A stretch of 64,000 nucleotides of DNA, from positions 9,592 to 73,591 of the forward strand of contig CADAKF010000001.1 in NCBI GenBank assembly GCA_902788415.1. Direction: 5' to 3'. Below the pieces are notes generated by a model. That model saw nothing but the letters and a program-made list of their open reading frames with translations, made no database searches and was not told the origin of the DNA. Below, piece after piece: positions 1 through 64,000 of the stretch. Numbering within the stretch: the stretch's first letter is position 1; the number at the start of each line of letters is the position of its first letter. A program made the translations under genes and the position numbers. This DNA comes from an uncultured bacterium (GTDB taxonomy: Bacteria; Verrucomicrobiota; Kiritimatiellia; RFP12; UBA1067).

Positions 1-751
1 AGTCGCGCGTCACGTAGGCGGAGGGCGCGCCGAAATAGCCGCGGCCCTTCTTGAGTTTGCGCGGCGCCGGCATCAGCGCCGGAATCGGCAGGTCCGCCGC
101 GCCGTCGGAGACAGTCGCCCAGAGATTGGACGCCCAGCCGGCCGCCGCCGGAACCGCCGCAACGCCGTCGCAGGGCGCAACAATCTCGTGCACCTCGATC
201 TGGCGACAGCCGTCCGCGACGACGATCCCCTTCGGCACGGGCGTGGTGAAGCGGACGTTCGAGAGGCGTCCCGTGAGGACGCCGTCCGCGATCTCGATGG
301 CGCCCGCCTTCGCGTCGCAGACCTCGAAGTTACTGAAGATGAATCCGTTCACGTTCTTCGCGAGGATCGCCTTCGCGCCGACGAGCGCACCCTTCCTGGA
401 CCCGAGGCCGAGAAGCTCGATGTTCTTGTCGGGCTTGCCGCCCTTCGCGGACGCATTGCTGACAAGCGGACCCTCGAAGCCGGGTGCCGCCACGAGCCGG
501 GCCTCCTTGATGAGCAGCGAGAAGTCGCTCGGAATCTCGATCGTGCGGTCGAGAATCCAGACATTTTCGCCGCGGACCCTATTCTCGGCGGGAATGGTCA
601 TCCGGAAAGCCTTGGTTCGCACGCCTTCGGCGATTGCCTTCGCGATGCGCTCCGAATCGCTTCCGGTAAAGTCGTTCGGCGTGATTACCTTTTCCCCGCC
701 GACGGCGGACAGCGCCGCCGCAAGCGACAGCAGGAGGATTTTATTTTTCAT
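1..751 (-). CDS. Secreted right-handed beta-helix (pectate-lyase-fold) protein, C-terminus beyond window start
   Basis: Own translation of the minus strand from ATG at 749-751 (AAGGAAGG RBS upstream): MKNKILLLSLAAALSAVGGEKV... signal peptide, then repeats like NGFIFSNFEVCDAKAGAIEIADG; no stop before position 1. Absent from the ORF track because it runs off the window edge. Confidence 0.6.
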   Translation of the reverse strand, partial: MKNKILLLSLAAALSAVGGEKVITPNDFTGSDSERIAKAIAEGVRTKAFRMTIPAENRVRGENVWILDRTIEIPSDFSLLIKEARLVAAPGFEGPLVSNASAKGGKPDKNIELLGLGSRKGALVGAKAILAKNVNGFIFSNFEVCDAKAGAIEIADGVLTGRLSNVRFTTPVPKGIVVADGCRQIEVHEIVAPCDGVAAVPAAAGWASNLWATVSDGAADLPIPALMPAPRKLKKGRGYFGAPSAYVTRD

Positions 752-773
752 GTTTCGCCTTCCTTTCGGTTTG

Positions 774-1611
774 TCAAATCGCACGTCCGACCGCGCGGGC
801 GCCCTCGAGCGTGTTCCAGAGAAGCATGGTGATCGTCATCGGACCGACGCCGCCTGGGACGGGCGTGATCGCCGAGGCAACCTGCGCGCACGACTCGAAG
901 TCAGCATCGCCCACGAGCCGGTATCCTCTCGGCTTCGTCGCGTCCGGAACGCGGTTGACGCCCACGTCGATGACGACCGCTCCCTCCTTCAGCATGTCGC
1001 CCGTCACCGTATTCGGACGCCCCGCCGCGACAACGACGACATCCGCCTCCTTCGTGAACTTCGAGATGTCCGGCGTGCCCGTATGGCACAGCGTCACCGT
1101 CGCGTTCGTCTCCTTGCGCGGCGTGCTTGCCGCGGACGTCCATTCCGGAGAACTCGATGAGCTTGATGATCCCGTGCGGCGTGCACGGCAGGAAGCACGG
1201 CTCGCCGATCAGCATTTTCCCGACGTTGATCGGCGTGAAGCCGTCCACGTCCTTCTCCGGCGCAATAGCCCGAATCACCTTCTTCTCGTCAAACCCCTTT
1301 GGAAGCGGCAGTTGCACGAGGATGCCGTGGATGGCGGGATCGGCGTTCAGCGCCGCGATCTTGTCGAGCAATTCGCTCTCGGCGATCGTCGCCGGCATGC
1401 GGATCTCGCGCGAGTACATGCCCGCCTCGGCACAGGCCTTCTCCTTGGCCGTCACATAGCTGACGCTCGCGGGATTATCCCCGACGAGGATAACTGCCAG
1501 CCCCGGCGTCACGCCCTTTTCCGCCTTCAGCGCCGCAACGCCCGCGGCAATTTCGCCGCGCAGGTTCGCCGCGAGCTGCTTTCCGTCGATCAGTTTCGCA
1601 CGCCTCTCCAT
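774..1611 (-). pseudogene. folD: Methylenetetrahydrofolate dehydrogenase/cyclohydrolase FolD, disrupted by an approx 50-bp internal deletion/frameshift
   Basis: N-terminal 164 aa (MERRAKLIDGKQLA...[10 protein letters not shown]) lie in the 901..1692 frame. The C-terminal part ([17 protein letters not shown]...[11 protein letters not shown]) is in a different frame (774..1097 ORF). The GRSNIVGKPMA NAD(P)-binding segment between them is missing around nt 1119-1135. Confidence 0.55.
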
Positions 1612-1613
1612 GC

Positions 1614-3029
1614 TCAGTCCCTTCCCTTTTCGCTTGTTATCTCGTTTTCGCTCCACTCGATGTAGCGCACCTTCTTGTTCTCGACCACGCACCGCGCCTC
1701 GACGACATACTTCATGCCCATCGATTCGCCGATGATCGTCATTGAGAACTTCTCGGCGCCTTCGGACGCCCCGCCCTTCTTGTCCTTCCCGGTCGTGCCG
1801 GACGACGAGCTCGCGGCAGACTCCCCCGGCCAGCGGATGTATTCCTTGAGCTCCTCCGGGACCTTTTCGGCGAAACCGACGTCATCGACGCGCTTTTCCA
1901 GGTCGCTCATGTCCTTGAACGGCCACCAAGTGCGCGTCTCGTCGACATCATCCTCGTCCTCGGGCAAGGTCTTGAGCGCCGTCAGGATCGCCTGAACGAG
2001 ATCGGCACAGTCCTGACTGTCTGATGCGTCGTCCGGATCGTACATGGGACTCAGGATTGTCATCAGGTCCTTCTCGCGCGTCTCGTCATTCAATTCGAGC
2101 TTCAGCCCGCCCGAGACTTTGAAGTTATCCATGATGCCTGTAAGATGGGGATTGCTCTCGTCATCCTTGTCGCCCTTGCCCCGCTTGCTGCTTCCGTCAT
2201 CCCCCTCCGTATTGTCGTAAAGGCGCCCGCCCGTCAGCACGGACGGAAAGTCGCGGAAGCCCCGGACGTAGGACAGCTCCTCCAGCTGCTTGATCGGCCC
2301 GTTCGCCGGGACTCGCCGATCCTTGACCGGAATCTCGTCCTCCTCGTCGCGTTCCTCATACCAGGACTTCTCGGCGCCATCGTCATCCTGCGGGTTGTAG
2401 TCATAGTCCGATCCGGACTCAAAGGGCCCCCGCGAAACGGTGTCGTCTTCGTCACGCCAGTCTTTCCACGACGCCACCAGAAGGTTGATGAGGTTGTGGC
2501 GCTTGCGTCCGGACCTGTCGGCATCCGCCACCTCGACCTCCAGCTCGTCGTCGATTCCGCTGTTGCGCAGAATCGTCTTGAAGATTTCGAATCCCTTCTC
2601 GTCCGTCAGGCTGTTGATGTCAATTTTCGACTTCGCGCTCTCATACTTCAGTTTGACGGTAATGGCCGCGGGGGCGGTGTCGTCCTCCTCGCCTTCCGAC
2701 TCGTCCAGCTGGATCGGGCCGATCGTGCACTTGTGATCGTTCTTGAGGGCATACTTCTCGACCACCCAGCGATCGTCCTCGAAAGCGTCGTCCCATTCCG
2801 GAACCCCGCCCTTAATCTCCGGATCCGGCGCATCCATGTAACCCAGCAGAACGACTTCTCCAAGGACGCGTCCCGAGTCGATGAGACGGCTGACGCGGTT
2901 ACGCTCGCGCACGTAAATGTCGATGCCAGCCTGCTGCCGCGCCTCAAAGGCGAACGAGATGACCATGACGGACAGGATCGCGATGATCCAAAGCGCCATG
3001 ATGAGCACACTGCCGCGCCGCGCCGTCAT
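1614..3029 (-). CDS. gspK: Type II secretion minor pseudopilin GspK-like
   Basis: N-terminus RRGSVLIMALWIIAILSVMVISFA is typical of GspK; acidic low-complexity middle; last gene of the pseudopilin operon. Confidence 0.65.
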   Translation of the reverse strand: MTARRGSVLIMALWIIAILSVMVISFAFEARQQAGIDIYVRERNRVSRLIDSGRVLGEVVLLGYMDAPDPEIKGGVPEWDDAFEDDRWVVEKYALKNDHKCTIGPIQLDESEGEEDDTAPAAITVKLKYESAKSKIDINSLTDEKGFEIFKTILRNSGIDDELEVEVADADRSGRKRHNLINLLVASWKDWRDEDDTVSRGPFESGSDYDYNPQDDDGAEKSWYEERDEEDEIPVKDRRVPANGPIKQLEELSYVRGFRDFPSVLTGGRLYDNTEGDDGSSKRGKGDKDDESNPHLTGIMDNFKVSGGLKLELNDETREKDLMTILSPMYDPDDASDSQDCADLVQAILTALKTLPEDEDDVDETRTWWPFKDMSDLEKRVDDVGFAEKVPEELKEYIRWPGESAASSSSGTTGKDKKGGASEGAEKFSMTIIGESMGMKYVVEARCVVENKKVRYIEWSENEITSEKGRD

Positions 3030-3895
3030 TTCGTCCCTCCGGTCGATCCGCCCTGCGAATGCTCGTAGACAGGGATCTTCACGACGCGCACGATCGTCGT
3101 CTTCTCCTTCTGCGAAAAGAACTCGTCATCGCGTTGCTCCATGAACAGCGTCAGTTCCACGGCATAAGGGAAGCCCTTGTCCTCGAAGGTGTCCTGAACG
3201 GCGTCGGAGTCCTTGTCATAACTTCCCTTCTTGCCGCTCTTATCGTTCGTCTTCGACGGCGGCTCCTTGATCGTCCGGCAACGGAATCCGACCACCCCAT
3301 CCGCGACGAGGGTGGGCTGCGGATAGAGATCGTGCGCATCGTCCTTTTCGGTCGTGTCGGAGGCAATCGAGGGATCGACGAACGCGCGGGCGTAGAGCCC
3401 GGTCTTCTTCACTGGCTCCCGGAACCTGAACCGCTCGAACTTGTCGTCGTCGCCGTCCTCCGTGTCGCCCTCCTCGAGGATCATCACGCGCACGCGATGC
3501 GGCGCATCCGCAATCGCGTTCTCGCTACCGATGAGAGCGCTGCCCTTCTTCGTCCACTCGACGATGTCCGAGTCGCTCGGACGCTCCCCTTCGCGGTCAT
3601 AGGGATCGTAAAACCCGTACTGGTTTCGGTCCTTGCCGTCGCCCGTGCCGCCGCCCTTCGTCGTCTCGGACGATTTGCTCGAAGCGCTTTCGCCCCCCTC
3701 CGGCCAATAGGCGCTCCTGAGGGCGATAATGAGCTGATTGAGCGCATAATCCGTCCGTTGCATCTTGTCGAGGTAGTCCGTCGAGGCTTGCCAGCCGTGC
3801 GCGACGGCCTGGAACGTGAGGACGCTGAGCGTCGTGAGAAGCCCGACGAGCATCGTCGCGAGCAGCATCTCGATCATCGTGAACGCCCTTCTCAC
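3026..3895 (-). CDS. gspJ: Type II secretion pseudopilin GspJ-like
   Basis: Prepilin-like N-terminus (V->M)RRAFTMIEMLLATMLVGLL. The GTG start at 3895 overlaps the gspI stop (GTGA coupling); the longer N-terminal extension in the track is rejected. Confidence 0.6.
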   Translation of the reverse strand: MRRAFTMIEMLLATMLVGLLTTLSVLTFQAVAHGWQASTDYLDKMQRTDYALNQLIIALRSAYWPEGGESASSKSSETTKGGGTGDGKDRNQYGFYDPYDREGERPSDSDIVEWTKKGSALIGSENAIADAPHRVRVMILEEGDTEDGDDDKFERFRFREPVKKTGLYARAFVDPSIASDTTEKDDAHDLYPQPTLVADGVVGFRCRTIKEPPSKTNDKSGKKGSYDKDSDAVQDTFEDKGFPYAVELTLFMEQRDDEFFSQKEKTTIVRVVKIPVYEHSQGGSTGGTK

Positions 3896-4347
3896 GATTC
3901 CGGCTCCTTCCAGAGCACGATGTAGCTCTCCTGCTGCTTCTTGCCGCTGCCGCGTCCGCGTTCGCCCCAGGTGACCGTAATCTTCACGCGAAGAAGGCCG
4001 TTGAAGTGCTTCTTGTCCTCGTCGCTCATGTTCTTGTCGATGAGCTCGCGCTCCCACGTAAACCCGTGGAACTTCTCCTCCTGGCGGTCCGTCATCCGCT
4101 CGTCCGTGAGCATGCTCCAGAGCTCGGACACCTTGACCTCGCCCGTGTCGATGTCGCCCTCGTCCGTCACCGCGTCGAGCGGGTAGGCCATCTCGCCGAG
4201 GTCCATCACCTCTTGCGACGTCTCGAGATCCGGCACGGTCTTCATGAGCTTCTGCGACTGGGACATCGAGACGAGAATGCCAGCAAGCCCCGCGCCGAGA
4301 ATAATCGCCGCGAGCAGAACCTCAAGTAATGTAAATCCTCGTCGCAC
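3892..4347 (-). CDS. gspI: Type II secretion pseudopilin GspI-like
   Basis: MRRGFTLLEVLLAAIILGAG prepilin leader with conserved Glu at +5; 151 aa. Confidence 0.65.
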   Translation of the reverse strand: MRRGFTLLEVLLAAIILGAGLAGILVSMSQSQKLMKTVPDLETSQEVMDLGEMAYPLDAVTDEGDIDTGEVKVSELWSMLTDERMTDRQEEKFHGFTWERELIDKNMSDEDKKHFNGLLRVKITVTWGERGRGSGKKQQESYIVLWKEPES

Positions 4348-4348
4348 C

Positions 4349-4404
4349 TTAGACCTTAGACTTTAGACCTTAAACTTGAAACCTGAAACTTGAAACCTGA
4401 AACT
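4349..4404. repeat. Degenerate heptamer tandem array (AGACCTT/AAACTTG type) in the gspH-gspI spacer
   Basis: ttagaccttagactttagaccttaaacttgaaacctgaaacttgaaacctgaaacta; supplies the AAGG SD of gspI. Confidence 0.7.
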
Positions 4405-5218
4405 AATCTTCTTCCCTCCCGTCTCCGTCAACGACCTTGATCCCGCCGAACTGGTCGATATTCAGCATCAGGCCGTCCTCGGGCTTCTTCCCGTCTGGAT
4501 AAATCCAGATTTTGTGCGGCTCGACAGCGCCATTCGTCTCCCAGACGACGGACACCTCCCCGTCCATGTCGTTCACACTGCCTGATTCAGCCGCGGACCC
4601 AACGCCCTCTTCGGCTTCGGACTTCGCCTTCGACTCGGCTTTCGCCTCCTTGTAGCGACTCTGGAGATAGTCGACGTTCGAGAAGACCGAGATGCGCGAA
4701 CGCGTCTGCACGTCGGTCTCGTCCGTCAGCGCCTCGTCGCCCTTCTTGACGCGGATGCGCATGCCCTTGATGACGCTCGAATCCATCGGCGAGAAGAGGA
4801 TCTCCTCAATCGTCTCGCCGCCGCCGGACGAACCGCTGGATTCGCCCTCGGAGTTGACGGCCTTTGCCTTCGGTGCGAGCTCCTTGTAGTCCATCACGTA
4901 GTAGGGCCGGGGCTCCGGACGATCCGCGTCCGCGTTCATAATCTTAGCCGCGACAACCTCGACCTTAACGCATGTCTCATCGTCGATCTTTTCATTCGAG
5001 TAATTGACGACAACCTGCTGACCCGTGACGAGCGCGACCGAGCGGGCGTGGCGGATCGCCGCGTAGACGTCGCGCGTCGCGCCCTTCACCCGCGCAGCAC
5101 CCTGTCCGGACAGGATGCTGCCGACACCAATCGACACCATCGTCGCCAGGATGGCGCAGATGACCAGAAGCTCGATCAGCGTAAAGGCGCGGCGCACCTT
5201 ATTTCTTCTTCGACTCAA
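4403..5218 (-). CDS. gspH: Type II secretion pseudopilin GspH-like
   Basis: RRAFTLIELLVICAILA prepilin N-terminus; overlaps the gspG end. Confidence 0.6.
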   Translation of the reverse strand: MSRRRNKVRRAFTLIELLVICAILATMVSIGVGSILSGQGAARVKGATRDVYAAIRHARSVALVTGQQVVVNYSNEKIDDETCVKVEVVAAKIMNADADRPEPRPYYVMDYKELAPKAKAVNSEGESSGSSGGGETIEEILFSPMDSSVIKGMRIRVKKGDEALTDETDVQTRSRISVFSNVDYLQSRYKEAKAESKAKSEAEEGVGSAAESGSVNDMDGEVSVVWETNGAVEPHKIWIYPDGKKPEDGLMLNIDQFGGIKVVDGDGREED

Positions 5219-5630
5219 TCTTGTCGGAACGGATGTCGTCTTCCGTGCCGAACTCCGTGTCCGGGCCGGCGGAGATGATGACGAAGCGCTTGCCCTTCAC
5301 CTCGATCTTGTAGTCCGTGTCCCACGGGTCGACAAGCGCGCCTTCACCTCCGTCCAGGGCCGGCTCCTCGTCGCCGTCGGCCTTCACGAGAACCGTGAGG
5401 TCGCTCGGGGGCGTCGCCTTCTTCTTGCTGAGCATCCACGTCGTCACCGCGCCCTTGATGTTGTCCACCGCCGTCTTCGCCGCCGTCTTGCGCGTCGATT
5501 CGATGTGACCCGTCACGTTGGTGACGGCGACCGCACCCAAGATGCCGAGAATGGCGACCACCACGAGAAGTTCCACAAGCGTGAAGCCGCGCTTCATCGA
5601 CTCGACAACCACATTTTCTTCTTTTTTCAT
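5199..5630 (-). CDS. gspG: Major pseudopilin GspG
   Basis: MKRGFTLVELLVVVAILGILGAVAV is the classic GspG/PulG N-terminus (true start may be the second Met at about 5597); GGEGALVDPWDTDY C-terminal region. Confidence 0.8.
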   Translation of the reverse strand: MKKEENVVVESMKRGFTLVELLVVVAILGILGAVAVTNVTGHIESTRKTAAKTAVDNIKGAVTTWMLSKKKATPPSDLTVLVKADGDEEPALDGGEGALVDPWDTDYKIEVKGKRFVIISAGPDTEFGTEDDIRSDKIESKKK

Positions 5631-5677
5631 TTCAGCTTCCTTTCAGGTTGAGGACTTTAGACTTGAGACATAAGACT

Positions 5678-7210
5678 TTAGGCCGCCGCCGTCGCCTGCC
5701 ACCAGGCGAAGCCGCCGAGCGCCAGAAGGACAAGCACGAGAAGTGCGAGCCAGACCTTCGCCATCGGATCCGGTGCGCACTTCGTGAACCCGCGCGCCCG
5801 CTTCATCGAGAAGCGCATCGGACGGTTGATCGCCCAGCCGCAGGCGTTGAGGATTACGCCGAGGTCACGCTTGCGGAGCTTGAACCACGCAAGGATCATG
5901 CTCGGCACTGAGACGATCATCACGAGCGCCACAAGCGCCACGCCAATCTTCCACGCCGGCATCGACGAGATGGCCGCCATGAGCGACGCCGCCGCCGCAC
6001 CGACCATGCCGATGCCGATGCCGATCGCCGCCACCGAACTCGCCATCGCCGCGCCGCCGGCCTGCGTCGACTCCGTGCCCTTCTGGACGGATCCCGTCGC
6101 CTTGGACTGCTTGTCGCTGATGAACTTCTTCACCATGCCCGCGATGCCGTCGCCGATCTTCTTCCACGGCGCCCAGAACGCCTCCTCGAGCGAGACCTGG
6201 TTCTCGACCACCTTGGTGATGACCGCCTCCCAGTCCTTGCCGTCACGGTCGTAGAAGACACCGTTGCGGCCGACGTAAAGCGTCCCCACCTTGCCGGCCG
6301 TCACGACCGCGCAGATGAGGCGCTCCGCCTTCTCGGACGGACGCGAGAGCTTCAAGTAGATGACGCAGCAGTTCGACTTCTCCACGAGCGCAGAATGTGC
6401 CGCCTCGCTGGCGACATGGAAACAAAGGTTCATCTCGCGCGCGTCAATGCGGAGAACGCCGTTCTGGAAAATCGCCGTATCACTCTTGTAGAGGCGGTCC
6501 ATCGTGACGTAGTTCTCGAGAAGCTCGCCGAGATGCAGCTTGTAGCGGAGGAAACGCTCCTCCTCCACGAGATCGTCCTTCGAACCGGGGCTCATCACCG
6601 GCTTCGCCGCAACCCACTCCCGATACTGCGCGAACTTCGCCTTCACGGCCTTCCACTCCATGCGGGAAAGGCAGTCCTTGCCCTCGCCGAGAATCGGTTT
6701 GACGCACTTCTCAGCAAAATCGAGGATCGCCTCAAGGTACTTTGGGTTCAGATGCTCTTTGAGGGGCAACACCTTATCCGGCTCCTCTGTGACGAGCGGC
6801 ATATCCTCTGGAGGCGTAAAGAAGTCATCGACCGTCTTCTCAATCGCTGCAAGCGACGCCTCGGCCGCCGCGGTCGCATCTCCGAGGATAGCGACCTCGG
6901 GCGTCTTGCCTTTTTGCTCCCACTCAGTCCTCGCGGCCTTCTCAAGCTCGGACGGCTCCGCCTTGTCGAGTTCGGCCTGGCGTTTCAGAACATCCGCAAG
7001 TTTCTTCGCGTCCTCCTCGGACGGACGGGCGAGGTCGTCGAGCGAAACACCCTTCGACTTCAAGTACTCGAGGGCTGCCTGAACCTCCGGCGAGCGCACG
7101 CGCCCGTCGCCGTCCGTGTCCATAAGCTGCAATGTCCGAAGGTCAAACCTCACACCCGTCGTCGGACACGCAATTGCATACCACTGCTTCAAATCTTTGC
7201 TAATCGTCAT
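5678..7210 (-). CDS. Hypothetical membrane protein with N-terminal EF-hand-like Ca-binding loop; first gene of the pseudopilin operon
   Basis: DTDGDGRVRSPE matches the 12-residue EF-hand loop (DxDxDG...E); about 380-aa soluble N-domain; 3-4 C-terminal TM helices (IGIGIGMVGAAAASLMAAI..., VALVALVMIVSV..., VWLALLVLVLLALGGF). No recognisable Gsp family. Confidence 0.5.
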   Translation of the reverse strand: MTISKDLKQWYAIACPTTGVRFDLRTLQLMDTDGDGRVRSPEVQAALEYLKSKGVSLDDLARPSEEDAKKLADVLKRQAELDKAEPSELEKAARTEWEQKGKTPEVAILGDATAAAEASLAAIEKTVDDFFTPPEDMPLVTEEPDKVLPLKEHLNPKYLEAILDFAEKCVKPILGEGKDCLSRMEWKAVKAKFAQYREWVAAKPVMSPGSKDDLVEEERFLRYKLHLGELLENYVTMDRLYKSDTAIFQNGVLRIDAREMNLCFHVASEAAHSALVEKSNCCVIYLKLSRPSEKAERLICAVVTAGKVGTLYVGRNGVFYDRDGKDWEAVITKVVENQVSLEEAFWAPWKKIGDGIAGMVKKFISDKQSKATGSVQKGTESTQAGGAAMASSVAAIGIGIGMVGAAAASLMAAISSMPAWKIGVALVALVMIVSVPSMILAWFKLRKRDLGVILNACGWAINRPMRFSMKRARGFTKCAPDPMAKVWLALLVLVLLALGGFAWWQATAAA

Positions 7211-7229
7211 GACAGCTCTTCTGCCTTGT

Positions 7230-7250
7230 GCAATTATGGTAATTATAGCA
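7230..7250 (-). promoter_or_regulatory. Candidate sigma70 promoter of the T2SS pseudopilin operon
   Basis: Minus-strand TTGCTATAATTACCATAATTG (TATAAT -10) about 33 nt upstream of the ATG at 7210; AAGG/GAAGAG RBS. Confidence 0.35.
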
Positions 7251-7368
7251 AATTCAGGCGGAAAACGGATAGAGAATCGGCAAAAGAATCATCGATACGG
7301 CAAACGCCACCGCGCTGAGGGCAAGGCCCGGACGGAAGAAGTCACGGAAACGCCGACGAATCAACCGC

Positions 7369-8274
7369 TTAACTCTCCAGCGTCGCCTGAATCGCCGCGA
7401 GGAGCTCGTGCTTCTCGCCCGGCTGAAGCGTCCGGCCGTCCGGCCAATCGGAGACCGGCTCGACGCAGACAAAGCGCTTCCAGTCATCCGGCGTGTGATC
7501 GTCGACCACATAGGCCGTGTCGGGATTCCACACGACGGTCTTTCCGTTGCCGCTCGAGACGAGCGCGATGGCGCGCTTCAATCCCGCGTCCAGAATCGCG
7601 AACTCGTGCTTGGGCGCCTGCGGCATTGCAAAGATGTGGTCGTACTCCTTTGTGACGGCGATGTCACCCGACTGGACACCCTCGGCGGGCTTCGGCCCCG
7701 ACGCGTCGATGTAGGCGCAGCCGTCAAGCCCGCGCACCGTCGCGCCGTTGCGGTCCCGGAGGAGAAAGTACGGATGAAACCCGCAGCTGAAGCCGAAGGG
7801 CTCCGAACCCGTGTTCGTCGTCGTCAGCTTCAGGTTGAGCTTCATCGACACCGAGACCTTGAGCTCAAGGTCGAAGTCATGCGGCCAAAGCTTCTTCGTC
7901 TCCTCGTCCGACTTGAGTCCCAGCGTCAGCTCGGACATCTCCTCGGAGTACTCCGTGCCACGCACCTCGAACACCATCTTGCGCGCGAAACCGTGCTGCG
8001 GCAGGTCCTTTGAGAAGCGGTTGCCAAACTGCGGCCAGCAGACGGGAATGCCGCAATGCACCCCGTCACCGCGGTTGTAGTCGCGCTTCGCGGGACGGAA
8101 CAGCACCTCGGCATGGCCCGTCGGACGATAGGAGAGCACATTCCCGCCCAAGAGCGAAATCTCCGCCGACCCGTACTTGCTCGCGAGCACCGCAACCGGA
8201 TACCCCGCAAATCCGTCGCGGAAAACAATCCGCCCCGGCGCCCCGAACCTCGCATTCAGCTGTTCACACGTCAT
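7369..8274 (-). CDS. yeaD: Aldose 1-epimerase family, glucose-6-phosphate 1-epimerase (YeaD-like)
   Basis: VLFRPAKRDYNRGDGVHCGIPVCWPQFG, GFARKMVFEV, HPYF motifs typical of D-hexose-6-P mutarotase. Confidence 0.75.
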   Translation of the reverse strand: MTCEQLNARFGAPGRIVFRDGFAGYPVAVLASKYGSAEISLLGGNVLSYRPTGHAEVLFRPAKRDYNRGDGVHCGIPVCWPQFGNRFSKDLPQHGFARKMVFEVRGTEYSEEMSELTLGLKSDEETKKLWPHDFDLELKVSVSMKLNLKLTTTNTGSEPFGFSCGFHPYFLLRDRNGATVRGLDGCAYIDASGPKPAEGVQSGDIAVTKEYDHIFAMPQAPKHEFAILDAGLKRAIALVSSGNGKTVVWNPDTAYVVDDHTPDDWKRFVCVEPVSDWPDGRTLQPGEKHELLAAIQATLES

Positions 8275-8287
8275 CGCCCCAACCTCC

Positions 8288-9925
8288 TCACTTCTTCGTG
8301 AAATACGGCAGGCGCGAGAGCGGCGTCTCGACCTCGACCGTCTTCGGCCCCGTCACCACGCTGCCGTCGTCCGCCGTCCAGGTGCCGGACGGAATGAAGA
8401 CGGTGCGCGTCTTCGCGCCCTTCACGACCTGTGGCGCGACGAGCAGCTTCGAGCCGAGCATGAACTGGTCGGTCAGCCTCTCCGCGCCCTCGCCCGGGAA
8501 CTCGTACTCCATCGCCCGAAGCATCGGCTCGCCCGACTTCGCGGAGTCCTTCGCGACGGAAAGGATGTAGTCCGCGAACTTCATGCGCGTCCACGCCGCG
8601 GCGCGGACCGCCTCCAGGTGCTCGCCCTTCAGCATACGCCAGGGCGCGGCGGAAAACTGCATCATCGGCGCGAGCGCATGCGCCTGGGCGCTGCGGACGA
8701 AGAGCTCGGGGTCGAACGGCATCGGCGCATCGGGCATGAACGCCATCCAGCTGCCGCCGCCGATCATGTCGGGGCAGACGAACGAGTGCCCCATCAACCC
8801 GCAGTTGATCATGTCGGGGACGAGCTGCTGCACGGCCGCCCAGTTGTGGCCCTTGTCGCAGAGCCGCTGCACGAGGGGCTGTCCGCCCATCTTGAAGCAC
8901 GCGCGGTACTCGTTCAACGGAAACTCAAGCCCAATCTTCGCATACGCCTCGCAGAGCTCGCTCGGCGAGGCCGCCCGGTACGTCACGTAAGGCGGCTGAA
9001 ACTCGTCGATGTCGCCGGCGTCCAGCTTGAAGCCGTCCACACCGAAGTCGTCCTGCAGGCGCTTCAGCTCGCGAGCGAACCACGCCGCCCCGAGCGGATG
9101 CGTGAGGTCGAGGATCGCGCTCACGCCGTTCCACCAGGCCGTCGGCTTGGCGAAGCCCTGGCCGTACACCGTCTTCTCCTTGCACATCACGAGGCCGCCC
9201 TTCTCACAGTGCCGGCCGGCGTCGCGCGTGCCGAAGACCATCTCGCGGTAGCCAGGCGAGTCCATCGACACGAACGGACACACCCACAGCATCACCTTGT
9301 AGCCGAGCGAGTGGAGTTCGTCGCACATCGCCTTCGGATCGGAGAACCGCCGCGGATCGAACTGCCAGATGCCGTAGCCGTACTGCCAGGTGTCGTCGAT
9401 CATGATGACGCCGCCCTCGGGGAACCCGTTCGCCTTGATCGCCTTCGCGTAGGCGAGGATGTCCCCCTGGTTCTGATTGTAGGTGAGCTCGATCCAGGTG
9501 TTCCACTGGGGCTTGGCGACAAGCGCGAGGTCGGGCACCTTGCCGCTCGCCGGGAAGTGCTTCTTCGCCGCGGCGAGAAAGGCCGTCCGCAGGTCCTTGC
9601 CCTCAGTCGCAAGAACGATCGGCGCATCGCCCGTAAAGGTCAGGACGCCGTCCGCGAGCGTGCAGGCGAACGCCTTGTCGCTCCAGACCGAACGGCCCTT
9701 CGTGGACACGAGGAGCGGCACCGCCTGGTTCTCGTAGTTCATCTTGCGGATGTCGAAGTCGACCGCACTGGTCTTGAGCCCGTACGGCGCCTTCGTGCCG
9801 TAGACCGTCGCGCCGCCCCACCAGCCTTCGCCCGGCAACACCTTGACCTTTAGTTCCTCGGCTCCCGCCGCCAGCGCCGTCGCCAGCGCAACCGCCGTCA
9901 CAACCCTCATCATTCGCGTCTTCAT
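8288..9925 (-). CDS. Secreted glycoside hydrolase, probably GH31-like (YihQ/alpha-glucosidase fold)
   Basis: Signal peptide MKTRMMRVVTAVALATALAAGA; IMIDDTWQ and FGVDGFKLDAGD resemble GH31 catalytic regions. Confidence 0.5.
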   Translation of the reverse strand: MKTRMMRVVTAVALATALAAGAEELKVKVLPGEGWWGGATVYGTKAPYGLKTSAVDFDIRKMNYENQAVPLLVSTKGRSVWSDKAFACTLADGVLTFTGDAPIVLATEGKDLRTAFLAAAKKHFPASGKVPDLALVAKPQWNTWIELTYNQNQGDILAYAKAIKANGFPEGGVIMIDDTWQYGYGIWQFDPRRFSDPKAMCDELHSLGYKVMLWVCPFVSMDSPGYREMVFGTRDAGRHCEKGGLVMCKEKTVYGQGFAKPTAWWNGVSAILDLTHPLGAAWFARELKRLQDDFGVDGFKLDAGDIDEFQPPYVTYRAASPSELCEAYAKIGLEFPLNEYRACFKMGGQPLVQRLCDKGHNWAAVQQLVPDMINCGLMGHSFVCPDMIGGGSWMAFMPDAPMPFDPELFVRSAQAHALAPMMQFSAAPWRMLKGEHLEAVRAAAWTRMKFADYILSVAKDSAKSGEPMLRAMEYEFPGEGAERLTDQFMLGSKLLVAPQVVKGAKTRTVFIPSGTWTADDGSVVTGPKTVEVETPLSRLPYFTKK

Positions 9926-9952
9926 GCGCTCGATCTTATGCTTTCGTCAAAC

Positions 9953-10029
9953 TGGTGGGACCGGGGAGAATCGAACTCCCAACCTCAAGTTTAGGAAACT
10001 CGCGCTCTGTCCAGTTGAGCTACGATCCC
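9953..10029 (-). tRNA. tRNA-Arg (anticodon CCT)
   Basis: Hand-folded cloverleaf: acceptor GGGATCG/CGGTCCC, D-arm GCTC-AACTGGACA-GAGC, anticodon stem CGAGT/ACTTG with loop TTCCTAA, T-arm GGGAG-TTCGATT-CTCCC, encoded CCA. Confidence 0.85.
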
Positions 10030-10037
10030 AGTTAAAT

Positions 10038-12542
10038 TCATTTCTTCGCCTTCACGCCGAGGTCGCTCAGCTTCATCGAGATGACGCGCGAAACGCCCTT
10101 CTCCTGCTGGCTGACACCATACACGAGGTCGCTGCCGGCGATCGTGTGCTGGTTGTGCGTGATGATCAGGAACTGGCTCTGCCGGAGGAACTCCTTGAGC
10201 TGCTCGACGAAGCGGCCGATGTTGGCGTCGTCGAGCGCAGCGTCAAGCTCGTCCAGCATGCAGAACGGCGCCGGCTTGATCATGAAGATCGAGAAGAGGA
10301 GCGCCACAGCGGTCATCGTGCGCTCGCCGCCCGAGAGAAGTGTCACCGACTGCGGACGCTTGCCCGGAGGACGCGCGATGATGTCGATGCCGCATTCAAG
10401 CGGATCCTCCTCGTTCTCCAGGAGGACGAGACGCGCCTCGCCGCCGCCAAAGAGCCGCGTGAACATCGTCTGAAAGTTCTTGTTCGCCTGCTCGAACGTC
10501 CTGTGAAACATGTTGCCCGACGTGTCGTTCAGATTGCCGATCAGTTCCAGGAGCTGCGCCTTCGCAGCAAGAAGGTCCTCCTCCTGTGCCTTCTCCCTCG
10601 CGTAGCGTTCCTCGAGCTCGCGGCACTCGTCGATCGCGACCATATTCACCGGACCGAGCGCGGCGATCTCCGCCTGCAGCCGGCCGACAGTCCCCTCAAG
10701 CTCCTCCATCGGCGGAACAACACCCTTCTTCCACTCCGGATCGGGCTCGCGCATGACCGCGTCGGCGAAAAGGCCGTACTCGTCCTGCAGGTGCTCGTAG
10801 ACGTTCTGGCGGCGCATCGTCGCCTCGGCGGCCTGCACCTCGAGTTTGCCGCGGAAGTCTTTCGCCTGGTCGAGCTCGGCACGGCGGCCGGCGACCTCCT
10901 GGTCTGCCGCCGCGATGCGCTCGAGCATCTCCGCGCGCTTGCCGCGCTCGGCGTTGATCTCGTCAACGAAACTCGCCGCCTTCGCCTTCAGCTCGTCGAG
11001 CTGTGCAAACAGGTCGCCGGACTCCTCGGTCAGGCGGGCAATCGACTCTTCGTAGCCGCGAATACCCTCTTCGCGCGCAGCGACCGTGCGCTCCAGCTCC
11101 TCGCGGCGGTTCTTCGCGACCTCGTTCTGCTGCCCGACGAACGAAAGCTCCTGCTCCATCTGGCTCACGGCGATGCGCTGCTCGGTAAGCTTCTGGGACG
11201 CCGGAATGTTCTTGAGCTCAACGGCGCGAAGCTCGTCCTCCGCCGCTGTCACGACCGCGAGAAGGTCTTCGCGCTTCATCATCGTCGTCACGGTCGTCCC
11301 GGCCTTCCAGGTTTCGACCGCATCGTTGCGGCTGACCTGCGCGTCATTGACGAGCGTGCCCGTGCGCGTCGTGTCCGCCACCTCGCGGCGCCGCGCGGCG
11401 ACCGCTTCGCGGCGGGCGTCGATCTCCTTCTGAAGCGAATCAAACTCCTCTTCGGCCGCGGCAAGCGACTCCTTCGCGGCAGCCAGCGAGTCGGTCAGGA
11501 GCTGCGTCTTCTGCTCCAGCGACTCGGCCTGCATCTTCACCTCTTCGAGCGCCTGCTTCGAACCGGCGATCTCGGCCGTATCGCGCGCGACATAGCCCTT
11601 GTATTCCTCGACGCGCTGGGCGTTGACGCCGATCACCTCGTTCGCACGGCTGTAGGCGCCTTCGGCGGCCGCCTGCTGCGAGGCGAGCGTCTGGAGGCCC
11701 TCCTCAAGCGCGTGGATTTGCTGATGAAGCTCCTGTGCGGACTGCTCGGCCGCCGTCACAACTTCGGTCGCCTCGGCAATCGCCTTGTCAATCTCGTTGC
11801 GGTTCGTCGCGTTCTGCTCGAGCTCCTGATCGTAGCCGTGAATCTTCTGCTTGGAGACATAGATGTCGAGGCCCTTGAGCTGGTCGCGCAGCTCCTTGTA
11901 CTTCTGCGCCTTGCCGACCTGCCGCTGTAGCGAGCCGATCTGCCGCTTCATCTCGCGGAGAACATCCGCCTCCCGGAGAAGGTTCTGCTCGGTCTGCTCG
12001 ATCTTGCGGAGAGCCTCCTTGCGGTCAGACTTGAACTTGGTGATGCCGGCCGCCTCCTCGAACACGGCGCGGCGGTCTTCGGGCTTCGACGAAAGAATCG
12101 CGTCGATCTGGCCCTGCGCCATCACCGAATAGGACGACGTGCCGATGCCCGTGCCCATGAAGAGGTGCTGGACGTCCTTCAGGCGGCACGCCTGCTTGTT
12201 GATGAAATACTCGCCCGAGCCGTCGCGGTAGACGCGGCGGGTGATCGTCACCTCGTGATAGTCGGTGCCGAGCTCCTTCTCGCAGTCGGCGAAGGTGATC
12301 GAGACCTCCGCGAGGCCGAGGGGCTTGCGGGTGTCGGTGCCGTTGAAGACGACGTCGACAAGCTTGGAGCACCGCAGGGCCGTCGGCTTCTGCTCGCCGA
12401 GGACCCAGCGGATTGCATCGGAAACGTTGGACTTACCGCAGCCGTTCGGCCCGACAATGGCGATGAGACCCGGCTCGAACGTGAGTCGGGTCTTGTCGGC
12501 AAAGCTCTTGAAGCCGATGATATCGAGCTGCTTGAGGTACAT
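10038..12542 (-). CDS. smc: SMC-family chromosome segregation ATPase, unusually short (834 aa) with no recognisable hinge
   Basis: N-terminal Walker A GPNGCGKSN; C-terminal LSGGERTMTAVALLFSIFMIKPAPFCMLDELDAALD signature/Walker B; the central region is continuous coiled-coil-like sequence without a Gly-rich hinge. Confidence 0.75.
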   Translation of the reverse strand: MYLKQLDIIGFKSFADKTRLTFEPGLIAIVGPNGCGKSNVSDAIRWVLGEQKPTALRCSKLVDVVFNGTDTRKPLGLAEVSITFADCEKELGTDYHEVTITRRVYRDGSGEYFINKQACRLKDVQHLFMGTGIGTSSYSVMAQGQIDAILSSKPEDRRAVFEEAAGITKFKSDRKEALRKIEQTEQNLLREADVLREMKRQIGSLQRQVGKAQKYKELRDQLKGLDIYVSKQKIHGYDQELEQNATNRNEIDKAIAEATEVVTAAEQSAQELHQQIHALEEGLQTLASQQAAAEGAYSRANEVIGVNAQRVEEYKGYVARDTAEIAGSKQALEEVKMQAESLEQKTQLLTDSLAAAKESLAAAEEEFDSLQKEIDARREAVAARRREVADTTRTGTLVNDAQVSRNDAVETWKAGTTVTTMMKREDLLAVVTAAEDELRAVELKNIPASQKLTEQRIAVSQMEQELSFVGQQNEVAKNRREELERTVAAREEGIRGYEESIARLTEESGDLFAQLDELKAKAASFVDEINAERGKRAEMLERIAAADQEVAGRRAELDQAKDFRGKLEVQAAEATMRRQNVYEHLQDEYGLFADAVMREPDPEWKKGVVPPMEELEGTVGRLQAEIAALGPVNMVAIDECRELEERYAREKAQEEDLLAAKAQLLELIGNLNDTSGNMFHRTFEQANKNFQTMFTRLFGGGEARLVLLENEEDPLECGIDIIARPPGKRPQSVTLLSGGERTMTAVALLFSIFMIKPAPFCMLDELDAALDDANIGRFVEQLKEFLRQSQFLIITHNQHTIAGSDLVYGVSQQEKGVSRVISMKLSDLGVKAKK

Positions 12543-13306
12543 CAGCCCTCGGCTTCGAGTGCGGCGTCGACCTCGTCGGTCGTCTCCATGTTCGTGTAGA
12601 CGTCCTGCGTGTCTTCGAGGTCCTCGAGCATGTCGACGAGCTTGTTGACAGCCTTCGCGACCACCACGTCGGACACGGGGCTCGTCATGTTCGGGACGAG
12701 GCCGATGTTCGAGTTCTCCTCGTCGATCGCAATGCCCGCCGCCTTGATGGCGTCAGAAACCGCCACGAAATCGTTCGGCTGGCACTTCACGGTGAATCCG
12801 CCGTCCTCGCTGACGACGTCCTCCGCGCCCGCCTCGAGGGCGACTTCCATCACCTTGTCCTCAGAAAGACCGTCCGCCGCCGGAATCATGACCTGGCCGA
12901 GCTTGTCGAAGAGACGCGACGCGCTGCCCGGCTTCGCGAGCTCGACACCGTTCTTCTTGAAGACGTTCGAGACCTCGGCCGCCGCACGGTTCTTGTTGTC
13001 CGTAAGGACGCGCACGACGATCGCGACGGAACCCTTGATCGCCTCGTACTGCGCGTCGACCATTTCGGCCGACTCGAGCTCGCCCGTGCCCTTCTTGATG
13101 GCACGCTCGATGTTGTCGTTCGGCATCTGCGCCGCCTTCGCCTTGGCGATGAGCGTGCGGAGCGTCGGGTTGTTGTCGGGATCACCACCCTTCGCCTTCA
13201 CGACAATGGTGATTTCCTTGCCGAGTTTCGAGAAGATCTTTCCCTTCTTCGCATCCGCCGCGCCTTTCGCGCGCTTGATTGTCGCCCAGTGGCTGTGACC
13301 TGACAT
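12542..13306 (-). CDS. yebC: YebC/PmpR family DNA-binding regulator
   Basis: MSGHSHWATIKRAKGAADAKKGKIFSKLGKEI... is the canonical YebC N-terminus. Confidence 0.9.
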   Translation of the reverse strand: MSGHSHWATIKRAKGAADAKKGKIFSKLGKEITIVVKAKGGDPDNNPTLRTLIAKAKAAQMPNDNIERAIKKGTGELESAEMVDAQYEAIKGSVAIVVRVLTDNKNRAAAEVSNVFKKNGVELAKPGSASRLFDKLGQVMIPAADGLSEDKVMEVALEAGAEDVVSEDGGFTVKCQPNDFVAVSDAIKAAGIAIDEENSNIGLVPNMTSPVSDVVVAKAVNKLVDMLEDLEDTQDVYTNMETTDEVDAALEAEG

Positions 13307-13348
13307 GTGTGCTCCTTAGTTGGTAGTTGGTAGATGGTCGTTGATAGA

Positions 13349-13576
13349 TTAGATCTTGTGGCGGTAGGTGATGCGGCCCTTGCCGAGATCATACGGGGAG
13401 ATTTCGACCGTGACCTTGTCGCCGATCGCAATCTTGATGAAGAACTTCCTCATTTTGCCGGAGATGTGCGCCAGCACCTCGTGCCCGTTCTCGAGCTGCA
13501 CCTTGTACATGGTCGCCGGCAGAACCTTCGTGACGGTTCCCGTGACCTCAATCGCCTGATCTTCTTCTTTTGCCAT
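13349..13576 (-). CDS. infA: Translation initiation factor IF-1
   Basis: [44 protein letters not shown]...; 75 aa S1-like fold. Confidence 0.95.
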
Positions 13577-13592
13577 AATTAGGAATATTGTA

Positions 13593-14354
13593 TCATTTTA
13601 AGCCGCCCGTGGCAACCAGGACACTGACGGCGAAAAGAGCCGCCGTTTCCGCCCTCAGGACCGTCGGGCCAAACGAAGTCGGAACCGCGATCTCAAGAAG
13701 CGCCGCCAACTCGGCCGGCGTGAAATCCCCCTCGGGACCGATGAAGACCGAAAAATTCCGCTGTTCACCTTTACCTCTCACCTTCACCTGTGACGCCACG
13801 GCCTCGGCCAACGGTCGAGCCGGCGGCGTCACCAGCGCGCCGACGAAACAGGTCGTCTCCTTCACCATTTCCAACGCATCCCTGAAGTTGACCGCCTCGA
13901 CGATCTCCGGCAGCCACTTTGCGTCCGACTGCCGCGCCGCGTCCTCGGCAATACGCATCCAGCGCTCGCGCTTCGCCGCGCGCTCCGCCTTGGGAATGCG
14001 GACAATCGTCCGGTCGCTGATGACGGGGACGATGCGCGTGACGCCGAGCTCCGTCGCCTTCTCGACCGTCCAGTCCCAGCGCGACCCCTTCGTCACGCAG
14101 GCGAAGAGGGTCAAGGTTTGAGAGGTTTGAGAGGACTGAAAGGCTTGAGAGGTCGCCAAGAGGGGAGAAGCGGATTCCTTTCCGCTCGCAAGCGAAGCGC
14201 AAAACCTATAAACTCTCCACTTCCCCTTCCCGTCGAAGAGCTCGATCTCCTCGTCGTCTTTGGGACGAAGAACCTTCAGATGCCGCGCCGCGTCCGCCGG
14301 CAGAACCGGCGACGTCTCCTCCAACACATGCGTCTCGACTAAAAGTCTATGCAC
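13593..14354 (-). CDS. rsmE: 16S rRNA (uracil1498-N3)-methyltransferase RsmE, carrying in-frame repeat insertions
   Basis: Conserved PUA N-terminus and C-terminal [16 protein letters not shown]...[10 protein letters not shown]; insertions [14 protein letters not shown]...SQTSQT and [10 protein letters not shown] are encoded by repeat DNA. Confidence 0.8.
14164..14205 (-). repeat. Palindromic mini-element (family C) copy 1, in-frame in rsmE
   Basis: GGAGAAGCGGATTCCTTTCCGCTCGCAAGCGAAGCGCAAAACC; near-identical copies at 22141-22183 and 57336-57362. Confidence 0.8.
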
Positions 14355-14374
14355 CTTCTCCCCCTCTCACCTTC

Positions 14375-15451
14375 TCACCCTCTCACCTTCTCCTCCCCGC
14401 CGTGGTAGACGACGGCGCTGATAAAAGCCGTGAACGGGGCGACGAGAACGAGTCCGAAGCTGCCGACGAGCGTCTTGACGACCTCCGCCGAGACAAGCGT
14501 CGAGTTGATGAAGTCAAGCGGCGCGGTTCCCTGGGCGGCGAAGACCATGAGAAGCGTCAGGTAGCCGCCGGAATAGGCGAGGAGCAGCGTCGTTGTCATC
14601 GTCCCCACGACCGAGCGCCCGACGCGAAGACCGGACAGGAGCAGCTCCCGCCGCGAAAGCCCCGGATTGTGCCGCGCGACCTCCGCGGTTGCGGAGGCGA
14701 TGTCCATCGCCAGATCCATCACCGCACCGGACGACGCCAGGATGACCGCGCCCGTGAAGACGTCCGCAAGGTCGAGATCGACGTAGCCAGAGTAGAGCAG
14801 CGTCTGCACAAACGGCATCGTCGCGCCGTTCACGTGCATCACCGCCGCAAAGAACTCCGCAAGCCCCAGCGACACGACCACGCCGAGCATCGCCCCGAGA
14901 AATGCCGAAATCCCCTTCTTCGTCCGCCCGGCGACGAGGTACATGATGACGGCCGTGAGCACCGAGACGACGGCGAACGACGTCCACCCCGCGGGCCATC
15001 CGGAGAGGCAGAGCGGAATGAGCAGCTTCCACACCGCGAAGCAGCTGAACACGAAGCTGAAGAGCGCCTTCGCGCCCGTCCAACCCCCGAAGGCAACGAG
15101 CAGGAGGGCAAACCCGCCGAACAGAACCGTCATCCAGCCGAGCCGCCAGTGATCGCGGGCGATCAGCGGATCAGGACCGAGAATGACGAGCGCCGTATCG
15201 CCGACGGCGAACTTCTTGTCAAGCTCCAGCTGTGCGCGGATTTCGTTGTGCGCGTCATGGACGCTCCCGTCCGGCAGCCGCACCTTCAGCTTCTGCGTCC
15301 CGAACTCAACGAGGCCGTGGACCTGCAGCCCGGAATCGTCGACCTCGACGACCTCCGCACGGGACGTCTCTCCGCCCTCGTTCGCCAACTTGCGCGGACC
15401 GGGCAGGAACCACATCCCCGCGCACGCCGCCGCCAGCACAATTATCGAAAC
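14375..15451 (-). CDS. YibE/F-family polytopic membrane protein (start uncertain)
   Basis: Multiple TM helices with a Gly-rich YibE/F-like pattern; the C-terminal tail GGEEKVRG is encoded by the 8-nt tandem repeat CTCACCTT; start chosen downstream of the phoA stop. Confidence 0.5.
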   Translation of the reverse strand, partial: VSIIVLAAACAGMWFLPGPRKLANEGGETSRAEVVEVDDSGLQVHGLVEFGTQKLKVRLPDGSVHDAHNEIRAQLELDKKFAVGDTALVILGPDPLIARDHWRLGWMTVLFGGFALLLVAFGGWTGAKALFSFVFSCFAVWKLLIPLCLSGWPAGWTSFAVVSVLTAVIMYLVAGRTKKGISAFLGAMLGVVVSLGLAEFFAAVMHVNGATMPFVQTLLYSGYVDLDLADVFTGAVILASSGAVMDLAMDIASATAEVARHNPGLSRRELLLSGLRVGRSVVGTMTTTLLLAYSGGYLTLLMVFAAQGTAPLDFINSTLVSAEVVKTLVGSFGLVLVAPFTAFISAVVYHGGEEKVRG

Positions 15452-15474
15452 ACCCCTTCTCAATCCCTGATCCC

Positions 15475-16866
15475 TTACCTCACCAGCTCCTTCATGATCT
15501 TCGAGATGTCGGTGTTGTCGAGGAAGCCCGTGAACCGCTCCGCACCTGGGCCGCTGGCTGTCGTCAGCACCGGAAGCGCGGTATGTGCACCGGACGTCCA
15601 GCCGATACCGCATTTGTGGGAGAAGATGTTCTTGACCGCCGTCGGCAAACGCGAGATCTTATTCGCATCATACGTCTCGTCGTCTTTCTTCCCCTCCTTC
15701 GCCATCTTGAGGTCGTGGGCAAAGGCCTCCTCAAGTTCCTTGAGCTCCTCCGAGGTGATCCACATGGGGTTCTTCTTGTCCTTGCCTGTGAAGTCGAAGC
15801 CGAAGTTCTCGGCAAGGAACGACTTCAGGTCGTCAAACGTCGCGGGATGGTTCTTGCCGATGTATTCGCCAATGCAGTCGGACGAACACTTCTGGTTTGC
15901 GAGGCGGTCCATGTAGAACGCATAGCCCGTTCCGGCAAAACCCATCGCCATGCCGCCCGTCTCGTGATCGCCCGTCGTGACGATCAGCGTGTCCGGATGC
16001 GTCTTCTGGTACTCGACCGCCGCGCGCACGGCGTCATCGAGCGCCAGCACCTCGCGAAGGTTCGTCGCCGCGTCATTGGCGTGTCCGGCCCAATCGACCT
16101 TGCCACCCTCGACCATCAGGAAGAAGCCCTTGTCGTTTTCAAGGAGCTCGATGCCCTTCACCGTAAGTTCGGCAAGCGTCGGCACCCCCTTCCACTGCCC
16201 GGCGTCGATCGCAAACGGCAGCGATCCTTCGCACGCCACGTACCAGGCCTTCCCGGCGCCCGGCTTCAGCGCCCTGAACGCCGCAATGTCCTCCTTGACG
16301 AACGTGTAGCCCGCGCCCTTCGCCAGCGCATAGATGTCGCCCTTGTATTCGGCATTCTTCTTGTCGTCATGCCCGTCCAGTCCGCCGCCGGCAAAGTAGT
16401 CGAAGCCGGACGCCAGCAGATCGAGCCCGAGGCCATAGCCCTCGCCGCGGCTCTTGCGGTGGCCGTAGAAGCCGGCCGGCGTCGCGTGATTGATCGTCAC
16501 GGACGTCACGATGCCGACTTTGCGCCCGGACTCCTTCGCCGCCACGGCGGAGGAGTAGATGCGGTTCGTCCCCGCATTGACGCCGATCGCGCCGTTGTAG
16601 GTCTTCTCGCCGCAGGCGATCGCAGTCGCCGCGGCGGCAGAATCCGTGACGAGCGAGCTCGCCGAGCACGTGCGGGTCGTCGCCTGGAACGGCAGTCGGT
16701 TCATGACCAGCTCGGGACGCCCCATCTTGCGGGCGAACTCGTCCGCCGTCATCCGCTGCGGCGTGGACATCCCGTCCCCGATAAAGAGAATAATATTCTT
16801 CGGCGCCGCGGCAGATGCCGCCAGCGTCGTCCCGAGCATCACCCCAAACAAGACACCTCTGACCAT
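15475..16866 (-). CDS. phoA: Alkaline phosphatase (PhoA family), secreted
   Basis: Start MVRGVLFGVMLGTTLAASAAAP preceded by GGGAGG; IILFIGDGMS and DSAAAATA active-site region; TGDHETGG metal ligands. Confidence 0.85.
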   Translation of the reverse strand: MVRGVLFGVMLGTTLAASAAAPKNIILFIGDGMSTPQRMTADEFARKMGRPELVMNRLPFQATTRTCSASSLVTDSAAAATAIACGEKTYNGAIGVNAGTNRIYSSAVAAKESGRKVGIVTSVTINHATPAGFYGHRKSRGEGYGLGLDLLASGFDYFAGGGLDGHDDKKNAEYKGDIYALAKGAGYTFVKEDIAAFRALKPGAGKAWYVACEGSLPFAIDAGQWKGVPTLAELTVKGIELLENDKGFFLMVEGGKVDWAGHANDAATNLREVLALDDAVRAAVEYQKTHPDTLIVTTGDHETGGMAMGFAGTGYAFYMDRLANQKCSSDCIGEYIGKNHPATFDDLKSFLAENFGFDFTGKDKKNPMWITSEELKELEEAFAHDLKMAKEGKKDDETYDANKISRLPTAVKNIFSHKCGIGWTSGAHTALPVLTTASGPGAERFTGFLDNTDISKIMKELVR

Positions 16867-16877
16867 TTGAACCTCCC

Positions 16878-18059
16878 TCATTCCTTTGATGTTACGACGC
16901 GACCGGAGAGATGGTCGTCCTCGACATTCGTGACAACAACCTGTACAAGCGACTTGCGCGGCGCCGATCCCTCCGCCTCGCACCTGAAATACTCCCCCGT
17001 CCAACCGACAGGCTTCTCCTCCGACTCGACAACAACCTCGACGGTGCGCCAGAGAAACTTCTGCGCGAAGGCCTTGCGGCCGTGCTGCACGAGCGACATC
17101 AGCTCGCGCGCGCGCTTCGCGCGCAGGCCGCGCGGAACCTGGTTCGGAAACACGGCCGCCGGCGTCCCCGGACGCGCCGAAAACGGGAAGACGTGCGCAC
17201 GGACGAACGGATAGCGCTTCAGCAGGGATTTCGTCGCCTCGAAATCGAGCTCCCGCTCGTCCGGAAATCCCGCGATGAGATCGCAGCCGAGGCCGAGCAA
17301 CGGCATCAGCCGCGTCGCCGTCCCGACGGTCTCCGACACGTCCTTGGGCCCGTAGGAACGCCGCATCAGGCTCAGAATTCGGCTAGAGCCGGACTGAACG
17401 GTCAGATGCAGGAATCGGCAGACATTCGCGTTCGCCGCCATCGCATGGACCGTCTCGGTCGCGCAGGCGCCCGGTTCGAGAGATCCGAGGCGGATGCGGC
17501 AGCGCCGATCGAGACCGGCGAGAGCAGTCACCAGGTCGGGCAGGCCCTTGCCCTCGGACGCATAAAGCGACAAGTTGCAGCCCGTGACGACAATCTCCCG
17601 ATAGCCCGCGTCGATAAAACGCCGCGCACGGTCGAGAAGGTCCGGAAACGGAACGGACGTCGAGGTACCGCGGAACTGCGGCACAATGCAGAAGCTGCAT
17701 TTGCCCGCACAGCCGTCCTGCACCTTCAGATAGGCCCGCGCCGTGCGGACCGGAACCGCGAGGCCCGCCGGACGCCTGAGATTCAATGCGGGCGACAACT
17801 TCGAAAGGCCAACTCCGCTGCGCTTCAGGCATCCGCAGACGCGAACGGCGACAGTCGGATAATGGCGGTGCAGGTGAGCAATGGTTCTCTCCGACTCCTC
17901 GGCGGCCTTGCGCGTCACGCTGCAGCCCCGGACAATGAACAAGTTCGCGTCCTTGTGGTCGTCCGTCACCTCCCAGCCGTCGGCGATGTAGTCCGCCTCC
18001 ATCTGCAAGGCCTCGGCCTTGTTGAGACGACAGCCGAACGTGATGAAGCAAACTTTCAT
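16878..18059 (-). CDS. Radical SAM methylthiotransferase (MtaB/RimO-like)
   Basis: MKVCFITFGCRLNKAEALQME UPF0004 domain; CAGKCSFC radical-SAM CxxxCxxC motif; ATGA overlap with the upstream gene. Confidence 0.75.
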   Translation of the reverse strand: MKVCFITFGCRLNKAEALQMEADYIADGWEVTDDHKDANLFIVRGCSVTRKAAEESERTIAHLHRHYPTVAVRVCGCLKRSGVGLSKLSPALNLRRPAGLAVPVRTARAYLKVQDGCAGKCSFCIVPQFRGTSTSVPFPDLLDRARRFIDAGYREIVVTGCNLSLYASEGKGLPDLVTALAGLDRRCRIRLGSLEPGACATETVHAMAANANVCRFLHLTVQSGSSRILSLMRRSYGPKDVSETVGTATRLMPLLGLGCDLIAGFPDERELDFEATKSLLKRYPFVRAHVFPFSARPGTPAAVFPNQVPRGLRAKRARELMSLVQHGRKAFAQKFLWRTVEVVVESEEKPVGWTGEYFRCEAEGSAPRKSLVQVVVTNVEDDHLSGRVVTSKE

Positions 18060-18565
18060 GCGGCGGGAATCAGGAACAGGAGAACGAGATTCGTCAGGTT
18101 GAAGAGCCCGTGGTTCAGGATCGCATAGCAGAGGCGGCCGGTCTTCTTGTAGAGCCAGCATTGGGCAAGACCGAAGAAGAAGAGGGCAACAAAAGCCGAG
18201 TCCGGAAACGGCTGGAAAACGTAGTGGGCGGCGGAAAAGAGGACGGATGAGACAACCGCCATCAACCTCGCAAGTGCACGGTTTTTCATCGGAGCGTCGG
18301 AGCATCCGACCAGCCGACCAAGTGCGGAATAGATTCCTTTTCTGAAAATCAGTTCCTCAACGGCCGGGAGGAGGAGGAGAATCTGCACACAGAGGAAGGC
18401 GAACTGCCAGTTCCAGCCAGCAACCCTGCGGACAATCTCGAGGTTCTCCTGGTCCGGCAGCTCGACGCCGACCCACTTGGCGACAACCTGCGTCAGATAG
18501 CAAAGGCCGATGGTCGCAGCTGCGATCACCGGCCAGGCCTTGAGGGTTAGTTTGAGGGAGGACAT
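18056..18565 (-). CDS. CPBP family intramembrane metalloprotease (CAAX protease-like)
   Basis: EELIFRKG, FSAAH and HGLFN motifs; start taken at MSSLKLTLKAW. Confidence 0.7.
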   Translation of the reverse strand: MSSLKLTLKAWPVIAAATIGLCYLTQVVAKWVGVELPDQENLEIVRRVAGWNWQFAFLCVQILLLLPAVEELIFRKGIYSALGRLVGCSDAPMKNRALARLMAVVSSVLFSAAHYVFQPFPDSAFVALFFFGLAQCWLYKKTGRLCYAILNHGLFNLTNLVLLFLIPAA

Positions 18566-18646
18566 AAGACGGAAGAGAGGAGACGCGAGAGGACGTAAGA
18601 CGTGAGACGACTGGCGTAAATGTCTCACGTCTCTCGTCTAAAGTCC

Positions 18647-20458
18647 TTAGCCCTCGGCGCCTTGCCCGACTTCGCTGCCAGTTCCGCGAATCTTCAAGTG
18701 CAATTCCCTTAGCTGCTGCTCGGTCACGTAGTTCGGCGCGTTCATCATGAGGTCCTGGGCCTTCTGGTTCATCGGGAAAGCGATGACCTCGCGGATGTTC
18801 GGCGTATCGGCAAGGAGCATGACCATGCGGTCCACGCCCGGGGCGATGCCGCCGTGCGGCGGAGCGCCGAACTGGAACGCGTTGTAGAGGCAGCCGAACT
18901 TCTGCTGGACGACTTCCTTGGGGTACCCCGCGATCTCGAAGGCCTTCTCCATGATGTCGATGCGATGGTTGCGGATCGCGCCCGAGGAGAGCTCGATGCC
19001 GTTGCAGACGACGTCGTACTGGTAGGCCTCGATGGTGAGGGGCTCCTTCTGCTCAAGCGCCTCGAGCCCGCCCTGCGGCATCGAGAAGGGATTGTGCGAG
19101 AAGATGATCTTTCCTGTCTCGGGATCCTTCTCGTAGAACGGGAAGTCGACGATCCAGCAGAACTTGTAGCAGTTCTTCTCGCAGACGTTGTTCGTCATAT
19201 GGTTGGCGATGTCGGTGCGGACGAGGCCCGACAGGCGGTTGCACTCGTCGACATCGGCCGCCATGAAGAAGAGCGCGTCGCCAGGTTCCATGCCGGCGAG
19301 CTTCTTCATCTCCTCGAGCTGCTCGGGAGAGAGAAACTTCGCGATCGGCCCCTTGAGCTCGCCTTCCTTCGTCCAGGAAATGTAGCCGAGGCCCTTGCCG
19401 CCGTTCTCCTTGACGAACGCCTCGCGCTTGTCGAACCACGTGCGGGCCTCGACGCCGACGATCCCCTTGACCAGCATACCCTTGACGAGGCCGCCCGAAG
19501 TCGCCGTATTCGCGAACGCCTTGAAGTTCGCCTTCGCGAAGAAGTCGTTCATGTCAAACCACTTGAGGGGATTGCGGAGGTCCGGCTTGTCGCTGCCGTA
19601 CGTCATCATCGCGTCGCGGTACTTGATGCGCGGCCACGGCGCGGCATTGCAGGACCAGGTCGAGAACTTCTGGAAGGTCTTCCCGACGACGTCCTCGACG
19701 ACGGCGAAGATCTCGTCCTGCGTCACGTAGCTCATCTCGATGTCAAGCTGGTAGAATTCGCCCGGCGAGCGGTCGGCGCGCGCGGCCTCGTCGCGGAAGC
19801 ACGGCGCAATTTGGAAGTACTTGTCAAAGCCCGAGACCTGCAGGAGCTGCTTGAACATCTGCGGGGCCTGCGGAAGGGCGTAGAACATGCCGCGGTGAAG
19901 ACGGCTCGGGACGAGGTAGTCGCGCGCGCCCTCGGGCGAGCTCGCCGTCAGGATCGGGGTCTGGAACTCGTTGAAGCCCTTCGCCCACATCTGCTCGCGC
20001 AGGAACTTGATCACCTCCGAGCGGAGGATCAGGTTCTTGTGCAACTTCTCGCGGCGAAGGTCGAGGAAGCGATACTTGAGACGCATGTCCTCCGACTCGT
20101 CGGCCTTCTCGTCGGGGATGTAGATCGGCGTCACCTCGGACGCCGACTCCATGACGAGCTCGTTAGCCTCGATTTCGATCTCGCCGGTCGGGAGGTCGGG
20201 ATTGATCGTGTCGGCCGTACGGAGCTTCACCTCTCCCGTGACGGTAATCACCGACTCGAGGTGCGCCTTCTCGACGAGGCCGAAGAACTTGCGCGACGGA
20301 TGGATGACAACCTGCGTGAGACCGTAGTGGTCGCGGAGGTCCACGAAAAGGATTCCGCCGTGGTCGCGAAGACGGAACATCCAGCCAGAAAGACGAACGA
20401 TCTTGCCCGCGTCCGAAGCGCGGAGCTCATTGCACGTATGGGTACGATAAGGATGCAT
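18647..20458 (-). CDS. aspS: Aspartyl-tRNA synthetase
   Basis: [13 protein letters not shown] start; class II aaRS motifs (FRDE, GLDR); GGGAG RBS. Confidence 0.95.
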
Positions 20459-20483
20459 TTTTCTGTTTCTCCCGAATGGGCGT

Positions 20484-20489
20484 ATTATA
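20484..20489 (-). promoter_or_regulatory. Candidate -10 box (TATAAT) of the aspS promoter
   Basis: Minus-strand GATATAATACG about 30 nt upstream of the aspS ATG, immediately after the terminator hairpin. Confidence 0.35.
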
Positions 20490-20491
20490 TC

Positions 20492-20530
20492 ATAAAAAGA
20501 AACGCCCGGACGCAAGATCCGGACGCTTCA
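20492..20530 (-). terminator. Intrinsic terminator downstream of the small basic-protein gene
   Basis: Minus-strand CGUCCGG-(9 nt)-CCGGGCG stem (7 bp, one G-U pair) followed by UUUCUUUUUA. Confidence 0.45.
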
Positions 20531-20554
20531 GTCTGACTAAGAAAGAAATTTTTC

Positions 20555-20710
20555 TTACGCCTCGGGCTTCGTCTTCTTGAGGCCAAGGCCGCGACTTCCT
20601 TCCTTCCACTCCCCACGCTTCTGGAGGAGGTTGACGCGCTCGAAGCGCTTGAGAACGTTCCGCTTCGACGTAATCTTGCCGGAACCCTTAAGAGATGCAT
20701 GCTGACTCAT
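20555..20710 (-). CDS. Small basic protein (51 aa), possibly ribosomal or nucleic-acid-binding; not in the ORF track
   Basis: Own translation: MSQHASLKGSGKITSKRNVLKRFERVNLLQKRGEWKEGSRGLGLKKTKPEA; high GC3; has its own terminator and sits between aspS and ppiC. Confidence 0.4.
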   Translation of the reverse strand: MSQHASLKGSGKITSKRNVLKRFERVNLLQKRGEWKEGSRGLGLKKTKPEA

Positions 20711-20744
20711 TGTCTTCTTTTCCTTTCAACGAGTGCGTAGTATA

Positions 20745-21812
20745 TCATTTCCCGTCCGGCGTTTCAACCGGGGGCAGGAAGCGCTTGTAATTTTCGCTTG
20801 CCTCAATCTTCGCCGCGCGAAGCTGCTTCTGAACGAAATCTTGCATGAATTCGCGCTTGCCAGCATTTTCAAGCTGTTTGACAACATCGTCAAGCGTCGG
20901 AACAAGACGGACTTCGCCACCCTTGATGAGAATGTGGCTCGCCTGAACCTTCTCAGGGGCAGCCGGATTCCCGTCCTTCGCCTCCACAGCCGGAATCTTC
21001 TTTGTCACAAGAAGGAGGTGGTAGCCGAACTGCGTCTTCACTGGCTCGGAGACCTTGCCGACAGGGAGCTCGAACGCCGCCTTCTCGAACTCGGGAACCA
21101 TCTGTCCGCGCGGAAATTCGCCAAGGTCGCCGCCCTTCGCCTTCGACGGGCAGGCGGAGTTCGCCGCCGCAAGCTGCGCGAACTTGTTCGTCACCTCGGC
21201 CGCGGGAAGCTTGTCGAGCTGGGCCTTCAGCTCCTTCAGCTTGGTGAGCGCCTTCGCATCAGCCGCAACCGCCGCCGTATTGTTGGAGACAATCGCGTCG
21301 ATCCGCTTCTGAGCATCGGCCTTGTAGTCCTTCTTCGCCTGCTTTGCCTGCTCGGCCTTCAGCATCTTGTCGATGAGAATGCCATTTTCGAATTCCGCGC
21401 GCGCACGCTCCTCGCCGAGCGGGAACTTCTTGAAGTACTCTTCGACCGACTTCGGCGCATCCGGCATCTTGGCGACGGCCTTGAGGAACTCCTCTTCGCG
21501 CTCCTTGCGGTCCGCGTCCGTCACGGCAAAACCCTGTTCCTTCGCCTTCGCGACAAGCGCATTCTCGACGATGAAGCCCTGCACGACCTGGTTGGCGAAG
21601 CTCTGCTTCGCATACTCGAGCTGCTCCGCCGGGATCTTGCCCTTCTGCGCGTCGACAATCTTCTCGACGTCCGCGTCAATGGCGCTCTGCATCAGCTTCA
21701 CTCCGTTGACGGAGACCGCCATCACGTCCTCCTGCTTCGGCTCCTCGTTCTTGCCGCAGCCGGCAATCATCGCTCCGGCGAGAACCGCCGCTCCAATCGT
21801 CTTTATGTTCAT
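20745..21812 (-). CDS. Parvulin-type peptidyl-prolyl isomerase lipoprotein (PrsA/SurA-like)
   Basis: Lipobox MIAGCG; PpiC domain [41 protein letters not shown]. Confidence 0.8.
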
Positions 21813-21833
21813 GGTCTGCTTTTCCTTATGTGC

Positions 21834-22553
21834 TTATGAAATCATTTTCAAGACCTCTCTCCGCGCAACGGAAAGACTGTCTAGATGGAACTGATAGAAT
21901 ACACCAATTGCCCTCGCCGCGTCAAGGGGGGTCTGCGAGTTTCTTGCGTTTTCAGCACCATCCGCCAAATATTCGGCAACTTCTCGTGAAACGCGAATGC
22001 ATCGACCTTCATTCGCGCCAAACGTCCCGTTTTCAAGCGAAAACGCCGACCAACCGGCAGATTTGTCATAGTTCGCGAAGTCCGGCGCAAGCCCCGACAG
22101 CCGCAAGACCTCCAGTTCGAATCCCAACATTCCCGAGAGTGGAGAAGAGGAATCCTTTCCGCTTGCAAGCGACGCGCAAAAATCTAACCTCCGCGTCAAA
22201 GCTTCATACCACATCTCGCACTCCGAACCCATCGGGGCGAGCTCGGAGACAAGTCGGCGGAAGTATCCCGCAAGCGTAAGCGCGCGGTAGTCGCCGCGCA
22301 GGCCTTCGCGCAGCTCGAGCGGAACACAGTCTCGGAGGGCGTGCAGTTCGCCTTTCGCACGCGCGTAGTAGAGGATTTCGCAGGTATAGTTGAGGTCGTA
22401 CTGTCCGAGGAAGGCGCTTTTCGGGCGAACTGCGCCCTTCACGACCGTGGCGACCTTTCCGGATGGCGTCAGCCAGGAGACGATGTGACTTGTCCGCGAC
22501 CACGGACGCACGTCCAGGCAAACCGCCTCCGCCCGTATCGTCTCTCCCGCCAT
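21834..22553 (-). CDS. recO: DNA repair protein RecO, carrying an in-frame repeat insertion
   Basis: MAGETIRAEAVCLDVRPWSRTSHIVSWLT OB-fold N-terminus; insertion [14 protein letters not shown] from the palindromic element. Confidence 0.7.
   Translation of the reverse strand: MAGETIRAEAVCLDVRPWSRTSHIVSWLTPSGKVATVVKGAVRPKSAFLGQYDLNYTCEILYYARAKGELHALRDCVPLELREGLRGDYRALTLAGYFRRLVSELAPMGSECEMWYEALTRRLDFCASLASGKDSSSPLSGMLGFELEVLRLSGLAPDFANYDKSAGWSAFSLENGTFGANEGRCIRVSREVAEYLADGAENARNSQTPLDAARAIGVFYQFHLDSLSVARREVLKMIS
22141..22183 (-). repeat. Palindromic mini-element (family C) copy 2, in-frame in recO
   Basis: GGAGAAGAGGAATCCTTTCCGCTTGCAAGCGACGCGCAAAAATC; hairpin AAGCGGAA-TCCT-TTCCGCTT plus CGCTTGCAAGCG palindrome. 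Confidence 0.8.
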
Positions 22554-24622
22554 CAGTCGGAATCCGCGACAAGCGCGAGGAACTGCTTGCGAAGAAGCGG
22601 TAGCCGACGGCCCTGACGCTCGAGCGACCACATCACAAACTTCCACTTGCGCCCGAAGTCGTAGCGCGGCAGGACGTCCGGATCAAACGCCTCGAACCGA
22701 TCGCGCATGACACTGAGCTGCCACGCCATGGCATGCGTGCGAAACTCGAAGCCGTCCATGAAGCGTTCGGCGAGCGACGCCCGGGAAACCGCCGGATGCC
22801 GAAGCGCGTAGGCCCGGAGCGCAGCGGCAAAATGCCCGAGATAAAAGCCCGCAATCCGCGCGAGGTTGTCGTCCGTCTCTTCGAGCGACGGCCAGCCGAA
22901 GCTGCCGCGGACCGAGCAGGTCGACACCTTCTTCGGCACGACACGCTCGTTGACGATGTCATATTCGAACTCGTAGATCTCCTTGCCGACGCCGTAAAGC
23001 GGCGTCTTCGTCGCCGGATCGAACTTCTTCATCGCCATGTTCTGCGCCGCCGCATCGCCCATCAGCGCAGCCAGCGCGCGGACAACCTCCGGATCCTCCG
23101 AAGACGCGTCATCGGAATTCCGGAAGTAATTCGCCGGAATCGCCTCCATCGGCTCGCCCTCGCAGCGGCGGCGGATGTAGTGGTCTCCCGCCAGACGTCC
23201 CGCGCCAGGCCGGTGGCGCAACAGCAGATAGAGGTTGCTGAGACCGACCCCCAGCGCCCGCAAGGCGCCGATTCGCGCGAGGACATACGGACCATATCCC
23301 TTCGACCCGCGCGAGAGACGCTTTTCGACGAGCGAATCCTCGAGGGGACGGCGGTTTGTCTTGTAGACGACTTCACGGGTAGCGCCCTTGCCCAGCGGAT
23401 CGGAAGAGTCTTCCGTGCGCAGTTCGTAGACGTTCGCATATTCGATGACCTCGTCCTTTGACATCATGCCGCGCAGGTTTGAGAGCAGGAGCTCCGTCCG
23501 GTCATCCGCGCCAGGATGCAGGACCGGACGTCCGCCGACGAACGTCGCGCCGGGAAGCGCCGTCCGCCGGTCGTCGAACGCCGGAGACGCCCCCTCTCCC
23601 ATGACCGAATAGACTTCGCCCGTAATGCACATGTAGAGCGTCTCGACGAACGGCCGCGACGCCTCGTCAGCCAGCTCGGGACGCGCCAGGAGCGACTTGA
23701 AGTGCGCGGCGATCTCCGCGGTCTTCTGGATGACGCCCAGGTGTCCGGTCCTCCCGCAGACGACGTCCTCCAACAGCGCTTCGACTTCCGGGATGAGCGT
23801 TTCCAGCGCCACGCCGCGCTGCAAGCCGAAGAACTCGATCTCATGATGTCCTCGGTGCTTCGGCATCCGAATGAACGAAGCCGCCTCGCCCTCGTAGACG
23901 CCGGCAAGCTCGCGGAGCCCCGCCAGAAAGGCTTCGAGATCCGTCTCCGCCAGCGTGCAGAAGCGGACGAACTCCGCATAGGAGAGGAAGTGGACTCCGC
24001 ACGCCGAATGATAGTAGGAAAGCTTCGTTCCGATGCGCTTGCGGGAAGCCTCGAGCGCCACGCGCATCTCCTTCTCCGTCCAAGCGAGGGGCTTCACGCG
24101 CCACTCCTCGCCGCGACGCCGGTAGAATTCCAGCGTCTCCACGTTGCGTTCGGCCATGACGACGGCGGCAGGGGAAATCGCGGCCGTCTCCGTCAGCCAG
24201 CCGTCGGCCGCCACAAGATCCGCAGTGGAGATCTCGCGTTGCGAAAGCTCAAGCGTATCGCCGACGACATTAGCGCAGAGGACAGCGTGCGCCATCACGT
24301 CGCCGCGCCGTTGCGCCGGCAGCGCGGACAGCCGCCAGAACCGTCCGTCCAGAAGCGGCATGGCCGCCACTGCATGGTTGCCCGTCGACACCGTCATCAC
24401 GCGTCCCCTCGCCCGGTTGCGCAGCTGACGCTTCTCGACCAGCAGCACGCTCGGACGTTCGCCCAGCCGAGCAGCGACGCCACGCTCGAAGACAAACGTG
24501 TCCGCCCCGATGTCGTAGGCCTCGAAGACCCTCGTCCGCCCCATGAACGCCGCCGAAACCGAAGCCGGACGTTTCACGCCCTGCGCCTTGACCCGGTTCA
24601 GAAGCTGGCGGATGGGAGACAT
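22553..24622 (-). CDS. Hypothetical 689-aa protein of unknown function
   Basis: Long ORF with coding-like GC3; no motif I can name; start overlaps the recO region; lies upstream of the murU-amgK fusion. Confidence 0.5.
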   Translation of the reverse strand: MSPIRQLLNRVKAQGVKRPASVSAAFMGRTRVFEAYDIGADTFVFERGVAARLGERPSVLLVEKRQLRNRARGRVMTVSTGNHAVAAMPLLDGRFWRLSALPAQRRGDVMAHAVLCANVVGDTLELSQREISTADLVAADGWLTETAAISPAAVVMAERNVETLEFYRRRGEEWRVKPLAWTEKEMRVALEASRKRIGTKLSYYHSACGVHFLSYAEFVRFCTLAETDLEAFLAGLRELAGVYEGEAASFIRMPKHRGHHEIEFFGLQRGVALETLIPEVEALLEDVVCGRTGHLGVIQKTAEIAAHFKSLLARPELADEASRPFVETLYMCITGEVYSVMGEGASPAFDDRRTALPGATFVGGRPVLHPGADDRTELLLSNLRGMMSKDEVIEYANVYELRTEDSSDPLGKGATREVVYKTNRRPLEDSLVEKRLSRGSKGYGPYVLARIGALRALGVGLSNLYLLLRHRPGAGRLAGDHYIRRRCEGEPMEAIPANYFRNSDDASSEDPEVVRALAALMGDAAAQNMAMKKFDPATKTPLYGVGKEIYEFEYDIVNERVVPKKVSTCSVRGSFGWPSLEETDDNLARIAGFYLGHFAAALRAYALRHPAVSRASLAERFMDGFEFRTHAMAWQLSVMRDRFEAFDPDVLPRYDFGRKWKFVMWSLERQGRRLPLLRKQFLALVADSD

Positions 24623-24643
24623 GCGAGAGTTAAGGGTTGAGAG

Positions 24644-26338
24644 TTAGGAGTGCCGGTGAGAAAACTTCGCAAGCAGGTCTTCCGCCAAGGCACCGACAGC
24701 CTCGAGGCTTGCCTTGTCCGCCGCATCCAGCAGATTTTGCAATGCCGGAACAACATGCTTCTGGAACTGCGGCTGGCCGACTGACGCCAGACGGCCGTAC
24801 GCGCCAAGGCACTGACAGAGTCGCTGTACGGCCGCCAGTGGCAGAACCTTCTCGAACTCGGGGCGCCCCGCGGTCTTCGCGTAGAGCGCGACGAGCGCAC
24901 GGCGCTGTTCGTCCGTAAACGTCACATAGGGGTCGTAGACGAGCGAGGCGAGATCGTACGCCGCCGGCCCGAGACGCATGCCCTGGAAGTCGATGAACGC
25001 AAGATCGCTTCCCTTCCAGAGGACGTTCGTGGACTGGAAGTCACGGTGGACAAGCGCCTTCGGCTCCTTCTCAAGGATCTCGGCGACGCCCTCGAGTTCT
25101 TTTCGCACCGCAGCCGACATCTCCATCTGGAAGTTGGCGCCGAGACAGTACTTCGCAAACAGGTTCCGCTCCCACTCCCAGGTCTCGTCGTCGAACGGCG
25201 GCAACAGGTCCGCCGGCACATCCGGCTCGGTCCCGAGCGCGTTGAACCAGACGAGCGTCTCGACGACCTTCGCGTAGTCCTCGAGGGACATCTTACGTTC
25301 CGTCCCCGCGTTCGACATCAGCATCGCCTTGACGTCCGGTCGGTCCACCAGGACATCCGGAACGGGAATGCCCTTCGCCTTCAGCCAGCGCGCGTGCCCG
25401 GGATACTTCCCGTTCTCGTCGCGGTTGCCGTCGTCGTAAAGGACCGCAATGCCCTGGTCGCAGCCGAAGAACACGCGCTCGCTGCCGCGCGCGCCGAGGA
25501 ACTTCGGATTCGTCGCGCCAACCGCCTTGAGCTGAGGGATGTCCGCAAACGCATTGTCTTCGCCGTCTCGGTTGAGGTCGATGTAGCGCTGAATCGTCCC
25601 CGCGTCCTCCCAGAGAAGGTCGTCCGCCCGCACCGCCTTGACGAACTTGCCGCCCTCCATCATCGCCTTCTCGTAGGCGGTGACGATGGACGAGAACCCC
25701 TCCGGCTTCACGTACTTCAGAATCTCCGGCTTCAGGATCGCGAACCCACAGTAGGTGAACGTCCCTTCGACGCCTGGATCGGGACTCTTCCAGCAGGTCA
25801 CGAACTTCGACTCGGGTTCGACCTCAATCGTGCGCGGACCCGCCTCCGTCACGAGCGCGACGCCAATGCAGCCGGACGTCTTCAGCCGCGCGAACGGCTT
25901 CTCCAGGTCCGGCACGTTCTCCATCACGATGTCGGAGCTCACAAGATAGAACGGCTCATCGCCGATCCACTCGCGGAGCGGATTAAGGACGCCGCCGTTG
26001 CCGAGGATCTCCGGCTCGTAGCTCACCTTGATGCGCACCTTGTCGCCCGCCGCCTGCGCGGCCTTGCGATACTCGTCCGTCCACACGCGGACCTGTTCGT
26101 GGAGATGATGCGAGTTGACGACGATGTCGTCGACGCCCCGCGCCCGTAGCAACGCGACAATGCGCGCAAGCATCGTCTCGCCCCACACCGGCATCAGCGG
26201 CTTCGGCGTCGCACACGTAAAGGGCCTCAGACGGGTCCCGTGCCCCGCCGCCAGAACGACTGCCTTGCGAATCATCTGTAGACGCTCCGCTGACGCTGCG
26301 TCCGGACACGCGGCTCTTCCAAAAGCAGAGAATACCAT
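24644..26338 (-). CDS. Fused MurNAc/GlcNAc-1-phosphate uridylyltransferase (MurU-like) and anomeric sugar kinase (AmgK-like, APH fold)
   Basis: N-terminus KAVVLAAGHGTRLRPFT is the NTP-transferase G-loop; C-terminus HRDFQSTNVLW...IDFQ is the aminoglycoside-phosphotransferase-like kinase catalytic loop. Confidence 0.7.
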   Translation of the reverse strand: MVFSAFGRAACPDAASAERLQMIRKAVVLAAGHGTRLRPFTCATPKPLMPVWGETMLARIVALLRARGVDDIVVNSHHLHEQVRVWTDEYRKAAQAAGDKVRIKVSYEPEILGNGGVLNPLREWIGDEPFYLVSSDIVMENVPDLEKPFARLKTSGCIGVALVTEAGPRTIEVEPESKFVTCWKSPDPGVEGTFTYCGFAILKPEILKYVKPEGFSSIVTAYEKAMMEGGKFVKAVRADDLLWEDAGTIQRYIDLNRDGEDNAFADIPQLKAVGATNPKFLGARGSERVFFGCDQGIAVLYDDGNRDENGKYPGHARWLKAKGIPVPDVLVDRPDVKAMLMSNAGTERKMSLEDYAKVVETLVWFNALGTEPDVPADLLPPFDDETWEWERNLFAKYCLGANFQMEMSAAVRKELEGVAEILEKEPKALVHRDFQSTNVLWKGSDLAFIDFQGMRLGPAAYDLASLVYDPYVTFTDEQRRALVALYAKTAGRPEFEKVLPLAAVQRLCQCLGAYGRLASVGQPQFQKHVVPALQNLLDAADKASLEAVGALAEDLLAKFSHRHS

Positions 26339-27081
26339 TGGTCACCGATGCCCGAGTTGGAGAAGTGGGCGACACGGTTATTCATGAGGCACTCGTGGTT
26401 GCGCTTCAGTATCTCGTTATCGCTCTTCTTCAGGGCCTCAGTGAGCGTCTTGAACGCCGCGTCCGCCTCGCCCCGCTGCACCTGCATCCAGCTCATCGCC
26501 GCCGCGAGAAGGACATTTCCGTTGTAGCGCACGCGCCCGACGCCCTTTCGATAAACCTTCTCGATGCTCTCGAGCGGTTCGCCCAGCATGTACATCCGCG
26601 CCATCTTGATCGCGGACATCGTCGGGTCGATGCAGAGAGCCTTCGGCATCAGCCGGTCAACGGTCGTAAAGTCCTTGATCATCCACGAGAGCTGCAGCTG
26701 GGCCGTCGCAATCTGCCGGTCCATCATCGGCACCCAGAGGCGGTACTTGCGCAACGTCTCCGTCTGCGCGAGCGCCTCCTTGACGAACACCTTCGTGTCG
26801 GCAAGAATCTCGTTCTGCGCGGCCTGAATCGACCCCGGGGGACGCATCTGCCAGCGCTGCATCTTCTGCTGCAATCGCTTCTGCCCAGCGACGAGAATGC
26901 CCTGCACGGCCTCCATGTCGCGTTTCACCCGCTTCTGCAGGAGAAAGCCGACAACCCCTTGAAACACCCCGAATCCGAGAACGCCCGCAAAGACGCTCCA
27001 GCCGATTCCCCAGTCCCCGGCGAAATACGCCGCGGAAAACGAGCCGCCACCGACGGCCAATGCGATAAACAACGTAATCAT
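26272..27081 (-). CDS. Hypothetical membrane protein (2 N-terminal TM helices)
   Basis: MITLFIALAVGGGSFSAAYFAGDWGIGWSVFAGVLGFGVFQGVVGFLL followed by a soluble domain; unknown family. Confidence 0.45.
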   Translation of the reverse strand: MITLFIALAVGGGSFSAAYFAGDWGIGWSVFAGVLGFGVFQGVVGFLLQKRVKRDMEAVQGILVAGQKRLQQKMQRWQMRPPGSIQAAQNEILADTKVFVKEALAQTETLRKYRLWVPMMDRQIATAQLQLSWMIKDFTTVDRLMPKALCIDPTMSAIKMARMYMLGEPLESIEKVYRKGVGRVRYNGNVLLAAAMSWMQVQRGEADAAFKTLTEALKKSDNEILKRNHECLMNNRVAHFSNSGIGDQWYSLLLEEPRVRTQRQRSVYR

Positions 27082-27099
27082 GCTGAAATTATACCATAA

Positions 27100-29151
27100 T
27101 TATGAACCCCGCGAGAGCAGTTCCCTGAGCCTCGCCTCATCGATGACTTCAGTACCGAGCTTGCGTGCCTTCTCGGTCTTCGTCGCACCCGTGTTCTCGC
27201 CGGCGATGAGATAGCGCGTCTTCGAGGTGACCGCGCTCTGCACGATGCCGCCCGCCGCCTCGATGAGTTTCGCGTATTCGCCGCGGGGCCGTGACAGGGT
27301 TCCCGTGAGGACGCAGCCCATGCCGACCAGCGGTCCCTCGGTCCTCACTTCCGCCGGCTTCTCGGACTTCGGATCAATCCCGAGTTCCGCCATCCGCGCC
27401 AGGAACCGCTTTCCGTACTCGCCCTCGAAGAACCCCAGCACCGCCTTCGCCGCCTCGACCTTGATCTGCAGAATCTGGCGATCCTTGCCCTTCTTCGCAT
27501 CATTCGCGATGACGTTCCGGAGCACCGCCGAATCGACAAGGTCGGACATCTTCCCGTGCTCCGCCGCAATGTCCTTCGCGACGGTCACGCCCACGTTCGG
27601 AATCCCCATCGCAAAGAGCCAGCGATGAAGCGGCAACGATCTCGCCGCCGCAAGCGCGTCCATCACAGTCTGCGCGTTCTTACCGAAGCGGCGCCCCGAA
27701 ATCTCCACGGCGTAGAGGTCAACGACCCGCATCGAAAAGAGGTCAAGCGGATCGGCGACCAGCTTCTGCCCGACGAGCGCGTCCACGACCGTCTCGCCAA
27801 GTGCACGGATGTCGAGCGCGTTGCGCGAGGCGAAATGCTCGATCCGTCGCGAGAGCTGCGCCGGACACGCCGGGTTCACGCACCGCATCGCGACCTCGCC
27901 CTCCGCACGGACAACTTCGCCGCCACAGACGGGACATGTCCGCGGCATTTCGAAAACCTTCTCCTCGCCCGTCCGCTTCTCGGGGATGACCGAATCAATC
28001 GCCGGAATGACGTCCCCCGCCTTCACCAGCCACACGTGGTCACCGACGCGGATGTCCTGCCGTGCGATCTGGTCCGCGTTATGCAGCGTCGCCCGCGCGA
28101 TGACGGACCCCGCAAGTTCCGTTGGCCTCAATTCCGCGACCGGCGTCAGGATCCCCGTTCGTCCCACCTGCACGGTGATTGACTCGACAACCGTCTCCGC
28201 CCGCTCCGGCGCGTACTTGTACGCCCGCGCCCACCTCGGCCCGTGCGCCGTCGTGCCGAGAACATCATAGAACCTGCGCTCGTTGATCTTGATGACCGCG
28301 CCGTCGATCTCGAAACGAAAAGAATGCCGCCGCTCCTGCAGGTCGTCGATCGCCGCAAAGACCTCGTCCATCGTCCCACACGACTTCGACCACGGCGCCA
28401 CCGGAAAGCCCCACGCGCGGAACGCCGCAATCATCTCCGAATGCGAAGCGAACCCGTCGCATCCGACACCGCCCGCGTTGTAGATAACAACATCCAGGGG
28501 ACGCTCCGCCGTCACTCTCGCGTCCTGCTGCTTCAAGGACCCCGCACAGGCATTGCGCGGATTCGCGAACTCCTCCAGCCCCGCGGCAGCCTGCCGCTTG
28601 TTAAGCTCCACGAACCCCTCGCGTGTCATGTACGCCTCACCGCGCACCTCTAGCGTCTTTGGCGCCGTCGGCGGCAGCACCTGGGGAATTGTCTTGATTG
28701 TCCGCGCATTCGCCGTAATGTCATCCCCTACGCGCCCATTCCCGCGCGTCGCCGCCCGGACGAGAATCCCGTTCTCGTAACGGAGCGACAGCGACACACC
28801 GTCGATCTTCGGCTCGACCATGTACGTGAAGCCGTCCGCCTCCTTGCGGACCATCGTGTCGAAGTCGGCGAGCTCCTCCTTCGAGTGCGTCTTGTCGAGG
28901 GACTGCATCGGCGGCTCGTGCGCGACCTTGGCGAAGCCCTCGCTGACGCCGCCCGCGACGTTCCTGACGGGCGAGTCAGCCGTCGCGAACTCGGGATTCT
29001 CCTTCTCGAGCCGGAGAAGCTCCGCCTCCCACATGTCATAGTCGCGATCGCCGACCGTCGGCTGCGCGAGGTCGTAGTAGTCGCGGTTGGCCTTCTCAAT
29101 AAGCCCCCGCAGTTCCGCAATGCGCTTCTCGATCGATGACTTGTCCGTCAT
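27100..29151 (-). CDS. ligA: NAD-dependent DNA ligase
   Basis: KIDGVSLSL adenylation motif (KxDG), four-Cys zinc finger, HhH and BRCT C-terminus. Confidence 0.95.
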   Translation of the reverse strand: MTDKSSIEKRIAELRGLIEKANRDYYDLAQPTVGDRDYDMWEAELLRLEKENPEFATADSPVRNVAGGVSEGFAKVAHEPPMQSLDKTHSKEELADFDTMVRKEADGFTYMVEPKIDGVSLSLRYENGILVRAATRGNGRVGDDITANARTIKTIPQVLPPTAPKTLEVRGEAYMTREGFVELNKRQAAAGLEEFANPRNACAGSLKQQDARVTAERPLDVVIYNAGGVGCDGFASHSEMIAAFRAWGFPVAPWSKSCGTMDEVFAAIDDLQERRHSFRFEIDGAVIKINERRFYDVLGTTAHGPRWARAYKYAPERAETVVESITVQVGRTGILTPVAELRPTELAGSVIARATLHNADQIARQDIRVGDHVWLVKAGDVIPAIDSVIPEKRTGEEKVFEMPRTCPVCGGEVVRAEGEVAMRCVNPACPAQLSRRIEHFASRNALDIRALGETVVDALVGQKLVADPLDLFSMRVVDLYAVEISGRRFGKNAQTVMDALAAARSLPLHRWLFAMGIPNVGVTVAKDIAAEHGKMSDLVDSAVLRNVIANDAKKGKDRQILQIKVEAAKAVLGFFEGEYGKRFLARMAELGIDPKSEKPAEVRTEGPLVGMGCVLTGTLSRPRGEYAKLIEAAGGIVQSAVTSKTRYLIAGENTGATKTEKARKLGTEVIDEARLRELLSRGS

Positions 29152-29837
29152 TCGCCTGCCTTCTTGTAACGAATAGTCCTCTTCTGCGACGCCGCCCCCT
29201 GTCGGCCGGAACCCGAATAGACGGTCTTCTTCGGCTTGCCGATGTTGACGGATTCCGCATGGCGCTTCGTCACTAGGACGGGACGCGTGTAACCCGCCCG
29301 ACTCAGCGTCGCCATCAGGAAGCGCGCCGGACGCAGGTCCTTCACGTCCGGATCCAGGAGAATGTGAATCGTCCGTTCATGCGGAACGTCAAAATCCTCA
29401 AGAATCTCCGGCACATCCTTCGGCTCGACGAACTCGTCGCCGAAAAGGACTCCCTGCGTCGAGACGCGGACGGACGGATGCGCCGCATCCAGTTCAACCG
29501 TGCGCGCCGTCGCGCACCCGCAGCAGTTGAGGAGCAGCATGTAGATGGCCGTACCGGCGACGATGCTCACGAGCGGATTCCGCTTCCAGACCTGCAACGC
29601 GATCGTCACGATTCCCGCAAGGTACGGCCACGGTGTCCGCCACGCGGACCCCGAATAGGAGTAGACGATGAGCCCCGCGATGATAACCGGCGAGATGAAG
29701 CCGCTCGTCCGGTCGATCCACGTCGGAATCCGCCGATCGCGTCCCCCGAACAGGACGAACGGCAGCGCCCTCAGCCCGAAGTTCACCGTGAACCCGACCG
29801 CAATCACGCCAAGCATGTACAAGATCTCATCGCCCAT
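29148..29837 (-). CDS. AzlD-family membrane domain fused to an ExbD/TolR-like C-terminal domain
   Basis: First about 105 aa are AzlD-like (4 short TMs); C-terminus TIHILLDPDVKDLRPARFLMATLSRAGYTRPVLVT resembles the ExbD periplasmic domain; ATGA overlap with ligA. Confidence 0.5.
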   Translation of the reverse strand: MGDEILYMLGVIAVGFTVNFGLRALPFVLFGGRDRRIPTWIDRTSGFISPVIIAGLIVYSYSGSAWRTPWPYLAGIVTIALQVWKRNPLVSIVAGTAIYMLLLNCCGCATARTVELDAAHPSVRVSTQGVLFGDEFVEPKDVPEILEDFDVPHERTIHILLDPDVKDLRPARFLMATLSRAGYTRPVLVTKRHAESVNIGKPKKTVYSGSGRQGAASQKRTIRYKKAGE

Positions 29838-30438
29838 GTGACAGGATCCCCCTCACCTGATCAGTAAGAATGACGATGAACAGCGCGGCCATCGAGAACT
29901 CCATGCCGTTCGTGTAGCGTCGGATTGCCTCCGGATCGACCGTCAACCCGAGAAGACAGACGACACTCGCGCCGACGGTGAGTCCGACAACCCAGTAGGA
30001 GTGGTTGAGAACGGAAAGACACGTGCAATAGCGGAGGTTTCGCCCGGGATCGCGGATGACGCACGAGGCCTCGAGCGCGTAGTTCTCATCCGTCAGCATC
30101 AGGATGAGATAGCACTTGCGCAGGAACGGCACATCCTTCCACCGCTTCAGGAGCGAAAACCCGTAGAGGCAGTAGCGGAAGTTCACCGCGAGCGTCATCA
30201 GCGCAAAAGCGTAAAGCGGCGCCCGCTCGGAGATCGGCTGCACGCCGGCGATGGACATCGTCCCCGTCACCCACAGGGCGGACGACAGGAGCGCCCAGAT
30301 CGGCGCCAGGACGACGTTCCCCTTCGCGGCCAGCAGGACGCCGGCGACGAAACCCATCGTCGAGTAGCCCATCAGCACCGGCAGCGAATCGACAAACGCC
30401 CGGCGAAAGAGAGCGCGGTTCTCCAAGGCGTTTTTCAC
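29827..30438 (-). CDS. azlC: AzlC-family branched-chain amino acid permease
   Basis: Polytopic protein with an AzlC-like sequence pattern, adjacent to the AzlD-like gene. Confidence 0.7.
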   Translation of the reverse strand: MKNALENRALFRRAFVDSLPVLMGYSTMGFVAGVLLAAKGNVVLAPIWALLSSALWVTGTMSIAGVQPISERAPLYAFALMTLAVNFRYCLYGFSLLKRWKDVPFLRKCYLILMLTDENYALEASCVIRDPGRNLRYCTCLSVLNHSYWVVGLTVGASVVCLLGLTVDPEAIRRYTNGMEFSMAALFIVILTDQVRGILSHGR

Positions 30439-30474
30439 AAGAGTGGGAGGTTTTTAGACATGAGACGGAAGACC

Positions 30475-31260
30475 TTAGACGTCAGACCTCGCGAGAAGCA
30501 GTTTCTCGACGCGCGCAGCGTCCTCTGGCGTGTCGACGCCGACCCCCTCGTCCGACGTCTTCACGACCGCGATCTTCGCGCCCATCCAGAGGGCCCTCAG
30601 CTGCTCGAGCTTCTCCGTCTTCTCAAGCGCGCACGGCGGCTCCTTGATGTACCGTTTCAGGAATCCGCCGCGGTACGCGTAGATTCCCAAATGCCTCACG
30701 TACAGTTCCCTGCTGTCGCACGCTTGCTGTTCCCCAAACGGCTCCCGGTCCCGGTCGCACGGAATCGGCGCACGCGAGAAGTAGAGCGCCCGGTCCTCGC
30801 GGTCCAGGACGACTTTCACGACCGTCTTCGCCGCCAGGTCTTCCGCCGTCCTGATCGGCGTCACGGCCGTCGCCATCTCAACGTCGCTCTCGGTGAGCTT
30901 CGCGACGAGTTCGTCGATGAGCTTCGGATCGATGAGCGGCTCGTCGCCCTGGATGTTGACGAGGATGTCATCGTCGCCGAAATCCCCGCCGAAACGGCTC
31001 CGCGCCGCGCAGGCGATGCGGTCCGTCCCGCTCGGCAACTCCGACGGCGTCATCACCGCCACGCCGCCGTGTTCCTCGACGGCCTTGACGATGCGCTCGT
31101 CGTCCGTCGCGACGAACACCTCGTCGAGCGACTTCGCCTTCTTCACCGCCTCGACGACCCATGCGACGAGGGGCTTGCCCGCCAGCATCGCAAGCGGTTT
31201 TCCCGGAAAACGACTCGATCCGAATCGGCTCGGAATGATTCCATACTTCTTCATAGGCAT
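30475..31260 (-). CDS. kdsB: 3-deoxy-manno-octulosonate cytidylyltransferase (CMP-KDO synthetase)
   Basis: MKKYGIIPSRFGSSRFPGKPLA; DRDREPFGE; LGIYAYRGGFLKRY. Confidence 0.9.
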   Translation of the reverse strand: MPMKKYGIIPSRFGSSRFPGKPLAMLAGKPLVAWVVEAVKKAKSLDEVFVATDDERIVKAVEEHGGVAVMTPSELPSGTDRIACAARSRFGGDFGDDDILVNIQGDEPLIDPKLIDELVAKLTESDVEMATAVTPIRTAEDLAAKTVVKVVLDREDRALYFSRAPIPCDRDREPFGEQQACDSRELYVRHLGIYAYRGGFLKRYIKEPPCALEKTEKLEQLRALWMGAKIAVVKTSDEGVGVDTPEDAARVEKLLLARSDV

Positions 31261-31270
31261 ATTATAGCAT

Positions 31271-32149
31271 TTAGCGGTTGAGCAAATAGATTAAACCGAC
31301 GGCCATGCGCTCGAAATACATGACGAACGCGAGGACCGGATGGCGGAGCAACCTCTTCCACTTGCCCCGCTCGACGAAGACGCCGAAAAACCGGTACACG
31401 AGCCCGAACTGCTTCTTGAGCGCCGGGTGCCCCCTCCACTTCGCCTGATACGCCGTCATTGACTTTGAATAGTAGGCCTTCTTCTCCAGCATCCGCTTCA
31501 AGGTCAGCTGCTTCTCGTTGTGAACGAGGTGATTCTTCAGGATTGCACACTTCGCCCCTGTCTCAAGAATGCGGATGTCGAGTTCCCAATCCTCGCCGCC
31601 CGCAATCAGGCTCTCGTCGTATCCGCCCGTCTTCTCCAAGATCGACTTATGGAAAAGGCGCAGCGCATCAATGCACGTCCCATCATAGAACGACCGCTCG
31701 AAGTTCCGCGCCTTCACACGGATCCCGCTCCCCGTACGGATTTCTGGAATCCAGTAGGCGAGAGGACTTGAAACTTTAGATGCCAGATCCGGCCTTCCGT
31801 CGTCCGTCTTCCGCCCAAGGTCCTGCCCCCTCCCCGCAATCCCCAACATCTCCTTGATCGTCTCTTGCGGCAAAATCATGTCCGCATCCAGCACGATTAC
31901 CCACTCCGCCTTCGCCATCTGCCAGCCGAGGTTGCGCTGGGCGCACCGTTCGGGACCCTTGTCGAGCACGGTCGCCCCAAGGTCCGCGGCAATTTTCTTC
32001 GTGTCGTCCGTCGACGCATTGTCGACAACGATGACCTCGACTTCGTCCCGGACCGCATCAAACGCATGGATGCAGTTCGCAATGTTCGCCGCTTCGTTGC
32101 GGGTCGTGATGACGACGGACAGTTTCATCGGGCAATCCCCACTTTCCAC
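31271..32149 (-). CDS. Family 2 glycosyltransferase
   Basis: MKLSVVITTRNEAANIANCI...VIVVDNASTDDT...VIVLDADM (DxD). Confidence 0.75.
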   Translation of the reverse strand: MESGDCPMKLSVVITTRNEAANIANCIHAFDAVRDEVEVIVVDNASTDDTKKIAADLGATVLDKGPERCAQRNLGWQMAKAEWVIVLDADMILPQETIKEMLGIAGRGQDLGRKTDDGRPDLASKVSSPLAYWIPEIRTGSGIRVKARNFERSFYDGTCIDALRLFHKSILEKTGGYDESLIAGGEDWELDIRILETGAKCAILKNHLVHNEKQLTLKRMLEKKAYYSKSMTAYQAKWRGHPALKKQFGLVYRFFGVFVERGKWKRLLRHPVLAFVMYFERMAVGLIYLLNR

Positions 32150-33228
32150 GGCAGCGCGAAATACGCCGCGTCGTTCCGGCCCTCATGCCGCACTTTCCAG
32201 TCCGGCATCGGCAGACAGGCCAGCGTCTGCCAGGCCATTAAGGGCAAAAGCACCTGCAGCGCAATGAGGGCGGCCAGGCGATTGGGCTGGAGCTCAATCC
32301 GCGAGGCCAGCAGGCAGGCGAAGAACAGCGTCGGCAGGAGAAAGGTTGCCTGGTCCGGGACGAAATAGCGGACGAAGAAAAGGAAATTGACGGCCAGAAG
32401 CGCCCAGACCCATCCGGACGCCCGATCCGCCGGCATCTTTCCCTCACGGCGGCTCCACCAGGCGACCGCCACCGGCGCAAAGAAGCTCATCGCCGCCAAC
32501 GCGAAGTTGAAGGAGGTCAGCACAAGATTTGACGGCAGGAATCCCGCGACTTTCGCCCCGTAGTCGCCAACCAGGACATCAGCCGCACCGCGCGTCGCGA
32601 ACGCCCACAGCCAGCCGCACGCGCCAAGTCCCCACAGCGCCGCGAGCGGAACGGACAACGCAAGCTGCCACCCACGCGCACGGCTGAAAAAGACAGCCGC
32701 ATACAAAGGCGCCGCAAGCAGCGCGAAATTGTGCACCTCGAGATGCACCCCGTTCAGCAGGACCAGCGCCGCGAACCAACGCCAGCGTCCGTCCGCAAGA
32801 AACTTCAGCAGCAGCAGCGTCTCAAAGGCCGTAAAGGCCAGGTTCATCGTCTGCACCTCGGCAAGACAGCTGTTCCACCACAGCATGTGCGAAAGCCCGA
32901 AGATGACCGAGAAGCCGAGACAACGCGTGCACAAGAAGAACCCGCCGACCGATAGGGCGCCGAAAAAGGACGACACGAGCGTCACCTGAAACGGCGTCGA
33001 CGCGACGAGACGGCAGAACGCGACGTACAGCGGATGGGCGTTCGAGAAATGCGGACCACAGATCCAGTCTGACCGATCCAGCACCCACGACTGGAATTCG
33101 GCCGAGTCACCCCAGCCAACGCCCCGCTGCGCCGTCAGCGCGTAAAGGACGGAAAAACCGACGACGAGCGCAAGAAACCGCTCAAGCGGACGGCTGCTGG
33201 ACAGGTACTGACGGATCTGCCGGAGCAA
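32125..33228 (-). CDS. Polytopic membrane protein, possibly a DUF2723/PMT-like glycosyltransferase
   Basis: At least 9 predicted TM helices; RGVGWGDSAEFQSW loop; no confident family. Confidence 0.4.
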   Translation of the reverse strand: MLRQIRQYLSSSRPLERFLALVVGFSVLYALTAQRGVGWGDSAEFQSWVLDRSDWICGPHFSNAHPLYVAFCRLVASTPFQVTLVSSFFGALSVGGFFLCTRCLGFSVIFGLSHMLWWNSCLAEVQTMNLAFTAFETLLLLKFLADGRWRWFAALVLLNGVHLEVHNFALLAAPLYAAVFFSRARGWQLALSVPLAALWGLGACGWLWAFATRGAADVLVGDYGAKVAGFLPSNLVLTSFNFALAAMSFFAPVAVAWWSRREGKMPADRASGWVWALLAVNFLFFVRYFVPDQATFLLPTLFFACLLASRIELQPNRLAALIALQVLLPLMAWQTLACLPMPDWKVRHEGRNDAAYFALPWKVGIAR

Positions 33229-34018
33229 TGGTCACTCCTCTCGTCGGGTTCTTCGCTTGAAACTCCCAGGCGAGCGCCTTGTAGGCCTGCGCGCCCTTGG
33301 AGCGCGAATCGAGAAAGACGACCGGAACGCCCATCGACGGCGCCTCGCTGACGCGCACGTTGCGCGGAATCAGCGTTTCGTAGACCTTCTCTCCGAAGTG
33401 GTTGCGAACCTCATTCATCACGTCAGTCGTCAGCTTCGCGGTGGAGTTGACCATCGTGAAAACGATGCCGTTCAGCTCAAGGTTCGGATTGACGCTCTGG
33501 CGAATGCGTTCGATCGAGCCCGTGATGAGGGCAAGTCCGTCCATCGCAAGATACTCAGCCTGAATGGGAATGAGGACCCCGTCCGTCGCCACGAGCGCCG
33601 AGGTCATCACAATGCCGAGGGACGGCGGACAGTCCAGTAGGATGTAGTCGAACGTCCCCGACTCCTTCACCGGCTGAAGCGCGTCCTTGATCATCGTGAG
33701 CCGGTCCTCGCGCGCACCGAACTCCAGCTCGGCCCCGGCGAGATCGACCTCGGACGGAATCACATTCAGGTTGTCCCACTTGGTTGGCTGAATCACATCC
33801 GCAATCGGCTTTTGCCCCGACAGCACCGCGTACATCGAAACGCCCTGTTGCTTCTCAAGCCCCAACCCGAGCGTCGCGTGCGCCTGGGGATCGAGATCCA
33901 CGACAAGCACGGCCCGCTTGCGCGCCGAAAGTGCCGCGGCAAGGTTCACGACGGTGGTGGTCTTTCCCACGCCGCCCTTCTGATTCGCAATCGCAATGAC
34001 CCTGGTCATCCTATTCAT
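33182..34018 (-). CDS. parA: ParA/Soj-family partition ATPase
   Basis: MNRMTRVIAIANQKGGVGKTTT deviant Walker A; no parB adjacent. Confidence 0.85.
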   Translation of the reverse strand: MNRMTRVIAIANQKGGVGKTTTVVNLAAALSARKRAVLVVDLDPQAHATLGLGLEKQQGVSMYAVLSGQKPIADVIQPTKWDNLNVIPSEVDLAGAELEFGAREDRLTMIKDALQPVKESGTFDYILLDCPPSLGIVMTSALVATDGVLIPIQAEYLAMDGLALITGSIERIRQSVNPNLELNGIVFTMVNSTAKLTTDVMNEVRNHFGEKVYETLIPRNVRVSEAPSMGVPVVFLDSRSKGAQAYKALAWEFQAKNPTRGVTIAPADPSVPVQQPSA

Positions 34019-34062
34019 GCCGTCACACCTCTTAATCTCTTTACCGCTTAACCTCTTAACCG

Positions 34063-34593
34063 CTAAAAGAGCTTCCCTCTCTGCTGCAGCTCCTTGATGT
34101 TCCCGCCCGCGCTGCGGTTCACCTCTCTCAACCACAGCTCCACCAGCGCGACATCCCACGGATCGTCCACGCACTGCACAACCGCGGCAAACTTGTCGTT
34201 CGAGGCGATCACCTCGTCCTTCACGCGCTCGGCGACAACCGAGAGACGGTCTGTCACAATCTGCTCGGAGAAGTTGTCGCTTTTGAGACTATAGCCATAT
34301 TGGAGAATTCGAAGGTTCTCTTCGTTCTCCTTCAGGAACTCGAGATAGGCCCGAGCCTCGTCCCCGAAGCCCTCCGTCTCGATGTCCGACACGTGAGGCG
34401 TGATGACAAGCGGCTGATGTGCCTCAAGGCGACCCTCGCGGACGCGCACCTTGCCCGGATGGTCGTCTAGCTCGGAGATGAGGTGATAGTTGACGAGCGT
34501 GCTTCCGAACGTCTCGAGGCGATGGCTGGGTTCCACGAGGAACCTCGCGCTCTTCGCGGCATACCACCGATCAAAATCCGGATTCGAACTCAT
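34063..34593 (-). CDS. Hypothetical protein
   Basis: 176-aa ORF with coding-like composition; no recognisable motif. Confidence 0.4.
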   Translation of the reverse strand: MSSNPDFDRWYAAKSARFLVEPSHRLETFGSTLVNYHLISELDDHPGKVRVREGRLEAHQPLVITPHVSDIETEGFGDEARAYLEFLKENEENLRILQYGYSLKSDNFSEQIVTDRLSVVAERVKDEVIASNDKFAAVVQCVDDPWDVALVELWLREVNRSAGGNIKELQQRGKLF

Positions 34594-34686
34594 GTCTATA
34601 GCTTTTAGCTTTTAGCGTTTAGCGTTTAGCTTTTGGGGGCGCGCTCGTCCATCCCGTCCAGCAAGCTCACCGCTAATCGCCAATAG

Positions 34687-35193
34687 CTAACAGCTTCCCT
34701 TCCCGCAGCACTTCTTGTACTTCTTACCGCTGCCGCACGGACACGGATCGTTCCGTCCGACCTTCGGCTCCTCGCGCACAATCGGCTTCTCGCCGACAAG
34801 CTCGCCGTCCGCAAACTTCCAGCCGTCGTCCTCCTTCACGAAGTTCGAGACCTCGTGATGGTTGCAGAACTCGCCATTGGCCGTATAGAGCGCACGAAAC
34901 TCCACCATGCCCTTCTTGTGACGCTTCGTGCCGCCCTCGGTCTTGACGATCTCAAGCCCGTGCCACTCGGCAGACTCGCTCCACGCCCTTGAGGCCTCCT
35001 CGTCGAATTCCTCCTGCACCGCCCGTGTGGCGCTCGTCTTCAGGAACGCGATGTTGCCGGTCACGTACGAGCTGTACCGCGCGCGCATCAGCGTCTCGGC
35101 GGTCTCCGCCTTCGCCGTCCCAGCGATGATCGGACCGCAGCATTCTCCAAAAGTCTTACCCGACTTACAGGGACAAAGTTCTTCGTTGTTCAT
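34687..35193 (-). CDS. ychJ: YchJ-family protein with N- and C-terminal SEC-C zinc motifs
   Basis: [14 protein letters not shown] at the N-terminus and [14 protein letters not shown] at the C-terminus. Confidence 0.8.
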
Positions 35194-36838
35194 AATGTGC
35201 CTTGTATTTTACCAAAATCATCGACAGTATGAGAAGAGCAAAGGCAATCCCGAGCGGAATATCTCCCAACCAAACATAAACCGTCCACTGTTCACCTTCA
35301 CCTTTCACCTTCACCTTGTCAAACATCGTCCCCTCTTTGTCCACCAGCGGCCTCCCGTTCGGCCCGACCAGCCAGCTCGTCTTGCCGCCCGGCGCAATCG
35401 TCCCCGTGACGCCACTATTGCCGACACGCACCACCGGAAGCCCTGTCTCGATTGCCCGCGCGACCGCCTGCCACGCATGCTGCTCGGCCTCGACCGAGTG
35501 CGAAAACCAGCTGTCATTCGTGATGAAGAACAGAACCTTTGCACCCTTCTTCGCCAGCTCCCTCATTTGCGCCGAATCGGTGTCCTCAAAACAGATCGCC
35601 ACTCCCGCCTCAACGTGCTGTCGTACGCTTGCTGTCTCTCCCCCGATCCTCAGCGTCTTCAGCTCGCCCGCCGTACAGCTCCCGACCGGCGCAAGCTTCT
35701 GCAGCGCCGTAATCCACTTGTCGCCCGGAATGAATTCGCCGAACGGCACAAGATGCACCTTGTCGTAAACGTCTACCCTTGTTGTCGTACGCGTGTCATT
35801 CTCTTCCCCTGAATACAACGCAGCTGAGTTGAAGGTTTTCCCGTCTTCATACCGCGTTCCGCCCGCCAAGAGCGCCGCGCCGCCCGTCTTCTTCGCAACC
35901 CACTCGGCAAACCTCACCGCGCCCTGCTGGTCCACCGGCCCGAACTCGCACATCGCGCTCTCTGGCAAGACGACAAGATCGGGCCTCAGCATCGCCACAT
36001 TGTCCAACAACCTCTCGTAAATCTCAATCGGCCGCTCCTCCTGCGCTTTGAACACGCACGGAAAGTTCCGCTGCACCATCGCCACCTTCAAGCTCGCACC
36101 GTCCTGACAAGGCGCCGGCTCCAGCCGCGCCAAAGCATAAATCCCCCACACCACCCCGAACGCCAGCAATGTCTCAAGTGGCCCAAGACGCTTCAGATTG
36201 GCAAATCCGCTCCGCTCCGGCTTCCAAACCCTTTCGGCGATCCCCGCAATCGTCCCGTTGATGAGAACAACGACCGCCGAACAAAGGTACACGCCGCCAA
36301 GTGCCGCCGGCGCGCCGAACCCGCTGTTGACTGGCACCACCCCCAGCTGGTTCCACGCGAACCCGCCCAGGAACCGGCTCCGCACCAGCTCCAGCCCGCA
36401 CCACAACACCGGCTCGACAATCAAGATTCCCAACAATCTCCATCCATACCGGCCTCTGCGTCTCCGTGTCTCTGTGTTTAAATCGATCCCCTTCGCCCAG
36501 CGCCAATACTTCGCGCTCAGCCATCCGTACGCGGCAAAGTACGCCGCGCAATACGCCGCGAGCGCAAACCACCCCAAGACCACGAGCGGCCAGGGCCCGC
36601 CGTTCTTGACAATTGCCGGCATCCACGACAAGGTCGCAATCCAGTAGAAGACGCCGCTCTGGAACCAGCGCTTCGCGACGATTCCCGCGCTCACCTCGCG
36701 CCGTGAGAGCCACATCAGCGGCGCCAGCGCGAAAAGGCAGTCCATCCGCTCCCCCATCGGCGGATACGCCGCCCACAAGAGGAACCCCGGCAAATACCAG
36801 AGAAACGGCTTGAGCTTCTTATAAAGTTCCGTGAACAT
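35165..36838 (-). CDS. lnt: Apolipoprotein N-acyltransferase, with at least four in-frame repeat insertions
   Basis: N-terminal TM bundle plus CN-hydrolase domain ([10 protein letters not shown]..., VAICFEDTD). Confidence 0.85.
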
Positions 36839-36879
36839 GCCCGTCTGAGGTCTGAATGTCTTTCGTCTCCGCTAAAGTC

Positions 36880-39123
36880 TTACGCCGGATCCCAGCTCAA
36901 GTCCACGCGCGTCGACACCCCTTCCGGCGTTTCAAACGTCCGCGGCGTTTTCTTCGTCGTGACCCAAAGTCCATCCCGCGGAAAGACCGCCAGGTCCTCC
37001 GGCCGTCCCGCCGGCTCGGTGAGCGAAACGAAAAGCGGCGTCGACTGCTGCGTCAGGAACTCGACATCATATCCGCTTTCGGCCAGATACTGCAGGTTCT
37101 CGCGGGTGTTCTCCGGACTCGCCACAAACCTCTTCACACCCATCTCCGAGAGCTCCGCCAGGGCCCGCGAATTAAACGCATAGAGCGTCCAGTCGGCCGT
37201 GATATCCGTGACACCCAGCTCCTTCAGCATCCTCAAGGTCGCGAGATCGCTCGCCTCCCACTTCGAAAACCCCTTGCGCAGCAAGCCCTTCACCGTGACC
37301 CGCAAGCGATTGAATTCCGGTTCGGCGGTATACACAGGCAAAGCCAATCTGAACTTATCCGACCCGCTCGACTCCAGCCCGTCCCTATCCGACCCTATCA
37401 ACACGATAATCTCATCCCACTCGCCTGCCGGAACCTTCTGCCCAGACCGAATCTTAACCCTCCGCAGATGGTCGGATGGTCGGATGCACCGATGCTCCGA
37501 TGATAAATCACCGCCAACGAAGTCATCCGCGATTGCGGAGCCGATTTTCTCGTGTCTCTCCTTCTCCCGCGCCTCGTCGAGCTTTTCAACCAAGTCTCTT
37601 CTCAAGTCGTTCAGCACGCTCATCGGTGCGAACAGTTTCTCCGGATCGACAACACTCACCTTCCTGAGCCGGTAATCGCTCCCACCCAGTTTCGAGAACG
37701 CCTTCTTCACGCCCTCTGCCGTCTTCTCCGGATTCTTCGCAGGCTGCAACTCGCAATCGACGCATGCTTCGACAGCAAAGGGACTCAAGACCTTAGCCGA
37801 AAGACGCGAACCGGAAAGCGACACCTCAATATCCAAACCAATCCCGCCCTCGTAGTCGCTCGGCCTGAAGCTGGGCGTCGGGAACAGGCGCTTGACGGCG
37901 TTCGACATCGAGCAGTAGATCTTCATCCCCGGCTTGAGCGCCCGCTCGACGTCCTCGCTCACCAGCACCTCGACGTCCACGCCCGCGTTCACCTCGAACA
38001 CCGGCCTCCTTGAGATCGCCTGGCGCATCTCGACGATGCCCATGCCGAGATGGCGCCCCTCGTCCGTCATCGCCTCGAACTGCAGTCCATCATGCTTCTC
38101 CAGCCCGCGCGCCGTGTGGAACCGGAGCCAGCGCTGGCCCTCGCGGTCCTTCGTCACCCGCTTCACGACCCCGATTTCGGCACCCAAATGCCCCAAACTC
38201 TCCGAATCGATCACCCCGTCTTGCTGTCGTACGCTTACCGTCTTCCCCCGCCCCTCGAAATACAGCTTCGTCGTCCGCCGCGAGAAAACCGTCTCCAGAT
38301 CACCGATCGTCACCCCGCCTCTGTGTCTCTGTGTCTCTGGGTTTAAAATCTCCCGATAATACCGCGTCACGCTCGCGACATACAGGGCGCTCTTCATCCG
38401 ACCTTCGATCTTCAAACTGGCGACGCCCGCGTCCGCCAGTTTCCGCACGTCCTCCCCAAGACGCAAATCCTTCATCGAAAACGGATAAAGAGAGGTGAAG
38501 GCCGACGCCTGCCGACAACAGTACGGACATTTGCCGCGGTTCCCGCTCCGGCCCTTCTCCATTGCGCCAAACAAGCACAGCCCCGAAATCGAATAGCAGA
38601 GCGCGCCGTGGATGAAGACCTCGAGCTCCATGTCGCCGCAGCGCTTCGCAATCGACGCAATCTCCTCGAGCGACAGCTCCCGTGCGAGCACGACGCGCTT
38701 GAACCCGAGGTCCTTCATCGCGAGGACGCCCTCGAGGTTGTGCGCGACAAGCTGCGTCGACGCATGCAGCTCCAGCCCGGGAAAATGCCTCCGGCAGATC
38801 CGCGCAACGCCAATGTCCTGCACGATCAGCGCATCCGGCCGCACCTCGTCCAATCTCGCCAGCTGCTCAATCGCCGCCTCGATGTTATCCTCGTCGATGA
38901 CCGTATTAAAGGTGACGTAGACCTTCCGACGCCTCTCGCACTGACCGTCCCTATCGCACCTACAATACCTGAGCAGATTCTTGAGGTCCTCGATCCCGAA
39001 GTTGTCCGCAAACGCCCGCGCCGAGAACTCCGTGAGCCCGCAGTAGACGGCATCCGCCCCCGCCTCAAACGCGGCCAGCGCCGTCTCAAAGTTCCCGGCC
39101 GGAGCTAAGAGCTCACAGTCCAT
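36880..39123 (-). CDS. Peptidase U32 family protein (long form), with multiple in-frame repeat insertions
   Basis: MDCELLAPAGNFETALAAFEAGADAVYCGL and ELEVFIHGALCYSISGLC U32 signature regions. Confidence 0.8.
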   Translation of the reverse strand: MDCELLAPAGNFETALAAFEAGADAVYCGLTEFSARAFADNFGIEDLKNLLRYCRCDRDGQCERRRKVYVTFNTVIDEDNIEAAIEQLARLDEVRPDALIVQDIGVARICRRHFPGLELHASTQLVAHNLEGVLAMKDLGFKRVVLARELSLEEIASIAKRCGDMELEVFIHGALCYSISGLCLFGAMEKGRSGNRGKCPYCCRQASAFTSLYPFSMKDLRLGEDVRKLADAGVASLKIEGRMKSALYVASVTRYYREILNPETQRHRGGVTIGDLETVFSRRTTKLYFEGRGKTVSVRQQDGVIDSESLGHLGAEIGVVKRVTKDREGQRWLRFHTARGLEKHDGLQFEAMTDEGRHLGMGIVEMRQAISRRPVFEVNAGVDVEVLVSEDVERALKPGMKIYCSMSNAVKRLFPTPSFRPSDYEGGIGLDIEVSLSGSRLSAKVLSPFAVEACVDCELQPAKNPEKTAEGVKKAFSKLGGSDYRLRKVSVVDPEKLFAPMSVLNDLRRDLVEKLDEAREKERHEKIGSAIADDFVGGDLSSEHRCIRPSDHLRRVKIRSGQKVPAGEWDEIIVLIGSDRDGLESSGSDKFRLALPVYTAEPEFNRLRVTVKGLLRKGFSKWEASDLATLRMLKELGVTDITADWTLYAFNSRALAELSEMGVKRFVASPENTRENLQYLAESGYDVEFLTQQSTPLFVSLTEPAGRPEDLAVFPRDGLWVTTKKTPRTFETPEGVSTRVDLSWDPA

Positions 39124-40378
39124 TGAAATCCAGCGTCGCGAAGTAGTCGTCAAGCGTCTCCGCGCGGCGGATTTCGCGCACCGAACCGTCCTCCTCGAGG
39201 AGAAGCTCGGCGCTGCGGAGCTTGCCGTTGTACTGGAAGCCCATCGCGTGTCCGTGCGCACCCGCGTCGCAGATGACGACGAGATCGCCGCGCTCCAAGA
39301 GCGGCAGCACGCGCCCGATCGCGAACTTGTCGTTGTTCTCGCAGAGGGATCCCGTCACGTCATACGTCGTCGTGTCGCCACAGGTCTCCTTGCCGGGCAC
39401 CACGATCTCGTGGTACGCGCCGTAGAGCGCGGGACGCATCAAGTTCGACATACAGGCGTCAAGCCCCGCGTACAGACGATACGTGTTCTTGATGTGGCGA
39501 ACGCGAGCGACGAGATACCCGTACGGACCCGTAATGCAGCGTCCGCACTCCATGAAGAGCTTCAGCGGCTTGATGCCACGCTCGGCGATGCAGGCCTTGA
39601 ACGCCGCCTCGATGCCCTTTCCGACGTACTCGAGGTCCATCTGCTTCTGGTCCGGCTTGTAGGGAATGCCGATGCCGCCGCCGATGTTGATGAACTCGAA
39701 TTCGATGCCAAGCTGCTGCGAAAGGTCCGCCACGAGATCGAGCAGCATCTTTGCCGTGTCGATAATGTAGTCCGGATCAAGCTCGTTCGACGCAACCATC
39801 GTATGGAGCCCGAACCGCTTCACACCCGCGTCCTTCATCTGCCTGTAGCACTCGAAGAGCTGCTCGCGCGTAAAGCCGTACTTCGCCTCCTCGGGCTTGC
39901 CGATGATGGCGTTGCCGCCCTTCAGCGGACCGGGATTGTACCGACAGCAGAAGATGTGCTCGCCGAGCTCCGCGGCCTGCGGGCACCCCACCGACTCAAG
40001 CATGAACGGCCAGTGCGTGATGTCATCCAAGTTGATGATCGCGCCGAGCTCCCACGCCTTGCGGAACTCCTCCGCCGGTGTGTCGTTCGACGTGAACATG
40101 ATCTTATCGCCGACATTGCCGACCTTCTCGGCGAGGACGAGCTCCGCCATCGACGAGCAGTCACTGCCGAAGTCGAACTCCTTCAGAAGCTTCATCAGGT
40201 GCGGATTCGGCGTCGCCTTCACGGCGAAGTACTCGCGGAAGCCCTTGTTCCACGAAAACGCCTTCTTCAGACGCTTCGCGTTCTCGCGGATCGCCTTCGC
40301 GTCATAGATGTGGAACGGTGTCGGCCACTGCGCTGCAATCTTCTCCAGCTTCGCCTTATCGAACGGAATCTTTCTCAT
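39113..40378 (-). CDS. lysA: PLP-dependent decarboxylase, fold type III (diaminopimelate decarboxylase family)
   Basis: EYFAVKATPNP (PLP-Lys), FINIGGGIGIPY, CENND; start at MRKIPF with GGAG RBS. Confidence 0.8.
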   Translation of the reverse strand: MRKIPFDKAKLEKIAAQWPTPFHIYDAKAIRENAKRLKKAFSWNKGFREYFAVKATPNPHLMKLLKEFDFGSDCSSMAELVLAEKVGNVGDKIMFTSNDTPAEEFRKAWELGAIINLDDITHWPFMLESVGCPQAAELGEHIFCCRYNPGPLKGGNAIIGKPEEAKYGFTREQLFECYRQMKDAGVKRFGLHTMVASNELDPDYIIDTAKMLLDLVADLSQQLGIEFEFINIGGGIGIPYKPDQKQMDLEYVGKGIEAAFKACIAERGIKPLKLFMECGRCITGPYGYLVARVRHIKNTYRLYAGLDACMSNLMRPALYGAYHEIVVPGKETCGDTTTYDVTGSLCENNDKFAIGRVLPLLERGDLVVICDAGAHGHAMGFQYNGKLRSAELLLEEDGSVREIRRAETLDDYFATLDFNGL

Positions 40379-40379
40379 C

Positions 40380-41032
40380 TTAGTGTTCTCCATCTGCTGC
40401 GGGATCAAGGGCCCTGTCGCCCGTCCGCGCCTTGAAATCGTAAAAGCGGTTGCGCCCCTCGCAGCCCGTGACGCCCGCATAGAAGCCCTCGGGCAGGTCG
40501 GGATCCTCGAAGCCGAACTTCACGCCGCCGCACTCGACGGTCATGCGCATCTCGTCCCGTCCCGCGACCTTCGCCATGTTGACCTTGAGCTCGTACTTGC
40601 GCCTCGGCGCGAACGGCGCGCGGGCGAATGCCGCGAGATGCCAGCTGAGCTTGCCGCCCTCGTACGTGTAGTGCCAGACGTTGAGTCCCTCGTTGTAGAG
40701 CACCACCTCGTAGTGTTTCTTGAACGCATGACGCCCCTTGTCGTCGACGTCCAGCTCCGGCGTCAGCACGATGAGTGGCGCCATCAGATGGTCGAAGCTC
40801 ATCGTCGCGGAGACGTCGATCGTGCTGCCGGAGAGCTTCTGCGGATGCACAATGCTCGCATAGACCTCGGTCACGTGCTTCGCATAAAGCTCCTCGTCAC
40901 TCCACGCGGAGTCGCTCGGATTGACGATGCAGTCGTCCAGCTGGACGAATTCGTGCGCATAGTCAAACCGAAGCGACTTGAACTTCAGCCACTCGGACGG
41001 ATTCCACCTGCCGCGCGCAAAACTGACGTCAA

Positions 41033-41036
<4 letters not shown>
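40380..41036 (-). CDS. Hypothetical protein (possible concanavalin-like/DUF1961 fold)
   Basis: 218-aa ORF tightly packed between ileS and lysA. Confidence 0.45.
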
Positions 41037-44221
<3,185 letters not shown>

Positions 44222-44246
44222 ATCCTAATCTACCTTTCAAAAATAG

Positions 44247-44265
44247 TTTTGGTATTATACCAAAA
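44247..44265. promoter_or_regulatory. 19-bp perfect palindrome TTTTGGTATTATACCAAAA containing an extended -10 (TGgTATAAT on the minus strand) upstream of ileS
   Basis: Seen directly in the ileS/tRNA divergent intergenic region; a second TGGTATACT motif at about 44279-44287 faces the tRNA. Confidence 0.4.
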
Positions 44266-44301
44266 AAGCCGCAGAATATGGTATACTACGCCCGTTTTGC
44301 C

Positions 44302-44387
44302 GCCGGGGTGGCACAGTGGTTGACTGCGCCTGATTTGTAATCAGGATCCGCAAGGACGCGTCGGTTCGAATCCGACCCTCGGCTCCA
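44302..44387 (+). tRNA. Atypical tRNA: anticodon UGU (Thr by anticodon) on a class-II scaffold with a long variable arm
   Basis: Hand fold: acceptor GCCGGGG/CCTCGGC; 3-bp D-stem; anticodon stem CCTGA/TCAGG with loop TTTGTAA; 14-nt variable arm ATCC-GCAA-GGACGC; T-arm GTCGG-TTCGAAT-CCGAC; U73; encoded CCA; 86 nt. Confidence 0.6.
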
Positions 44388-44390
44388 GTT

Positions 44391-45224
44391 TCAGCGCTCG
44401 CTGCGGAGCGCGGGATCGAGGCGGTCGCGCAAGACGTCCGCCAGATGGTTGAAGACCAGCACAAGAAGGAAAATCGCCGCGGTCGTGAACGTCATCTCCC
44501 ACCAGACGCCCTGCCAGAGCCGAAGCCGCGCGTTGTTGATCATCACACCCCAGCTCGGCTCGCCCTGCACGCCAATGCCGAGAAACGAGATGAACACCTC
44601 CGTCGAAACGGCGGACGGAAATCGAATCGAGAACTGGATGAGGATGATGTGCGCCACATTCGGCAGAATGTGCCGGAACATGATTCGAAGATGCGAGTAC
44701 CCGAGCATCCGCGCCGCCTGCACATAGGCGCGATCCCTGTGTTTCATCACCTCTGCGCGGATCGTGCGGCATGTCCCGACCCAGGTCGTAAGCCCGATGC
44801 CGAGATAGATACCAAGAAGCCCCTGCCCGACGACAAGCGAAATCGCCAGCACGAAGAGAAGCCCCGGCATCGACGCGACGGTCGCGCAGAGCCAGACAAC
44901 GAGCGAGTCGACCTTGCCGCCGAAATAGCCACCCAAAAGTCCGAGAAACACCCCGAGCGGAATCGCGATGAGCGAGGTGACGATGCCGACGTGAAACGCG
45001 ATGCGCGTTCCCTGCACAAGCCGGAGCGCCACGTCCCGCCCGAGGTTGTCCGTCCCGCACCAGTGCGCCGCGGACGGCGGCTCGTAGCGATTCGTCGCAT
45101 CGACGACATTGTACGTCGGCGTGACGTCCTGGAACTTCGCGATGCGGTACTGCACCTCGCCAAACGCCGCCGCGGCGGCATACGCCGCCAGCACAATGAG
45201 GCAGATCTTTGTCGACAGCTTCAC
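44391..45224 (-). CDS. ABC transporter permease, Opp/Dpp 'C' subunit family
   Basis: N-terminal TM plus WCGTDNLGRD motif and EAA-like loop; no cognate ATPase or SBP gene in the window. Confidence 0.8.
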   Translation of the reverse strand: MKLSTKICLIVLAAYAAAAAFGEVQYRIAKFQDVTPTYNVVDATNRYEPPSAAHWCGTDNLGRDVALRLVQGTRIAFHVGIVTSLIAIPLGVFLGLLGGYFGGKVDSLVVWLCATVASMPGLLFVLAISLVVGQGLLGIYLGIGLTTWVGTCRTIRAEVMKHRDRAYVQAARMLGYSHLRIMFRHILPNVAHIILIQFSIRFPSAVSTEVFISFLGIGVQGEPSWGVMINNARLRLWQGVWWEMTFTTAAIFLLVLVFNHLADVLRDRLDPALRSER

Positions 45225-45227
45225 GTC

Positions 45228-46928
45228 TTACGTGTAGCGCAAGACCTCGTCAACGGTCGTATAGCCGTCAAGAATCGAGCGGATTCCGTCCTCGCGCATC
45301 GTGCGCATGCCGAGCTCGCGGGCCTTTTCGCGGATGATGAGCGTCGGCGCACGGTTGTTGACGAGCTCCCGGAGGGGCGACGACATGCGAAGGTACTCAA
45401 AGACGCCCTTGCGGCCCTTATAGCCCGTCCCATTGCAGGTCTTGCAGCCCTTGCCAAAGTAGAACGGACGCCCGCCGATCTGGTCGCGCGTCATCTCGAT
45501 GCGCTCCAGGGTCTCGTCGTCCGGCTCGTACGCCTGCTTGCATTCCTTGCAGCAGGTGCGGACGAGTCGCTGCCCGAGCACACCCTCGAGCGTCGAGGCG
45601 AGCAGATAGGGCGCGACGTTCATGTCCACGAGACGCATCACCGCGCCGGCGGCGTCGTTCGTGTGCAGGGTCGAGAAGACGAAGTGACCCGTCAGGGCCG
45701 CCTGGACAGCGATCTCGGCCGTCTCGAGGTCGCGGATCTCGCCGATCATCATGACGTCGGGGTCCTGACGCAGGAACGCGCGCAGCACCTTCGCGAAGGT
45801 ATTGCCCGCGTGTGCGTCGATCGGCACCTGGACGATGCCGTCCACGTTGTACTCGACCGGCTCCTCGGCGGTCAGGAGCTTCGTGTCGATCTGGTTGATG
45901 CGGCGGAGAACCGAGTAGAGCGTCGTTGTCTTGCCGGAGCCGGTCGGCCCCGTCACGATGAAGATGCCGTTCGGCTTCTCGATGTCCATCGTGATCTGCT
46001 CATAGACATCCTCCGGAAGCCCCACGTTCTCGAGATCGAGCGACGTCGTCGTCTGGTCGAGGATTCGCATGACGACCGACTCGCCGTGCGCCGTCGGCAG
46101 ACAGCTGACGCGAAGGTCGACCGGACGCCCCGCCACGGTGAGCGCGATGCGGCCGTCCTGCGGCACGCGGCGCTCGGCGATGTTGAGGTTTGAGAGGATC
46201 TTGATGCGCGAGATGATCGCGGGCGCCATCTTCACATCCGGCGCCTTCATCTCGTAGAGCGCGCCGTCGACGCGGTAGCGGATCTTGAAGTCATGCTCGA
46301 ACGGCTCAACGTGAATGTCAGCCGCGTGGTCGACGACGCCCTGGTAGAGGACGAGGTTCACAAACTTGACGACGGCAGACGAGTTCGCCGCGCTCTCCAT
46401 GTTGGCGATGTCGTTCGCGTTCGCGCCGACCGCCAGCGTCTCGTCGTCGGACATCCCCTCGCCGAGGGACTTGATCATGTCCGCGACGGACTCGTTCGAG
46501 TCGCCGTAGTACTGGGCGATGCGGTCCATCACGTCCTTCTCGCGGGCGAAGACAAACCGCACCTCCTTCGAGAGCGTGAACAGCATCTCGTCCGAGATGC
46601 GCGGATCGACGAGGTCGAACGTCGCAAGCGTCACGGACGAGTCGTCCGCCGCCACGGGAAAGACGTTGTACATGCGGGCCGTCGAGGCGGGAATCGCCTC
46701 GGTGACCTCGGACTCGATCGTCATCGCGCCGAGATCGATCGCCTCCGCGTCCTGATAGGCGGCCATCGCCGCAAGGAGCGAATCCTCATCGAGGACGCCG
46801 GAGTCAATGATCTGCCGGCGGACGGACTTGTTCTCGGTCTTGGCGAGCTCGGCGATGTCCTTCGCGCCGGCCTCGTCAACGTATCCGTTCTGTATCAGGA
46901 TTTGAAGTATTTGATCCATGGCAACCAC
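45228..46928 (-). CDS. GspE/PilB-family secretion ATPase (paralog 2)
   Basis: N1 domain, Walker A VTGPTGSGKTTTLYSVL, Asp/His boxes, tetracysteine CKECK...CKTCNGTGYKGRKG. Confidence 0.85.
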   Translation of the reverse strand: MVAMDQILQILIQNGYVDEAGAKDIAELAKTENKSVRRQIIDSGVLDEDSLLAAMAAYQDAEAIDLGAMTIESEVTEAIPASTARMYNVFPVAADDSSVTLATFDLVDPRISDEMLFTLSKEVRFVFAREKDVMDRIAQYYGDSNESVADMIKSLGEGMSDDETLAVGANANDIANMESAANSSAVVKFVNLVLYQGVVDHAADIHVEPFEHDFKIRYRVDGALYEMKAPDVKMAPAIISRIKILSNLNIAERRVPQDGRIALTVAGRPVDLRVSCLPTAHGESVVMRILDQTTTSLDLENVGLPEDVYEQITMDIEKPNGIFIVTGPTGSGKTTTLYSVLRRINQIDTKLLTAEEPVEYNVDGIVQVPIDAHAGNTFAKVLRAFLRQDPDVMMIGEIRDLETAEIAVQAALTGHFVFSTLHTNDAAGAVMRLVDMNVAPYLLASTLEGVLGQRLVRTCCKECKQAYEPDDETLERIEMTRDQIGGRPFYFGKGCKTCNGTGYKGRKGVFEYLRMSSPLRELVNNRAPTLIIREKARELGMRTMREDGIRSILDGYTTVDEVLRYT

Positions 46929-46959
46929 GACTAAACGCGAATCGCGAACAGCTAACAGC

Positions 46960-48087
46960 TTAACTGCCGTACCCCTCTTCCTTCAGCTTCTGGACGACGG
47001 ATTCAGGATCCTGCGACTTCGTGATGAGCTCCTCGTAGGAAATGAGCCCCTGCTTGTAGAGGTTGGAGAGCGACGTATCGAGCGTGAACATGCCGTACTT
47101 CGCACCGGTCTGCAGGTCGGACTTGATCATGTTCGTCTTGTTGTCGCGGATGCGCGAGCAGATCGCGTCCGTGCGCGTCATGATCTCGAACGCCGCGACA
47201 CGCCCGTGCACCTCGCCGTTCGCGTCGAGCTTCGGCAGGAGAATCTGCGAGATGACGGCCTGCAGGCCCGCCGCGAGCTGCGTGCGGATCTGCGCCTGCT
47301 GGTTCATCGGGAACGCGTCGACGATACGGTCGATCGTCTCCGCGGAGCCGGTCGTGTGCAGGGTGCCGAAAACGAGGTGTCCCGTTTCGGCCGCGGTAAT
47401 GGCCGCCGCGATCGTCTCGAGGTCGCGCATTTCGCCGACGAGAATCACGTCCGGGTCCTGGCGGAGCGCGCGGCGGATCGCCTCGGCGAAGCTCGGGACG
47501 TCGTCACCGACCTCGCGCTGTGTGACGATGGACTTCTTCGACTCGTGGTAGAATTCGATCGGGTCCTCAATCGTGATGATGTGGACGCTGCGCTCCTGGT
47601 TGATGACGTCGATCATCGAGGCGAGCGTCGTCGACTTACCGGACCCCGTCGGGCCCGTGACGAGGATCAGCCCGCGCGGCTTGAAGAGAAGCTCGCGGAC
47701 CGTGTTCGGCAGACCGATCTGCTCGAGCGTCAGGAGCCCCGAGGGAATCTGGCGGAGGACGGCGCCGTAGCGCTTCCTCTCCTTGAAGACGGACACACGG
47801 AAGCGCGTGCCGTCCGGGTGCGCGAGCGCAAAGTCCGCGCCACCGTTCGTCTCGAGCTCCTTCATGAGCTTCTCGATGTCGGGCTTGCGCTTGGGATCGT
47901 TCTCGGCGATGCCGTTCACGAACTCGGTGACGAGCGCCTGGCTCTCGTCGTCGTTCATCGGCTCCTCCGCAAGCGGCAGAAGCTCGCCGTGCACGCGCAA
48001 CAGCGGCGGCATGCGCGCGCGGATGTGGAGGTCGCTGCCCCCTTCGTCGATGATCGCCTGCAACAGCTCGTCTTTGTGGAATTGCAT
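46960..48087 (-). CDS. pilT: Twitching-motility/retraction ATPase PilT
   Basis: MQFHKDELLQAIIDEGGSDLHI..., Walker A LVTGPTGSGKST, AIRRALRQDPDVILVGEMRD; start at M114 of the track ORF, overlapping the upstream stop (TGATG). Confidence 0.9.
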   Translation of the reverse strand: MQFHKDELLQAIIDEGGSDLHIRARMPPLLRVHGELLPLAEEPMNDDESQALVTEFVNGIAENDPKRKPDIEKLMKELETNGGADFALAHPDGTRFRVSVFKERKRYGAVLRQIPSGLLTLEQIGLPNTVRELLFKPRGLILVTGPTGSGKSTTLASMIDVINQERSVHIITIEDPIEFYHESKKSIVTQREVGDDVPSFAEAIRRALRQDPDVILVGEMRDLETIAAAITAAETGHLVFGTLHTTGSAETIDRIVDAFPMNQQAQIRTQLAAGLQAVISQILLPKLDANGEVHGRVAAFEIMTRTDAICSRIRDNKTNMIKSDLQTGAKYGMFTLDTSLSNLYKQGLISYEELITKSQDPESVVQKLKEEGYGS

Positions 48088-49766
48088 CAGTTCGCGTCTC
48101 CCATGGTGACTCTCAGGACCTCGGCGAGGGACGTCATCCCGCTCGCCACCTTCAGCATGCCGTCTTCGCGCAGCGTCCGCATGCCCATCTCGCGGGCACG
48201 CTGCCGGAGCAAGGTCGCCGGCGCGTGGTCGAAGATGAGCCGCTGGATCGTATCGTCGACCTTGAAGATCTCGAAGATGCCCTTCCGGCCCTTGTAGCCG
48301 GTCTTGCCGCACCGGTCGCAGCCCGCGCCGTGGTACATCGTGTCGGGCACGGTCGCGTTCGTCCCGCTCGCAAGGCCCGTCAGCATCCTGATCTCGCGCT
48401 CGGTCGGCGTGTAGCTCGTCTTGCACGTCTCGCAGATGGCGCGCACGAGACGCTGGGCCATCGCCGCGCGGAGCGCGGAGGCCACGAGGAATGGTTTGAC
48501 GCCGATGTCGAGGAGTCGCGTGACGGCGGACGGCGCATCGTTCGTGTGCAGCGTCGAGAAGACGAGGTGGCCCGTGAGGGCCGCCTCCATCGCGATGTCG
48601 GCCGTCTCCGCGTCGCGGATCTCGCCGATCATCACAATGTTCGGGGCCTGGCGCAGGATCGAGCGGAGCGCCGCCGAGAAGTCGAGGCCGACGTCCTTGT
48701 TGACCTGCACCTGGTTGATGCCGCTCATCTGGTATTCGACCGGATCCTCGACCGTGATGAGCTTCTTGTCGGGCGTGTTAATCTGACCAAGACAGGCATA
48801 GAGCGTCGTCGTCTTGCCCGAACCGGTCGGCCCCGTCACGAGCACCACGCCGTCGGGGAGCTTGATGAGCTTTTCGAACGTCGTCTGGTCGTCGGAGAGA
48901 AAGCCAAGCTGCGGCAGGCCGAGCGAAAGGTTCGACTTGTCAAGGATTCGCATGACGATCGACTCGCCGTGATTCGTCGGCACCGACGAGACGCGCAGGT
49001 CGAGATCGCGCCCGCCGACCGTAATCTGGATGCGGCCGTCCTGCGGAATGCGCTTCTCGGAGATCTTCATCTTCGACATGATCTTGAAGCGCGAGAGAAT
49101 CGCGCCCTGCAGACGCTTCGGCGGCGAGTCCATCTTGCGGAGCGCGCCGTCGATGCGGTAGCGGACGCGAAACTCCTTCTCCATCGGCTCGATGTGGATG
49201 TCGGACGCCTTCATCTTGATCGCCGTGGTGATGATCATGTTGGCGAGCTTGATGACCGCGCCGTCGTCGCCCACGGCGGCGGCGTCGCCCAGACCCTCCT
49301 CGTCGCGCGTCGAGACGGTGGACTCCTCCTCGGACGGATAGAGCTTCGCCATCGCGGCCTTCACCTCGGCGAGAGGCGACAGGACCGTCTGGACGTCTTT
49401 CCCGGAAAGGACATAGCGGAGCGAGTCAACCGCGTCATAGCCCATCGGATCGATGAGCGCCACCGTAACGGAGCTCTCGTCCGCCACGACCGGGACGACG
49501 CCGTACTTCTTGGCGATATCAGCCGAAATCGCCTTCGCCGCCTCCTCGTTGATGGCAGAGGCATCGAGATGGCAGTACTTGAGGCCGAACTGGTCGGCAA
49601 TCGTGCCAAGAACCGTGTCCTCGTCCAGTGCGCCGCCCGCCACCAGGACGTCGAGCGTCGTCTCGTTCTCCGCCTTCATCGAAGACGCGGCGGTCTGAAC
49701 CTGCTCCGCGGTCAGATACCCGCGCTCGGTCAGAAGCTGAAGGACATACTCGTCGTTACTTGTCAT
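48087..49766 (-). CDS. GspE/PilB-family secretion/pilus-assembly ATPase (paralog 1)
   Basis: Walker A VTGPTGSGKTTTLYACL; tetracysteine CETCK...CDRCGKTGYKGRKG; GSPII N-domain. Confidence 0.85.
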   Translation of the reverse strand: MTSNDEYVLQLLTERGYLTAEQVQTAASSMKAENETTLDVLVAGGALDEDTVLGTIADQFGLKYCHLDASAINEEAAKAISADIAKKYGVVPVVADESSVTVALIDPMGYDAVDSLRYVLSGKDVQTVLSPLAEVKAAMAKLYPSEEESTVSTRDEEGLGDAAAVGDDGAVIKLANMIITTAIKMKASDIHIEPMEKEFRVRYRIDGALRKMDSPPKRLQGAILSRFKIMSKMKISEKRIPQDGRIQITVGGRDLDLRVSSVPTNHGESIVMRILDKSNLSLGLPQLGFLSDDQTTFEKLIKLPDGVVLVTGPTGSGKTTTLYACLGQINTPDKKLITVEDPVEYQMSGINQVQVNKDVGLDFSAALRSILRQAPNIVMIGEIRDAETADIAMEAALTGHLVFSTLHTNDAPSAVTRLLDIGVKPFLVASALRAAMAQRLVRAICETCKTSYTPTEREIRMLTGLASGTNATVPDTMYHGAGCDRCGKTGYKGRKGIFEIFKVDDTIQRLIFDHAPATLLRQRAREMGMRTLREDGMLKVASGMTSLAEVLRVTMGDAN

Positions 49767-49809
49767 TTCCTATCTCGGTATGATATCAAAACGGGACTCG
49801 TCTCGCAAC

Positions 49810-51144
49810 TCAACTCCGAGTCCGCGCCTTGAGGAAAACCCTGAGCGGTGCGCCCTCCAGGCCAAAGCGGGCGCGGATGTTCTTTTCGAGAAAGGCGAGA
49901 TAGGCCGGGGTCACGAGCTTCGGATCGTTCACGAAAAGGCGGATTGTCTGCGGATTCGTCGAGACCTGCAGCCCGTAGTAGACCTTGAGCCGCCTGCCCT
50001 TCACCATCGGCGCAAGCGTCTTCTTCGTGGCCGTCACGAGGACGCGGTTCAGCATGCCGGTCGGCAGCTTCTCGGACGCACTCGCCGCCGCACGGTCGAT
50101 CGCCTCGACGGTCTTGCGGACGTTGTACCCCGACTTGTTCGAGCAGAAGACAACCGGCGCGAAGTTAAGGAACGGCATCATCGCCCGCAAGGCCGGCAGC
50201 GCCTTCGTCTCGGTGATGCCGTCCTCCTGCGCGAGGTCCCACTTCTGGCAGAGAATGACGCAGGCCTTCTTGGCGTCGAGGATCTTCCCCGCGATGCGCT
50301 TGTCCTGCAGGGTCGGGCCCATCTTCGCGTCCAGCAGCAGGAGGACAACGTCCGCCTCGGCAATCGCCTGCTCGGAGCGGAACAGCGAGAAATTGTCCAC
50401 ACTCGTCTTCGACATCTTCGTGTGCGGCTTCATGCCCGCCGTGTCGACGAGCATGTAGTGCCGCGCCTCGGGACCGGACCCGATCGCGAACGGCACCTCG
50501 ACCGCATCTCGCGTCGTCCCCGCAATCTCGCTCACAATGACGCGCGGCGCATTGAGAAGCCGGTTCACATACGAGCTCTTGCCGACGTTCGGACGCCCGA
50601 CAATCGCAACCCTGAGGGGTCGCTTCGCCGTCTCGCTCTCTACGGCCGGCGGCAGTCTCGCGACGACGTCCTTGAGGAGCGCCTCGACGCCGCGCCCGTG
50701 CTCGGCGCTCGTCGCGAAGACGGGAAGCCCGAAACGCTCGAATTCCGCCGCGCGCCAGTCGTCGTCCGCCGTGTCGCACTTGTTCGCCGCAATGACGCAG
50801 GGGACTCCGGACTCGCGCACACGCTTGATGACTTCCGAGTCGAGCGGCGTGACGCCCTCGCGCGTGTCGACGACAATGACGCAGACGGCCGAATCCTCGA
50901 CCGCGAGCGCGGCCTGGCTCTTCGTCTCGTCGTCGAGCGGATCCTTGGTGACGCGCCGGTCGAACGCGATGCCGCCCGTGTCGACGAGCATCACCTTGCG
51001 GCCGAGGACGTCCACCTCGCGCGTCACGCGGTCGCGCGTCACGCCTGGCTGGTCGAAAACGATCGCCACGCGCTTCTTCGCAATGCGGTTAAAGAGTGCG
51101 CTCTTGCCCGTATTCGGGCGACCAACCAGAGAGACGACGTTCAT
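49810..51144 (-). CDS. der: Ribosome-associated GTPase Der (EngA)
   Basis: Two GTPase domains (GRPNTGKSALFN; GRPNVGKSSYVN) plus KH-like C-terminus. Confidence 0.95.
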   Translation of the reverse strand: MNVVSLVGRPNTGKSALFNRIAKKRVAIVFDQPGVTRDRVTREVDVLGRKVMLVDTGGIAFDRRVTKDPLDDETKSQAALAVEDSAVCVIVVDTREGVTPLDSEVIKRVRESGVPCVIAANKCDTADDDWRAAEFERFGLPVFATSAEHGRGVEALLKDVVARLPPAVESETAKRPLRVAIVGRPNVGKSSYVNRLLNAPRVIVSEIAGTTRDAVEVPFAIGSGPEARHYMLVDTAGMKPHTKMSKTSVDNFSLFRSEQAIAEADVVLLLLDAKMGPTLQDKRIAGKILDAKKACVILCQKWDLAQEDGITETKALPALRAMMPFLNFAPVVFCSNKSGYNVRKTVEAIDRAAASASEKLPTGMLNRVLVTATKKTLAPMVKGRRLKVYYGLQVSTNPQTIRLFVNDPKLVTPAYLAFLEKNIRARFGLEGAPLRVFLKARTRS

Positions 51145-51154
51145 CGCGCGGTCA

Positions 51155-51298
51155 GGCCTCCGGGTCCAGAAGCTGCCCGAGGGTGTACTTGCGGGTGATC
51201 GGCAGATTGTGCCAGACGACCCCCGTCGACACCGACTGCGAAAACGGCGCTTTCGACGGCGCCGACCCGAACGGATCAGACAGCTTGAACATGTTCAT
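51155..51298 (-). CDS. Possible small ORF (47 aa) upstream of der; not in the track
   Basis: MNMFKLSDPFGSAPSKAPFSQSVSTGVVWHNLPITRKYTLGQLLDPEA; high GC3; preceded by TTGATATAAT; may instead be an untranslated leader. Confidence 0.25.
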
Positions 51299-51321
51299 AA
51301 TTGCCAGATATTATATCAAAA

Positions 51322-52527
51322 TCAGCCGCCCGTATGCGGAATCGGCTTCCAGGTCTTCGTCGGCCGGACAAGCGCATAAAGAACCGCCGCGGACTGGATC
51401 AGGGAGAAGATTGGGAACGAGAGGACCGCCCGCGCGCGCGGCATCCGCTTGTCCGGCGACAGCGCCACCGAGGCAATTGCCGTGAACCAGCCCATCGCGA
51501 AGACAAAGCCAATGACGCCAAAGAACATGTTGAACGCATGCGGGTCGATCGGGCCGTAGCACATCCGGACGACAAACGCGACGATGTTGAAGAGGAGGAT
51601 GAACGAGACGGACATGCCCGTCAGGATCGCAAAGAAACTGTCGAAGAGCCGAATGGAGGGACGGTGGACAACCGCCGTCGCCCACGGCCAGAAGTACGAT
51701 CGCGCGACCTGCCAGCCTCCGGTCGCCCAGCGCCGCAGCTGCCGCCACATGTACTGGACCGCCTCTGGCTGCTCGTCCGCATAATCCGCCTCGGGAATGT
51801 AGGCGACGCGACCGCCGCGAAGGTTCGTGAGCACCGTGAACTCGACGTCCTCCACCATCGTATGCGTCTTCCAGCCCTCCAGACCGAGCGCGGAGACGAG
51901 AAACGCAAACCCCGTGCCCGTAAGCTTTCCCGAAAGCCCGAGATTCGTGCGCACCCGGTTCGAAAGCTCGTTCATCATGTCCCAGTAGACCGTGTACCAG
52001 CCAGAGATCAGACCCGCCTGCGCATTGGAGGAGCACCGACGGCCCGTAACGACCGTCTCGCCATCCTGCAAGGCGTCGTTCATCGCGTCGAACCAGCCGT
52101 CGGACGCGATGTTGTCCGCGTCGAAAACCGCAATTGCATCGTACTTTCCGGAGGCGACGATGCGCTCGATGCCCCACGCAAGGACATCGCCCTTGCCGGC
52201 GCTCGGCGTCTTCTTCTCCCAGACGAGAGCCCCCGCCTCATGAGCCCGCGTCACGGTCGCATCCGTGCAGTTGTCCGCCAGCACAACGATGTCGCGGCAC
52301 TCCGCCGGATATCTGCTCATGAGGACGCTTTTAACCGGCAGCTTGATGACGGACTCCTCGTTGCGCGCGCACACGAGAACGGCGAACTTCAGCTTCCGCT
52401 CGGCATGCGGATGGTGCTTCGCAGGCTTGATGAGGCCGAGGAGGACGACGAACGTCGACCAGAAGAAGACGATGGACAGTCCAAGGCAAATGATGTCAAG
52501 GATGAACGACAGCATCGCGCTCGTCAT
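51322..52527 (-). CDS. Membrane-bound family 2 glycosyltransferase
   Basis: N-terminal TM, VLVCARNEE, DxD (FDADN), QxxRW-like RRWATGGWQ, C-terminal TMs. Confidence 0.7.
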   Translation of the reverse strand: MTSAMLSFILDIICLGLSIVFFWSTFVVLLGLIKPAKHHPHAERKLKFAVLVCARNEESVIKLPVKSVLMSRYPAECRDIVVLADNCTDATVTRAHEAGALVWEKKTPSAGKGDVLAWGIERIVASGKYDAIAVFDADNIASDGWFDAMNDALQDGETVVTGRRCSSNAQAGLISGWYTVYWDMMNELSNRVRTNLGLSGKLTGTGFAFLVSALGLEGWKTHTMVEDVEFTVLTNLRGGRVAYIPEADYADEQPEAVQYMWRQLRRWATGGWQVARSYFWPWATAVVHRPSIRLFDSFFAILTGMSVSFILLFNIVAFVVRMCYGPIDPHAFNMFFGVIGFVFAMGWFTAIASVALSPDKRMPRARAVLSFPIFSLIQSAAVLYALVRPTKTWKPIPHTGG

Positions 52528-53338
52528 CGCGCCACCTCCTGTGCATCCAAAGGTACTGCTCGGGATACTCCCTGATTGCCTTCTCGAGCCGGTCGTTCAG
52601 GACCTGTACCGCCCAGTTGCGGTCCGTGTCGGACGCAAAGACAATCGGCTCGTCGCCGACGAGACGATAGCGGTACGGCGCAACGCGCACGAACGAGCCG
52701 ACTACGACCGGCAGCCCCGTGCGGATCGCCAAGCGCGCCGCGCTCGTCACCGTCGGCGCGGGACGGCCGAAGAACTTGACGCAAGCCCCCTTGTGCGCAT
52801 ACTGATCCATCAGAATCGTCATCGCCGCACGTTCGCGCCGCCACTGCTCGAGAATCCCCTTCGTGATTCCGGCGTTTTTGCTAATTACGGTGACAGGGCC
52901 GCGGAAATGGTACTTCTTCATCCAGTTCTGGAGGATCTTCGAGTCCATCACGCGCGCAATGGCGATCATCGGACGCACCAGCGACAGGATGTTCGTCGCG
53001 ACTTCCCAGCAGCCGTGATGGCCCGAGACGAGCAGGATTGGCGTCTCCGGCGACTCCAACAGCGTCTTCACGAGCTGCGGATTCGCAACGCCAAGATCAA
53101 GGTGATCGCGCCAGTTTTCCTTCGTGATGACGCCCGGCGCCGCCAGCGCTTCGCACATGTGACCGGCGAAATGGCAAAACGCCGTCTTCGCGATTCGGCG
53201 CGCCCCCTTCTCGTCAGCCGCAATCCCGGCGCGCAGGATGTTCTCGACCGAAATTCTCCGCCTCTTCGTGAAAAACGGCCAGAACAATGCCGCAAAGCCA
53301 CAGCCAAACCCATAAGCGTGTCTCTGCACAAAGTTCAT
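52496..53338 (-). CDS. Lipid A biosynthesis (Kdo2-lipid IVA) late acyltransferase, LpxL/HtrB family
   Basis: LVSGHHGCWEV HX4E acyltransferase motif; family-typical length and N-terminal anchor. Confidence 0.7.
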   Translation of the reverse strand: MNFVQRHAYGFGCGFAALFWPFFTKRRRISVENILRAGIAADEKGARRIAKTAFCHFAGHMCEALAAPGVITKENWRDHLDLGVANPQLVKTLLESPETPILLVSGHHGCWEVATNILSLVRPMIAIARVMDSKILQNWMKKYHFRGPVTVISKNAGITKGILEQWRRERAAMTILMDQYAHKGACVKFFGRPAPTVTSAARLAIRTGLPVVVGSFVRVAPYRYRLVGDEPIVFASDTDRNWAVQVLNDRLEKAIREYPEQYLWMHRRWRDDERDAVVHP

Positions 53339-53365
53339 CGCGTGGAAGACGGTAAGATCTTAGAC

Positions 53366-54706
53366 TTAGACCTTAAACCTTATGGTCGCCGCGCGACCGT
53401 GGCCATCGAGCCCCTCGACCGCAGCGAACGCCTCGATCGTCGACCGGGTTTCGCGGAGATCCCCTTCCGTGAAGGCGACGAAGCTGTGACGGCGGCGGAA
53501 GTCGTCCGGCGTGAGGCCGTTGAACATGTTCGCGGCGCCGCCCGTCGGCAGCACGTGACTCGGACCCGCCACGAAGTCGCCGGCCGACTCGGGCGTCCAC
53601 GCGCCCGCGAAGACCGCGCCCGCGGACCGCACGCCCTTCATCACCTTCAGCGCGTCCTTCGTCATGATCTCGAAGTGCTCCGGCGCGAAGCGGTTGACGA
53701 CCTCGAGGCCGTCCTTCACACTCTTCGCGACAACGATGAGAATTCCGTCGCGGTCGATGACGCGGTTGACGAGCGCCTTGCGCGACAAGGTCTCCGTCTG
53801 GTGCAGGACCTCGGCGCGGATCCTCTCCGCGAGCTTCGCCGACGTGCAGACGCAAAGCGACTTCTCCCAGCCGCTGCCGTGCTCGGCCTGACTGAGGAGA
53901 TCCGCCGCAATCCAGCGGACGTCGACCGATCCGTCCGTCAGCACCGCGATTTCGCTCGGACCCGCCACCTGGTCGATGGCGACATAACCGTAGACCTGGC
54001 GCTTCGCCGCGGTCACGAAGGCGTTGCCCGGCCCCGCAATCTTCTGAACCTTGCGGCAGGTCTTCGTCCCGAACGCCATCATGCCGATCGCCTGGATGCC
54101 GCCGACGCGGTAGATCTCCGTCGCCCCCGCGAGCTTCAGCGCATAGAGGAGGACGGGGTTGACCTTCCCGTCCTTCCCCGCCGGCGTGCAGGCAACAATC
54201 TCCTTTACGCCCGCCGCCTTCGCCAGAGTCACCGTCATCACCGACGTCGACGCGAGCGGCGCCGTGCCGCCCGGAATGTAGACGCCAACGCGGTCCATCG
54301 GCGAGAAGAACTCGCCCGCGGACCCGCCGCGCGGAGTCTTCATCGACCAGTCCTTGCGGAGCGACGCCTTCGAGAACCTAAGAACGCGCGCATGCGCGTC
54401 CCTGACCGCCCGGACGATCCCGGGAGCGATTCCCGCGGACGATACCTTCGACAGATTGACCTTCAGCTGCGACGCCCGCGCCGCCTTGAAGCCCTCGAAT
54501 TTCGCAACAGCCCCGAGAACCGCCGCGTCACCGTCCCTCCGAATGTCCGCCAGCACCGCGGCCGCGGCCTTCTCGGCCTCCTCCGGAAACGCCGGACGCG
54601 CGTTGAACGCCCCGATGCGCCGATCCCCCGCCCTTACAATCTTTATCATGACAGTTTCTTCTGCTTGTCCACCAGCTTGGCACCCATCATGCACTTGACC
54701 GTACAC
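53366..54706 (-). CDS. hisD: Histidinol dehydrogenase
   Basis: Family-conserved regions incl. AGPSEIAV and HVLPTGG. The track start overlaps fabZ by about 60 nt; the true start is more likely the internal MIKIVRAG. Confidence 0.9.
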   Translation of the reverse strand: MYGQVHDGCQAGGQAEETVMIKIVRAGDRRIGAFNARPAFPEEAEKAAAAVLADIRRDGDAAVLGAVAKFEGFKAARASQLKVNLSKVSSAGIAPGIVRAVRDAHARVLRFSKASLRKDWSMKTPRGGSAGEFFSPMDRVGVYIPGGTAPLASTSVMTVTLAKAAGVKEIVACTPAGKDGKVNPVLLYALKLAGATEIYRVGGIQAIGMMAFGTKTCRKVQKIAGPGNAFVTAAKRQVYGYVAIDQVAGPSEIAVLTDGSVDVRWIAADLLSQAEHGSGWEKSLCVCTSAKLAERIRAEVLHQTETLSRKALVNRVIDRDGILIVVAKSVKDGLEVVNRFAPEHFEIMTKDALKVMKGVRSAGAVFAGAWTPESAGDFVAGPSHVLPTGGAANMFNGLTPDDFRRRHSFVAFTEGDLRETRSTIEAFAAVEGLDGHGRAATIRFKV

Positions 54707-55143
54707 TCAGCCGCCGGCTCGCCCTTCTCATTCGGCTCACCGTTCAAATAGCCCTTCACCGCGTAAACTCCGAGCGGCGCGCGCTCGCGGATGGTCTTCA
54801 CAACCGTCACGAGCCTGTCGCCCGGGCGAAACGGCTGCCGGAACCGAGCGCCGTCAACCGATGCAAGGGCGAAGGCAATCTGCTCGCCGATGACATTCCT
54901 CGCGACAACAGATGCCCCCGCGACCTGCGCCATTGCCTCGACAAGGATGACGCCGGGGACGACCGGAAAGTCACCGAAGTGCCCCCTGAAAAAGTCGTTT
55001 TTCTCCCACGTGAACGTATACTCACCAAGCGACCCCGTTTCGTCGGCGCTCACAAGACGATCCACAAACAGGAACGGCGGACGATGAGGCAGCAACGCCT
55101 CGCCGCTCAAATTGAACTCCATCTTGAACTTCGGTAATTCCAT
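54646..55143 (-). CDS. fabZ: 3-hydroxyacyl-ACP dehydratase
   Basis: LPHRPPFLFVD...GHFGDFPVVPGVILVEAMAQ hotdog motifs. Confidence 0.9.
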   Translation of the reverse strand: MELPKFKMEFNLSGEALLPHRPPFLFVDRLVSADETGSLGEYTFTWEKNDFFRGHFGDFPVVPGVILVEAMAQVAGASVVARNVIGEQIAFALASVDGARFRQPFRPGDRLVTVVKTIRERAPLGVYAVKGYLNGEPNEKGEPAAECTVKCMMGAKLVDKQKKLS

Positions 55144-55195
55144 ATGCTTTTAGCTGTTAGTGGCTGTCACCTTCAATTTCACTAAACGCTAATAG

Positions 55196-56488
55196 CTAAC
55201 CGCTAATCGCTTTCTTCAAGACCAATATTCCGTTGTGCCCACCGAAACCGAGCGAGCTCGAGAGCGCCACGCGGATCTCGCGCTGCACGCCGACGTTCGG
55301 CGTGTAGTTGAGGTCGAGCGGAACCTCGCCCTTCGTCGCGTCGACCTCGAGGTCGGGATTCTCGTAGTTGATCGTCGGCGGGACGAACCCCTCCTTGATC
55401 GCCAGCGCCGTAATCGCGGCCTCGATTGCGCCCGCCGCGCCAAGCGCGTGCCCGTGCATCGACTTGGTGGACGAGATGTTGATCTTCTTCGCGCCCTCCT
55501 CGCCGAACACCTGCTTGAACGCCTTCGTCTCCATCTGATCGTTGAGCTGAGTCGAGGTGCCGTGCGCGTTGATGTAATCGACCGTCGACTTGTCCGTCAC
55601 CCCGGCGTCCTTCAGTGCGATCTCGATCGCCTTCACCGCGCCGACGCCGGACGGATCGGGCGCCGTGATGTGATAGGCGTCTGACGTCGCACCATAGCCC
55701 GCGAGCTCCGCGTAGACCTTCGCGCCGCGTGCCGTCGCATGCTCCTCGGATTCGAGAATCAGCACCGCAGCACCCTCGCCGACGACAAAGCCGTCGCGAT
55801 CGGCGTTGAACGGACGGCAGGCCCTCTCGGGCGTATCATTGAACTTCGTCGCAAGGGCTCTCTCCTTCATGAAGCCGCCGACCACGAATTCCGTCACGCA
55901 GGCCTCAGCTCCTCCGGCGACCACGACGTCCGCCCGCCCGGCGCGAATCATGTCCAGCGCCACGCCAAGCGCATCCGTCGAACTCGCACACGCCGTGACG
56001 ACGACCTGCGCAGGCCCCTTCGCCCCCAGCGCGATGGACACGTTCCCGGCCGCCTCGTTCGGAATGAGTTCGGGAACGGCAAGCGGCGAAAGCCGGTCCG
56101 GCCCCTTGTCGAAAAGCGTCTTGTAGTTTTCGCCCGTCACCTCGATGCCGCCGATGCCGACGCCGAAAATCGTCGCGACCCGATCCATATCGGGCTTCTG
56201 CTCGTCCGTAAACCCGGCATCCCGCCACGCCTCCACGGCCGCCGTGACGGCAAACTGCGAAAAGCGCGCCATATGCCGCGCGGCCTTCTTGTCCAGCAAC
56301 CCCGAGCCGATGGCATACGCCTCAAAATCCTTGACCTCGCCAGCAACCTGACTTGTGCAGCGCGAAGCGTCAAACTGCGTAATCTTCCCGATGCCGGGCT
56401 TCCCTGCCTTGATGCTCTCCCACGCCGCCGCCTTGCCGTTGCCGTTTGCGCACAGCATCCCGATACCAGTAATCACAACCTTCTTCAT
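55196..56488 (-). CDS. fabF: 3-oxoacyl-ACP synthase II
   Basis: MKKVVITGIGMLCANG...; active-site Cys in ACASS; HGTSTQLND; GHALGAAGA. Confidence 0.95.
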   Translation of the reverse strand: MKKVVITGIGMLCANGNGKAAAWESIKAGKPGIGKITQFDASRCTSQVAGEVKDFEAYAIGSGLLDKKAARHMARFSQFAVTAAVEAWRDAGFTDEQKPDMDRVATIFGVGIGGIEVTGENYKTLFDKGPDRLSPLAVPELIPNEAAGNVSIALGAKGPAQVVVTACASSTDALGVALDMIRAGRADVVVAGGAEACVTEFVVGGFMKERALATKFNDTPERACRPFNADRDGFVVGEGAAVLILESEEHATARGAKVYAELAGYGATSDAYHITAPDPSGVGAVKAIEIALKDAGVTDKSTVDYINAHGTSTQLNDQMETKAFKQVFGEEGAKKINISSTKSMHGHALGAAGAIEAAITALAIKEGFVPPTINYENPDLEVDATKGEVPLDLNYTPNVGVQREIRVALSSSLGFGGHNGILVLKKAISG

Positions 56489-56537
56489 CCTTGCCTCCTG
56501 AAGCTTGGAACTTGAAAACCTTTTAATTATACCAAAT

Positions 56538-57263
56538 TTAGGCGAAGCCGAGAACGTCCCGCATGGTGTAAACGCCAGGCCTCTGCCCCTTCGCCCACTT
56601 GAGCGCCTTAAGCGCCCCCGCCGCGAATGCCTCGCGACCCTGCGCCTTGTGCGTCAACTCCACGCGCTCGACATCACCCGCGAACATGACGGTATGGTCC
56701 CCAACGACCGAACCGCCGCGAAGCGCATGGATTGCGATCTCTCCGACCGGACGCTCCCCGATGTCGCCCCTCCTGCCATAGGTGAACTCGTCCTTGACGC
56801 CGCGACCCGCCGCGGCGGACTTCGCCAGCATCAAGGCCGTGCCGCTCGGCGCGTCCTTCTTGTGCCTGTGGTGCATCTCCGTGACTTCGATGTCGTATTC
56901 GGGCCCGAGCACCTGCGCCGTCTTCTTCACGAGCTCGAGGAGCAGATTGACGCCCAGCGAATAGTTGCCGCTCTGCACGATCGGGATTTTCTTCGCCGCG
57001 GCGTCGACGACCTTCTGCTCGTCCGCCGTGAGGCCCGTTGTCCCGATGACGTACGCAAGCCCCTTTGCCGCGGCCTTCTCGACCGACGCCGGCACCGCAA
57101 CATGATAGGAGAAGTCAATGACGCCCTCCACGTCGTCCGCCCAGGCCTTGTCGTAGCCTTCGGCGACGTCCACCTTCGAGACGACCTCGAGGTCCGTGCC
57201 CTCGGCGAGCGCACACAGCATCTTCCCCATGCGCCCCGCGGCGCCCACAATTGCTATCTTCAT
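56538..57263 (-). CDS. dapB: 4-hydroxy-tetrahydrodipicolinate reductase
   Basis: MKIAIVGAAGRMGK; EMHHRHKKDAPSGTA. Confidence 0.9.
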   Translation of the reverse strand: MKIAIVGAAGRMGKMLCALAEGTDLEVVSKVDVAEGYDKAWADDVEGVIDFSYHVAVPASVEKAAAKGLAYVIGTTGLTADEQKVVDAAAKKIPIVQSGNYSLGVNLLLELVKKTAQVLGPEYDIEVTEMHHRHKKDAPSGTALMLAKSAAAGRGVKDEFTYGRRGDIGERPVGEIAIHALRGGSVVGDHTVMFAGDVERVELTHKAQGREAFAAGALKALKWAKGQRPGVYTMRDVLGFA

Positions 57264-58507
57264 ATCAGTTCTCCTATTAAGATTTGCGGATGCGCCTCGG
57301 TAATCCTCACTTGGACCAAGCCCCCGGGACACAGTGGAGAAGCGGAATCCTTTCCGCTTCCGTTACAATCCCACACCACAATCCTGTTTCCGCCGTCACG
57401 CCCGGACCACCGCGCCTTGTTGCGCTTCGACGGACCCTCCACCATCACCTCGCGCACCGTCCCGACGAGCCGGTCGTTACGCGCCTGACCGCGGCGCTCC
57501 TGGTCCGCGAGCAGCACCTGGTCGCGGCGCTCCTTCTCCGCCTTGGTCACGTCGTCCGGCAACGCTGCGCTACGCGTGCCCGGACGCGGCGAATACTTGA
57601 AGATGAAGGCATTGTCAAACCCTGCCTCGTCCATCAGCATGCGGGTCTGTTCAAAATCCTCTTCGGTCTCGCCCGGATAGCCGACGATCACGTCCGTCGT
57701 CACCGAGAACTCCGGATCAAACGCATGCAGCTTCGCGACGGCCGCGAGATACTCCGCCCGCGTGTAGCGCCGTCCCATTTCCTTGAGGACGCGGTCGCTC
57801 CCCGACTGCACCGGAAGGTGCAGGTGGCGGCAGACCTTCGGACAATCCCGGTACACGGCCACAAGCTCGTCCGTGCAGCCGCCCGGATGCGCGCTCGTGA
57901 AGCGGATTCGCTCAATGCCGTCGATCTCCTGGATGCGCCGGAGCAACTGAGGAAATCCCCTGTAGCGAAGGACGCTCTGGCCAAGCAGCGTCACCTCCTT
58001 CACACCGCGCTCCGCAAGGCATTCGACCTCGCGCACGATGTCATCCGCCGGACGCGAATACTCGTGTCCCCGCACCGTCGGCACGATGCAGTAGCTGCAG
58101 CAGTTGTCGCAGCCCGTCATCACCGTCACAAAGGCCTGAAAGGCGGTTCCTGCATGCGCGGAAAGAGGGTCTCCGCCCTTGATGTAGGGAATCTTGAGAA
58201 GCTCGCCAGGCGCAACCGCGAACGCCAGCCGCGGAAGCTTCTTGAAAAGCTCCGGACCGAGCCGCTTCACCGCACAGCCCATCATGCCGGTGATCTTGCC
58301 GTCCGCAATCAGGTTCCCCGCCTTGCCGATCGCCTTCTCCTCCGCCTTCTGCCGCACGGTGCAGCTGTTGACGATGACAAGCTCGGCCTCTTTCTCGCTC
58401 GCCGCCTTCTCATGCCCGGCTTCAATCAGCAGCGCCTCGACCGCTTCCGAGTCGCGGACGTTCATCTGGCAGCCGTAGGTATGGATCAGGAATTTCATCT
58501 TGCACAA
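57260..58507 (-). CDS. miaB: tRNA methylthiotransferase MiaB (radical SAM MTTase with TRAM domain), carrying an in-frame repeat insertion
   Basis: MKFLIHTYGCQMN; CDNCCSYC radical-SAM motif; TRAM C-terminus; insertion NGSGKDSASPL from the palindromic element. Confidence 0.85.
   Translation of the reverse strand: MCKMKFLIHTYGCQMNVRDSEAVEALLIEAGHEKAASEKEAELVIVNSCTVRQKAEEKAIGKAGNLIADGKITGMMGCAVKRLGPELFKKLPRLAFAVAPGELLKIPYIKGGDPLSAHAGTAFQAFVTVMTGCDNCCSYCIVPTVRGHEYSRPADDIVREVECLAERGVKEVTLLGQSVLRYRGFPQLLRRIQEIDGIERIRFTSAHPGGCTDELVAVYRDCPKVCRHLHLPVQSGSDRVLKEMGRRYTRAEYLAAVAKLHAFDPEFSVTTDVIVGYPGETEEDFEQTRMLMDEAGFDNAFIFKYSPRPGTRSAALPDDVTKAEKERRDQVLLADQERRGQARNDRLVGTVREVMVEGPSKRNKARWSGRDGGNRIVVWDCNGSGKDSASPLCPGGLVQVRITEAHPQILIGELI
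57336..57362 (-). repeat. Palindromic mini-element (family C) copy 3 (truncated), in-frame in miaB
   Basis: GGAGAAGCGGAATCCTTTCCGCTTCCG. Confidence 0.75.
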
Positions 58508-58906
58508 TCAGGGTTTCATGAACAGGGGATGGATCTGCGCATTCTGGTCGAACGAGTACGTTCCGCGGGCTCCGGCGTCCTTCCCGATTCGCGCCAGCAG
58601 ATAATCCGAGAAGTCCGCCTTGCCGTCCCGATAGTCGCCAAGCGCGCCGCGCACGAGGTCGCGGTGCTCGATCTCCAGGTTATCTATGCCAAGGATCGTC
58701 GTCAGGACTTCGACAAGCTTGTCCTTGGACTGCCGGTAGCCGCGCCCCAAGACCCAGAGCGTTTCGCACAGCGCAATGCAGCTGATGAAGCCCTTATTGC
58801 CACGGGTGATCTCCTTCTCGAAAATGCGCGTCGCCGCTTTCGCCTGAATCGGATCGTCCTGGACGATGTAGCGGACAACGACGTTCGTATCCAGCGCAAC
58901 CATCAA
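58508..58906 (-). CDS. vapC: PIN-domain toxin VapC
   Basis: MMVALDTNVVVRY... with acidic residues at D6, E48 and D97-like positions; 4-nt overlap with the upstream antitoxin. Confidence 0.8.
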   Translation of the reverse strand: MMVALDTNVVVRYIVQDDPIQAKAATRIFEKEITRGNKGFISCIALCETLWVLGRGYRQSKDKLVEVLTTILGIDNLEIEHRDLVRGALGDYRDGKADFSDYLLARIGKDAGARGTYSFDQNAQIHPLFMKP

Positions 58907-59133
58907 TGCGCCCCCTCGTAGATCGCCGCATTCATCTCGTCAACCGTCAGGGCGCGCTTCGGCTTCGCCACGAGGGACTTCAACGCCCGGACGGGCGTCT
59001 TCTTGACGACCAGCTGAACGCGGTCCGGCTCGTACACGACAAAGTCAAGCTCGTCGCCGGTCTTCCAGTTCAGCAACGTCCGAATGGCCATCGGAATCGT
59101 AATCTGTCCCTTAGCCGAGATTGTCGAAACCAT
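58903..59133 (-). CDS. vapB: AbrB/SpoVT-type antitoxin (VapB/MazE-like)
   Basis: MVSTISAKGQITIPMAIRTLLNWKTGDEL swapped-hairpin beta-barrel motif. Confidence 0.75.
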   Translation of the reverse strand: MVSTISAKGQITIPMAIRTLLNWKTGDELDFVVYEPDRVQLVVKKTPVRALKSLVAKPKRALTVDEMNAAIYEGAH

Positions 59134-59204
59134 AAGCTTGTTCCTTACTTCTTTTTCCTACTTGGCCGTATGATAGCAAATTCTTACCGAGGAGTAAAGC
59201 GCGG

Positions 59205-61004
59205 CTATCCCAAATTCCAACCGAATACGCCGATCGCATCCGCAACGGCGGAAAGGTAGTTGGCCTCGTCGTCCGTGACGACCCGGTCCTCGGAGACGAC
59301 CGCCTTGAGCGTTGCGAGATATTCCTGCTTGATGACGAGCGACAGCGAACGGAGCGCGTCGAGGTCGGCGAACAGGCGACGGACGCTCTCAAGGGGCGCC
59401 GGACGCTCCGGCCAGCCGGGGAAGAAGACCGCCAGCCTCCTCCGCGCAAGTTCATAGGCCGCATCGCCGTTGGCGCCATACGCGGCGACCGTCGAGACCA
59501 CTTCCGCCGCGGGTTGAGTCAGATAGGCCGGCTTCCTCACCGGCGGCGGAGCGGACGCCCGCAGGCGGCGGCGCACCGCGCAGAGGAGCATGAACCCGAA
59601 CGAGCCGACCTCGCCTCCGTCCTTCGCCGCCGTCTCGATGCGATCCGCCCAGGCGGCGATCTCCGACTCCGTTCCCTGCTGGCGCAACGTCGCCACCGCC
59701 TTGTACGCAACGATCCGTCTCTCCTTCGCGGACATCTCCCCCGACCACTCCGCCGGCGCCACGCCTTGGGCGAGTCCGCACAGCACCGCTCCCGACCCCG
59801 CCGACGTGCGCAGCCGCGCCATCAATTCAGGCGGAATCCGGACGGACTGCGGACTAAAGAGCGCCTCCACGCTCTTCGCCTTGCAGTACTCCTCGTGATT
59901 GCGCTTGACCTGCGCCTCGCGATCCTTCCGAACACAGGCCAAGCGCTCGCGAAACCGTCCGTCGTTCGCCGACAGGCCTAACCGCGACAGCCGCGCCACG
60001 CGGTCGGCAACCGGCGGATGCATGTCGGCGCGCCCCCAGTCCTCCCCGATGAAGAACATGTGGCAGACGTTGGCGACGGATCCGCTGCGGTTCGTCCAGC
60101 CCGCATGCTTCAGAAGTCGCGAAAACCGGAGCGCGTCCGCCAGCCCCTCCGGATTGCGCGTGAACTGCACGGCCGCGGCGTCCGCCAGGAACTCCCGCTC
60201 GCGCGAGACCGCCCCCTGGAGGATGCGCGCGAAGAAGACGCCGCCGAGTCCGATCAGCCACAGCGCCGCGCCGGTGACGACATAGACGAGCACCAGCAAG
60301 CCGAAAGCAGATCCGCCCCCCTTTGTCGAACCACCGCGGCATCCGCCCCAGTGAAACGAGCGAGAATCCTCGTCGTCCTCGATCCGAAAGAGCCCGCCGA
60401 ACGGACGGAGCATCGTCCGCCCAAGCGTACTGATGCCGCTCAAGCCCTCGACCAGCGCCACCAGACGCGAGTTGAGGCGCATGTCGCCGTTCAGGATGTG
60501 TCCGAACTCGTGGGCGACGACGCCCTGCAGCTCGTCCCGCGTCAGGTAGCGGAGCGCGCCCGCCGTGACGCAAACCGCCGCATCCCCTTCGCCGAAGCCC
60601 GCGGCAAGGGCGTTGACGCCCCGGTCGTCGTCCTGCACCCAGACGGACGGCAGGTCCACGCCGGAGGCGATGGACATCTCCTCGACGACATTGAGGAGCA
60701 CCTGTTCGTCCTGCCGTCGCGCCGACCGTGCGCCGACGCGGCGCATCAGCGCCTTGCCGGAGCTGATGCGCGAATACGCGACAAGCGCGCTCAAAACGAC
60801 GATGGCGGCCGCGAGCGGATACGCCACGGCCGCCGACTCGGCCGCCGGCGCCAGGTGGCTGCTAAATGCCAGCCAAGTGAAGCGAATCGCCCAGGAGAGA
60901 ATCCATCCGGTGATCGCCGCGACCGGCAGCAGAAACACAACGGCGGCGACCGTCAGCGCCGCCGACTTCTTGCGCGCCGCCTCCTGCTGTGCAAGGAAGT
61001 CCAT
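59205..61004 (-). CDS. M48-family (HtpX-like) zinc metallopeptidase with a long C-terminal domain
   Basis: VVAHEFGHILNGD (HExxH) between TM helices; about 300-aa C-terminal extension. Confidence 0.75.
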   Translation of the reverse strand: MDFLAQQEAARKKSAALTVAAVVFLLPVAAITGWILSWAIRFTWLAFSSHLAPAAESAAVAYPLAAAIVVLSALVAYSRISSGKALMRRVGARSARRQDEQVLLNVVEEMSIASGVDLPSVWVQDDDRGVNALAAGFGEGDAAVCVTAGALRYLTRDELQGVVAHEFGHILNGDMRLNSRLVALVEGLSGISTLGRTMLRPFGGLFRIEDDEDSRSFHWGGCRGGSTKGGGSAFGLLVLVYVVTGAALWLIGLGGVFFARILQGAVSREREFLADAAAVQFTRNPEGLADALRFSRLLKHAGWTNRSGSVANVCHMFFIGEDWGRADMHPPVADRVARLSRLGLSANDGRFRERLACVRKDREAQVKRNHEEYCKAKSVEALFSPQSVRIPPELMARLRTSAGSGAVLCGLAQGVAPAEWSGEMSAKERRIVAYKAVATLRQQGTESEIAAWADRIETAAKDGGEVGSFGFMLLCAVRRRLRASAPPPVRKPAYLTQPAAEVVSTVAAYGANGDAAYELARRRLAVFFPGWPERPAPLESVRRLFADLDALRSLSLVIKQEYLATLKAVVSEDRVVTDDEANYLSAVADAIGVFGWNLG

Positions 61005-61005
61005 C

Positions 61006-61608
61006 TCAGAACTTCACCTGCGGAGCCGTGCGCTCGGCCTCGGACTGCGTCGCCTCGAGCAGCGACGCGGGCGCGAAGTTGAAGCACCCCGCAACCAGCG
61101 ACGAGGGGAACACCTCACGCTTCACGTTATAGGCCATCACCTCATCGTTGTAGTGCTGACGCGCAAAGGCGATGCGGTTTTCGGTCGAGGCGAGCTCTTC
61201 GCTCACGCGGGACATCTGACCATCCGCCTTCAAGTCGGGATACCGCTCGGCGACCGCCATCAGCCGCGAAAGGACGCCGGCGAGCCCGGTCTCCGCCTGC
61301 GCGAACGCGCGCATCGCCGTCGCGTCACCCGGCATCTTCGCGAGCGCCTCCGCCGCACCGGCCGCCTGGTTGCGCGCGGCAATCACCGCCTCCAGCGTCT
61401 CGCGCTCGTGTTTGAGGTAGCCCTTCGCCGTCTCGACGAGATTCGGAATGAGGTCATACCGCCGCTTGAGTTGCACGTCAATCTGCGCGTAGGCGTTCTT
61501 GTACCTGTTACGCAGCACCACGAGTCCGTTGTAGAGCCCGATGCCCCACAAAACAAGCAACACGACAACGCCGATAACAACACCAAGTGTAACGAGAACC
61601 GCCATCAT
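61006..61608 (-). CDS. lemA: LemA-family protein
   Basis: Single N-terminal TM plus YNGLVVLRNRYKNAYAQIDVQLKRRYDLIPNLVETAKGY LemA signature. Confidence 0.85.
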   Translation of the reverse strand: MMAVLVTLGVVIGVVVLLVLWGIGLYNGLVVLRNRYKNAYAQIDVQLKRRYDLIPNLVETAKGYLKHERETLEAVIAARNQAAGAAEALAKMPGDATAMRAFAQAETGLAGVLSRLMAVAERYPDLKADGQMSRVSEELASTENRIAFARQHYNDEVMAYNVKREVFPSSLVAGCFNFAPASLLEATQSEAERTAPQVKF

Positions 61609-61637
61609 CTTTTTATCTCCTTGTCGATCATATTATA

Positions 61638-62864
61638 TCACGCCTTTTTCTTGAGCACCACGAGCGTCTCGAACCGCGCCGTGCGCGGGAACATGTTGAA
61701 CCAGCGAACGGACTCGATGTCGTATCCGCGGCAAATCGTCTTGAGGTCCCTGACCAGCGTCGCCGGATCGCAGCTGACGTAGAAGATGCGCGGCGCCTTC
61801 GACTCCGCAAGCCACATCGGCACGTTCGACTCCATCCCGTCCCGCGGCGGATCGACGATCACCGTCGTATGTCCGTTGACGGAGATGCGCCTCAGGTTCT
61901 GTCCGACCCGTTCCGCCCAGAACTTCGCATTCGCAAACTTCTGCGCCGCGGCATTTCTTTTCGCGAAGTCGATGGCCTGACGCCCCGACTCGATGCCAGT
62001 CAGTTTCGGCGGATTGCAGCAGAGCCCGAACACGCCAACGCCGCAGTAGAGGTCGACGATCTCCGGCGCGTCCTTCGCGCCCTTCTCGTACTCGGCGACA
62101 ACCGTCTTCACGAGCTCCTCGCCGACCTCGGGATTCACCTGGTAGAAGCCGTCGGCGGGAACCTCGAAGTCCCTGCCGCACGTCGTCTCCTTGAGGACAA
62201 GCCCCTTCGGCGCATCGCCAACCCACCACTTGACGCCCGTCTTCGCCGTCCAGCGCACGGTCACGTTGCCCTTGCGTTCGGTGTCGCGGCGGACTGCCTC
62301 CGGCCCGGTCGTCAGGAGCGTCAGTACGGCCTTGCGGATCTCACCGAGCTTCGCGTTGATCTCGGGACGCGCCAGCGGATCCGACTCAACATCGACAATC
62401 TCATGGCTCGGCTCCGTCCGATACCCGATCGCCCACTTGCCCTTCTGCTTCGCAAAGTGATAAACGACCTTGTTGCGGTAGTTAAGCGGTTGAGCGGTTA
62501 AGCGGTTAATCGGTTGAGTCGTTTGCGGGATGACCAGCCTCGCGCGTTCAAAGAACTCGCGCAGCTGCTGCTCCTTCGCCTCGCACTCGCCCTTGTAGCT
62601 GAGATCGGCGTAGACCATCCCGGGAACCCTGATCCCTGATCCCTGACCCCTGATCCCTATCGTCGGATCGTCCATGCGATCCGGCGACTTCTCGACGACT
62701 TCAACGAGCCGCGCCTTGACGAAGTGCTTCTTCTCCTCGACGATCTCGGCCCGCACCTGTTCGCCGGCCCAGGCGCCGGGCACGAAGACGACGCGCCCGT
62801 CGCCGAGACGGCCGAGGCCGTCCCCGCCGTAGACGTTCTTCGCGATGTAGACGGTCGAGATCAT
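61638..62864 (-). CDS. rlmD: 23S rRNA (uracil-5)-methyltransferase RlmD/RumA family, with in-frame repeat insertions
   Basis: TRAM N-terminus; VDLYCGVGVFG SAM motif; TVIVDPPRDG; insertions TTQPINRLTAQPLN and GIRGQGSGIRVPG are encoded by tandem repeats. Confidence 0.8.
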   Translation of the reverse strand: MISTVYIAKNVYGGDGLGRLGDGRVVFVPGAWAGEQVRAEIVEEKKHFVKARLVEVVEKSPDRMDDPTIGIRGQGSGIRVPGMVYADLSYKGECEAKEQQLREFFERARLVIPQTTQPINRLTAQPLNYRNKVVYHFAKQKGKWAIGYRTEPSHEIVDVESDPLARPEINAKLGEIRKAVLTLLTTGPEAVRRDTERKGNVTVRWTAKTGVKWWVGDAPKGLVLKETTCGRDFEVPADGFYQVNPEVGEELVKTVVAEYEKGAKDAPEIVDLYCGVGVFGLCCNPPKLTGIESGRQAIDFAKRNAAAQKFANAKFWAERVGQNLRRISVNGHTTVIVDPPRDGMESNVPMWLAESKAPRIFYVSCDPATLVRDLKTICRGYDIESVRWFNMFPRTARFETLVVLKKKA

Positions 62865-64000
62865 TTCACGAACTTCACGACGAAGCCGCCGCCCTTCGCC
62901 ATGCGAAAGACAATCTTCTCGCCGGCCTTGACGGACTTGCCCTTCTCATGGACGTAATGCGTCGGCGCGGAATCCGAGTCCGCCGCGTCGCGGAAGACCT
63001 CCGCCGTCCAGTTTCCGGAACCAAGGAAGGATGTGTCAAGCGTGAACTCGCGCGCCTCGCTCGCGTTGAGCGCCGCCGCGTACCACGCGCCGTCCTTCGC
63101 CTTGCGCGCGACCGCGGCGAACTTGCGCGGACACCCGCCGAGGCCGACCGTGTCGGCCCAGACGACCGGCGTCGCCGCCATGAACGCGAAGCACTCCATG
63201 TTCTTCTCGTAGTTGGTCGGGCTGTCGCTCAGCATCTGGAGCGGCGCCTCGTAGGCGACCATCATCGCCATCTGGTGGCAGCGCGTGCCCTCCGAGCCGG
63301 GGTTGATCCAGGGATTGAAGTCCGCCGTCTTTTTCGGATACTTCCCGACCGGATAATTCACCATCGCGCCCGGCGTGTAGTCCATCGGACCGGCCGTCTG
63401 GCGTCCGAAGAACGCCGCGACGTCGTTCGCCATGAAGTCATAGGCGCCGCCGAACCACTTCATCTGCTCGAGGCCGTGTATGCCCTCGTAGTTGAGGACG
63501 TTCGGATAGGCGCGGCTCATGCCGGTCGGACGGTGCGCGCCGTGGTAGTCGATGACCATGCGGTTGCGCGCGCAGGCGTCCGCGAACTTCCAGAGGAAGC
63601 GCTCGACCTCCGCGTCGCCGCGGTCCATGAAGTCCACCTTGAAGCCCTTCGCGCCGAGCTTGGCGAAGTGCGAGGCGACCCGCTCCTCGTCCCCGACGAC
63701 CTGCGCCCACGCCATCCAGAGGATGATGCCGACGCCCTTCTTGTTCGCATAGTCGATGAGATGCGGCACGTCCACCCGCGGATGGAACTTCCAGATGTTC
63801 AGCTTCTCGCTCCAGCCCTCGTCGAAGATGACGTACTCGACGCCGGTCTTCGCCGCGAAATCGATAAAACGCTCGTAGGTCTTCGTCGTGCAGCCCTTCT
63901 CCTCGCCCAGGTTGTCGAAAGCGTTCCACCAGTCCCACGCGACCTTGCCCGGCTTCACCCACGAGAAGTCGTACTTCGCCTGCGGCGCGGAGAGCGCCTG
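62861..64000 (-). CDS. Glycoside hydrolase, GH97-like, N-terminus probably beyond the window end
   Basis: GFKVDFMDRGD and DYHGAHRPTG resemble the GH97 catalytic region; 365 aa is the C-terminal half of a typical GH97; ATGA overlap with rlmD. Confidence 0.5.
   Translation of the reverse strand, partial: QALSAPQAKYDFSWVKPGKVAWDWWNAFDNLGEEKGCTTKTYERFIDFAAKTGVEYVIFDEGWSEKLNIWKFHPRVDVPHLIDYANKKGVGIILWMAWAQVVGDEERVASHFAKLGAKGFKVDFMDRGDAEVERFLWKFADACARNRMVIDYHGAHRPTGMSRAYPNVLNYEGIHGLEQMKWFGGAYDFMANDVAAFFGRQTAGPMDYTPGAMVNYPVGKYPKKTADFNPWINPGSEGTRCHQMAMMVAYEAPLQMLSDSPTNYEKNMECFAFMAATPVVWADTVGLGGCPRKFAAVARKAKDGAWYAAALNASEAREFTLDTSFLGSGNWTAEVFRDAADSDSAPTHYVHEKGKSVKAGEKIVFRMAKGGGFVVKFVK

Follow-up and report, generated by a model that had tools for sequence, protein, structure and literature searches.

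Heptanucleotide-class tandem repeat arrays in operon spacers, gene ends and in-frame segments of an uncultured Kiritimatiellae bacterium

Heptamer repeats have been noted for decades in a few bacterial groups. The cyanobacterial STRR, reportedly described by Mazel et al. in 1990, comprise several heptamer families, each of which recurs in numerous intergenic positions of a single genome; to our knowledge, whole-spacer and in-frame occupancy are not among their described features. The repeat units found within genes of the archaeal Borgs are longer, with lengths in multiples of 3 nt. As summarized in two later papers (PMC4679880, PMC4692102), the survey of Mrazek, Guo and Shah (2007) identified heptanucleotide repeats as the commonest class of long simple-sequence repeat (SSR) in many prokaryotes and ascribed them to polymerase slippage; the hosts named in those summaries are Burkholderia, cyanobacteria, actinobacteria and Xanthomonas, and not Kiritimatiellota. 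Two heptamer systems have been described individually: the GGGNATC and GGGGA(C/T)T repeats of Xanthomonas and Nostoc (Rehm et al. 2015, PMC4692102), and the TAACTGA repeats of marine Beggiatoaceae, some cyanobacteria and Bacteroidetes (MacGregor 2015, PMC4679880), with SD motifs in only ~10% of the repeat-containing spacers of the BOGUAY genome (PMC4679880).

We analyzed a 64,000-nt stretch of DNA, hereafter the window, from an uncultured bacterium (Verrucomicrobiota; Kiritimatiellia; RFP12; UBA1067; GCA_902788415.1, contig CADAKF010000001.1, positions 9,592 to 73,591). It contains true tandem arrays of 7-9-nt units that are concentrated in non-coding DNA and gain or lose whole units among strains (Table 1). 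An initial annotation had reported heptamer arrays in the spacers immediately upstream of eight genes, and its gene context (GspG, a pseudopilin, YebC, a CPBP/Rce1-like protein, AzlC, KdsB, Lnt, HisD and an LpxL-like protein) was correct.

Table 1. Repeat arrays in the window, in order of position; "absent" marks arrays missing from the list of the initial annotation.
Feature	Position	Strand	Initial list	Repeat units	Remarks
gspI-like spacer	4348..4402	-		~5 GTTTCAR units, then ~3.5 AAGGTCT units	55 nt, entire gap; upstream pseudopilin-like ORF stop TAG 4403-4405; GTG at 4347; ac7=0.82, P=0.0005
gspG spacer	5649..5677	-		GTCT core + 3 variable nt: GTCTTAT, GTCTCAA, GTCTAAA, GTCCTCA	begins at upstream ORF stop; gspG SD AAAGGAAG outside array
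infA-yebC spacer	13307..13348	-		NCTACCA heptads	leads into SD TAAGGAG; P=0.0015
RsmE	14114..14152	-	absent	9-nt units (CCTCTCAAA)	in frame, ~residues 58-71
YibE_F gene end + start of spacer to rsmE	14354..14392	-	absent	8-nt units GAGAAGGT/GAGAGGGT	encodes final YibE_F codons + TGA stop
Alkaline phosphatase 3' side	15452..15474	-	absent	GGGATCA/GGGATTG units	immediately 3' of TAA
aspS to CPBP-like spacer	18566..18646	-		AGAC heptads, then inverted GTCT heptads	P=0.0005
Spacer + upstream gene end	24623..24652	-		four degenerate CTCYYAA-type heptads	span upstream gene's final codons, stop and 21-nt spacer; ac7=0.70, P=0.0045
kdsB end + spacer to azlC	30439..30487	-		five GTCT cores, exact 7-nt steps, five different 3-nt linkers	first two cores form kdsB final codons (..RSDV) + stop, remainder the spacer to azlC; no SD
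ParA-like gene spacer	34019..34067	-	absent	8-nt units (GGTTAAGM)	from upstream stop to ParA-like gene
YchJ-like end + spacer	34594..34695	-	absent	TTAGC-type heptads (incl. YchJ-like stop) + inverted GCTAAAM array, ~5 units	GCTAAAM array adjoins next gene's ATG; two arms pair
Lnt C-terminal hypervariable part	35291..35317	-	absent	GGTGAA/GGTGAAA repeat	in frame
Lnt hypervariable loop	36452..36484	-	absent	33-nt element, CAGAGACA-type 8-nt units	in frame, 11 residues
U32 peptidase to lnt spacer	36839..36879	-		AGAC cores at 7, 8, 7 nt steps	reverse of GTCT family
U32 peptidase	37467..37502	-	absent	8-nt units (CATCGGAG/CATCCGAC)	in frame
U32 peptidase	38317..38349	-	absent	second CAGAGACA element copy	in frame, reads LNPETQRHRG
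T2SS ATPase (GspE-like) spacer	46929..46960	-	absent	GCTGTTA/GCGATTC heptads (TTAGC family)	fill gap upstream of gene
hisD end/stop + spacer to LpxL-like gene	53339..53386	-		TAAGGTT, TAAGGTC, TAAGTC, TAAGATC .. units	P=0.0075; no SD
KAS gene end, before fabA	55144..55211	-	absent	four TTAGC+NN units, plus inverted partial copy	units form KAS final codons + stop
KAS gene spacer	56497..56520	-	absent	degenerate GTTTYCA heptads	between TGGTATAAT promoter box and KAS SD; P(period 7)=0.0145
RlmD-like methyltransferase, hypervariable segment 2	62481..62515	-	absent	8-nt units (TAACCGCT)	in frame
RlmD-like methyltransferase, hypervariable segment 1	62624..62658	-	absent	~5 GGGATCA units	in frame

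The window arrays have the properties of the long-SSR class: head-to-tail units of 5-11 nt beyond chance, non-coding enrichment and whole-unit instability, and, as in the summaries of the Mrazek survey, tandem units of 7-9 nt with a lineage-sporadic occurrence. In ORFs the two differ, since the survey as relayed there found mainly multiples of three, while here 7- and 8-nt units are common in frame in housekeeping genes. Like the STRR, the arrays form multiple heptamer families dispersed in one genome, with 88 unit-sharing pairs between loci against 57.7 +/- 7.0 expected under a null keeping tandem structure and composition (P<0.001); the STRR, however, belong to another phylum and have other unit sequences, and no tandem copies of the STRR1-3 units (CCCCAGT, TTGGTCA, CAACAGT) occurred in the window. 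The GGGNATC repeats (PMC4692102) are likewise genome-wide heptamers that favor gaps between co-directional ORFs, are transcribed, lie within ~50 nt of stops or starts, can form stem-loops from inverted copies and differ widely in length and sequence between close relatives, and the window's GGGATCA arrays are G4-capable by motif. Those repeats, however, have one dominant G-rich unit with four copies preferred, whereas the units here are many and mostly not G-rich; tandem GGGAATC, GGGGACT and GGGGATT were not found in the window, and GGGATCA has another arrangement of G-tracts and loops. The TAACTGA repeats (PMC4679880) resemble the window arrays in position, a few nucleotides before starts in place of an SD (an SD-like motif stands behind 4 of 14 array spacers here), in the rarity of canonical SD motifs behind the repeats and in downstream genes without a functional pattern. 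They consist of one unit in mostly one orientation, whereas the window holds several families in both orientations, with coding copies and no occurrence of TAACTGA.

More distant systems share single features. Borg tandem repeats, as outlined in bioRxiv 10.1101/2022.05.18.492195, are pervasive and fast-evolving, lie between and within genes and encode low-complexity disordered segments when genic, but they belong to archaeal extrachromosomal elements, whereas these are 7-9-nt units in a bacterial chromosome. In phase-variable contingency loci slippage also changes SSR copy number and can shift 5' spacing; here the genes are housekeeping genes, coding steps preserve the frame, the start context is intact, and ON/OFF switching by frameshift or promoter spacing is not evident (the coding change is 21 nt, and the last unit and start are unchanged). 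Promoter or terminator function of the arrays was rejected because no consensus site of either kind coincided with an array in the scanned part of the window (1-20000); apart from a partial exception at 56497..56520, spacers bearing a TGnTATAAT promoter are free of arrays, and arrays occupy promoter-less spacers. Nor do the arrays match REP/BIME palindromes (20-40-nt unit), the basic unit being a direct 7-9-nt repeat with 3 of 14 spacers folding via inverted arrays, or CRISPR arrays (25-40-nt repeats with unique spacers), as the units are 7-9 nt and contiguous.

The reported periodicity is real: all eight regions listed initially scored best at 7 nt in autocorrelation over periods 4-12, seven of them significantly against shuffles (P for the best period 0.0005-0.0075), and the signal was absent from 10 of 10 promoter-type control spacers. 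Region 36841-36880 was marginal (P for period 7 = 0.047) because one of its steps is 8 nt. TRF reported period-7 or period-14 arrays at 4346-4404, 5648-5678, 13317-13347 and 30463-30489. Compared with local-composition shuffles, the 2.8 kb of non-coding DNA held six period-7 arrays where 0.03 were expected (~200-fold), two of period 8 (0.07 expected) and one of period 9 (0.03 expected), and 11 strict arrays were found across the whole window against ~0.85 expected. Nine of the 17 arrays of periods 7-9 fall in the non-coding 4.4% of the window. In related genomes about half of such arrays lie within the non-coding portion (~11%), where periods 7, 8 and 9 account for 14, 19 and 15 arrays and periods 5, 10 and 11 for 0, 1 and 3. 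Array density in these relatives was 0.63/kb in co-directional, 0.35/kb in divergent and 0/kb in convergent spacers, the last two classes being very small. The 80 related loci reached via an SMC-like gene shared no neighbors with the window in an orthologous-spacer comparison and are random samples of related genomes only.

Length polymorphism between strains supports the earlier suggestion that arrays expand by slippage. Among conspecific contigs the gspI-like spacer has alleles of 27, 55, 62 and 69 nt, stepping by whole heptamers; the array at 15452..15474 carries 14 additional nt (two units) in six contigs, with an N-gap at the same place in one scaffold; the right arm of 34594..34695 (GCTAAAM) is 7 and 21 nt shorter in two strains; and the spacer at 36839..36879 has 31 extra nt, with more AGAC units, in two strains. 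In the coding GGGATCA array at 62624..62658 strains differ by exactly 21 nt (three units), and the RlmD-like proteins measure 402 and 408-409 aa. Allele differences among independent assemblies of the species were 7, 14, 21 or 28 nt. The gspG spacer was constant in length across 11 strain contigs, and those of yebC and the ParA-like gene were invariant in 15 of 15 and 11 of 11 contigs. Length varies only in the longest and purest arrays, degenerate arrays being length-fixed, as expected for slippage.

The arrays are thus probably SSRs of the heptanucleotide class (5-11-nt unit), resized by slipped-strand mispairing and kept where tolerated, and not a dedicated ribosome-binding cassette. Units would be gained and lost through template realignment during replication or repair, and older arrays would decay by point mutation. 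Arrays would persist at any weakly constrained site, such as promoter-less operon spacers, final codons and stops, surface loops and interdomain linkers. Within ORFs, selection appears to tolerate only frame-keeping length change (three units, 21 nt) and to purge in-frame stops, because CAA replaces TAA precisely in in-frame units (both frame-0 units at 62481..62515 read CAA). Effects on expression look like by-products: arrays would set the stop-to-start distance, occasionally donate a stop or AAGG/GAGG, and yield low-GC, mostly unstructured leaders, or a hairpin where two arrays of one family are inverted. Purely local slippage does not explain the recurrence of units at many loci, the intact 4-5-nt cores, the low SNP diversity of arrays or the restriction to periods 7-9.

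The initial annotation proposed instead that the arrays are modular RBS/spacer cassettes whose units carry the SD AAGG, with copy number tuning downstream translation. Part of this held: a few arrays donate a stop and/or an SD-like AAGG/GAGG. AAGG is a plausible SD only at the gspI-like gene, where the last AAGGTCT unit places it 6 nt ahead of the GTG and spacer length differs among strains; at the ParA-like gene the last unit (GGTTAAGA) supplies AGAGGTG; and at yebC the array leads into TAAGGAG, a partial case. Arrays end 0-17 nt from the start codon in about half of co-directional spacers, and each spacer in the window lies ahead of a start codon. As a general rule the proposal failed, as SD-like motifs were rarer behind array spacers (4 of 14 genes) than at other genes (24 of 42). 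Most families (GCTAAAC, CAACTAC, TTAGCGG, the AGAC orientation, CTCTCAA) have no SD character, and in all four alleles of the gspI-like spacer the SD-bearing last unit and GTG are constant, the change lying upstream. Identical kinds of array also occur within ORFs and at gene 3' ends. Taken together, these observations make the cassette very unlikely. Stop cassettes covering three frames were considered separately, as units often contain TAA or TAG and 7 and 8 are not multiples of 3, and were rejected: 29 frames contained a stop versus 27.9 expected.

Arrays are not confined to pre-start spacers, as first supposed, but also occupy gene 3' ends and in-frame hypervariable loops (RlmD-like, RsmE, Lnt, U32). 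The observation that an array can supply the last codons and stop of the upstream gene was confirmed for kdsB and extends to the YibE_F and KAS genes. Orthologue alignments, which settled the insertion status of the Lnt and U32 segments, showed that RlmD-like and Lnt proteins are near-invariant outside fixed hot spots; these hold unrelated low-complexity inserts, and the underlying DNA consists of arrays of other 6-10-nt units. The element at 36452..36484 is present, absent or replaced in Lnt orthologues, and its second copy (38317..38349) carries strain SNPs. In alignments to PDB entries U32 had no match, and the E. coli Lnt alignment begins just past the array segment.

Instead of the one repeat family that the initial annotation raised as a possibility, the arrays fall into at least seven families of units, whose periods are 7, 8 or 9 nt and which occur in both orientations. 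The GTCT family spans seven segments, TTAGC five and the others two each; relative to transcription, GTCT reads forward at four loci, as AGAC at 36839-36879 and in both orientations at 18566-18646. Mismatches cluster in two or three phases and leave 4-5-nt cores intact (P about 0.005), as in five perfect GTCT cores with five linkers, or TTAGC+NN; 14-nt duplications can account for part of this conservation. SNP diversity in intergenic arrays (pi 0.0062) was below that at second codon positions (0.0097) and in other intergenic DNA (0.0144), and the two strain SNPs at 30439..30487 avoid the GTCT cores. Such patterns could indicate that an oligomeric protein with affinity for RNA or ssDNA recognizes the heptads as periodic sites, each a core plus a linker, and so controls operon translation or coupling, similar to a proposal for the Beggiatoaceae TAACTGA repeats; S1, a cold-shock-domain protein and a ring like TRAP or HutP are putative candidates. 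The scarcity of SD motifs behind arrays, paralleling the BOGUAY genome (PMC4679880), and the placement of arrays in transcribed rather than promoter spacers are also consistent with this reading. We nevertheless regard it as unlikely: at least seven unrelated cores would require several binders, one family (GTCT/AGAC) occurs in both orientations to transcription, orthologous spacers of a related species have unrelated units, copy number varies freely among strains and no candidate protein was found.

In a related species (L112), the orthologous U32-lnt, ychJ and parA spacers are also built from arrays, with unrelated units and other lengths. Its U32-lnt spacer consists of 117 nt of CAATCGAA octamers, and a 2.2-kb stretch contains CAATCGAA arrays at four sites, three of them in frame and one between genes; a CATCGGAG-unit array is also present in its U32 gene, and its ychJ spacer contains a GTTTCAG/GTTGCAA array that matches the repeat unit of the gspI spacer in the window. 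These recurrences could mean that arrays spread by copy-and-paste or from a template, whether through a mini mobile element, template switching between ectopic arrays or an enzyme that adds repeats from few templates; such dispersal would explain recurring units at many loci and in-frame copies. Unit sharing within the genome beyond its null also favors dispersal, as do the 33-nt CAGAGACA element, which together with non-repeat flanks sits in frame in a pair of unrelated genes (2 matches versus 0.00 expected), and an in-frame 108-nt insert of inverted arrays in the RlmD orthologue of another relative (L111). Even so, dispersal seems improbable, given that we saw no transposase, no target-site duplication and no defined termini and that, the striking L112 matches notwithstanding, sharing across species fell short of significance in a crude comparison, in which 8 of 11 window units had a 6-mer in common with arrays of relatives versus 6.4 expected (P=0.25). 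Arrays of the TTAGC family match across loci no better in than out of register, which gives no sign of whole-array copying within that family. A related idea, to which we give only a small chance, is that this lineage has its own dedicated process for writing or maintaining a few 7-9-nt units and the arrays are its footprint, or that selection acts via core-specific nucleic-acid-binding proteins. Units with cores such as GTCT, TTAGC and CAATCGAA might then be placed at numerous permissive positions, both between genes and in frame, by the addition of repeats from a template or by ectopic template switching where breaks occur; alternatively, core-specific binders might organize translation in SD-poor operons.

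Predicted folding suggests that structure is a property of subsets. Hairpins were predicted at 34594..34695 (-37.9 kcal/mol, z=-4.5 against shuffles) and 18566..18646 (long and imperfect, without a U-tail; -31.7 kcal/mol, z=-3.7), and a weak one before fabA at 55144..55211 (z=-1.7). The gspI spacer has little predicted structure (z=+1.9) and folds worse than 198 of 200 shuffles. On the minus strand, and hence in the mRNA, GGGATCA x5 at 62619-62657 fits the predicted G4 motif G3N4G3N4G3N4G3 (four or more G3 tracts joined by short loops), though it represents one of ~7 families; in vitro, the related GGGNATC repeats do form G4 (PMC4692102). Selection for structure could accordingly be imagined, with GGGATCA G-quadruplexes, inverted pairs as mRNA-stabilizing or processing hairpins and direct arrays as unstructured leaders. 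We consider this highly improbable: the mean z over 14 spacers is -0.44 with direct arrays scattering near 0, one hairpin arm is short by one to three units in some strains, the hairpins lack a U-tail and no terminator-like site fell on an array in window 1-20000, and the G4-capable array lies within an ORF and has too few units for a G4 in some strains. Deliberately unstructured leaders were likewise rejected as a general rule, as z-scores lie around 0 and three spacers are hairpins. Rfam 15 covariance models at gathering score identified two tRNAs only in the window, and the arrays matched no known RNA family.

The arrays of this gut Kiritimatiellae genome probably belong to a class of bacterial simple-sequence repeat that is known but little understood, and this lineage is a dense, multi-family case of it, for which public gut-metagenome assemblies of the species and its relatives number in the hundreds. 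With so many assemblies, gains, losses and replacements are traceable in orthologous spacers as well as in the fixed hot spots of proteins, and existing data could address why units measure 7-9 nt and whether they originate in place or by dispersal. The arrays also have practical consequences, since they break scaffolds, as at the N-gap in L002, and mislead gene and start-codon calling, and they may be of use as strain markers. For the organisms themselves, arrays are a route by which strain-variable loops arise in otherwise invariant housekeeping proteins.

Arrays, here tandem runs of 7-9-nt units, extend well beyond the eight spacers in which the initial annotation had described heptamers. 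In those eight, the claimed periodicity was confirmed: the best autocorrelation period (range 4-12) was 7 in 8/8, significantly so after correction for period choice in 7/8 (P 0.0005-0.0075) and marginally at 36841-36880, because one step there is 8 nt. Comparable autocorrelation was absent from ten promoter-type spacers. TRF reported period-7 or period-14 arrays at 4346-4404, 5648-5678, 13317-13347 and 30463-30489, and many further period 6-9 arrays in the window. Non-coding DNA (2.8 kb) held six period-7, two period-8 and one period-9 arrays, versus 0.03, 0.07 and 0.03 expected from shuffles that keep local composition, while strict arrays over the whole window numbered 11 versus ~0.85 expected.

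The genes concerned had been named correctly (GspG, N-methyl-motif pseudopilin, YebC, CPBP/Rce1-like, AzlC, KdsB, Lnt, HisD, LpxL-like acyltransferase). Window G+C is ~62% and the minus strand holds nearly all genes; matches to identical proteins, together with a genome scan, assign it to uncultured gut Kiritimatiellae that occur in human and ruminant metagenomes. A 740-nt gap in simple gene calling (21813-22552) is spanned by an ORF at 21834..22646 (-). An 834-aa SMC_N/AAA protein, taken for SMC, lies at 10038-12542 (-). Its counterparts in 80 related species are 65-91% identical to it, none has the neighbours found in the window, and they differ in length (~834, 887 or 1098 aa). Instead of the chromosomal SMC, it may be an ATPase of a mobile or defence type.

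Read on the coding strand, every spacer of the window falls into one of two classes. In the first, an extended -10 box (TGnTATAAT) immediately follows the upstream stop and arrays are absent, with a sole exception; in several of these spacers the short box-to-ATG distance suggests leaderless or very-short-leader mRNAs. The second lacks a promoter-like box and is made of 7-8-nt units whose run begins with the upstream stop codon or ahead of it and in many cases ends only a few nt short of the following start (coding strand: taaGGTCT.., taaGTCTAAG.., tagCTATTAGCG.., tagCGGTTAAGAGG.., taaGGGATCAGGG.., tagTTTCAGG..).

Coordinates of promoter-type spacers (TGnTATAAT after the stop), hairpin spacers, in-frame arrays and tRNA genes in the window
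Feature	Position	Strand	Remark
Promoter-type spacer	61609-61637		
Promoter-type spacer	56489-56537		Sole exception; degenerate GTTTYCA heptads between box and Shine-Dalgarno motif
Promoter-type spacer	51299-51321		Box ends <=12 nt before ATG
Promoter-type spacer	49767-49809		
Promoter-type spacer	44222-44390		
Promoter-type spacer	31189-31270		
Promoter-type spacer	27082-27099		Box ends <=12 nt before ATG
Promoter-type spacer	20381-20554		
Promoter-type spacer	13577-13592		Box ends <=12 nt before ATG
Promoter-type spacer	7211-7368		
Hairpin spacer	18566-18646		z=-3.7 (folded 18560-18650)
Hairpin spacer	34594-34695		z=-4.5 (folded 34590-34690)
Hairpin spacer	55144-55211		z=-1.7 (folded 55140-55200)
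RlmD-like methyltransferase arrays	62624-62658 and 62481-62515		Two, in frame
RsmE array	14114-14152		One 9-mer array, in frame
Lnt arrays	36452-36484 and 35291-35317		Two, in frame
U32 peptidase arrays	38317-38349 and 37467-37502		Two, in frame
tRNA gene	44302-44384	+	Among very few plus-strand features
tRNA gene	9956-10029	-	

Many unit families occur in this one genome and differ among loci, so the proposed origin from a single repeat family was not borne out. Coding-strand units include AAGGTCT or GTCT+N3, GTTTCAR, NCTACCA, GGGATCA, TTAGC+NN with its complement GCTAAAM, GGTTAAGM with its complement, GAGAAGGT, CAGAGACA, CATCGGAG and CTCTCAAAC, several families being present in both orientations. 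On folding, two arrays of one family inverted within a spacer pair into hairpins, which lack U-tails; direct arrays are weakly structured, yet not consistently less so than shuffles.

The description of arrays as pre-start spacers captures only part of their distribution: many do end near the next start, but others lie in frame within ORFs. In the TAACCGCT array, two frame-0 units read CAA and out-of-frame units keep TAA, a pattern which indicates that the array is translated and that stops are selected against. A 33-nt element (GATTTAAAC-CAGAGACA-type units-GAGGC) with non-repeat flanks is present twice (36452-36484 and 38317-38349) versus 0 expected; both copies are in frame, share one phase and encode LNxETxRxRG in two unrelated proteins, Lnt and a U32 peptidase. 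Some related species share the Lnt copy; others lack it or have a replacement.

Comparison of independent metagenome assemblies encoding identical neighbouring proteins supports expansion by slippage, as initially proposed. The spacer at 4348-4402, between a pseudopilin-like ORF and a gspI-like gene whose product begins with a prepilin-type leader (MRRGFTLLE), is array throughout: ~5 GTTTCAR units, then ~3.5 AAGGTCT units, ending AAG-GTG. Its four alleles (27, 55, 62 and 69 nt) differ by whole heptamers, with the last unit and GTG constant. Elsewhere, a GCTAAAM array is 7 or 21 nt shorter in two contigs, the U32-lnt spacer gains 31 nt with additional AGAC units in two, and the GGGATCA spacer after a phosphatase gene gains two units in six contigs and is an N-gap in one scaffold; in a coding GGGATCA array, the alleles are exactly three units (21 nt) apart, and the encoded proteins are 402 versus 408-409 aa long. 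Degenerate arrays are constant in length among strains. Taken together, these dynamics are what one would expect if SSRs (simple-sequence repeats) were prone to slippage and decayed by point mutation. The pseudopilin-like ORF (4403-5197, -; 264-277 aa) has a strain-variable middle (GSAAESGS.., SASPLGGS.. or EEKIASGS..) and conserved last ~50 residues. A four-gene block at 58508-61608 (LemA, M48 peptidase, two small ORFs) is missing from two conspecific contigs (L107, L108), where a 46-nt promoter-type spacer separates the RlmD-like and MiaB-like genes.

Between species, the units themselves are replaced. In the syntenic contig L112 of a related species, the U32-lnt spacer is 117 nt of CAATCGAA octamers versus 41 nt of AGAC heptads in the window, and the ychJ and parA spacers contain GTTTCAG/GTTGCAA and GTGCCTG arrays; what is conserved is thus that a spacer is built of arrays, and not its sequence. 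L112 carries CAATCGAA arrays at three more sites, all in frame. RlmD-like orthologues are almost invariant outside two or three fixed segments, where low-complexity peptides of differing length, unrelated to one another, are encoded by other arrays (GTTGAGARG and TCTAGC+N3, 9 nt; CGAACAAT, 8 nt; CTACAA). In one orthologue (L111, gene 1501-2793), the third hypervariable segment contains a 108-nt in-frame insert in which GAAGTGAAGAG-type units, and then their reverse complement, make up a potential hairpin within the coding region. Lnt orthologues likewise vary at ~5 hot spots, the insert being wholly absent in some species. Across 1.2 Mb from 80 related species, non-coding arrays of periods 7/8/9 numbered 14/19/15 versus 0/1/3 for periods 5/10/11, with one period-7 region per 20 kb versus one per 4.9 kb (~4x denser) in the window. 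The contig end of a related MAG (L076, 14681-15565) alternates CGCAGAGG and CTCTGCG(A/T) arrays every 80-250 nt. The 9-nt unit ACAGGATTT / AATCCTGTA recurs in tandem between genes of several related species (L028, L034, L036, for example at 9707-9732, L047 and L049) and, instead of being a simple SSR, may belong to a conserved element.

The idea that units are ribosome-binding cassettes supplying AAGG as Shine-Dalgarno (SD) motif does not generalise, because SD-like motifs 3-12 nt before the start were found for 4/14 genes behind array spacers versus 24/42 other genes, and the array provides the motif only at the gspI-like and ParA-like genes and partly at yebC. Three-frame stops, considered as another role, were not enriched in arrays. 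No promoter-like or terminator-like site coincided with an array in window 1-20000, and no Rfam family matched.

Several observations hint at more than neutrality, the twice-present 33-nt element among them. SNP diversity is lower in intergenic arrays (pi 0.0062) than at codon positions 1/2/3 (0.0115/0.0097/0.0251) or in other intergenic DNA (0.0144). Mismatches within arrays are concentrated in a few phases and spare the cores (P ~0.005), a pattern that 14-nt duplications explain in part; one array, for example, has five perfect GTCT cores whose five linkers all differ. Unit-sharing pairs among loci number 88 versus 57.7 +/- 7.0 under a null keeping tandem structure and composition. Conserved cores, low diversity and family recurrence may reflect binding sites, a structural role or dispersal of units among loci; against dispersal, TTAGC arrays match equally well in and out of register, and cross-species unit sharing was not significant in a crude test.

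Cyanobacterial STRR families are among the closest descriptions of such repeats. So is the heptanucleotide-rich 'long SSR' class (Mrazek et al. 2007), as summarised in PMC4679880 and PMC4692102. In Xanthomonas and Nostoc, GGGNATC and GGGGA(C/T)T repeats occupy gaps between co-directional ORFs, close to stops and starts; they are transcribed, differ among relatives and have no known function (PMC4692102). TAACTGA repeats lie upstream of start codons in Beggiatoaceae, and ~10% of their spacers carry an SD (PMC4679880), which the SD scarcity behind the window's arrays mirrors. None of these units (GGGNATC-type, TAACTGA, STRR) occurs in tandem in the window, and a full-text search found no literature linking Kiritimatiellae with such repeats. 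The combination seems unusual: many families in one genome, intercistronic spacers composed entirely of arrays, and 7-8-nt units that housekeeping proteins tolerate in frame at hot spots of fixed position. In this last respect the arrays resemble Borg tandem repeats, but in outcome only.

The initial interpretation is partly right, on slippage, and wrong as a general ribosome-binding or single-family model. The likeliest explanation, and a moderately probable one, is that this lineage as a whole has a propensity for 7-9-nt SSRs to form, change length and give way to others at weakly constrained sites; any influence on spacing, stop codons, SDs or RNA structure would be incidental.

Follow-up and report, generated by a model that had tools for sequence, protein, structure and literature searches.

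The smc gene in the window, by which we mean the whole 64-kb stretch of DNA that was analyzed, is an intact open reading frame (ORF) that runs from an ATG at positions 12540 to 12542 to a stop codon at positions 10038 to 10040. A reading of this DNA made from the sequence alone, to which we refer below as the sequence-only reading, had described the 834-aa ORF correctly but without its strand, which is the minus strand (Table 1). Directly upstream lies a gene of the yebC/TACO1 family, the stop codon of which overlaps the start codon of smc (TGATG). The same arrangement is shared by six independent contigs, and in the window's species the two genes probably belong to one transcription unit. Besides yebC, the neighbors of smc here are rsmE, a tRNA, and glycosidases; these are housekeeping functions, neither repair nor defense.

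Table 1. Features of the smc locus in the window (residue numbers are those of the 834-aa protein)
Feature	Positions	Strand	Details and evidence
smc gene	10038..12542	minus	834 codons plus stop; ORF list, translation, TIGR02168, Pfam SMC_N
N-terminal half of ATPase head, ~aa 1-170	12033..12542	minus	Walker A, Q-loop; phmmer; dN/dS 0.057
N-terminal arm helix, ~aa 171-393	11364..12032	minus	AlphaFold2, pairwise mapping; dN/dS 0.18
Vestigial hinge, beta-meander cap, ~aa 392-421 (TRTGTLVNDAQVSRNDAVETWKAGTTVTTM)	11280..11369	minus	AlphaFold2, hhalign, conserved motif
C-terminal arm helix, ~aa 422-665, including the predicted joint	10548..11279	minus	AlphaFold2, deletion map
C-terminal half of ATPase head, ~aa 666-834	10041..10547	minus	LSGGE, FCMLDE, D-loop, H-loop; phmmer; dN/dS 0.075
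yebC/TACO1-family gene upstream of smc	12542..13306	minus	Pfam PF01709, PF20772; overlap sequence

The encoded protein scored 811.6 bits against the NCBIfam model SMC_prok_B (TIGR02168), above the curated equivalog cutoff of 567.35. The match falls into two stretches, the first of which places aa 2 to 404 on model positions 1 to 404. Pfam SMC_N covered aa 2 to 818 (E = 1.3e-67), and phmmer aligned aa 1 to 219 colinearly with the Bacillus subtilis Smc head structures 5xg3 and 3zgx (E of ~1e-127) and aa 623 to 827 likewise with the B. subtilis Smc head. The Walker A, signature, and Walker B motifs quoted in the sequence-only reading were all recovered by a motif scan (GPNGCGKS at aa 31 to 38, LSGGE at aa 736 to 740, and FCMLDE at aa 760 to 765), as were the Q-loop (AQG, aa 142 to 144), the D-loop, and the H-loop, and all of the catalytic motifs were invariant across the aligned relatives. 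The scan also bore out the reported absence of a zinc hook and of a glycine-rich hinge motif: CxxC is absent from the entire protein, whose only cysteines are residues 35, 58, 87, 119, 640, 717, and 761, and no such glycine motif lies at the apex. Rad50/SbcC and RecN were considered as identities and rejected. Models of the former require 700 to 1087 bits and gave no more than 66, and the protein has no CxxC. The RecN model TIGR00634 reached 38.6 bits (cutoff, 407.85); RecN itself has ~550 aa and a short coiled coil.

The Pfam model of the hinge domain, SMC_hinge (PF06470), gave no match in the 834-aa protein even at an E value of ≤1. The statement that there is no recognizable hinge therefore stands as far as domain models are concerned and fails in the strict sense, since a homologous vestige of ~30 aa is present at aa 392 to 421. 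Because both PF06470 and the glycine motif are missing, we file the protein as an Smc ortholog by descent and not as a canonical member of the family; judged from its profile matches and motifs, it is an Smc ortholog of noncanonical architecture. The two hinge-less relatives that carry an NCBI name (P0033 and P0374) are called only 'AAA family ATPase', and automated surveys could consequently score such genomes wrongly as Smc-less.

The sequence-only reading had left the choice between a naturally minimized SMC and an assembly collapsed across the coiled-coil repeats, in which case ~1 kb would be missing and the true smc would encode a canonical protein of ~1190 aa. Coiled-coil genes are low in complexity, the source is a metagenomic short-read assembly, and a few related loci (L001, L049, and L052) have broken or frameshifted smc ORFs, all of which could speak for a collapse. 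Against it, 21 or more contigs that were assembled independently, from different samples and including SPAdes, MEGAHIT, and other scaffolds, encode an identical 834-aa protein with the same flanking genes. Orthologs of 832 to 836 aa are present in ~46 species-representative metagenome-assembled genomes of gut/rumen Kiritimatiellia, more than 120 protein clusters (84 to 100% identity) are all 830 to 838 aa long, and the ORF is intact in ~65 complete orthologs. The length and the junction are retained in orthologs with 78 to 91% protein identity and a dS of ~1.3, and the short smc was found in essentially every sampled species of the clade. Sister species, moreover, hold discrete and ordered intermediate length classes with homologous remnants, and the junction codes for a conserved, confidently folded cap. 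The recurrence in many assemblies and species, the purifying selection described below, and the SMC_prok_B score above the cutoff back natural minimization; the assembly artifact is effectively refuted, and we give it practically no chance.

The closest hinge-bearing relative, P0121 (1188 aa), is 63% identical to the 834-aa protein, which differs from it by two matched deletions. One, of 247 aa, removes ~115 aa of the distal N-terminal arm and ~132 aa, or most, of the hinge; the other removes 107 aa of the C-terminal arm. The protein is colinear with P0121 residues 1 to 393, then 641 to 687, and then 795 to 1188, with the remaining N-terminal arm corresponding to P0121 residues 171 to 393. About one third of each coiled-coil arm has been lost, and the arms now average ~235 aa, versus 344 aa in the canonical protein. 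The losses are alike in size (115 and 107 aa), a match that keeps the two helices paired.

Sister species encode intermediates of ~1099, ~920, and ~886 aa, in none of which a hinge was detected. PF06470 is carried by P0121 and ~80 relatives and is absent from the 834-, 886-, 920-, and 1099-aa classes. In the tree, the hinge-reduced proteins formed one clade (support of 100/100) that was sister to the hinge-bearing P0121 (100/100). Within that clade, the 834-aa class was never monophyletic in neighbor-joining bootstrap analysis, the 920-aa class being nested within it, and the region-wise identities among the length classes were nearly star-like. Synteny was tried as a test of orthology and set aside: the neighbors of smc vary between species, only L012 and L065 having the upstream gene in common, which makes synteny uninformative beyond the species level.

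The region between the two head halves had been described as a continuous coiled coil. AlphaFold2 instead returned, for the full-length protein, a helix at aa 154 to 394 (pLDDT up to 93), a four-stranded beta cap at aa ~392 to 421, and an interrupted helix at aa 420 to 698. The heads have a pLDDT of <50 in this model, for which the alignment was shallow, and their identity is taken from the matches to solved head structures. The C-terminal helix is predicted to break at aa ~590 to 635, with one segment at aa 420 to 589 and a second at aa 636 to 698. The joint of B. subtilis Smc, residues 922 to 1011 (PMC5526789), maps to aa 570 to 659 of the 834-aa protein, with an offset of 352 residues, and the modeled break probably represents the SMC joint. 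The heads are canonical, and the joint is probably so too.

When the apex was modeled separately, AlphaFold2 (pLDDT of 90.9) placed the strands of the cap at aa 392 to 396, 401 to 405, 408 to 412, and 417 to 421. In hhalign against a full-hinge profile (probability of 90.7%, E = 1.2e-6), aa 405 to 440 were aligned with P0121 residues 652 to 687, and the P0121 hinge was in turn aligned to the Thermotoga maritima hinge 1GXL, which provides a bridge from the cap to a known hinge. The cap is a homologous remnant of the last beta strands of the hinge and of the hinge-to-helix transition. Only the last ~30 to 47 hinge-derived residues have been kept, and ~132 of the ~157 hinge residues are gone. The cap motif is conserved across 24 species, and W412 is invariant in an alignment of hinge-less and hinge-bearing relatives (A2); the 920-aa class has a Phe in place of this otherwise invariant cap Trp. 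A Foldseek comparison of the apex model with the PDB, which was dominated by the coiled coil, gave no significant match.

Both partners of Smc in the Smc-ScpAB complex are present in the clade. The sequence-only reading had noted that neither scpA nor scpB is adjacent to smc, and indeed neither was found anywhere in the window. Contig L060 nonetheless has the order smc (836 aa), response regulator, scpA, scpB, with scpA and scpB lying ~600 bp downstream of smc and recognized by Pfam (PF02616, 4e-34, and PF04079, 4e-44, respectively). More than 120 ScpA clusters were found at 86 to 96% identity, and ScpA was always paired with ScpB where the context was read; the clade retains both proteins. 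When two ScpA variants (P0435 and P0505) were looked up as exact proteins, the assemblies returned were not those with the Smc of the window. Neither parS (at up to 2 mismatches) nor ParB was found in the window and the fetched loci, which cover a small fraction of each genome.

PADLOC matched the protein to mad3 (5.4e-70, C-terminal half only) and to LmuB (1.5e-24), as would be expected of a defense-system SMC (Wadjet JetC, Lamassu LmuB, or a MADS mad3-like protein) and not of a chromosomal condensin. The corresponding bit scores, 235 for mad3, 85 for LmuB, and 26 for JetC, are far below the 812 bits of the Smc equivalog, however, and the housekeeping neighbors listed above, together with scpAB beside smc in L060, speak against such a role. 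Genes for a partner nuclease, a methylase, or JetABD are absent from the vicinity, and no co-localization with defense genes was seen across genomes. The gene, moreover, occurs in essentially every sampled species of the clade, with no patchy, strain-variable distribution seen. We consider a defense function extremely unlikely.

The overall dN/dS of smc was 0.14 at a dS of ~1.3. The ratio was lowest in the heads (0.06 to 0.08), intermediate in the arms (0.18), and highest in the cap (0.39), where the protein is least constrained. Purifying selection acts on the gene, which is both intact and conserved. These values bear on the possibility that smc is a decaying relic, inactivated by the loss of the hinge, and that another system, such as MksBEF, organizes the chromosome. 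Such decay would agree with the textbook view that the hinge is essential for dimerization and with the faster evolution of the cap relative to the remaining protein. It is contradicted by the low ratios in the heads and arms, which hold despite saturated synonymous divergence, by the intact ORF in the complete orthologs, and by the invariance of each catalytic motif. The matched deletions in the two arms, with helix pairing kept, and the conservation of ScpA itself point the same way, and we regard decay as very improbable.

It is likely, in our judgment, that the protein is a functional Smc of an Smc-ScpAB chromosome-organizing complex that has been evolutionarily reduced in this gut/rumen Kiritimatiellia clade; a working mini Smc-ScpAB is the most likely of the readings weighed here. 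Two matched deletions would have taken roughly one superhelical period of coiled coil from each arm and left at the tip the ~30-aa beta-sheet cap that derives from the last hinge strands. The heads, the kleisin ScpA, and the kite protein ScpB would remain the DNA-loading and translocating core, with arms that, short and rigid as they are, would still pass on the ATPase cycle, as in the mini-Smc engineered in B. subtilis. The two Smc chains may be joined at the tip by the cap, by arm-arm alignment, or by both. Joining by the cap would mean that edge strands pair, as they do at the interface of canonical hinges or at prefoldin tips. With the tips so joined, the complex would do without the doughnut-shaped hinge and without the bypass gate proposed for it. 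Work in B. subtilis has shown that Smc is functional with arms of 253 to 267 aa and that the SMC hinge is replaceable by the Rad50 zinc hook, and the natural arms of prokaryotic proteins fall into groups around 238, 341, and 515 aa (PMC5344682); the average arm of ~235 aa found here is close to the 238-aa mode. The loss of one period per arm follows the rule of arm-length quantization. In the hinge-gate model, loss of the hinge channel is accompanied by longer arms (PMC12647877), whereas the arms here are shorter, so that the function of the complex may be altered.

We propose only tentatively that the modeled cap could be a new minimal SMC dimerization module, in which two caps would pair through their edge strands. 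More radically, the tips might have no connection to each other, leaving a complex that functions with no closed SMC ring. The absence of tip closure could also mean that the ATPase has been repurposed, either as a RecN- or Rad50-like protein for tethering or repair or as an Smc-ScpAB of open V or rod shape in which only the heads and the kleisin connect the subunits. No dimerization domain can be recognized, the small cap is comparatively variable, and RecN dimerizes without a hinge. The authors who described hinge-less SMCs of marine Actinobacteria likewise speculated on a different function or DNA-binding mode (PMC12153180). The score of 812 bits for SMC_prok_B versus 66 for Rad50 and 39 for RecN argues against repurposing, as do the retention of the joint, the head features, and the ScpAB partners, an arm length that lies on a mode of functional Smc, and a housekeeping context free of repair and defense genes. 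Such a change of function seems to us unlikely.

The hinge of SMC proteins, conserved from bacteria to humans, has been given roles in dimerization, DNA binding, and DNA entry. The most recent role proposed for it is that of a selective gate for bypassing obstacles (PMC12647877), and engineering in B. subtilis has shown the hinge fold to be swappable and the arms to tolerate shortening in ~100-aa steps (PMC5344682). A natural lineage that combines hinge loss with arm shortening and has kept ScpAB, with strong purifying selection, is an independent evolutionary test of these ideas about hinge and arms and a natural probe of the parts that an SMC motor cannot do without. It indicates that not all SMC proteins need the canonical hinge architecture, and it runs counter to the reported trend of hinge-channel loss with longer arms. 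If the cap is indeed a dimerizer, a complete loop-extruding Smc-ScpAB would exist in nature without a doughnut hinge, with a smaller lumen, and without the proposed ssDNA/RNA bypass gate. Were either the pairing of caps or the unjoined tips to hold, the 1188-, 1099-, 920-, 886-, and 834-aa forms would constitute a natural deletion series for hinge and arm length, and the intermediates of the sister species are ready-made constructs for biochemistry.

With B. subtilis Smc (TIGR02168), the 834-aa protein shares the head sequence with all its ATPase motifs, a C-terminal helix that is interrupted as if by a joint, and an antiparallel intramolecular coiled coil, and the likeness to Smc-ScpAB extends to the ScpA and ScpB partners in the clade and to the housekeeping chromosomal context. 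It differs from B. subtilis Smc in having neither the doughnut hinge nor the conserved glycine motif and in its arms, each of which is ~110 aa shorter, for a total of 834 versus ~1186 aa. Engineered B. subtilis mini-Smc is functional after an arm loss of about one period of 91 to 99 aa, with the hinge fold being replaceable (PMC5344682). The boundaries of the construct smc(1-398, Zn hook, 773-1186) from the same study (PMC5344682) are near those of the natural protein, a likeness in boundaries alone. The engineered proteins keep a strong dedicated dimerizer, either the hinge or the zinc hook, whereas in the natural protein a 30-aa beta cap lacking any metal-binding motif is all that remains. 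The nearest Foldseek topologies of the apex model were prefoldin subunits (2zdi and 1fxk), in which a coiled-coil hairpin is capped by beta hairpins; this likeness is nonsignificant (E = 0.05, TM of ~0.65, 7% identity) and is an analogy only, not homology. The beta hairpins of prefoldin mediate oligomerization.

RecN and Rad50/SbcC resemble the protein in combining an SMC-like head and a coiled coil with no SMC hinge. Rad50/SbcC, however, dimerize via a CxxC zinc hook, a motif that the protein does not have, and the partners of Rad50/SbcC and RecN are different as well (Mre11/SbcD versus ScpAB). MukB, the JetC of Wadjet II/III, and Acetobacter Smc have also lost the hinge channel, the proposed gate past tethered obstacles, but their hinge still folds as a dimer and their arms are longer, e.g., 511 versus 330 aa (PMC12647877); the 834-aa protein, with no hinge fold and with shorter arms, follows the opposite trend. 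A clade of hinge-less SMCs has been reported from marine Actinobacteria metagenomes (Environ Microbiome 2025, PMC12153180). Those proteins, like the one described here, consist of a head and a coiled coil with no hinge and no CxxC, and they are monophyletic and abundant. Since they belong to a different phylum and habitat, the present case is an independent loss in a second lineage. The report on marine Actinobacteria contains no intermediates, remnant mapping, arm-length analysis, or evidence on partners and context; documented here are a graded length series, a mapped vestige of the hinge, and the presence of ScpAB in the clade.

The 834-codon smc gene runs as one ORF from ATG to stop, and a motif scan of its product found the Walker A, signature, and Walker B motifs quoted in the sequence-only reading, together with the Q-loop, D-loop, and H-loop. 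The absence of a recognisable hinge and of CxxC, noted in that reading as well, was borne out: Pfam SMC_hinge gave no match in the protein even at E ≤ 1, and the scan found neither a CxxC anywhere nor, at the apex (the small element at the arm tip), a glycine-rich motif. Pfam SMC_N matched residues 2-818 (1.3e-67), and the NCBIfam SMC_prok_B model (bacterial Smc equivalog) gave 811.6 bits, where the cutoff is 567; this alignment falls into two stretches, of which the first runs colinear with positions 1-404 of the 1181-position model. The NCBIfam Rad50 and RecN models reached just 39 to 66 bits, and both head halves matched the solved B. subtilis Smc heads (E about 1e-127). These results show the protein to be orthologous to Smc by descent and its heads to be canonical. 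A defence-system SMC was rejected: the best such model, mad3, scored 235 bits, far under the Smc score, on the C-terminal half only, and the neighbouring genes are housekeeping genes. At NCBI, the hinge-less orthologues P0033 and P0374 are named only "AAA family ATPase" and the hinge-bearing relatives P0121, P0297, and P0346 "chromosome segregation protein SMC"; the 834-aa protein nonetheless passes the TIGR02168 cutoff.

Features of the smc gene, its product, its surroundings, and related loci (residues are those of the 834-aa protein; (-), minus strand)
Feature	Position	Detail
smc	window 10038-12542 (-)	834 codons
tRNA-Arg(CCT) gene	window 9953-10029 (-)	8 nt 3' of smc stop, same strand
TGATG overlap	window 12540-12544 (-)	yebC/TACO1-family stop and smc start
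ParA/MinD-type ATPase gene	window 33182-34174 (-)	no ParB gene beside it
Three consecutive T2SSE/PilB-type secretion ATPase genes	window 45228-49766 (-)	566, 488, 559 aa; ORFs of last two overlap as called
Small PIN-domain ORF	window 58508-58906 (-)	132 aa; directly 3' of radical-SAM methylthiotransferase-like gene
Walker A	aa 31-38	GPNGCGKS
Signature	aa 736-740	LSGGE
Walker B	aa 760-765	FCMLDE
Aligned segment	aa 1-393	P0121 1-393
Aligned segment	aa 394-440	P0121 641-687
Aligned segment	aa 441-834	P0121 795-1188
Helix	aa 154-394	full-length AlphaFold2
Beta hairpin	aa 401-412	full-length AlphaFold2
Helix	aa 420-589	full-length AlphaFold2
Breaks	aa 590-635	full-length AlphaFold2
Helix	aa 636-698	full-length AlphaFold2
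Frameshifted smc	L049:10001-13498	near C-terminus; continues into downstream sequence (1165 aa)
ScpB	L060:6815-7739, L087:6815-7654, L094:1797-2681	279-294 aa, then LysM-domain genes

The sequence-only reading had allowed for either an assembly collapse or a naturally minimised SMC. Collapse is refuted because the identical 834-aa sequence recurs in at least 21 contigs, which come from different samples and were built by different assemblers; the yebC-smc-GH31-aldose epimerase context of the window is the same in all six of them for which it is given. A length of 830 to 838 aa was found in more than 120 protein clusters (84 to 100% identity), and a one-genome-per-species scan yielded 80 loci, of which 46 are complete ORFs of 831 to 839 aa; almost all the loci belong to Kiritimatiellia MAGs from gut, rumen, or faeces. 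Nei-Gojobori dN/dS, totalled for eight divergent pairs of 834-codon genes, was 0.14 for the whole gene, 0.057 and 0.075 for the heads, 0.18 for the arms, and 0.39 for the apex. Since dS was about 1.3, close to saturation, the low dN/dS means that smc was kept intact and constrained across a long divergence. The gene is thus under purifying selection and is neither an artefact nor a pseudogene; the recurrence, the 46 complete orthologues, and the dN/dS of 0.14 all support natural minimisation. The smc ORFs of two other loci (L001 and L052) are broken. These defects, like the frameshift in L049, probably reflect either misassembly of low-coverage MAGs or the occasional pseudogene. Kiritimatiellia-type smc contigs (L016, L019, L024/L036, L042, L043, L053, and L077) also occur in bins labelled Methanomethylophilaceae, Faecalibacterium, Muribaculaceae, Lachnospira, Azospirillum, Alistipes, and Barnesiella, probably through bin contamination or mislabelling.

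The nearest protein outside the clade in an exhaustive search of representatives was P0121, a canonical 1188-aa Kiritimatiellia Smc that is 63% identical to the window protein, colinear with it over residues 1-400, and matched by Pfam SMC_hinge at 525-630; PF06470 is also present in about 80 further relatives of 1180 to 1225 aa. Multiple and pairwise alignments and profile-profile comparison placed two deletions relative to P0121: residues 394-640 (247 aa), comprising about 115 aa of the distal N-arm and about 132 aa of hinge, and residues 688-794 (107 aa) of the C-arm. Their sum, 354 aa, equals the whole length difference, and the two arms have lost matching lengths, which leaves their helices able to pair.

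What is left at the tip derives from the hinge. Against the T. maritima hinge structure 1GXL, FVTKDGGVVRADGISEVW of P0121 aligns with IATLDGELISGRGAITGG; in hinge structures this segment is the last beta hairpin and carries, at the dimer interface, the conserved glycine motif. Its counterpart in the window protein is LVNDAQVSRNDAVETW, with the glycines replaced. In hhalign, the 834-class apex profile matched the full-hinge profile (probability 90.7%, E 1.2e-6), pairing residues 405-440 with P0121 652-687. The motif TG.LV.D..V.R.G..E.W.AGT.VTT is kept across 24 species, and W412 never varies among the aligned relatives, with or without a hinge. A focused AlphaFold2 model of residues 340-480 (56 rows) was confident (mean pLDDT 90.9, pTM 0.71) and placed four antiparallel strands (392-396, 401-405, 408-412, and 417-421) between helices 342-389 and 424-479, showing that a folded hinge vestige is retained. 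Foldseek found no significant match to this model in the PDB; the closest topologies, prefoldin subunits and V-ATPase subunit D, are analogies only.

In the full-length AlphaFold2 model (39-row alignment), the arms had pLDDT of 80 to 93 and the heads were modelled poorly. The interruption of the C-terminal helix is probably the joint, as it coincides with that of B. subtilis Smc (residues 922-1011; PMC5526789), equivalent to 570-659 at a 352-residue offset. With head-arm boundaries estimated to give arms of about 344 aa in P0121 and B. subtilis Smc, those of the window protein measure about 226 (N) and 243 aa (C), a mean of about 235 aa. Natural prokaryotic arm lengths have modes at 238, 341, and 515 aa, and B. 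subtilis mini-Smc is functional with arms of 253 to 267 aa, viability recurring with a period of about 91 aa; B. subtilis also grows normally with a Rad50 zinc hook in place of the hinge (Burmann et al., PMC5344682). Each arm of the window protein has therefore lost about one period and reached a known permitted length.

Sister species carry orthologues in discrete length classes, none of which gave a Pfam hinge match at E ≤ 1. The class of about 1099 aa has full-length arms and a hinge remnant of about 65 aa; that of about 920 aa has arms some 15 to 20 aa longer than the 834 class and a remnant of about 60 aa, with the hinge's central alpha-beta element still visible; that of about 886 aa shares the C-arm junction of the 834 class and keeps about 50 aa more remnant; and the 834 class has each arm about 110 aa shorter than P0121 and a remnant of about 30 aa. 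All classes group together as a single clade (100/100 bootstrap) whose sister is P0121 (100/100), and region-wise identities among them are nearly star-like. The 834 class was never monophyletic, the 920 class nesting inside it in 100/100 NJ bootstraps (loci L001-L080), even though the latter keeps ancestral arm and hinge sequence missing from the 834-aa forms. This nesting suggests that alleles were recombined or transferred between species, or else that truncation was repeated; because the junctions are identical in all 834-aa forms, one origin followed by allele exchange seems more likely than repeated identical deletions. Other short Smc-like representatives, 38 to 46% identical to the query and mostly singleton clusters, lack a Pfam hinge match (P0146, 988 aa; P0233, 960; P0235, 985; P0236, 922; P0238, 948) or have a partial one only (P0228, 829); hinge reduction may have occurred naturally in several lineages.

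The lack of an adjacent scpA or scpB, remarked on earlier, holds across the 64-kb window, where no scpA, scpB, ParB, parS (≤2 mismatches), or second SMC-like gene was found. In another species (L060), whose orthologue has 836 aa and is 85% identical to the window protein, smc is followed by a response regulator gene, scpA (PF02616, 4e-34), and scpB (PF04079, 4.2e-44). ScpA homologues of 86 to 96% identity fill more than 120 clusters, with ScpB following in every case whose context was read, which shows that the clade keeps ScpAB. ScpB typically has about 200 aa, and is longer at the three loci listed. The yebC/smc overlap suggests co-transcription or translational coupling in the window species; elsewhere smc is joined likewise to different upstream genes, e.g., a 337-aa ORF in L012 and L065. 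Gene order near smc is barely conserved over L001-L080 though the Smc proteins are 78 to 90% identical, indicating heavily rearranged genomes in the clade. The Lnt-YchJ-ParA-like-GT2 block of the window is shared with a related species (L087), in which, unlike in the window, scpAB comes after it. The PIN-domain ORF could be a toxin-antitoxin remnant.

By analogy with the engineered B. subtilis variants, the 834-aa protein would act in a mini Smc-ScpAB as its motor subunit. Its tips might dimerise by edge-strand pairing of the beta cap, as at the canonical hinge interface, where the cap originates, or by arm-arm alignment, or might not dimerise at all. The literature searched contained no mention of Smc architecture in Kiritimatiellota. 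Hinge-less SMCs as such are not new, since a 2025 metagenomic study described, from AlphaFold models, an abundant monophyletic clade in marine Actinobacteria but did not analyse partners, remnants, or arm lengths (PMC12153180); the Kiritimatiellia case is an independent lineage and brings in ScpAB, intermediates, and a vestige that could be mapped. It is the combination of hinge loss with shorter arms that would surprise a specialist. The hinge was proposed in 2025 to be a selective gate for the bypass of tethered obstacles, and longer arms tend to accompany channel-less hinges among SMCs (PMC12647877), whereas the window protein shows the opposite, having no hinge fold and shorter arms.

Follow-up and report, generated by a model that had tools for sequence, protein, structure and literature searches.

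A family of very small dispersed hairpin repeats inside housekeeping genes of gut Kiritimatiellia

The stretch of 64,000 nucleotides analysed here (the window) comes from an uncultured member of the Kiritimatiellia. Three of its genes, rsmE, recO and miaB, were found to contain copies of one short palindromic element, all of them inside minus-strand open reading frames (ORFs) and in the same reading frame (Table 1). The ORF at 13593-14354 (253 aa) matches solved RsmE proteins with an E-value of 1e-27, and the ORF at 57260-58507 matches MiaB with an E-value of 6e-86. The PDB match of the recO ORF is weak, and its orthologues have the Pfam domains RecO_N and RecO_C; the mechanical ORF (270 aa) extends to 22646. 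In rsmE, the element lies where the N-terminal PUA-like domain ends and in the linker. The tandem 9-nt repeats beside it encode a 12-residue low-complexity stretch, which is variable among orthologues. The window as a whole is a run of housekeeping genes, nearly all on the minus strand. Its GC skew is negative throughout. Therefore, the minus strand is probably the leading strand here.

Table 1. Coordinates of the element copies, their parts and their host genes in the window
Feature	Position	Strand	Sequence and remarks
Host gene rsmE (16S rRNA m3U methyltransferase family)	13593..14354	-	element = aa 51-65
rsmE tandem 9-nt repeats	14115..14150	-	4 units, GGTTTGAGA-like; directly 3' of the element
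rsmE hairpin unit and 3' tag	14164..14186	-	gene strand AGCGGAAAGGAATCCGCTTCTCC; encodes SGKESASP; A in the right arm leaves a 6-bp stem
rsmE 18-nt 5' extension (long form)	14187..14204	-	gene strand TTTTGCGCTTCGCTTGCG; encodes FCASLA
Host gene recO	21834..22553	-	239-aa form agrees with called orthologues; element = aa 125-139
recO hairpin unit and tag	22141..22163	-	AGCGGAAAGGATTCCTCTTCTCC; encodes SGKDSSSP; G-to-T breaks the right arm
recO 18-nt 5' extension (long form)	22164..22181	-	TTTTGCGCGTCGCTTGCA; encodes FCASLA
Host gene miaB (tRNA methylthiotransferase)	57260..58498	-	element in C-terminal TRAM-domain loop
miaB intact short-form unit	57336..57360	-	GAAGCGGAA-AGGA-TTCCGCTTC, then TCC; 9-bp stem; encodes SGKDSASP

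The 23-nt core of the element (gene strand AGCGGAAAGGAWTCCKCTTCTCC) is present in three copies per 64 kb, against zero expected by chance. The pattern GGAGAAGCGGAATCCTTTCCGCT matches at 14164-14186, 22141-22163 and 57336-57358 with one, one and zero mismatches, respectively, and none of 100 dinucleotide shuffles of the sequence contained any match. The three copies reported in the first-pass annotation of this DNA are confirmed at their positions by this result. The consensus given there was idealised, since the first copy reads GGATTCC and the second AAGAGG, and both changes are in the stem. A longer part, TCCTTTCCGCTYGCAAGCGAMGCGCAAAA, is common only to the rsmE and recO copies (14176-14204 and 22153-22181). 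A variant-tolerant pattern with up to three substitutions gave no further convincing copy in the window; its one added match was at chance level. At the protein level, SGK(D/E)S(A/S)SP is encoded by all three copies and is preceded by FCASLA in rsmE and recO only; the context peptide of the miaB copy is NGSGKDSASPL. All three ORFs remain open and can be aligned end to end with solved homologues, in agreement with the earlier statement that the hosts are not disrupted. The description of the host genes as essential has to be dropped because rsmE, recO and miaB are non-essential in model bacteria, including E. coli.

An assembly or sequencing artefact, or a sequence of laboratory origin, deserves next to no credence as the source of these copies, and nothing was found in its favour. 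The same copies exist in independent ENA, Logan and NCBI assemblies, 14 RecO variants are found on up to 39 contigs each, and hundreds of diverged orthologues carry diverged versions. BLAST searches of plasmid and phage collections returned no match to the element. The viral contigs scanned gave only two matches, which were non-complementary and attributable to chance.

The basic unit of the element consists of a 9-bp stem (GAAGCGGNN/NNCCGCTTC) closed by an RGGA loop of 4 nt, with TCYCC as its unpaired tag at the 3' end. The tag sequences found are TCTCC, TCCCC and TCCTC when read on the gene strand, which correspond to GGAGA, GGGGA and GAGGA on the opposite strand. The unpaired tail of the miaB copy reads TCTCC if it is counted from the last stem bases. 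Hairpin and tag together measure 23-25 nt and the long form measures 41-43 nt, so that 7-14 residues are encoded. In the long form, TTTTGCGCTTCGCTTGCR is added at the 5' side and creates a second palindrome, CGCTTGCAAGCG, which overlaps the left arm; in rsmE, this palindrome of extension and left arm reads CGCTTGCGAGCG. The second palindrome of the first-pass annotation is therefore present, and it is formed by the extension together with the left arm. The miaB copy had been regarded as truncated. It is not, because most relatives have the 23-25-nt hairpin with its tag as their basic unit, of which the 42-nt form is an extension. The DNA fold of the miaB copy has an energy of –10.3 kcal/mol with z = –4.9, and this copy is the sole perfect hairpin of the three. 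The rsmE copy with its 6-bp stem (z = –0.5) and the recO copy with an internal stem mismatch (z = +0.1) fold no better than shuffled sequences. The perfect hairpin claimed for the element thus holds for miaB and not for the other two copies.

The exact core was found in six contigs of the genome collection, all of which are from MAGs of Kiritimatiellia or 'Verrucomicrobia', and three of the contigs belong to one MAG. The close orthologues of the host genes came from pig-gut and similar metagenomes, so that a gut member of the Kiritimatiellia is the probable source of the window. In related Kiritimatiellia MAGs, at least six further genes contain the core, in four reading frames and in both orientations. 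It is read as RKGFRFS in RibF and as AERIPLL in a family-5 solute-binding protein (SBP). In a carboxylase (L003), the linker before the biotinyl domain has two inverted units, read as GEAES(L/F)PL and SGKDSASP. The unit is antisense in a Ser/Thr kinase gene (L005), where the core is read as RSGILSA, and a further antisense unit was found in an AraC-type gene (L071). An M20 peptidase gene (L006) has the long form, SCASLTSGKDSASPF. Since the long form is found in this gene of another MAG as well, the 42-nt form is a unit in its own right. In total, there are at least nine distinct host genes against one probably intergenic site (L001), where the core adjoins a second hairpin. Dimers are also present in relatives. 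The two inverted units of L003 are 26 nt apart within one gene, two units of L001 are 3 nt apart, and about 50 nt of L028 contain two units; no dimer occurs in the window. The copy number appears low from the window (3 per 64 kb) and from MAG256 (JAEDMC01; three scan matches, which are four units).

With four reading frames and both orientations, an explanation at the level of the peptide is excluded, and the element is a DNA-level repeat. The peptide (F)CASLASGK[DE]SxSPL could have been understood as a selected protein motif of convergent origin, such as a modification or docking site, given the same frame and the near-identical peptides of the three window copies. This is very improbable because the same DNA is read elsewhere in four frames and on both strands, the residues follow the stem variant (KDS, QET, RET, EDA), and the region is missing from many close orthologues. 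The common frame of the element, which the first-pass annotation had pointed out, is true of all three window copies but is a coincidence of the window, considering the four frames and both strands in relatives.

The four frames and both orientations also argue against an explanation at the mRNA level, in which the hairpin would act in the transcript by ribosome pausing or transcript protection and would be selected for that. All three window copies do have the same orientation to transcription, and an action at the RNA level has been suggested for many REPs (PMC3733652). However, the unit is antisense in the kinase and AraC-type genes, and both orientations occur in the one gene of L003. At the Rfam gathering score the element gave no match, the window's only matches being two tRNAs. 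The fold has been lost in two of the three window copies, and close orthologues do without the unit. A role in mRNA is accordingly held to be improbable.

The top of the stem varies by compensatory change, with AA/TT, TC/GA and CG/CG as its forms. The AA/TT form is free of stop codons in all six frames. Among 15 distinct copies, 13 cells of the two stem-top pairs have both partners changed, and none of 500 shuffles reached the observed covariation; the copies are mutually related, so this result is taken as support and not as a probability. In the same 15 copies, 90% of stem cells pair, compared with 33-53% when the partners are slid. The peptide variants SGQETASP, SGRETASP and SGEDAASP were seen in orthologues. 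From SGQETASP and SGEDAASP, the stems GCGGTC/GACCGC (TC/GA) and GCGGCG/CGCCGC (CG/CG), respectively, with the loop kept were predicted, and both were then confirmed in DNA, by AGCGGCGAGGACGCCGCT in L010 and by AGCGGTCAGGAGACCGCT in L071 and L075. A metagenome scan with free stem-top bases gave 26 complementary matches out of 56, against about 3.5 expected, with matches that were mostly from unrelated organisms, many of them AT-rich or terminator-like, and with the AA/TT unit only in L028. The pairing of the AA/TT stem with the TCTCC tag holds, and most TC/GA stems have TCCCC. A strict coupling of stem variant and tag, which would be a sign of guide-target pairing, fails in L072 and among CG/CG copies, so that the coupling is kept as a lead only. 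Judged from these comparisons, the hairpin is the conserved feature. The sequences form a family of very small dispersed hairpin repeats in gut Kiritimatiellia.

The history of each site was read from orthologues. MiaB orthologues with at least 90% identity lack the unit, and the DNA gap in the pig-gut allele is exactly 21 nt, AAGCGGAAAGGATTCCGCTTC. The DNA alignment shows that the remainder of the loop differs from the pig-gut allele too. Within the 90%-identity cluster, the loop is WDCNGSGKDSASPLCPGGLVQV in the window protein, WEKKGSEGLGSLVKV in P0135 and P0146, and WDVCGDGNAAAPAVGDVVKV in P0143, and P0148 has a tandem GLEGLEGSEGLGG expansion. In the alignment with the solved Bacteroides MiaB, the unit stands out as 7 inserted residues in the TRAM-domain loop. 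From these alignments, the miaB copy is a recent gain in a hypervariable loop.

Of 121 RecO sequences, 53 are empty with a short 14-aa segment (e.g. RRLEDIRPKTEDLV) and 47 are filled; the others are degenerate or odd. The filled and empty states are interleaved in similarity, the identity outside the segment being 84% for filled against empty and 82% for filled against filled. As the first-pass annotation had supposed, the peptide is not ancestral, which is evident from these RecO states and from the highly identical MiaB proteins without the 21-nt hairpin. In 41 comparisons, 18 sequences shared their variant with the nearest neighbour, where permutation gave 9.3. Therefore, the variants are only loosely tied to phylogeny. 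A neighbour-joining tree with a parsimony count of variant switches was dropped because the tree was too star-like, and the comparison is confined to identities within and between states and to the agreement of nearest neighbours. Relative to the truly empty allele L076, 14 element codons take the place of about 8. Alleles with two units are also known (P0004, P0028 and P0037). The recO gene of L011 retains only TGCGCTTCG followed by TCTCC, the remnant that deletion between two CGCTTC direct repeats would leave. The copy is polymorphic in the window's own species, in which the loop residue D is changed to A in 7 of 14 protein variants. In the AlphaFold model of RecO (mean pLDDT 60), the element is predicted to form the end of helix 111-129 and the loop 130-137.

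Among the RsmE orthologues there are alleles with the long form, short ones that lack the extension (YSYSSGQETASPL), half-deleted ones and about a dozen hairpin-less ones. In a more distant group, what looks like the original strand is present (FKVQGSRFKDESLIP). The element in the window's RsmE occupies the place of a strand-linker segment. The 'empty' RsmE alleles were considered as naive sites and rejected as such, since the hairpin-less allele of L070 keeps TTCCGCTCCTCC, which is the right arm plus the tag. This allele is therefore a deletion derivative. Nested inserts were found in element copies; one of them, element B, is placed directly after the AAGC of the hairpin arm in two genes. 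In the RsmE model, pLDDT falls below 50 in only one stretch of the N-terminal half, and this stretch is part of the element (aa 51-65). Tolerance of the element is consistent with all three positions, namely the TRAM-domain loop, the region between two RecO helices and the low-confidence RsmE stretch. Set against empty orthologues, all three window copies deviate from a clean insertion, and no target-site duplication was seen at any site in these comparisons. The earlier statement of an insertion in a loop is right about the tolerant loop or linker. It is not right about a simple insertion, because RecO has 14 codons for about 8, a segment of RsmE is replaced, and RibF of a relative has no length change.

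Copies in one genome resemble each other in their variant. On the contig L075, which carries both recO and rsmE, a TC/GA stem, an AGGA loop and a TCCCC tag are found at both sites, whereas the window has AA/TT and TCTCC at recO, rsmE and miaB. The two genomes show five identical differences at each of the two loci recO and rsmE. Because both sites have the long form in both genomes, recO and rsmE were already filled in the common ancestor. Besides, MAG256 has AA/TT at four units and both units of L071 have a TCCCC tag; L001 has two different variants side by side. Together with the RibF site described next, these observations cover three loci, with two genomes paired, and suggest that the copies are homogenised within genomes by conversion or re-templating. 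Repeated independent insertion at identical positions seems less likely than homogenisation.

The RibF site adds to this picture. In 121 sequences it has essentially one length, and the variants are at one fixed position. KRKGFRFS (n = 23), KRSGDRFP (n = 10) and KRRGRRF(P/S) (n = 6) are the AA/TT, TC/GA and CG/CG variants in the RibF frame, respectively, and an SSVSRLPSS-like peptide (n = 56) is known from protein only. At the corresponding place E. coli RibF has KRLGVKF. The RibF unit would then sit in native sequence space with no net insertion. The lack of a net length change fits replacement or conversion better than cut-and-paste. It is tentatively proposed that in-gene copies are not only inserted and left to decay but are rewritten in place to the active variant of the genome. 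The hairpin would guide a templated short-patch replacement, by which native coding sequence of similar kind could also be overwritten with its length unchanged, as at RibF. Orthologous recO, rsmE and ribF copies would then switch their 'dialect' together.

Lineage 'dialects' would also be expected if the hairpin were a signal at the DNA level, for uptake or for binding by a host protein, that was spread and kept by biased recombination or selection instead of transposition and arose in place where the coding sequence tolerates it. The genome-specific variants, their switches at orthologous sites and the RibF site without length change fit such a signal. The resemblance of KRLGVKF, the native motif of E. 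coli RibF, to KRKGFRF would allow some copies to derive from conversion of similar sequence. On the other hand, the density of about 1 per 21 kb is far under that of known uptake sequences, which are short non-palindromic motifs at about 1 per kb. Old copies are decaying in stem and loop, as in the D/A polymorphism of half of the same-species RecO variants, the gains in MiaB and RecO changed the length, and two variants coexist in L001. A DNA signal is therefore thought unlikely. The element was likewise not classed as a DNA uptake sequence, since it is palindromic and has 3 copies per 64 kb.

Taken as a whole, the observations are best explained by a family of mobile hairpin repeats of 23-42 nt that are tolerated in genes and homogenised within genomes, and we consider this explanation probable. 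Copies arise at new chromosomal places and survive where the 7-14 extra residues fall in a tolerant loop or linker with the frame kept. Afterwards a copy can degenerate or be duplicated, slippage can remove parts of it, and other small sequences can insert into it. We infer that the unit would spread and be homogenised as single-stranded hairpin DNA that is recognised together with its tag. Such a route would explain why one stem and tag variant is shared in a genome, even at sites filled before the divergence. The agent may be a trans-acting enzyme specific for the hairpin plus tag, for which an HUH tyrosine transposase of the RAYT or IS200/IS605 type would be the obvious candidate. It may also be short-patch gene conversion among copies, which would explain the switches in place. 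The host proteins would be passengers, and the encoded peptide would have no function of its own. Among 10 ORFs of the window, only housekeeping domains and no transposase were matched in Pfam. A search of about 540 kb for homologues of the E. coli RayT gave none, the best E-value being 0.9. Less than one tenth of any one genome is covered by this sequence, so that both negative results are weak evidence. Since the old rsmE and recO copies lost the hairpin, whatever maintains the structure does not act uniformly.

Among the known systems, the tagged REPs are the closest to the element. These stem-loops of 20-40 nt carry GTAG or CGTC as a terminal tag, form dimers and fall into sub-families that differ by complementary stem changes; a part of them is intragenic (Di Nocera et al. 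2013, PMC3733652). Most intragenic REPs were described in Opitutus terrae of the PVC superphylum, with about 70 entries of 7-8 aa per unit (e.g. GTGVPPV and PGSASPA), for which genes of repair and RNA modification are frequent hosts (PMC3733652). Two small RPEs, RPE-4 and RPE-6, have been counted among the CGTC REPs (PMC3733652). Our element has the same size of 20-40 nt with a tag at one end, and its intact copy with a 9-bp stem and a 4-nt loop falls within the REP stems of 5-13 bp with short loops. Complementary stem sub-families, single units and inverted or tandem dimers are shared as well. As in O. terrae, intragenic units of 7-8 aa are hosted by housekeeping genes, including those for DNA repair and RNA modification, within the PVC superphylum. 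IS elements are known to insert into REPs, for which gene conversion is a proposal of long standing; the nested element B and the homogenisation of copies are parallel to this. However, the tag of the element is GGAGA, GGGGA or GAGGA rather than GTAG or CGTC, and nearly all copies seen are intragenic, whereas REPs are mostly extragenic and number from tens to thousands per genome. The second palindrome formed by the 18-nt extension and the apparently low copy number are further differences. REPs also go with a cognate RAYT gene (a Y1 HUH transposase) that the repeats flank, and for the element such a link is putative. No description of such repeats in Kiritimatiellia was found in the literature. 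The claim that they had not been described in this kind of genome is correct to this extent, but the roughly 70 intragenic REPs of O. terrae limit its novelty (PMC3733652).

The first-pass annotation had compared the element with Rickettsia palindromic elements (RPEs). The likeness is valid for a palindromic DNA-level repeat that is placed in frame inside unrelated genes without inactivating them. It probably does not extend to membership of an RPE family. RPE-1 has a length of about 100-150 nt and encodes about 30-50 aa, several times more than the 23-42 nt and 7-14 aa of the element, and RPE-1 membership was rejected by this size. The host lineage and its lifestyle are also different, several copies replace native residues and do not simply add to them, and we know of no sequence relation between the element and the RPE families. 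The SDRs of heterocystous cyanobacteria, reportedly described by Elhai and colleagues in 2008, are said to be about 20-27 nt long, to be found inside genes and nested in other repeats, and to have been proposed as mobile. They are similar in being very small, intragenic and nested, but have another sequence and occur in another phylum; to our knowledge, the hairpin-plus-tag anatomy and the variant switching at orthologous sites are not features of SDRs. REPs are thought to be recognised by RAYT enzymes and IS200/IS605 ends by TnpA. In anatomy only, the hairpin with a short flanking motif, the lack of target duplication and the insertion next to a fixed short sequence would resemble the IS200/IS605 and RAYT systems, although no transposase gene was found in the sequence searched. 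A MITE was rejected because the only inverted repeats are the hairpin arms, no duplication flanks the sites compared with empty orthologues and no parent IS was seen. The element is a separate sequence family of an already known kind, which matches the tagged REPs save for its tag, its apparent intragenic bias and the RAYT link, which is putative here.

How small palindromic repeats move and stay alike is still argued, with RAYT transposition and gene conversion as the two proposals. The copies studied here are at fixed, alignable sites in conserved genes with hundreds of gut-metagenome orthologues, and the empty, filled, variant-switched, duplicated, half-deleted and nested states can all be read from protein alignments. 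Therefore, the dynamics of very small repeats become measurable in natural populations. For annotation, loops of 7-14 residues with low confidence of such a kind in Kiritimatiellia proteins would be repeat-derived and without functional meaning. Of the leads, the one of most interest is that variants may switch in concert at orthologous sites inside genes, as suggested by three loci with two genomes paired, and the alignable copies offer a concrete way to test homogenisation in place.

A second small element of about 43–46 nt was found nested within the hairpin unit, the small dispersed repeat lying in frame inside genes. It appears in an rsmE orthologue and in a recO orthologue on two contigs of related genomes, L069 and L072 (Table). 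Both copies follow the pattern ATATC..GCGAAGC..GCGAAGC..CGCTA..GGGGT, and their identity is about 70% once one of them is reverse-complemented. The nested element is translated as PRIAPASQLASLGGY in four RsmE orthologues and as ISTGEATAKRPLG in two RecO orthologues. In both genes, it lies directly behind AAGC of a hairpin arm, with one G missing. These observations suggest a site-specific inserter with the hairpin as its target. The RecO start was placed at the Met at 22553 by orthologues and gene calls, which gives a protein of 239 aa; the mechanical ORF (21834–22646) runs past it.

Tandem 9-nt repeats encoding (TSQ)n adjoin the rsmE hairpin copy. Different oligo-repeats, SNNRTIEQSNNS and TLNFKPSTLN, occupy this position in RsmE orthologues, and the copy number at the linker tract differs in P0210 and P0252. 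In this clade, the RsmE domain linker is a repeat tract of low complexity. Further short dispersed repeats of the window are apparently intergenic. Among them is a 47-nt pair with 87% complementarity. Several more consist of 7–9-nt oligomers in runs, of the types CCGCTTAA, GCTAAC, and GACTTTAGAC, and resemble the oligo-repeat tracts within rsmE.

Among MiaB proteins that share 90% identity or more, the TRAM-domain loop (window 57330–57375) is hypervariable. Four unrelated loop sequences were seen (the window protein, P0135, P0143, and P0148), one of which is a tandem GLEGLEGSEGLGGLGG expansion. Hundreds of 241-aa DapB sequences fall into the same 90% protein cluster as MiaB, a database clustering oddity. 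DapB itself starts with MKIAIVGAAG directly at the miaB stop, and its mechanical ORF (56538–57332) also runs past the true start.

The window also carries pseudopilin-like genes and two paralogues, which are 2883 nt apart and share 70–79% identity across several stretches including a P-loop region. The paralogues are probably secretion or pilus ATPases.

In RibF, SSVSRLPSS was found in 56 of the 121 orthologues (P0269–P0388), at the very position that the hairpin-encoded KRKGFRFS occupies in others. The two states are equal in length. SSVSRLPSS may represent another form of the hairpin unit, possibly an inverted or decayed one. On contig L003, two hairpin units lie inverted within one gene. 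This is the layout that intragenic invertible segments would need.

Table. Coordinates of the repeats and genes described
Feature	Location	Remark
Short repeat pair	window 18282-18328 / 37461-37507	
Short repeat pair	window 34024-34067 / 62482-62525	
Short repeat, 3 copies	window 34666-34703, 46931-46968, 55182-55219	
Short repeat pair	window 5646-5679 / 18619-18652	
Nested second element	L069 2257-2302	rsmE orthologue
Nested second element	L072 1172-1214	recO orthologue
Tandem 9-nt repeats	window 14115-14150	GGTTTGAGA-like
Two inverted hairpin units	L003 3293-3364	26 nt between; linker preceding biotinyl domain
Paralogous gene pair	window 45228-46928 and 48087-49766	~560 aa each
Pseudopilin-like genes	window 4403-5630	N-termini KRGFTLIELLVV

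Follow-up and report, generated by a model that had tools for sequence, protein, structure and literature searches.

Tandem arrays of short units in rsmE, in lnt and at the YibE_F/rsmE junction as probable members of a wider array population in Kiritimatiellia

The repetitive tracts found in the rsmE and lnt genes and at the YibE_F/rsmE junction of a 64-kb window (the whole stretch of DNA that we analyzed) from a gut or rumen Kiritimatiellia bacterium are best read, with a probability that we put at about 0.55, as translated and, at present, frozen members of a population of short-unit tandem arrays that is specific to the lineage, extends over the whole genome and would be shaped by slippage and templated copying. 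The coding tracts probably have no switching function and represent tolerated loop sequence; phase variation is not supported. Short-unit tandem repeats of bacteria are usually seen as phase-variation switches or neutral products of slippage. The locus is a tractable case in the abundant metagenome data of gut and rumen, and it offers three layers of evidence: the change of copy number in spacers among strains, the replacement of arrays at one loop among species, and a shared cassette of 32-33 nt.

The genes concerned lie on the minus strand: rsmE (13593..14354), the YibE_F gene (14375..15613), whose product ends in ...GGEEKVRG-stop, and lnt (35165..36838). RsmE, a 16S rRNA methyltransferase, is identified by PF04452 and PDB 5VM8 (E = 1e-27); Lnt, an apolipoprotein N-acyltransferase, by its LNT_N and CN_hydrolase domains; and YibE_F, a membrane protein, by a profile match with E = 3e-74. 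The first two are housekeeping functions, and none of the three is surface-related, antigenic or involved in restriction-modification. The length of rsmE is called 244 or 253 aa in different assemblies.

The initial annotation had described four tracts, two in rsmE, one in lnt and one in the YibE tail, and all of them are present in the minus-strand translation and in the output of TRF. The cassette that we call F1 is located in rsmE at 13758..13790 of the minus strand (CAGGTGAAGGTGAGAGGTAAAGGTGAACAGCGG; TRF: TTCACC x4.2, 13764-13789), where it is read in frame as an 11-residue peptide in the loop preceding the FIGPEG strand, a position that aligns to a variable loop in solved RsmE structures. 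A second F1 copy, identical to the first at 29/33 nt (a likeness that the initial annotation had not mentioned), occupies 35285..35317 of the minus strand in lnt (AAGGTGAAGGTGAAAGGTGAAGGTGAACAGTGG; TRF: TTCACC x4.3 or a 13-mer x2.1, 35291-35317) and encodes 11 residues in frame in the loop that leads to the C-terminal membrane helix, a loop that is variable among orthologues. The 9-nt tandem tract proposed for rsmE, with four copies, was confirmed as a nonamer array, ACCTCTCAA x4.4 (minus strand, 14114..14153; TRF: AGGTTTGAG x4.4, 14114-14153), whose 12-residue peptide is read in frame from the minus-strand rsmE ORF at 14115-14150, in the linker between the PUA and methyltransferase domains. 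The supposed hexamer tract of the YibE tail is instead an octamer array, GAGAAGGT/GAGAGGGT x5.1 (minus strand, 14352..14392; TRF: CACCTTCT x5.1, 14352-14392), which provides the last codons and the TGA stop of the YibE_F gene, a 20-nt spacer of Shine-Dalgarno-like type and the GTG with which rsmE starts (14352-14354).

The repeat copies in the coding tracts are imperfect (77-90% matches). For the rsmE and lnt tracts of the window no inverted partner was found and they fold no better than shuffles, solo arrays being unstructured (z about 0 to +1.5). The tracts of RsmE were mapped through PDB sequence alignment because the AlphaFold model, built on a 56-sequence alignment, was too poor to use (mean pLDDT 49). 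A search of 5.8 billion proteins with the 10-residue F1-type peptide returned nothing at E <= 10, a query of this size being too short for significance.

The tracts belong to a format that recurs throughout the window, namely units of 6-9 nt in about 4-5 imperfect copies, covering 25-41 nt. The window has 14 arrays with a period of 6-9 and 3.5 copies or more, compared with 0-2 (mean about 0.3) in a set of 30 Markov shuffles, which is an over-representation of about 40-fold; moreover, TTCACCTTCACC with at most two mismatches has 23 matches (3.7 expected), and for heptamer arrays with a GTCT core 13 matches were counted, spread over 5 loci (0.37 expected). Perfect two-copy repeats are few in the window, and a strict repeat finder and exact-run statistics under-detect imperfect arrays such as these. 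About 11-12 of the 22 co-directional spacers are built of arrays, several of which include a stop or a start codon, whereas the array-free ones have TATAAT-like promoter sequences instead. Coding arrays are in frame throughout and are placed in permissive loops or linkers of conserved proteins. A set of 112 arrays comprises 79 unit classes, and both orientations are found on the sense strand. The idea that all units share one core, for instance AGGT (Shine-Dalgarno or anti-Shine-Dalgarno), was rejected, as such a motif is enriched only about 1.8-fold and leaves the diversity of units unexplained. Rfam reported nothing relevant for the window and the F1-bearing contigs, and two tRNAs only in the window.

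Several minus-strand arrays fill whole spacers. The one between two pseudopilin genes (4346..4404) is composed of two abutting heptamer arrays, AGTTTCA x4.7 followed by TAAGGTC x3.9, the last unit of which includes the GTG start of ORF 3892..4347. Arrays of the GTCT-core heptamer type fill the spacer upstream of a T2SS pseudopilin gene (5648..5678) and are present in an operon-internal spacer (30456..30489); a short array of GTCT/TAAGGTCT type lies where two genes meet (53339..53382), and an AGAC-core heptamer-like array fills the spacer upstream of lnt (36839..36879). The infA-yebC spacer is filled by CCAACTA x4.4 (13317..13347), fixed in strains; the infA-yebC adjacency is retained in no other retrieved locus, hence no comparison of this spacer across species. 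The octamer array GGTTAAGA/GGTTAAGC x4.4 (34027..34061) fills the spacer upstream of a ParA-like gene, whose Shine-Dalgarno sequence it provides, and is fixed in 10 strains.

Other minus-strand units are associated with stop codons or with coding sequence. The octamer GTTAAGCG, of which the window has one copy, overlaps the stop of an aldose-epimerase gene (7355..7375), and AGGGATC x2 lies directly 3' of the alkaline-phosphatase stop codon (15447..15475). The latter unit is shared with 62627-62658, where AGGGATC x4.6 (62627..62658) lies within the gene of an RlmD/TrmA-like RNA methyltransferase and is translated in frame (IGIRGQGSGIRV); the same gene holds, at 62481..62515, the octamer array AACCGCTT x4.4, also in frame (QPINRLTAQPLN).

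Some arrays are paired with inverted copies. In the minus-strand intergenic region from aspS to an Rce1-like gene (18560..18650), GTCT/AGAC heptamer arrays make up the arms of a hairpin (z = -3.7), and a 95-nt intergenic hairpin at 34596..34696 of the same strand (-43.8 kcal/mol, z = -5.1) has a TAGCKNT-type array as left arm and AAAGCTA x5 (34599-34634) as right arm. The unit types of the 34596-34696 hairpin are those of 55140..55215 (minus strand), where a GATTAGC array with a weak inverted partner, GCTAAAAGC, overlaps a stop codon. An inverted partner within 150 nt exists for 16/112 arrays (about 14%), a direct partner for 2, and array hairpins fold at z = -5 to -6.4. The rsmE gene of L090 holds a full arm-loop-arm form (-43 kcal/mol, z = -6.3). 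Between species the arms of this form co-vary, GGTGAA being accompanied by TTCACC and GGTGGA by TCCACC.

Variation among strains was followed in 18 same-species assemblies, 8 covering rsmE and 10 covering lnt, with the window as reference. The initial annotation had taken the tracts for slippage-prone microsatellites, and this holds for the class in non-coding DNA: the arrays are slippage-prone in spacers of the same species, and of the five clean indel sites, four fall within intergenic arrays and measure an exact multiple of the unit. At 4385, strain L007 has lost four heptamer units (-28 nt); at 15462, AGGGATC has 2 copies in the window and 3 or 4 in other strains (+7/+14 nt); at 34624/34631, AAAGCTA is present in 5, 4 or 2 units among strains (-7/-21 nt); at 7363, GTTAAGCG has one copy in the window and 2 or 3 in other strains (+8/+16 nt). 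The last is the sole site where the birth of an array by slippage is directly visible. At the fifth site, 36883, two strains have 31 extra array-like nt at the upstream edge of the 36839..36879 array. The view that heptamer and octamer arrays within ORFs were necessarily born in one step, given the frame shift, is weakened by the -21 and -28 nt steps in spacers.

The coding tracts do not share this behavior. No length change was detected in the two rsmE tracts and the YibE_F/rsmE octamer array (8 assemblies and the window), nor in the lnt tract (10 assemblies and the window), which shows two point substitutions; point substitutions are in fact the only changes among strains. The octamer array at the YibE_F/rsmE junction is the same in 8 strains and L094, while L092 has only one GGAGAAGGT at the place where the window has the array.

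Among congeners, whose RsmE proteins are about 75-88% identical, the rsmE tracts are shared, but the type of array changes. At the rsmE linker the window and L091 have a 9-mer array, L090 and L092 a 7-mer and L089 an 8-mer; in 80 more distant species the linker is non-repetitive and of similar length. The initial annotation had regarded fixed length across strains and presence in distant orthologues as the marks of a native linker: the length is indeed fixed, but the tracts have no counterpart in distant orthologues, which display non-repetitive loops of similar length. Arrays of unlike type are shown to replace one another, or native sequence, at one loop at about equal length. For example, the hairpin loop of a DAO-family (FAD-oxidoreductase) protein reads AEVAKAGDNEW, the native form, in L048, TQVKVRGEGEQW (F1) in L092 and GGLERLEGLEVW (GAAGGTTTG x5.9) in L091; both arrays begin at a pre-existing flank, AAGGT(C/T), and finish at a conserved TGG. 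In the lnt gene of L109 a perfect TTCAACC x4.4 array stands in place of native sequence with the length unchanged. These DAO-gene and lnt loops are equal-length replacements starting from microhomology, and no duplication of the target site was seen.

A second cassette variant (AGGTGGAGAAAAGAGGTGGAGGTGGACA...) is found at the same two sites, in L110 rsmE and L109 lnt, the two copies differing at 3/35 nt from each other and each at 9/32 nt from the variant of the window (L109 and L110 may be separate genomes). Homogenization within a genome is not general, because the rsmE and DAO genes of L092 have different array types. The rsmE gene of L094 is a mosaic; interspecies recombination is evident, and it could move arrays along with their flanks.

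The GGTGAA tract itself is not a locus-specific microsatellite, a point that the initial annotation had missed. F1 is a dispersed cassette of 32-33 nt found at 11 or more loci with unrelated flanks, in non-coding as well as coding contexts. The copy in the DAO-family gene of L092 is identical at 30/30 nt to the rsmE copies of L001 and L093. In L096-L098 (JAEIGA01) there are seven copies, including exact ones that match the lnt cassette; four of them, in L097, are beside a polyvalent-protein kinase gene, and in L098 inverted copies stand on both sides of a 23S_rRNA_IVP gene. L097 also has F1 in antisense, adjoining a terminator-like hairpin, and L098 has a possible 32-nt F1 insertion whose reading is ambiguous. 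Contigs of 39% and 49% GC with genes of mobile-element type hold exact copies, and F1-like identity spans contigs of 39-62% GC. Identical stretches of 26-32 nt in different genes share one internal irregularity, a super-period of 13 nt. The F1 codons GGT, GAA and AGA are rare in a genome with GC3 of about 0.8, and since these rare codons are shared, the DNA identity across genes is not due to convergence at the protein level. The nonamer unit and several heptamer and octamer units likewise recur at non-orthologous loci. F1 had no match in IMG/VR and only weak partial matches in PLSDB and INPHARED (E >= 0.02), mostly to other GGTGAA-like repeats; the scan with the F1 pattern AGGTGAAGGTGARAGGTGAAGGTGAAC was run on one collection only.

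Arrays would lengthen and shorten through replication slippage. Slippage from random local seeds cannot yield identical cassettes across genes and contigs, and for this reason we add a step of templated copying, in which new sites may be seeded in short patches from existing arrays, through microhomology-mediated template switching or ectopic conversion. Loop-out events would then produce direct arrays and snap-back events inverted partners, while selection would retain within genes only those copies that are in frame, length-neutral and hydrophilic. No enzyme or pathway behind the spread of arrays was identified, and an unsystematic look at the Pfam families listed for loci L001-L110 revealed no reverse transcriptase.

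A broader form of this reading, which we advance only as a speculation and hold unlikely, is a process of templated short-patch rewriting that would be active in the Kiritimatiellia lineage and, apparently, in co-resident organisms or mobile elements, which would overwrite stretches of about 30 nt with arrays. It would start at microhomology, roughly keep the length, occasionally snap back to give inverted copies, and pass F1-like cassettes between loci and genomes, with spacers and permissive loops of essential genes as targets. Such a process might rely on template switching, on an end-joining polymerase or on a reverse transcriptase that uses short RNA templates, and a master template particular to each genome would lie behind the co-variation of the rsmE and lnt copies between species.

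Other explanations have to be weighed. One is that an enzyme encoded at another place mobilizes the arrays in trans, or F1 and the hairpin forms if not all of them, as very small non-autonomous elements similar to Rickettsia palindromic elements, REP/BIME or MITEs; the solo tracts of 32-33 nt in rsmE and lnt would then represent half-elements or single arms. The presence of identical F1 copies in unrelated genes, with unrelated flanks and in contigs of different GC, is consistent with this, as are the arm-loop-arm form of L090 rsmE with arms co-varying between species, the F1 copies around the 23S_rRNA_IVP gene (L098) and near the polyvalent-protein kinase gene (L097), and the 31-nt segment present or absent among strains at 36883. 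We nevertheless hold it unlikely: none of the arrays was seen with a duplicated target site, conserved termini or an associated transposase; in genes they replace native sequence at equal length instead of adding to it, and they visibly gain single units in situ; to move 112 arrays of 79 classes, either many element families or a mobilizer indifferent to sequence would be needed; and F1 lacks matches in IMG/VR and convincing ones in PLSDB or INPHARED. A palindromic element is further disfavored by inverted partners in only 16 of the 112 arrays and by the solo state of the rsmE and lnt tracts of the window. Somewhat less probable still is a function at the RNA level, with the copies within genes as by-products or targets of that system. 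As leaders the arrays could be unstructured or resemble a Shine-Dalgarno sequence; as three-frame stop modules they could both insulate and couple translation where the genes of an operon meet; or they could be bound by an RNA-binding protein or by an antisense sRNA, the last option being in line with the antisense F1 near the terminator-like hairpin of L097. Arrays do abut or include start codons (the GTG of rsmE and of ORF 3892..4347) and stop codons, solo arrays are unstructured, many units resemble Shine-Dalgarno sequences (AAGGTG, GAGAAGGT, TAAGAGGT), and arrays occupy operon-internal spacers and are absent from promoter-bearing ones; moreover, TAACTGA repeats, for which a post-transcriptional regulator has been proposed, show the same position bias (PMC4679880). 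On the other hand, the units are too diverse in length (6-9 nt) and sequence for one binding protein, without a common core, and both orientations are found on the sense strand; copy number varies freely in spacers, from 2 to 5 units, which argues against a tight constraint.

The two remaining explanations concern the coding tracts and are both very improbable. Phase variation had been raised in the initial annotation, and the tracts could be contingency loci in which slippage varies or switches proteins, as in phase or antigenic variation, given that the class demonstrably slips in non-coding DNA of the same species. The constant length of the coding tracts in 18 assemblies goes against this, and so does their nature: units of 6 and 9 nt keep the frame, which therefore cannot be toggled, the repeat copies are not perfect, the genes have housekeeping roles, the boundary octamer is invariant, and the tracts are kept in congeners up to about 12-25% protein divergence. 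Slightly less credible again is that the tracts are ordinary native low-complexity linkers whose likeness is coincidental or comes from selection on the protein. In its favor, the two rsmE sites and the lnt site correspond to loops that vary in every orthologue, those of RsmE also in solved structures, and the 10-residue F1 peptide is plausible as a beta-hairpin; it is contradicted by a DNA identity of 29/33 to 30/30 nt with genome-rare codons, and the F1 copies in non-coding contexts and the roughly 40-fold excess of arrays also go against it.

Returning to a genome-wide array population as the preferred reading, we compared it with known repeat systems. The LSSRs of Mrazek, Guo and Shah (2007), as they are summarized in PMC4679880, are repeats with units of 5-11 nt in prokaryotic genomes, with heptamers the commonest, lengths far beyond chance and a sporadic occurrence among lineages; slippage is accepted for their changes in copy number, and units that are multiples of three are favored in ORFs. 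Kiritimatiellia are not among the lineages described for LSSRs in that summary (Mrazek 2007, PMC4679880). The arrays of the window are similar in having short units, in being longer and more numerous than composition predicts and in changing by whole units; they differ in that 7- and 8-nt arrays are in frame in conserved housekeeping genes as equal-length replacements, that identical imperfect cassettes are found at unrelated loci and contigs, and that inverted partner arrays are frequent.

TAACTGA direct repeats have been described in marine Beggiatoaceae, Cyanobacteria and Bacteroidetes (MacGregor 2015, PMC4679880). They consist of 2-6 copies, which mostly lie a few nt before a start codon and overlap the stop codon upstream of it, with a minority inside ORFs near permissive ends; they are shared by unrelated phyla, and 'no mechanism is evident' (PMC4679880). 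The Kiritimatiellia arrays are likewise short sets near start codons or over upstream stop codons. Unlike those repeats, they are built from units of many types (GTCT-core heptamers, AGGTGA, AACCTCTCA, GTTAAGCG and others), a large number of copies are placed in internal loops of essential enzymes, and copy-number polymorphism among strains is documented. A direct search found no TAACTGA dimer in the window, and TAACTGA, CCCCAGT, TTGGTCA and CAACAGT are absent among the TRF consensus units (only TAACTGA was searched directly).

The STRR heptamers of cyanobacteria (Mazel et al. 1990) are reportedly tandem families dispersed about 100-fold per genome, mostly in intergenic regions, with an insertion said to be known in the conserved RNase P RNA gene (Vioque 1997). 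Here the phylum is another one, the units are other and more diverse, and the arrays are translated in frame. We know of no origin or spreading mechanism for the heptamer repeats that cyanobacteria and Beggiatoaceae have across phyla. RPEs (Ogata et al. 2000) are said to be selfish DNA inserted in frame in protein genes, as palindromes of 100-150 bp that add length; in our case, too, dispersed short repeats are tolerated in frame in surface loops and some are palindromic (L090 rsmE), but they are tandem arrays of 25-41 nt that mostly replace sequence and mostly have no partner arm. With the phase-variable SSR loci of Neisseria, Haemophilus and Moraxella the tracts share the presence of slippage-prone short tandem repeats in or near genes; unlike the tracts, those loci have units of 1-5 nt that shift the frame or promoter spacing, belong to surface or restriction-modification genes and are hypervariable within populations.

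If the spread of arrays is templated, it would represent a new route by which bacteria remodel protein loops and operon junctions, and the puzzling horizontal distribution of such repeats would be explained. At a practical level, the tracts cause variable calls of gene starts, and indels of unit multiples could pass for assembly errors.

The four repeat tracts claimed in the initial annotation are present, as minus-strand translation and TRF demonstrate, and the identities of their genes, all on the minus strand, are upheld. In rsmE (13593..14354, 253 aa; PF04452 and PDB 5VM8 matches, E = 1e-27) a hexamer tract at 13758-13790 is translated into an 11-residue peptide (TTCACC x4.2) and a second tract at 14115-14150 into a 12-residue peptide (AGGTTTGAG x4.4). 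The lnt gene (35165..36838, 557 aa; LNT_N and CN_hydrolase matches) carries at 35285-35317 a tract that also encodes 11 residues, is read by TRF as TTCACC x4.3 or equally as a 13-mer x2.1, and shares 29/33 nt with the rsmE hexamer tract. At the tail of the YibE_F gene (14375..15613, E = 3e-74), whose product ends in GGEEKVRG-stop, a repeat is indeed found, but its unit is not a hexamer: it is an octamer array (CACCTTCT x5.1) that spans the YibE stop codon, 20 nt of spacer and the GTG codon that starts rsmE. This array makes start-codon calling for rsmE unstable. Assemblies differ in the length called for one and the same rsmE sequence, 253 aa from the GTG inside the array or 244 aa (L001 versus L005-L008, loci of other assemblies). 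The evidence best supports the view that the tracts, which are frozen and translated, belong to a lineage-specific, genome-wide population of tandem arrays with short units, and they are themselves probably inert loop sequence.

This population is conspicuous in the window, where 14 arrays (period 6-9, at least 3.5 copies) of 25-41 nt each are found, compared with 0-2 (mean about 0.3) in 30 composition-matched shuffles. Heptamers built on a GTCT core (NNNGTCT; 13 pattern matches versus 0.37 expected) predominate and are located at five loci: 4351-4375, 5652-5683, 18567-18646, 30456-30487 and 37788-37805, the last of which falls within the U32 peptidase ORF. The units AGGGATC, GTTAAGCG, AAAGCTA/GATTAGC and AGTTTCA recur within the window, each being present at no fewer than two loci, where shuffles give at most 0.1. 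Minus-strand genes cover 89% of the window and make up nearly all of its genes. About 11-12 of the 22 spacers between co-directional genes consist largely of arrays, and arrays often take in the upstream gene's stop codon (7363, 15447, 55182). Array-free spacers have TATAAT-like promoter sequences in their place (for example 44222-44301, 49767-49809, 59134-59204 and 61609-61637), suggesting that operons start there. In-frame arrays also occur in an RlmD/TrmA-like methyltransferase gene (61638..62864), a 7-mer array at 62627-62658 and an 8-mer array at 62481-62515. The arrays come from a Kiritimatiellia bacterium of gut or rumen that is uncultured and whose best GTDB species representative is only 72% identical in RsmE; across 80 of its relatives array density is uneven, ranging between 0 and 0.4 per kb.

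Same-species assemblies (8 independent ones around rsmE and 10 around lnt, 97-100% nucleotide identity) separate two behaviors. Both rsmE tracts, the YibE/rsmE octamer, the infA-yebC heptamer, the lnt tract and the octamer at 34027 show no length change relative to the window in these assemblies; they differ by point substitutions only, two of them inside the lnt tract. Length does change elsewhere, in a list of clean indels that leaves out clusters within divergent recombinant segments: -28 nt (4 heptamers) at 4385; +8 or +16 nt at 7363, where the octamer GTTAAGCG is present in 1, 2 or 3 copies; +7 or +14 nt at 15462 (AGGGATC, 2, 3 or 4 copies); -7 or -21 nt in the heptamer array 34599-34634; and presence or absence of a 31-nt array-like segment at 36883. 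The proposed slippage is thus real for the array class in non-coding DNA, where it is shown to change copy number, but is not seen in the coding tracts. Because the latter are constant in length, phase variation is not supported for them, and their 6- and 9-nt units are in any case unable to switch frame; phase-variation-like length change is seen in non-coding arrays only. The 31 extra nt (AGTAGGGCAAAGAAGGGTCTTAGACGTGAGA; window 36880-36885; L103 and L104, 2/10 strains) sit at the upstream end of the AGAC-heptamer spacer that separates the U32 peptidase gene from lnt, and alter the peptidase's last codon and stop codon; these two strains and the others are possibly a filled/empty pair for an array-like cassette of about 31 nt. 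A pseudopilin-like gene with a hexamer tract at 4609-4641 (AKAESKAKSEAEE) is 78% identical to that of L007 (window 4403-5218 versus 14657-15457), a strain otherwise 97-99% identical, and the divergent allele was probably imported by recombination.

RsmE orthologues that share 75-99% identity are near-invariant in the core and hypervariable at both tract positions, which align to a linker or loop of solved RsmE structures. The PUA-to-methyltransferase linker is encoded by ACCTCTCAA x4 in the window, L091 and L093-L095, by AACCTCA x4 in L090, by TTCGACC x4.4 in L092 and by CAATCGAA x5 in L089, always in frame and with similar total length; in 80 more distant species it is about equally long and non-repetitive. 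The lnt tract site is a variable loop ahead of the C-terminal helix. The rsmE of L094 (244-1014 versus window 13593-14460) is a mosaic, near-identical to the window in the YibE tail, octamer array and 5' two-thirds of rsmE, its 3' third with tract site 2 (SAKARRCG) matching another lineage, like L009; this pattern points to interspecies homologous recombination within rsmE.

The GGTGAA tract was not borne out as a locus-bound microsatellite, since it is a cassette (F1, consensus AGGTGAAGGTGA[A/G]AGGTGAAGGTGAA-[C/G]A[G/A]NGG, a 13-mer twice plus a tail) that recurs at unrelated loci, with unrelated flanks at every copy. F1 is found in rsmE of the window species and two congeners, in lnt of the window, in a hairpin loop of a DAO-family FAD oxidoreductase gene in L092, and in seven copies adjoining mobile-element-type genes on three metagenome contigs of 39-49% GC; shuffled F1 patterns gave zero matches in 1.4 Mb. 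One sense frame is open (a 10-residue peptide), and the remaining two run into TGA. The DAO-gene copy matches the F1 of L001 and L093 rsmE at 30/30 nt, although L092 RsmE itself is only about 77% identical and has a different array at its own tract site. The nonamer likewise occurs at non-orthologous loci (rsmE, L033 10156, the L091 DAO gene and L109 lnt), the L033 copy matching L093 at 32/32 nt.

Arrays replace native sequence. The DAO-gene loop reads AEVAKAGDNEW, the native form, in L048, TQVKVRGEGEQW (F1) in L092 and GGLERLEGLEVW (GAAGGTTTG x5.9) in L091, both arrays running from the conserved AAGGT(C/T) flank to a conserved TGG. Locus L109, from a related species, carries in lnt a perfect array of TTCAACC x4.4, which stands in place of native sequence with length unchanged; this gene (2-1411) holds four in-frame arrays, namely the nonamer, the TTCAACC heptamer, the octamer TCAAACAC x3.9 and F1b, and the inverse of the TTCAACC array lies in the neighboring MlaA-like gene (5300-5324). 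In L110 rsmE and L109 lnt the two F1 sites are taken, at exactly the same positions, by the second cassette variant, F1b (AGGTGGAGAAAAGAGGTGGAGGTGGACA...); its two copies differ at 3/35 nt from each other and each at 9/32 nt from the window variant. This suggests concerted change or repeated re-seeding, although the contigs may stem from different genomes, and L092 is a counter-example to co-variation of the cassette between rsmE and another gene.

An inverted partner array lies within 150 nt of 16/112 low-GC arrays, a direct partner of 2. Paired arrays form long hairpins of high stability (z = -5 to -6.4), for example two within L090 rsmE and those in the window spacers 34596-34696 and 18560-18650, and their arms co-vary across species (GGTGAA/TTCACC, GGTGGA/TCCACC). 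The 34596-34696 spacer forms a 95-nt intergenic hairpin (-43.8 kcal/mol) with tandem arrays in both arms; its right arm has 5, 4 or 2 AAAGCTA units by strain, so that stem length is polymorphic within the species. No partner array accompanies the rsmE, lnt or YibE tracts of the window, which are predicted by folding to be unstructured.

Since identical units and cassettes appear at new sites, seeding needs a copying step. New sites would be seeded through microhomology-mediated template switching or short-patch conversion, in which loop-out events might give direct arrays and snap-back events inverted ones. A tiny mobile element moved in trans would also be consistent with the identical cassettes and the hairpin forms, but no element ends, duplications or enzyme were seen in the loci examined. 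The position bias of the arrays argues for a function at the RNA level at operon junctions, against which stand the diversity of the units and their freely varying copy number. Kin to these arrays are cyanobacterial STRRs, long simple-sequence repeats (Mrazek et al. 2007) and the Beggiatoaceae TAACTGA repeats, which are alike in position bias and whose puzzling cross-phylum distribution had 'no mechanism evident' (PMC4679880). Cassette spread and the overwriting of gene loops are now open to testing with public data.

Two of the metagenome contigs with F1 have further features. L097 (49% GC; features at 2390-5130 and 11590-12010) carries four F1 copies amid repeats, direct and inverted, that measure 300, 77 and 51 nt; this complex surrounds a polyvalent-protein kinase gene, terminator-like hairpins adjoin each copy, and a field of about 400 nt of CTAGATNNG nonamers (about 30 copies) lies downstream of a 2062-aa gene. 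In L098 (1287-1725) inverted F1 copies bracket a 23S_rRNA_IVP (four-helix-bundle) gene, whose GTG start is inside the CAGTGG tail of the upstream copy; removal of 32 nt would regain an upstream ATG-initiated reading frame (MSFFEDFGYRKL...).
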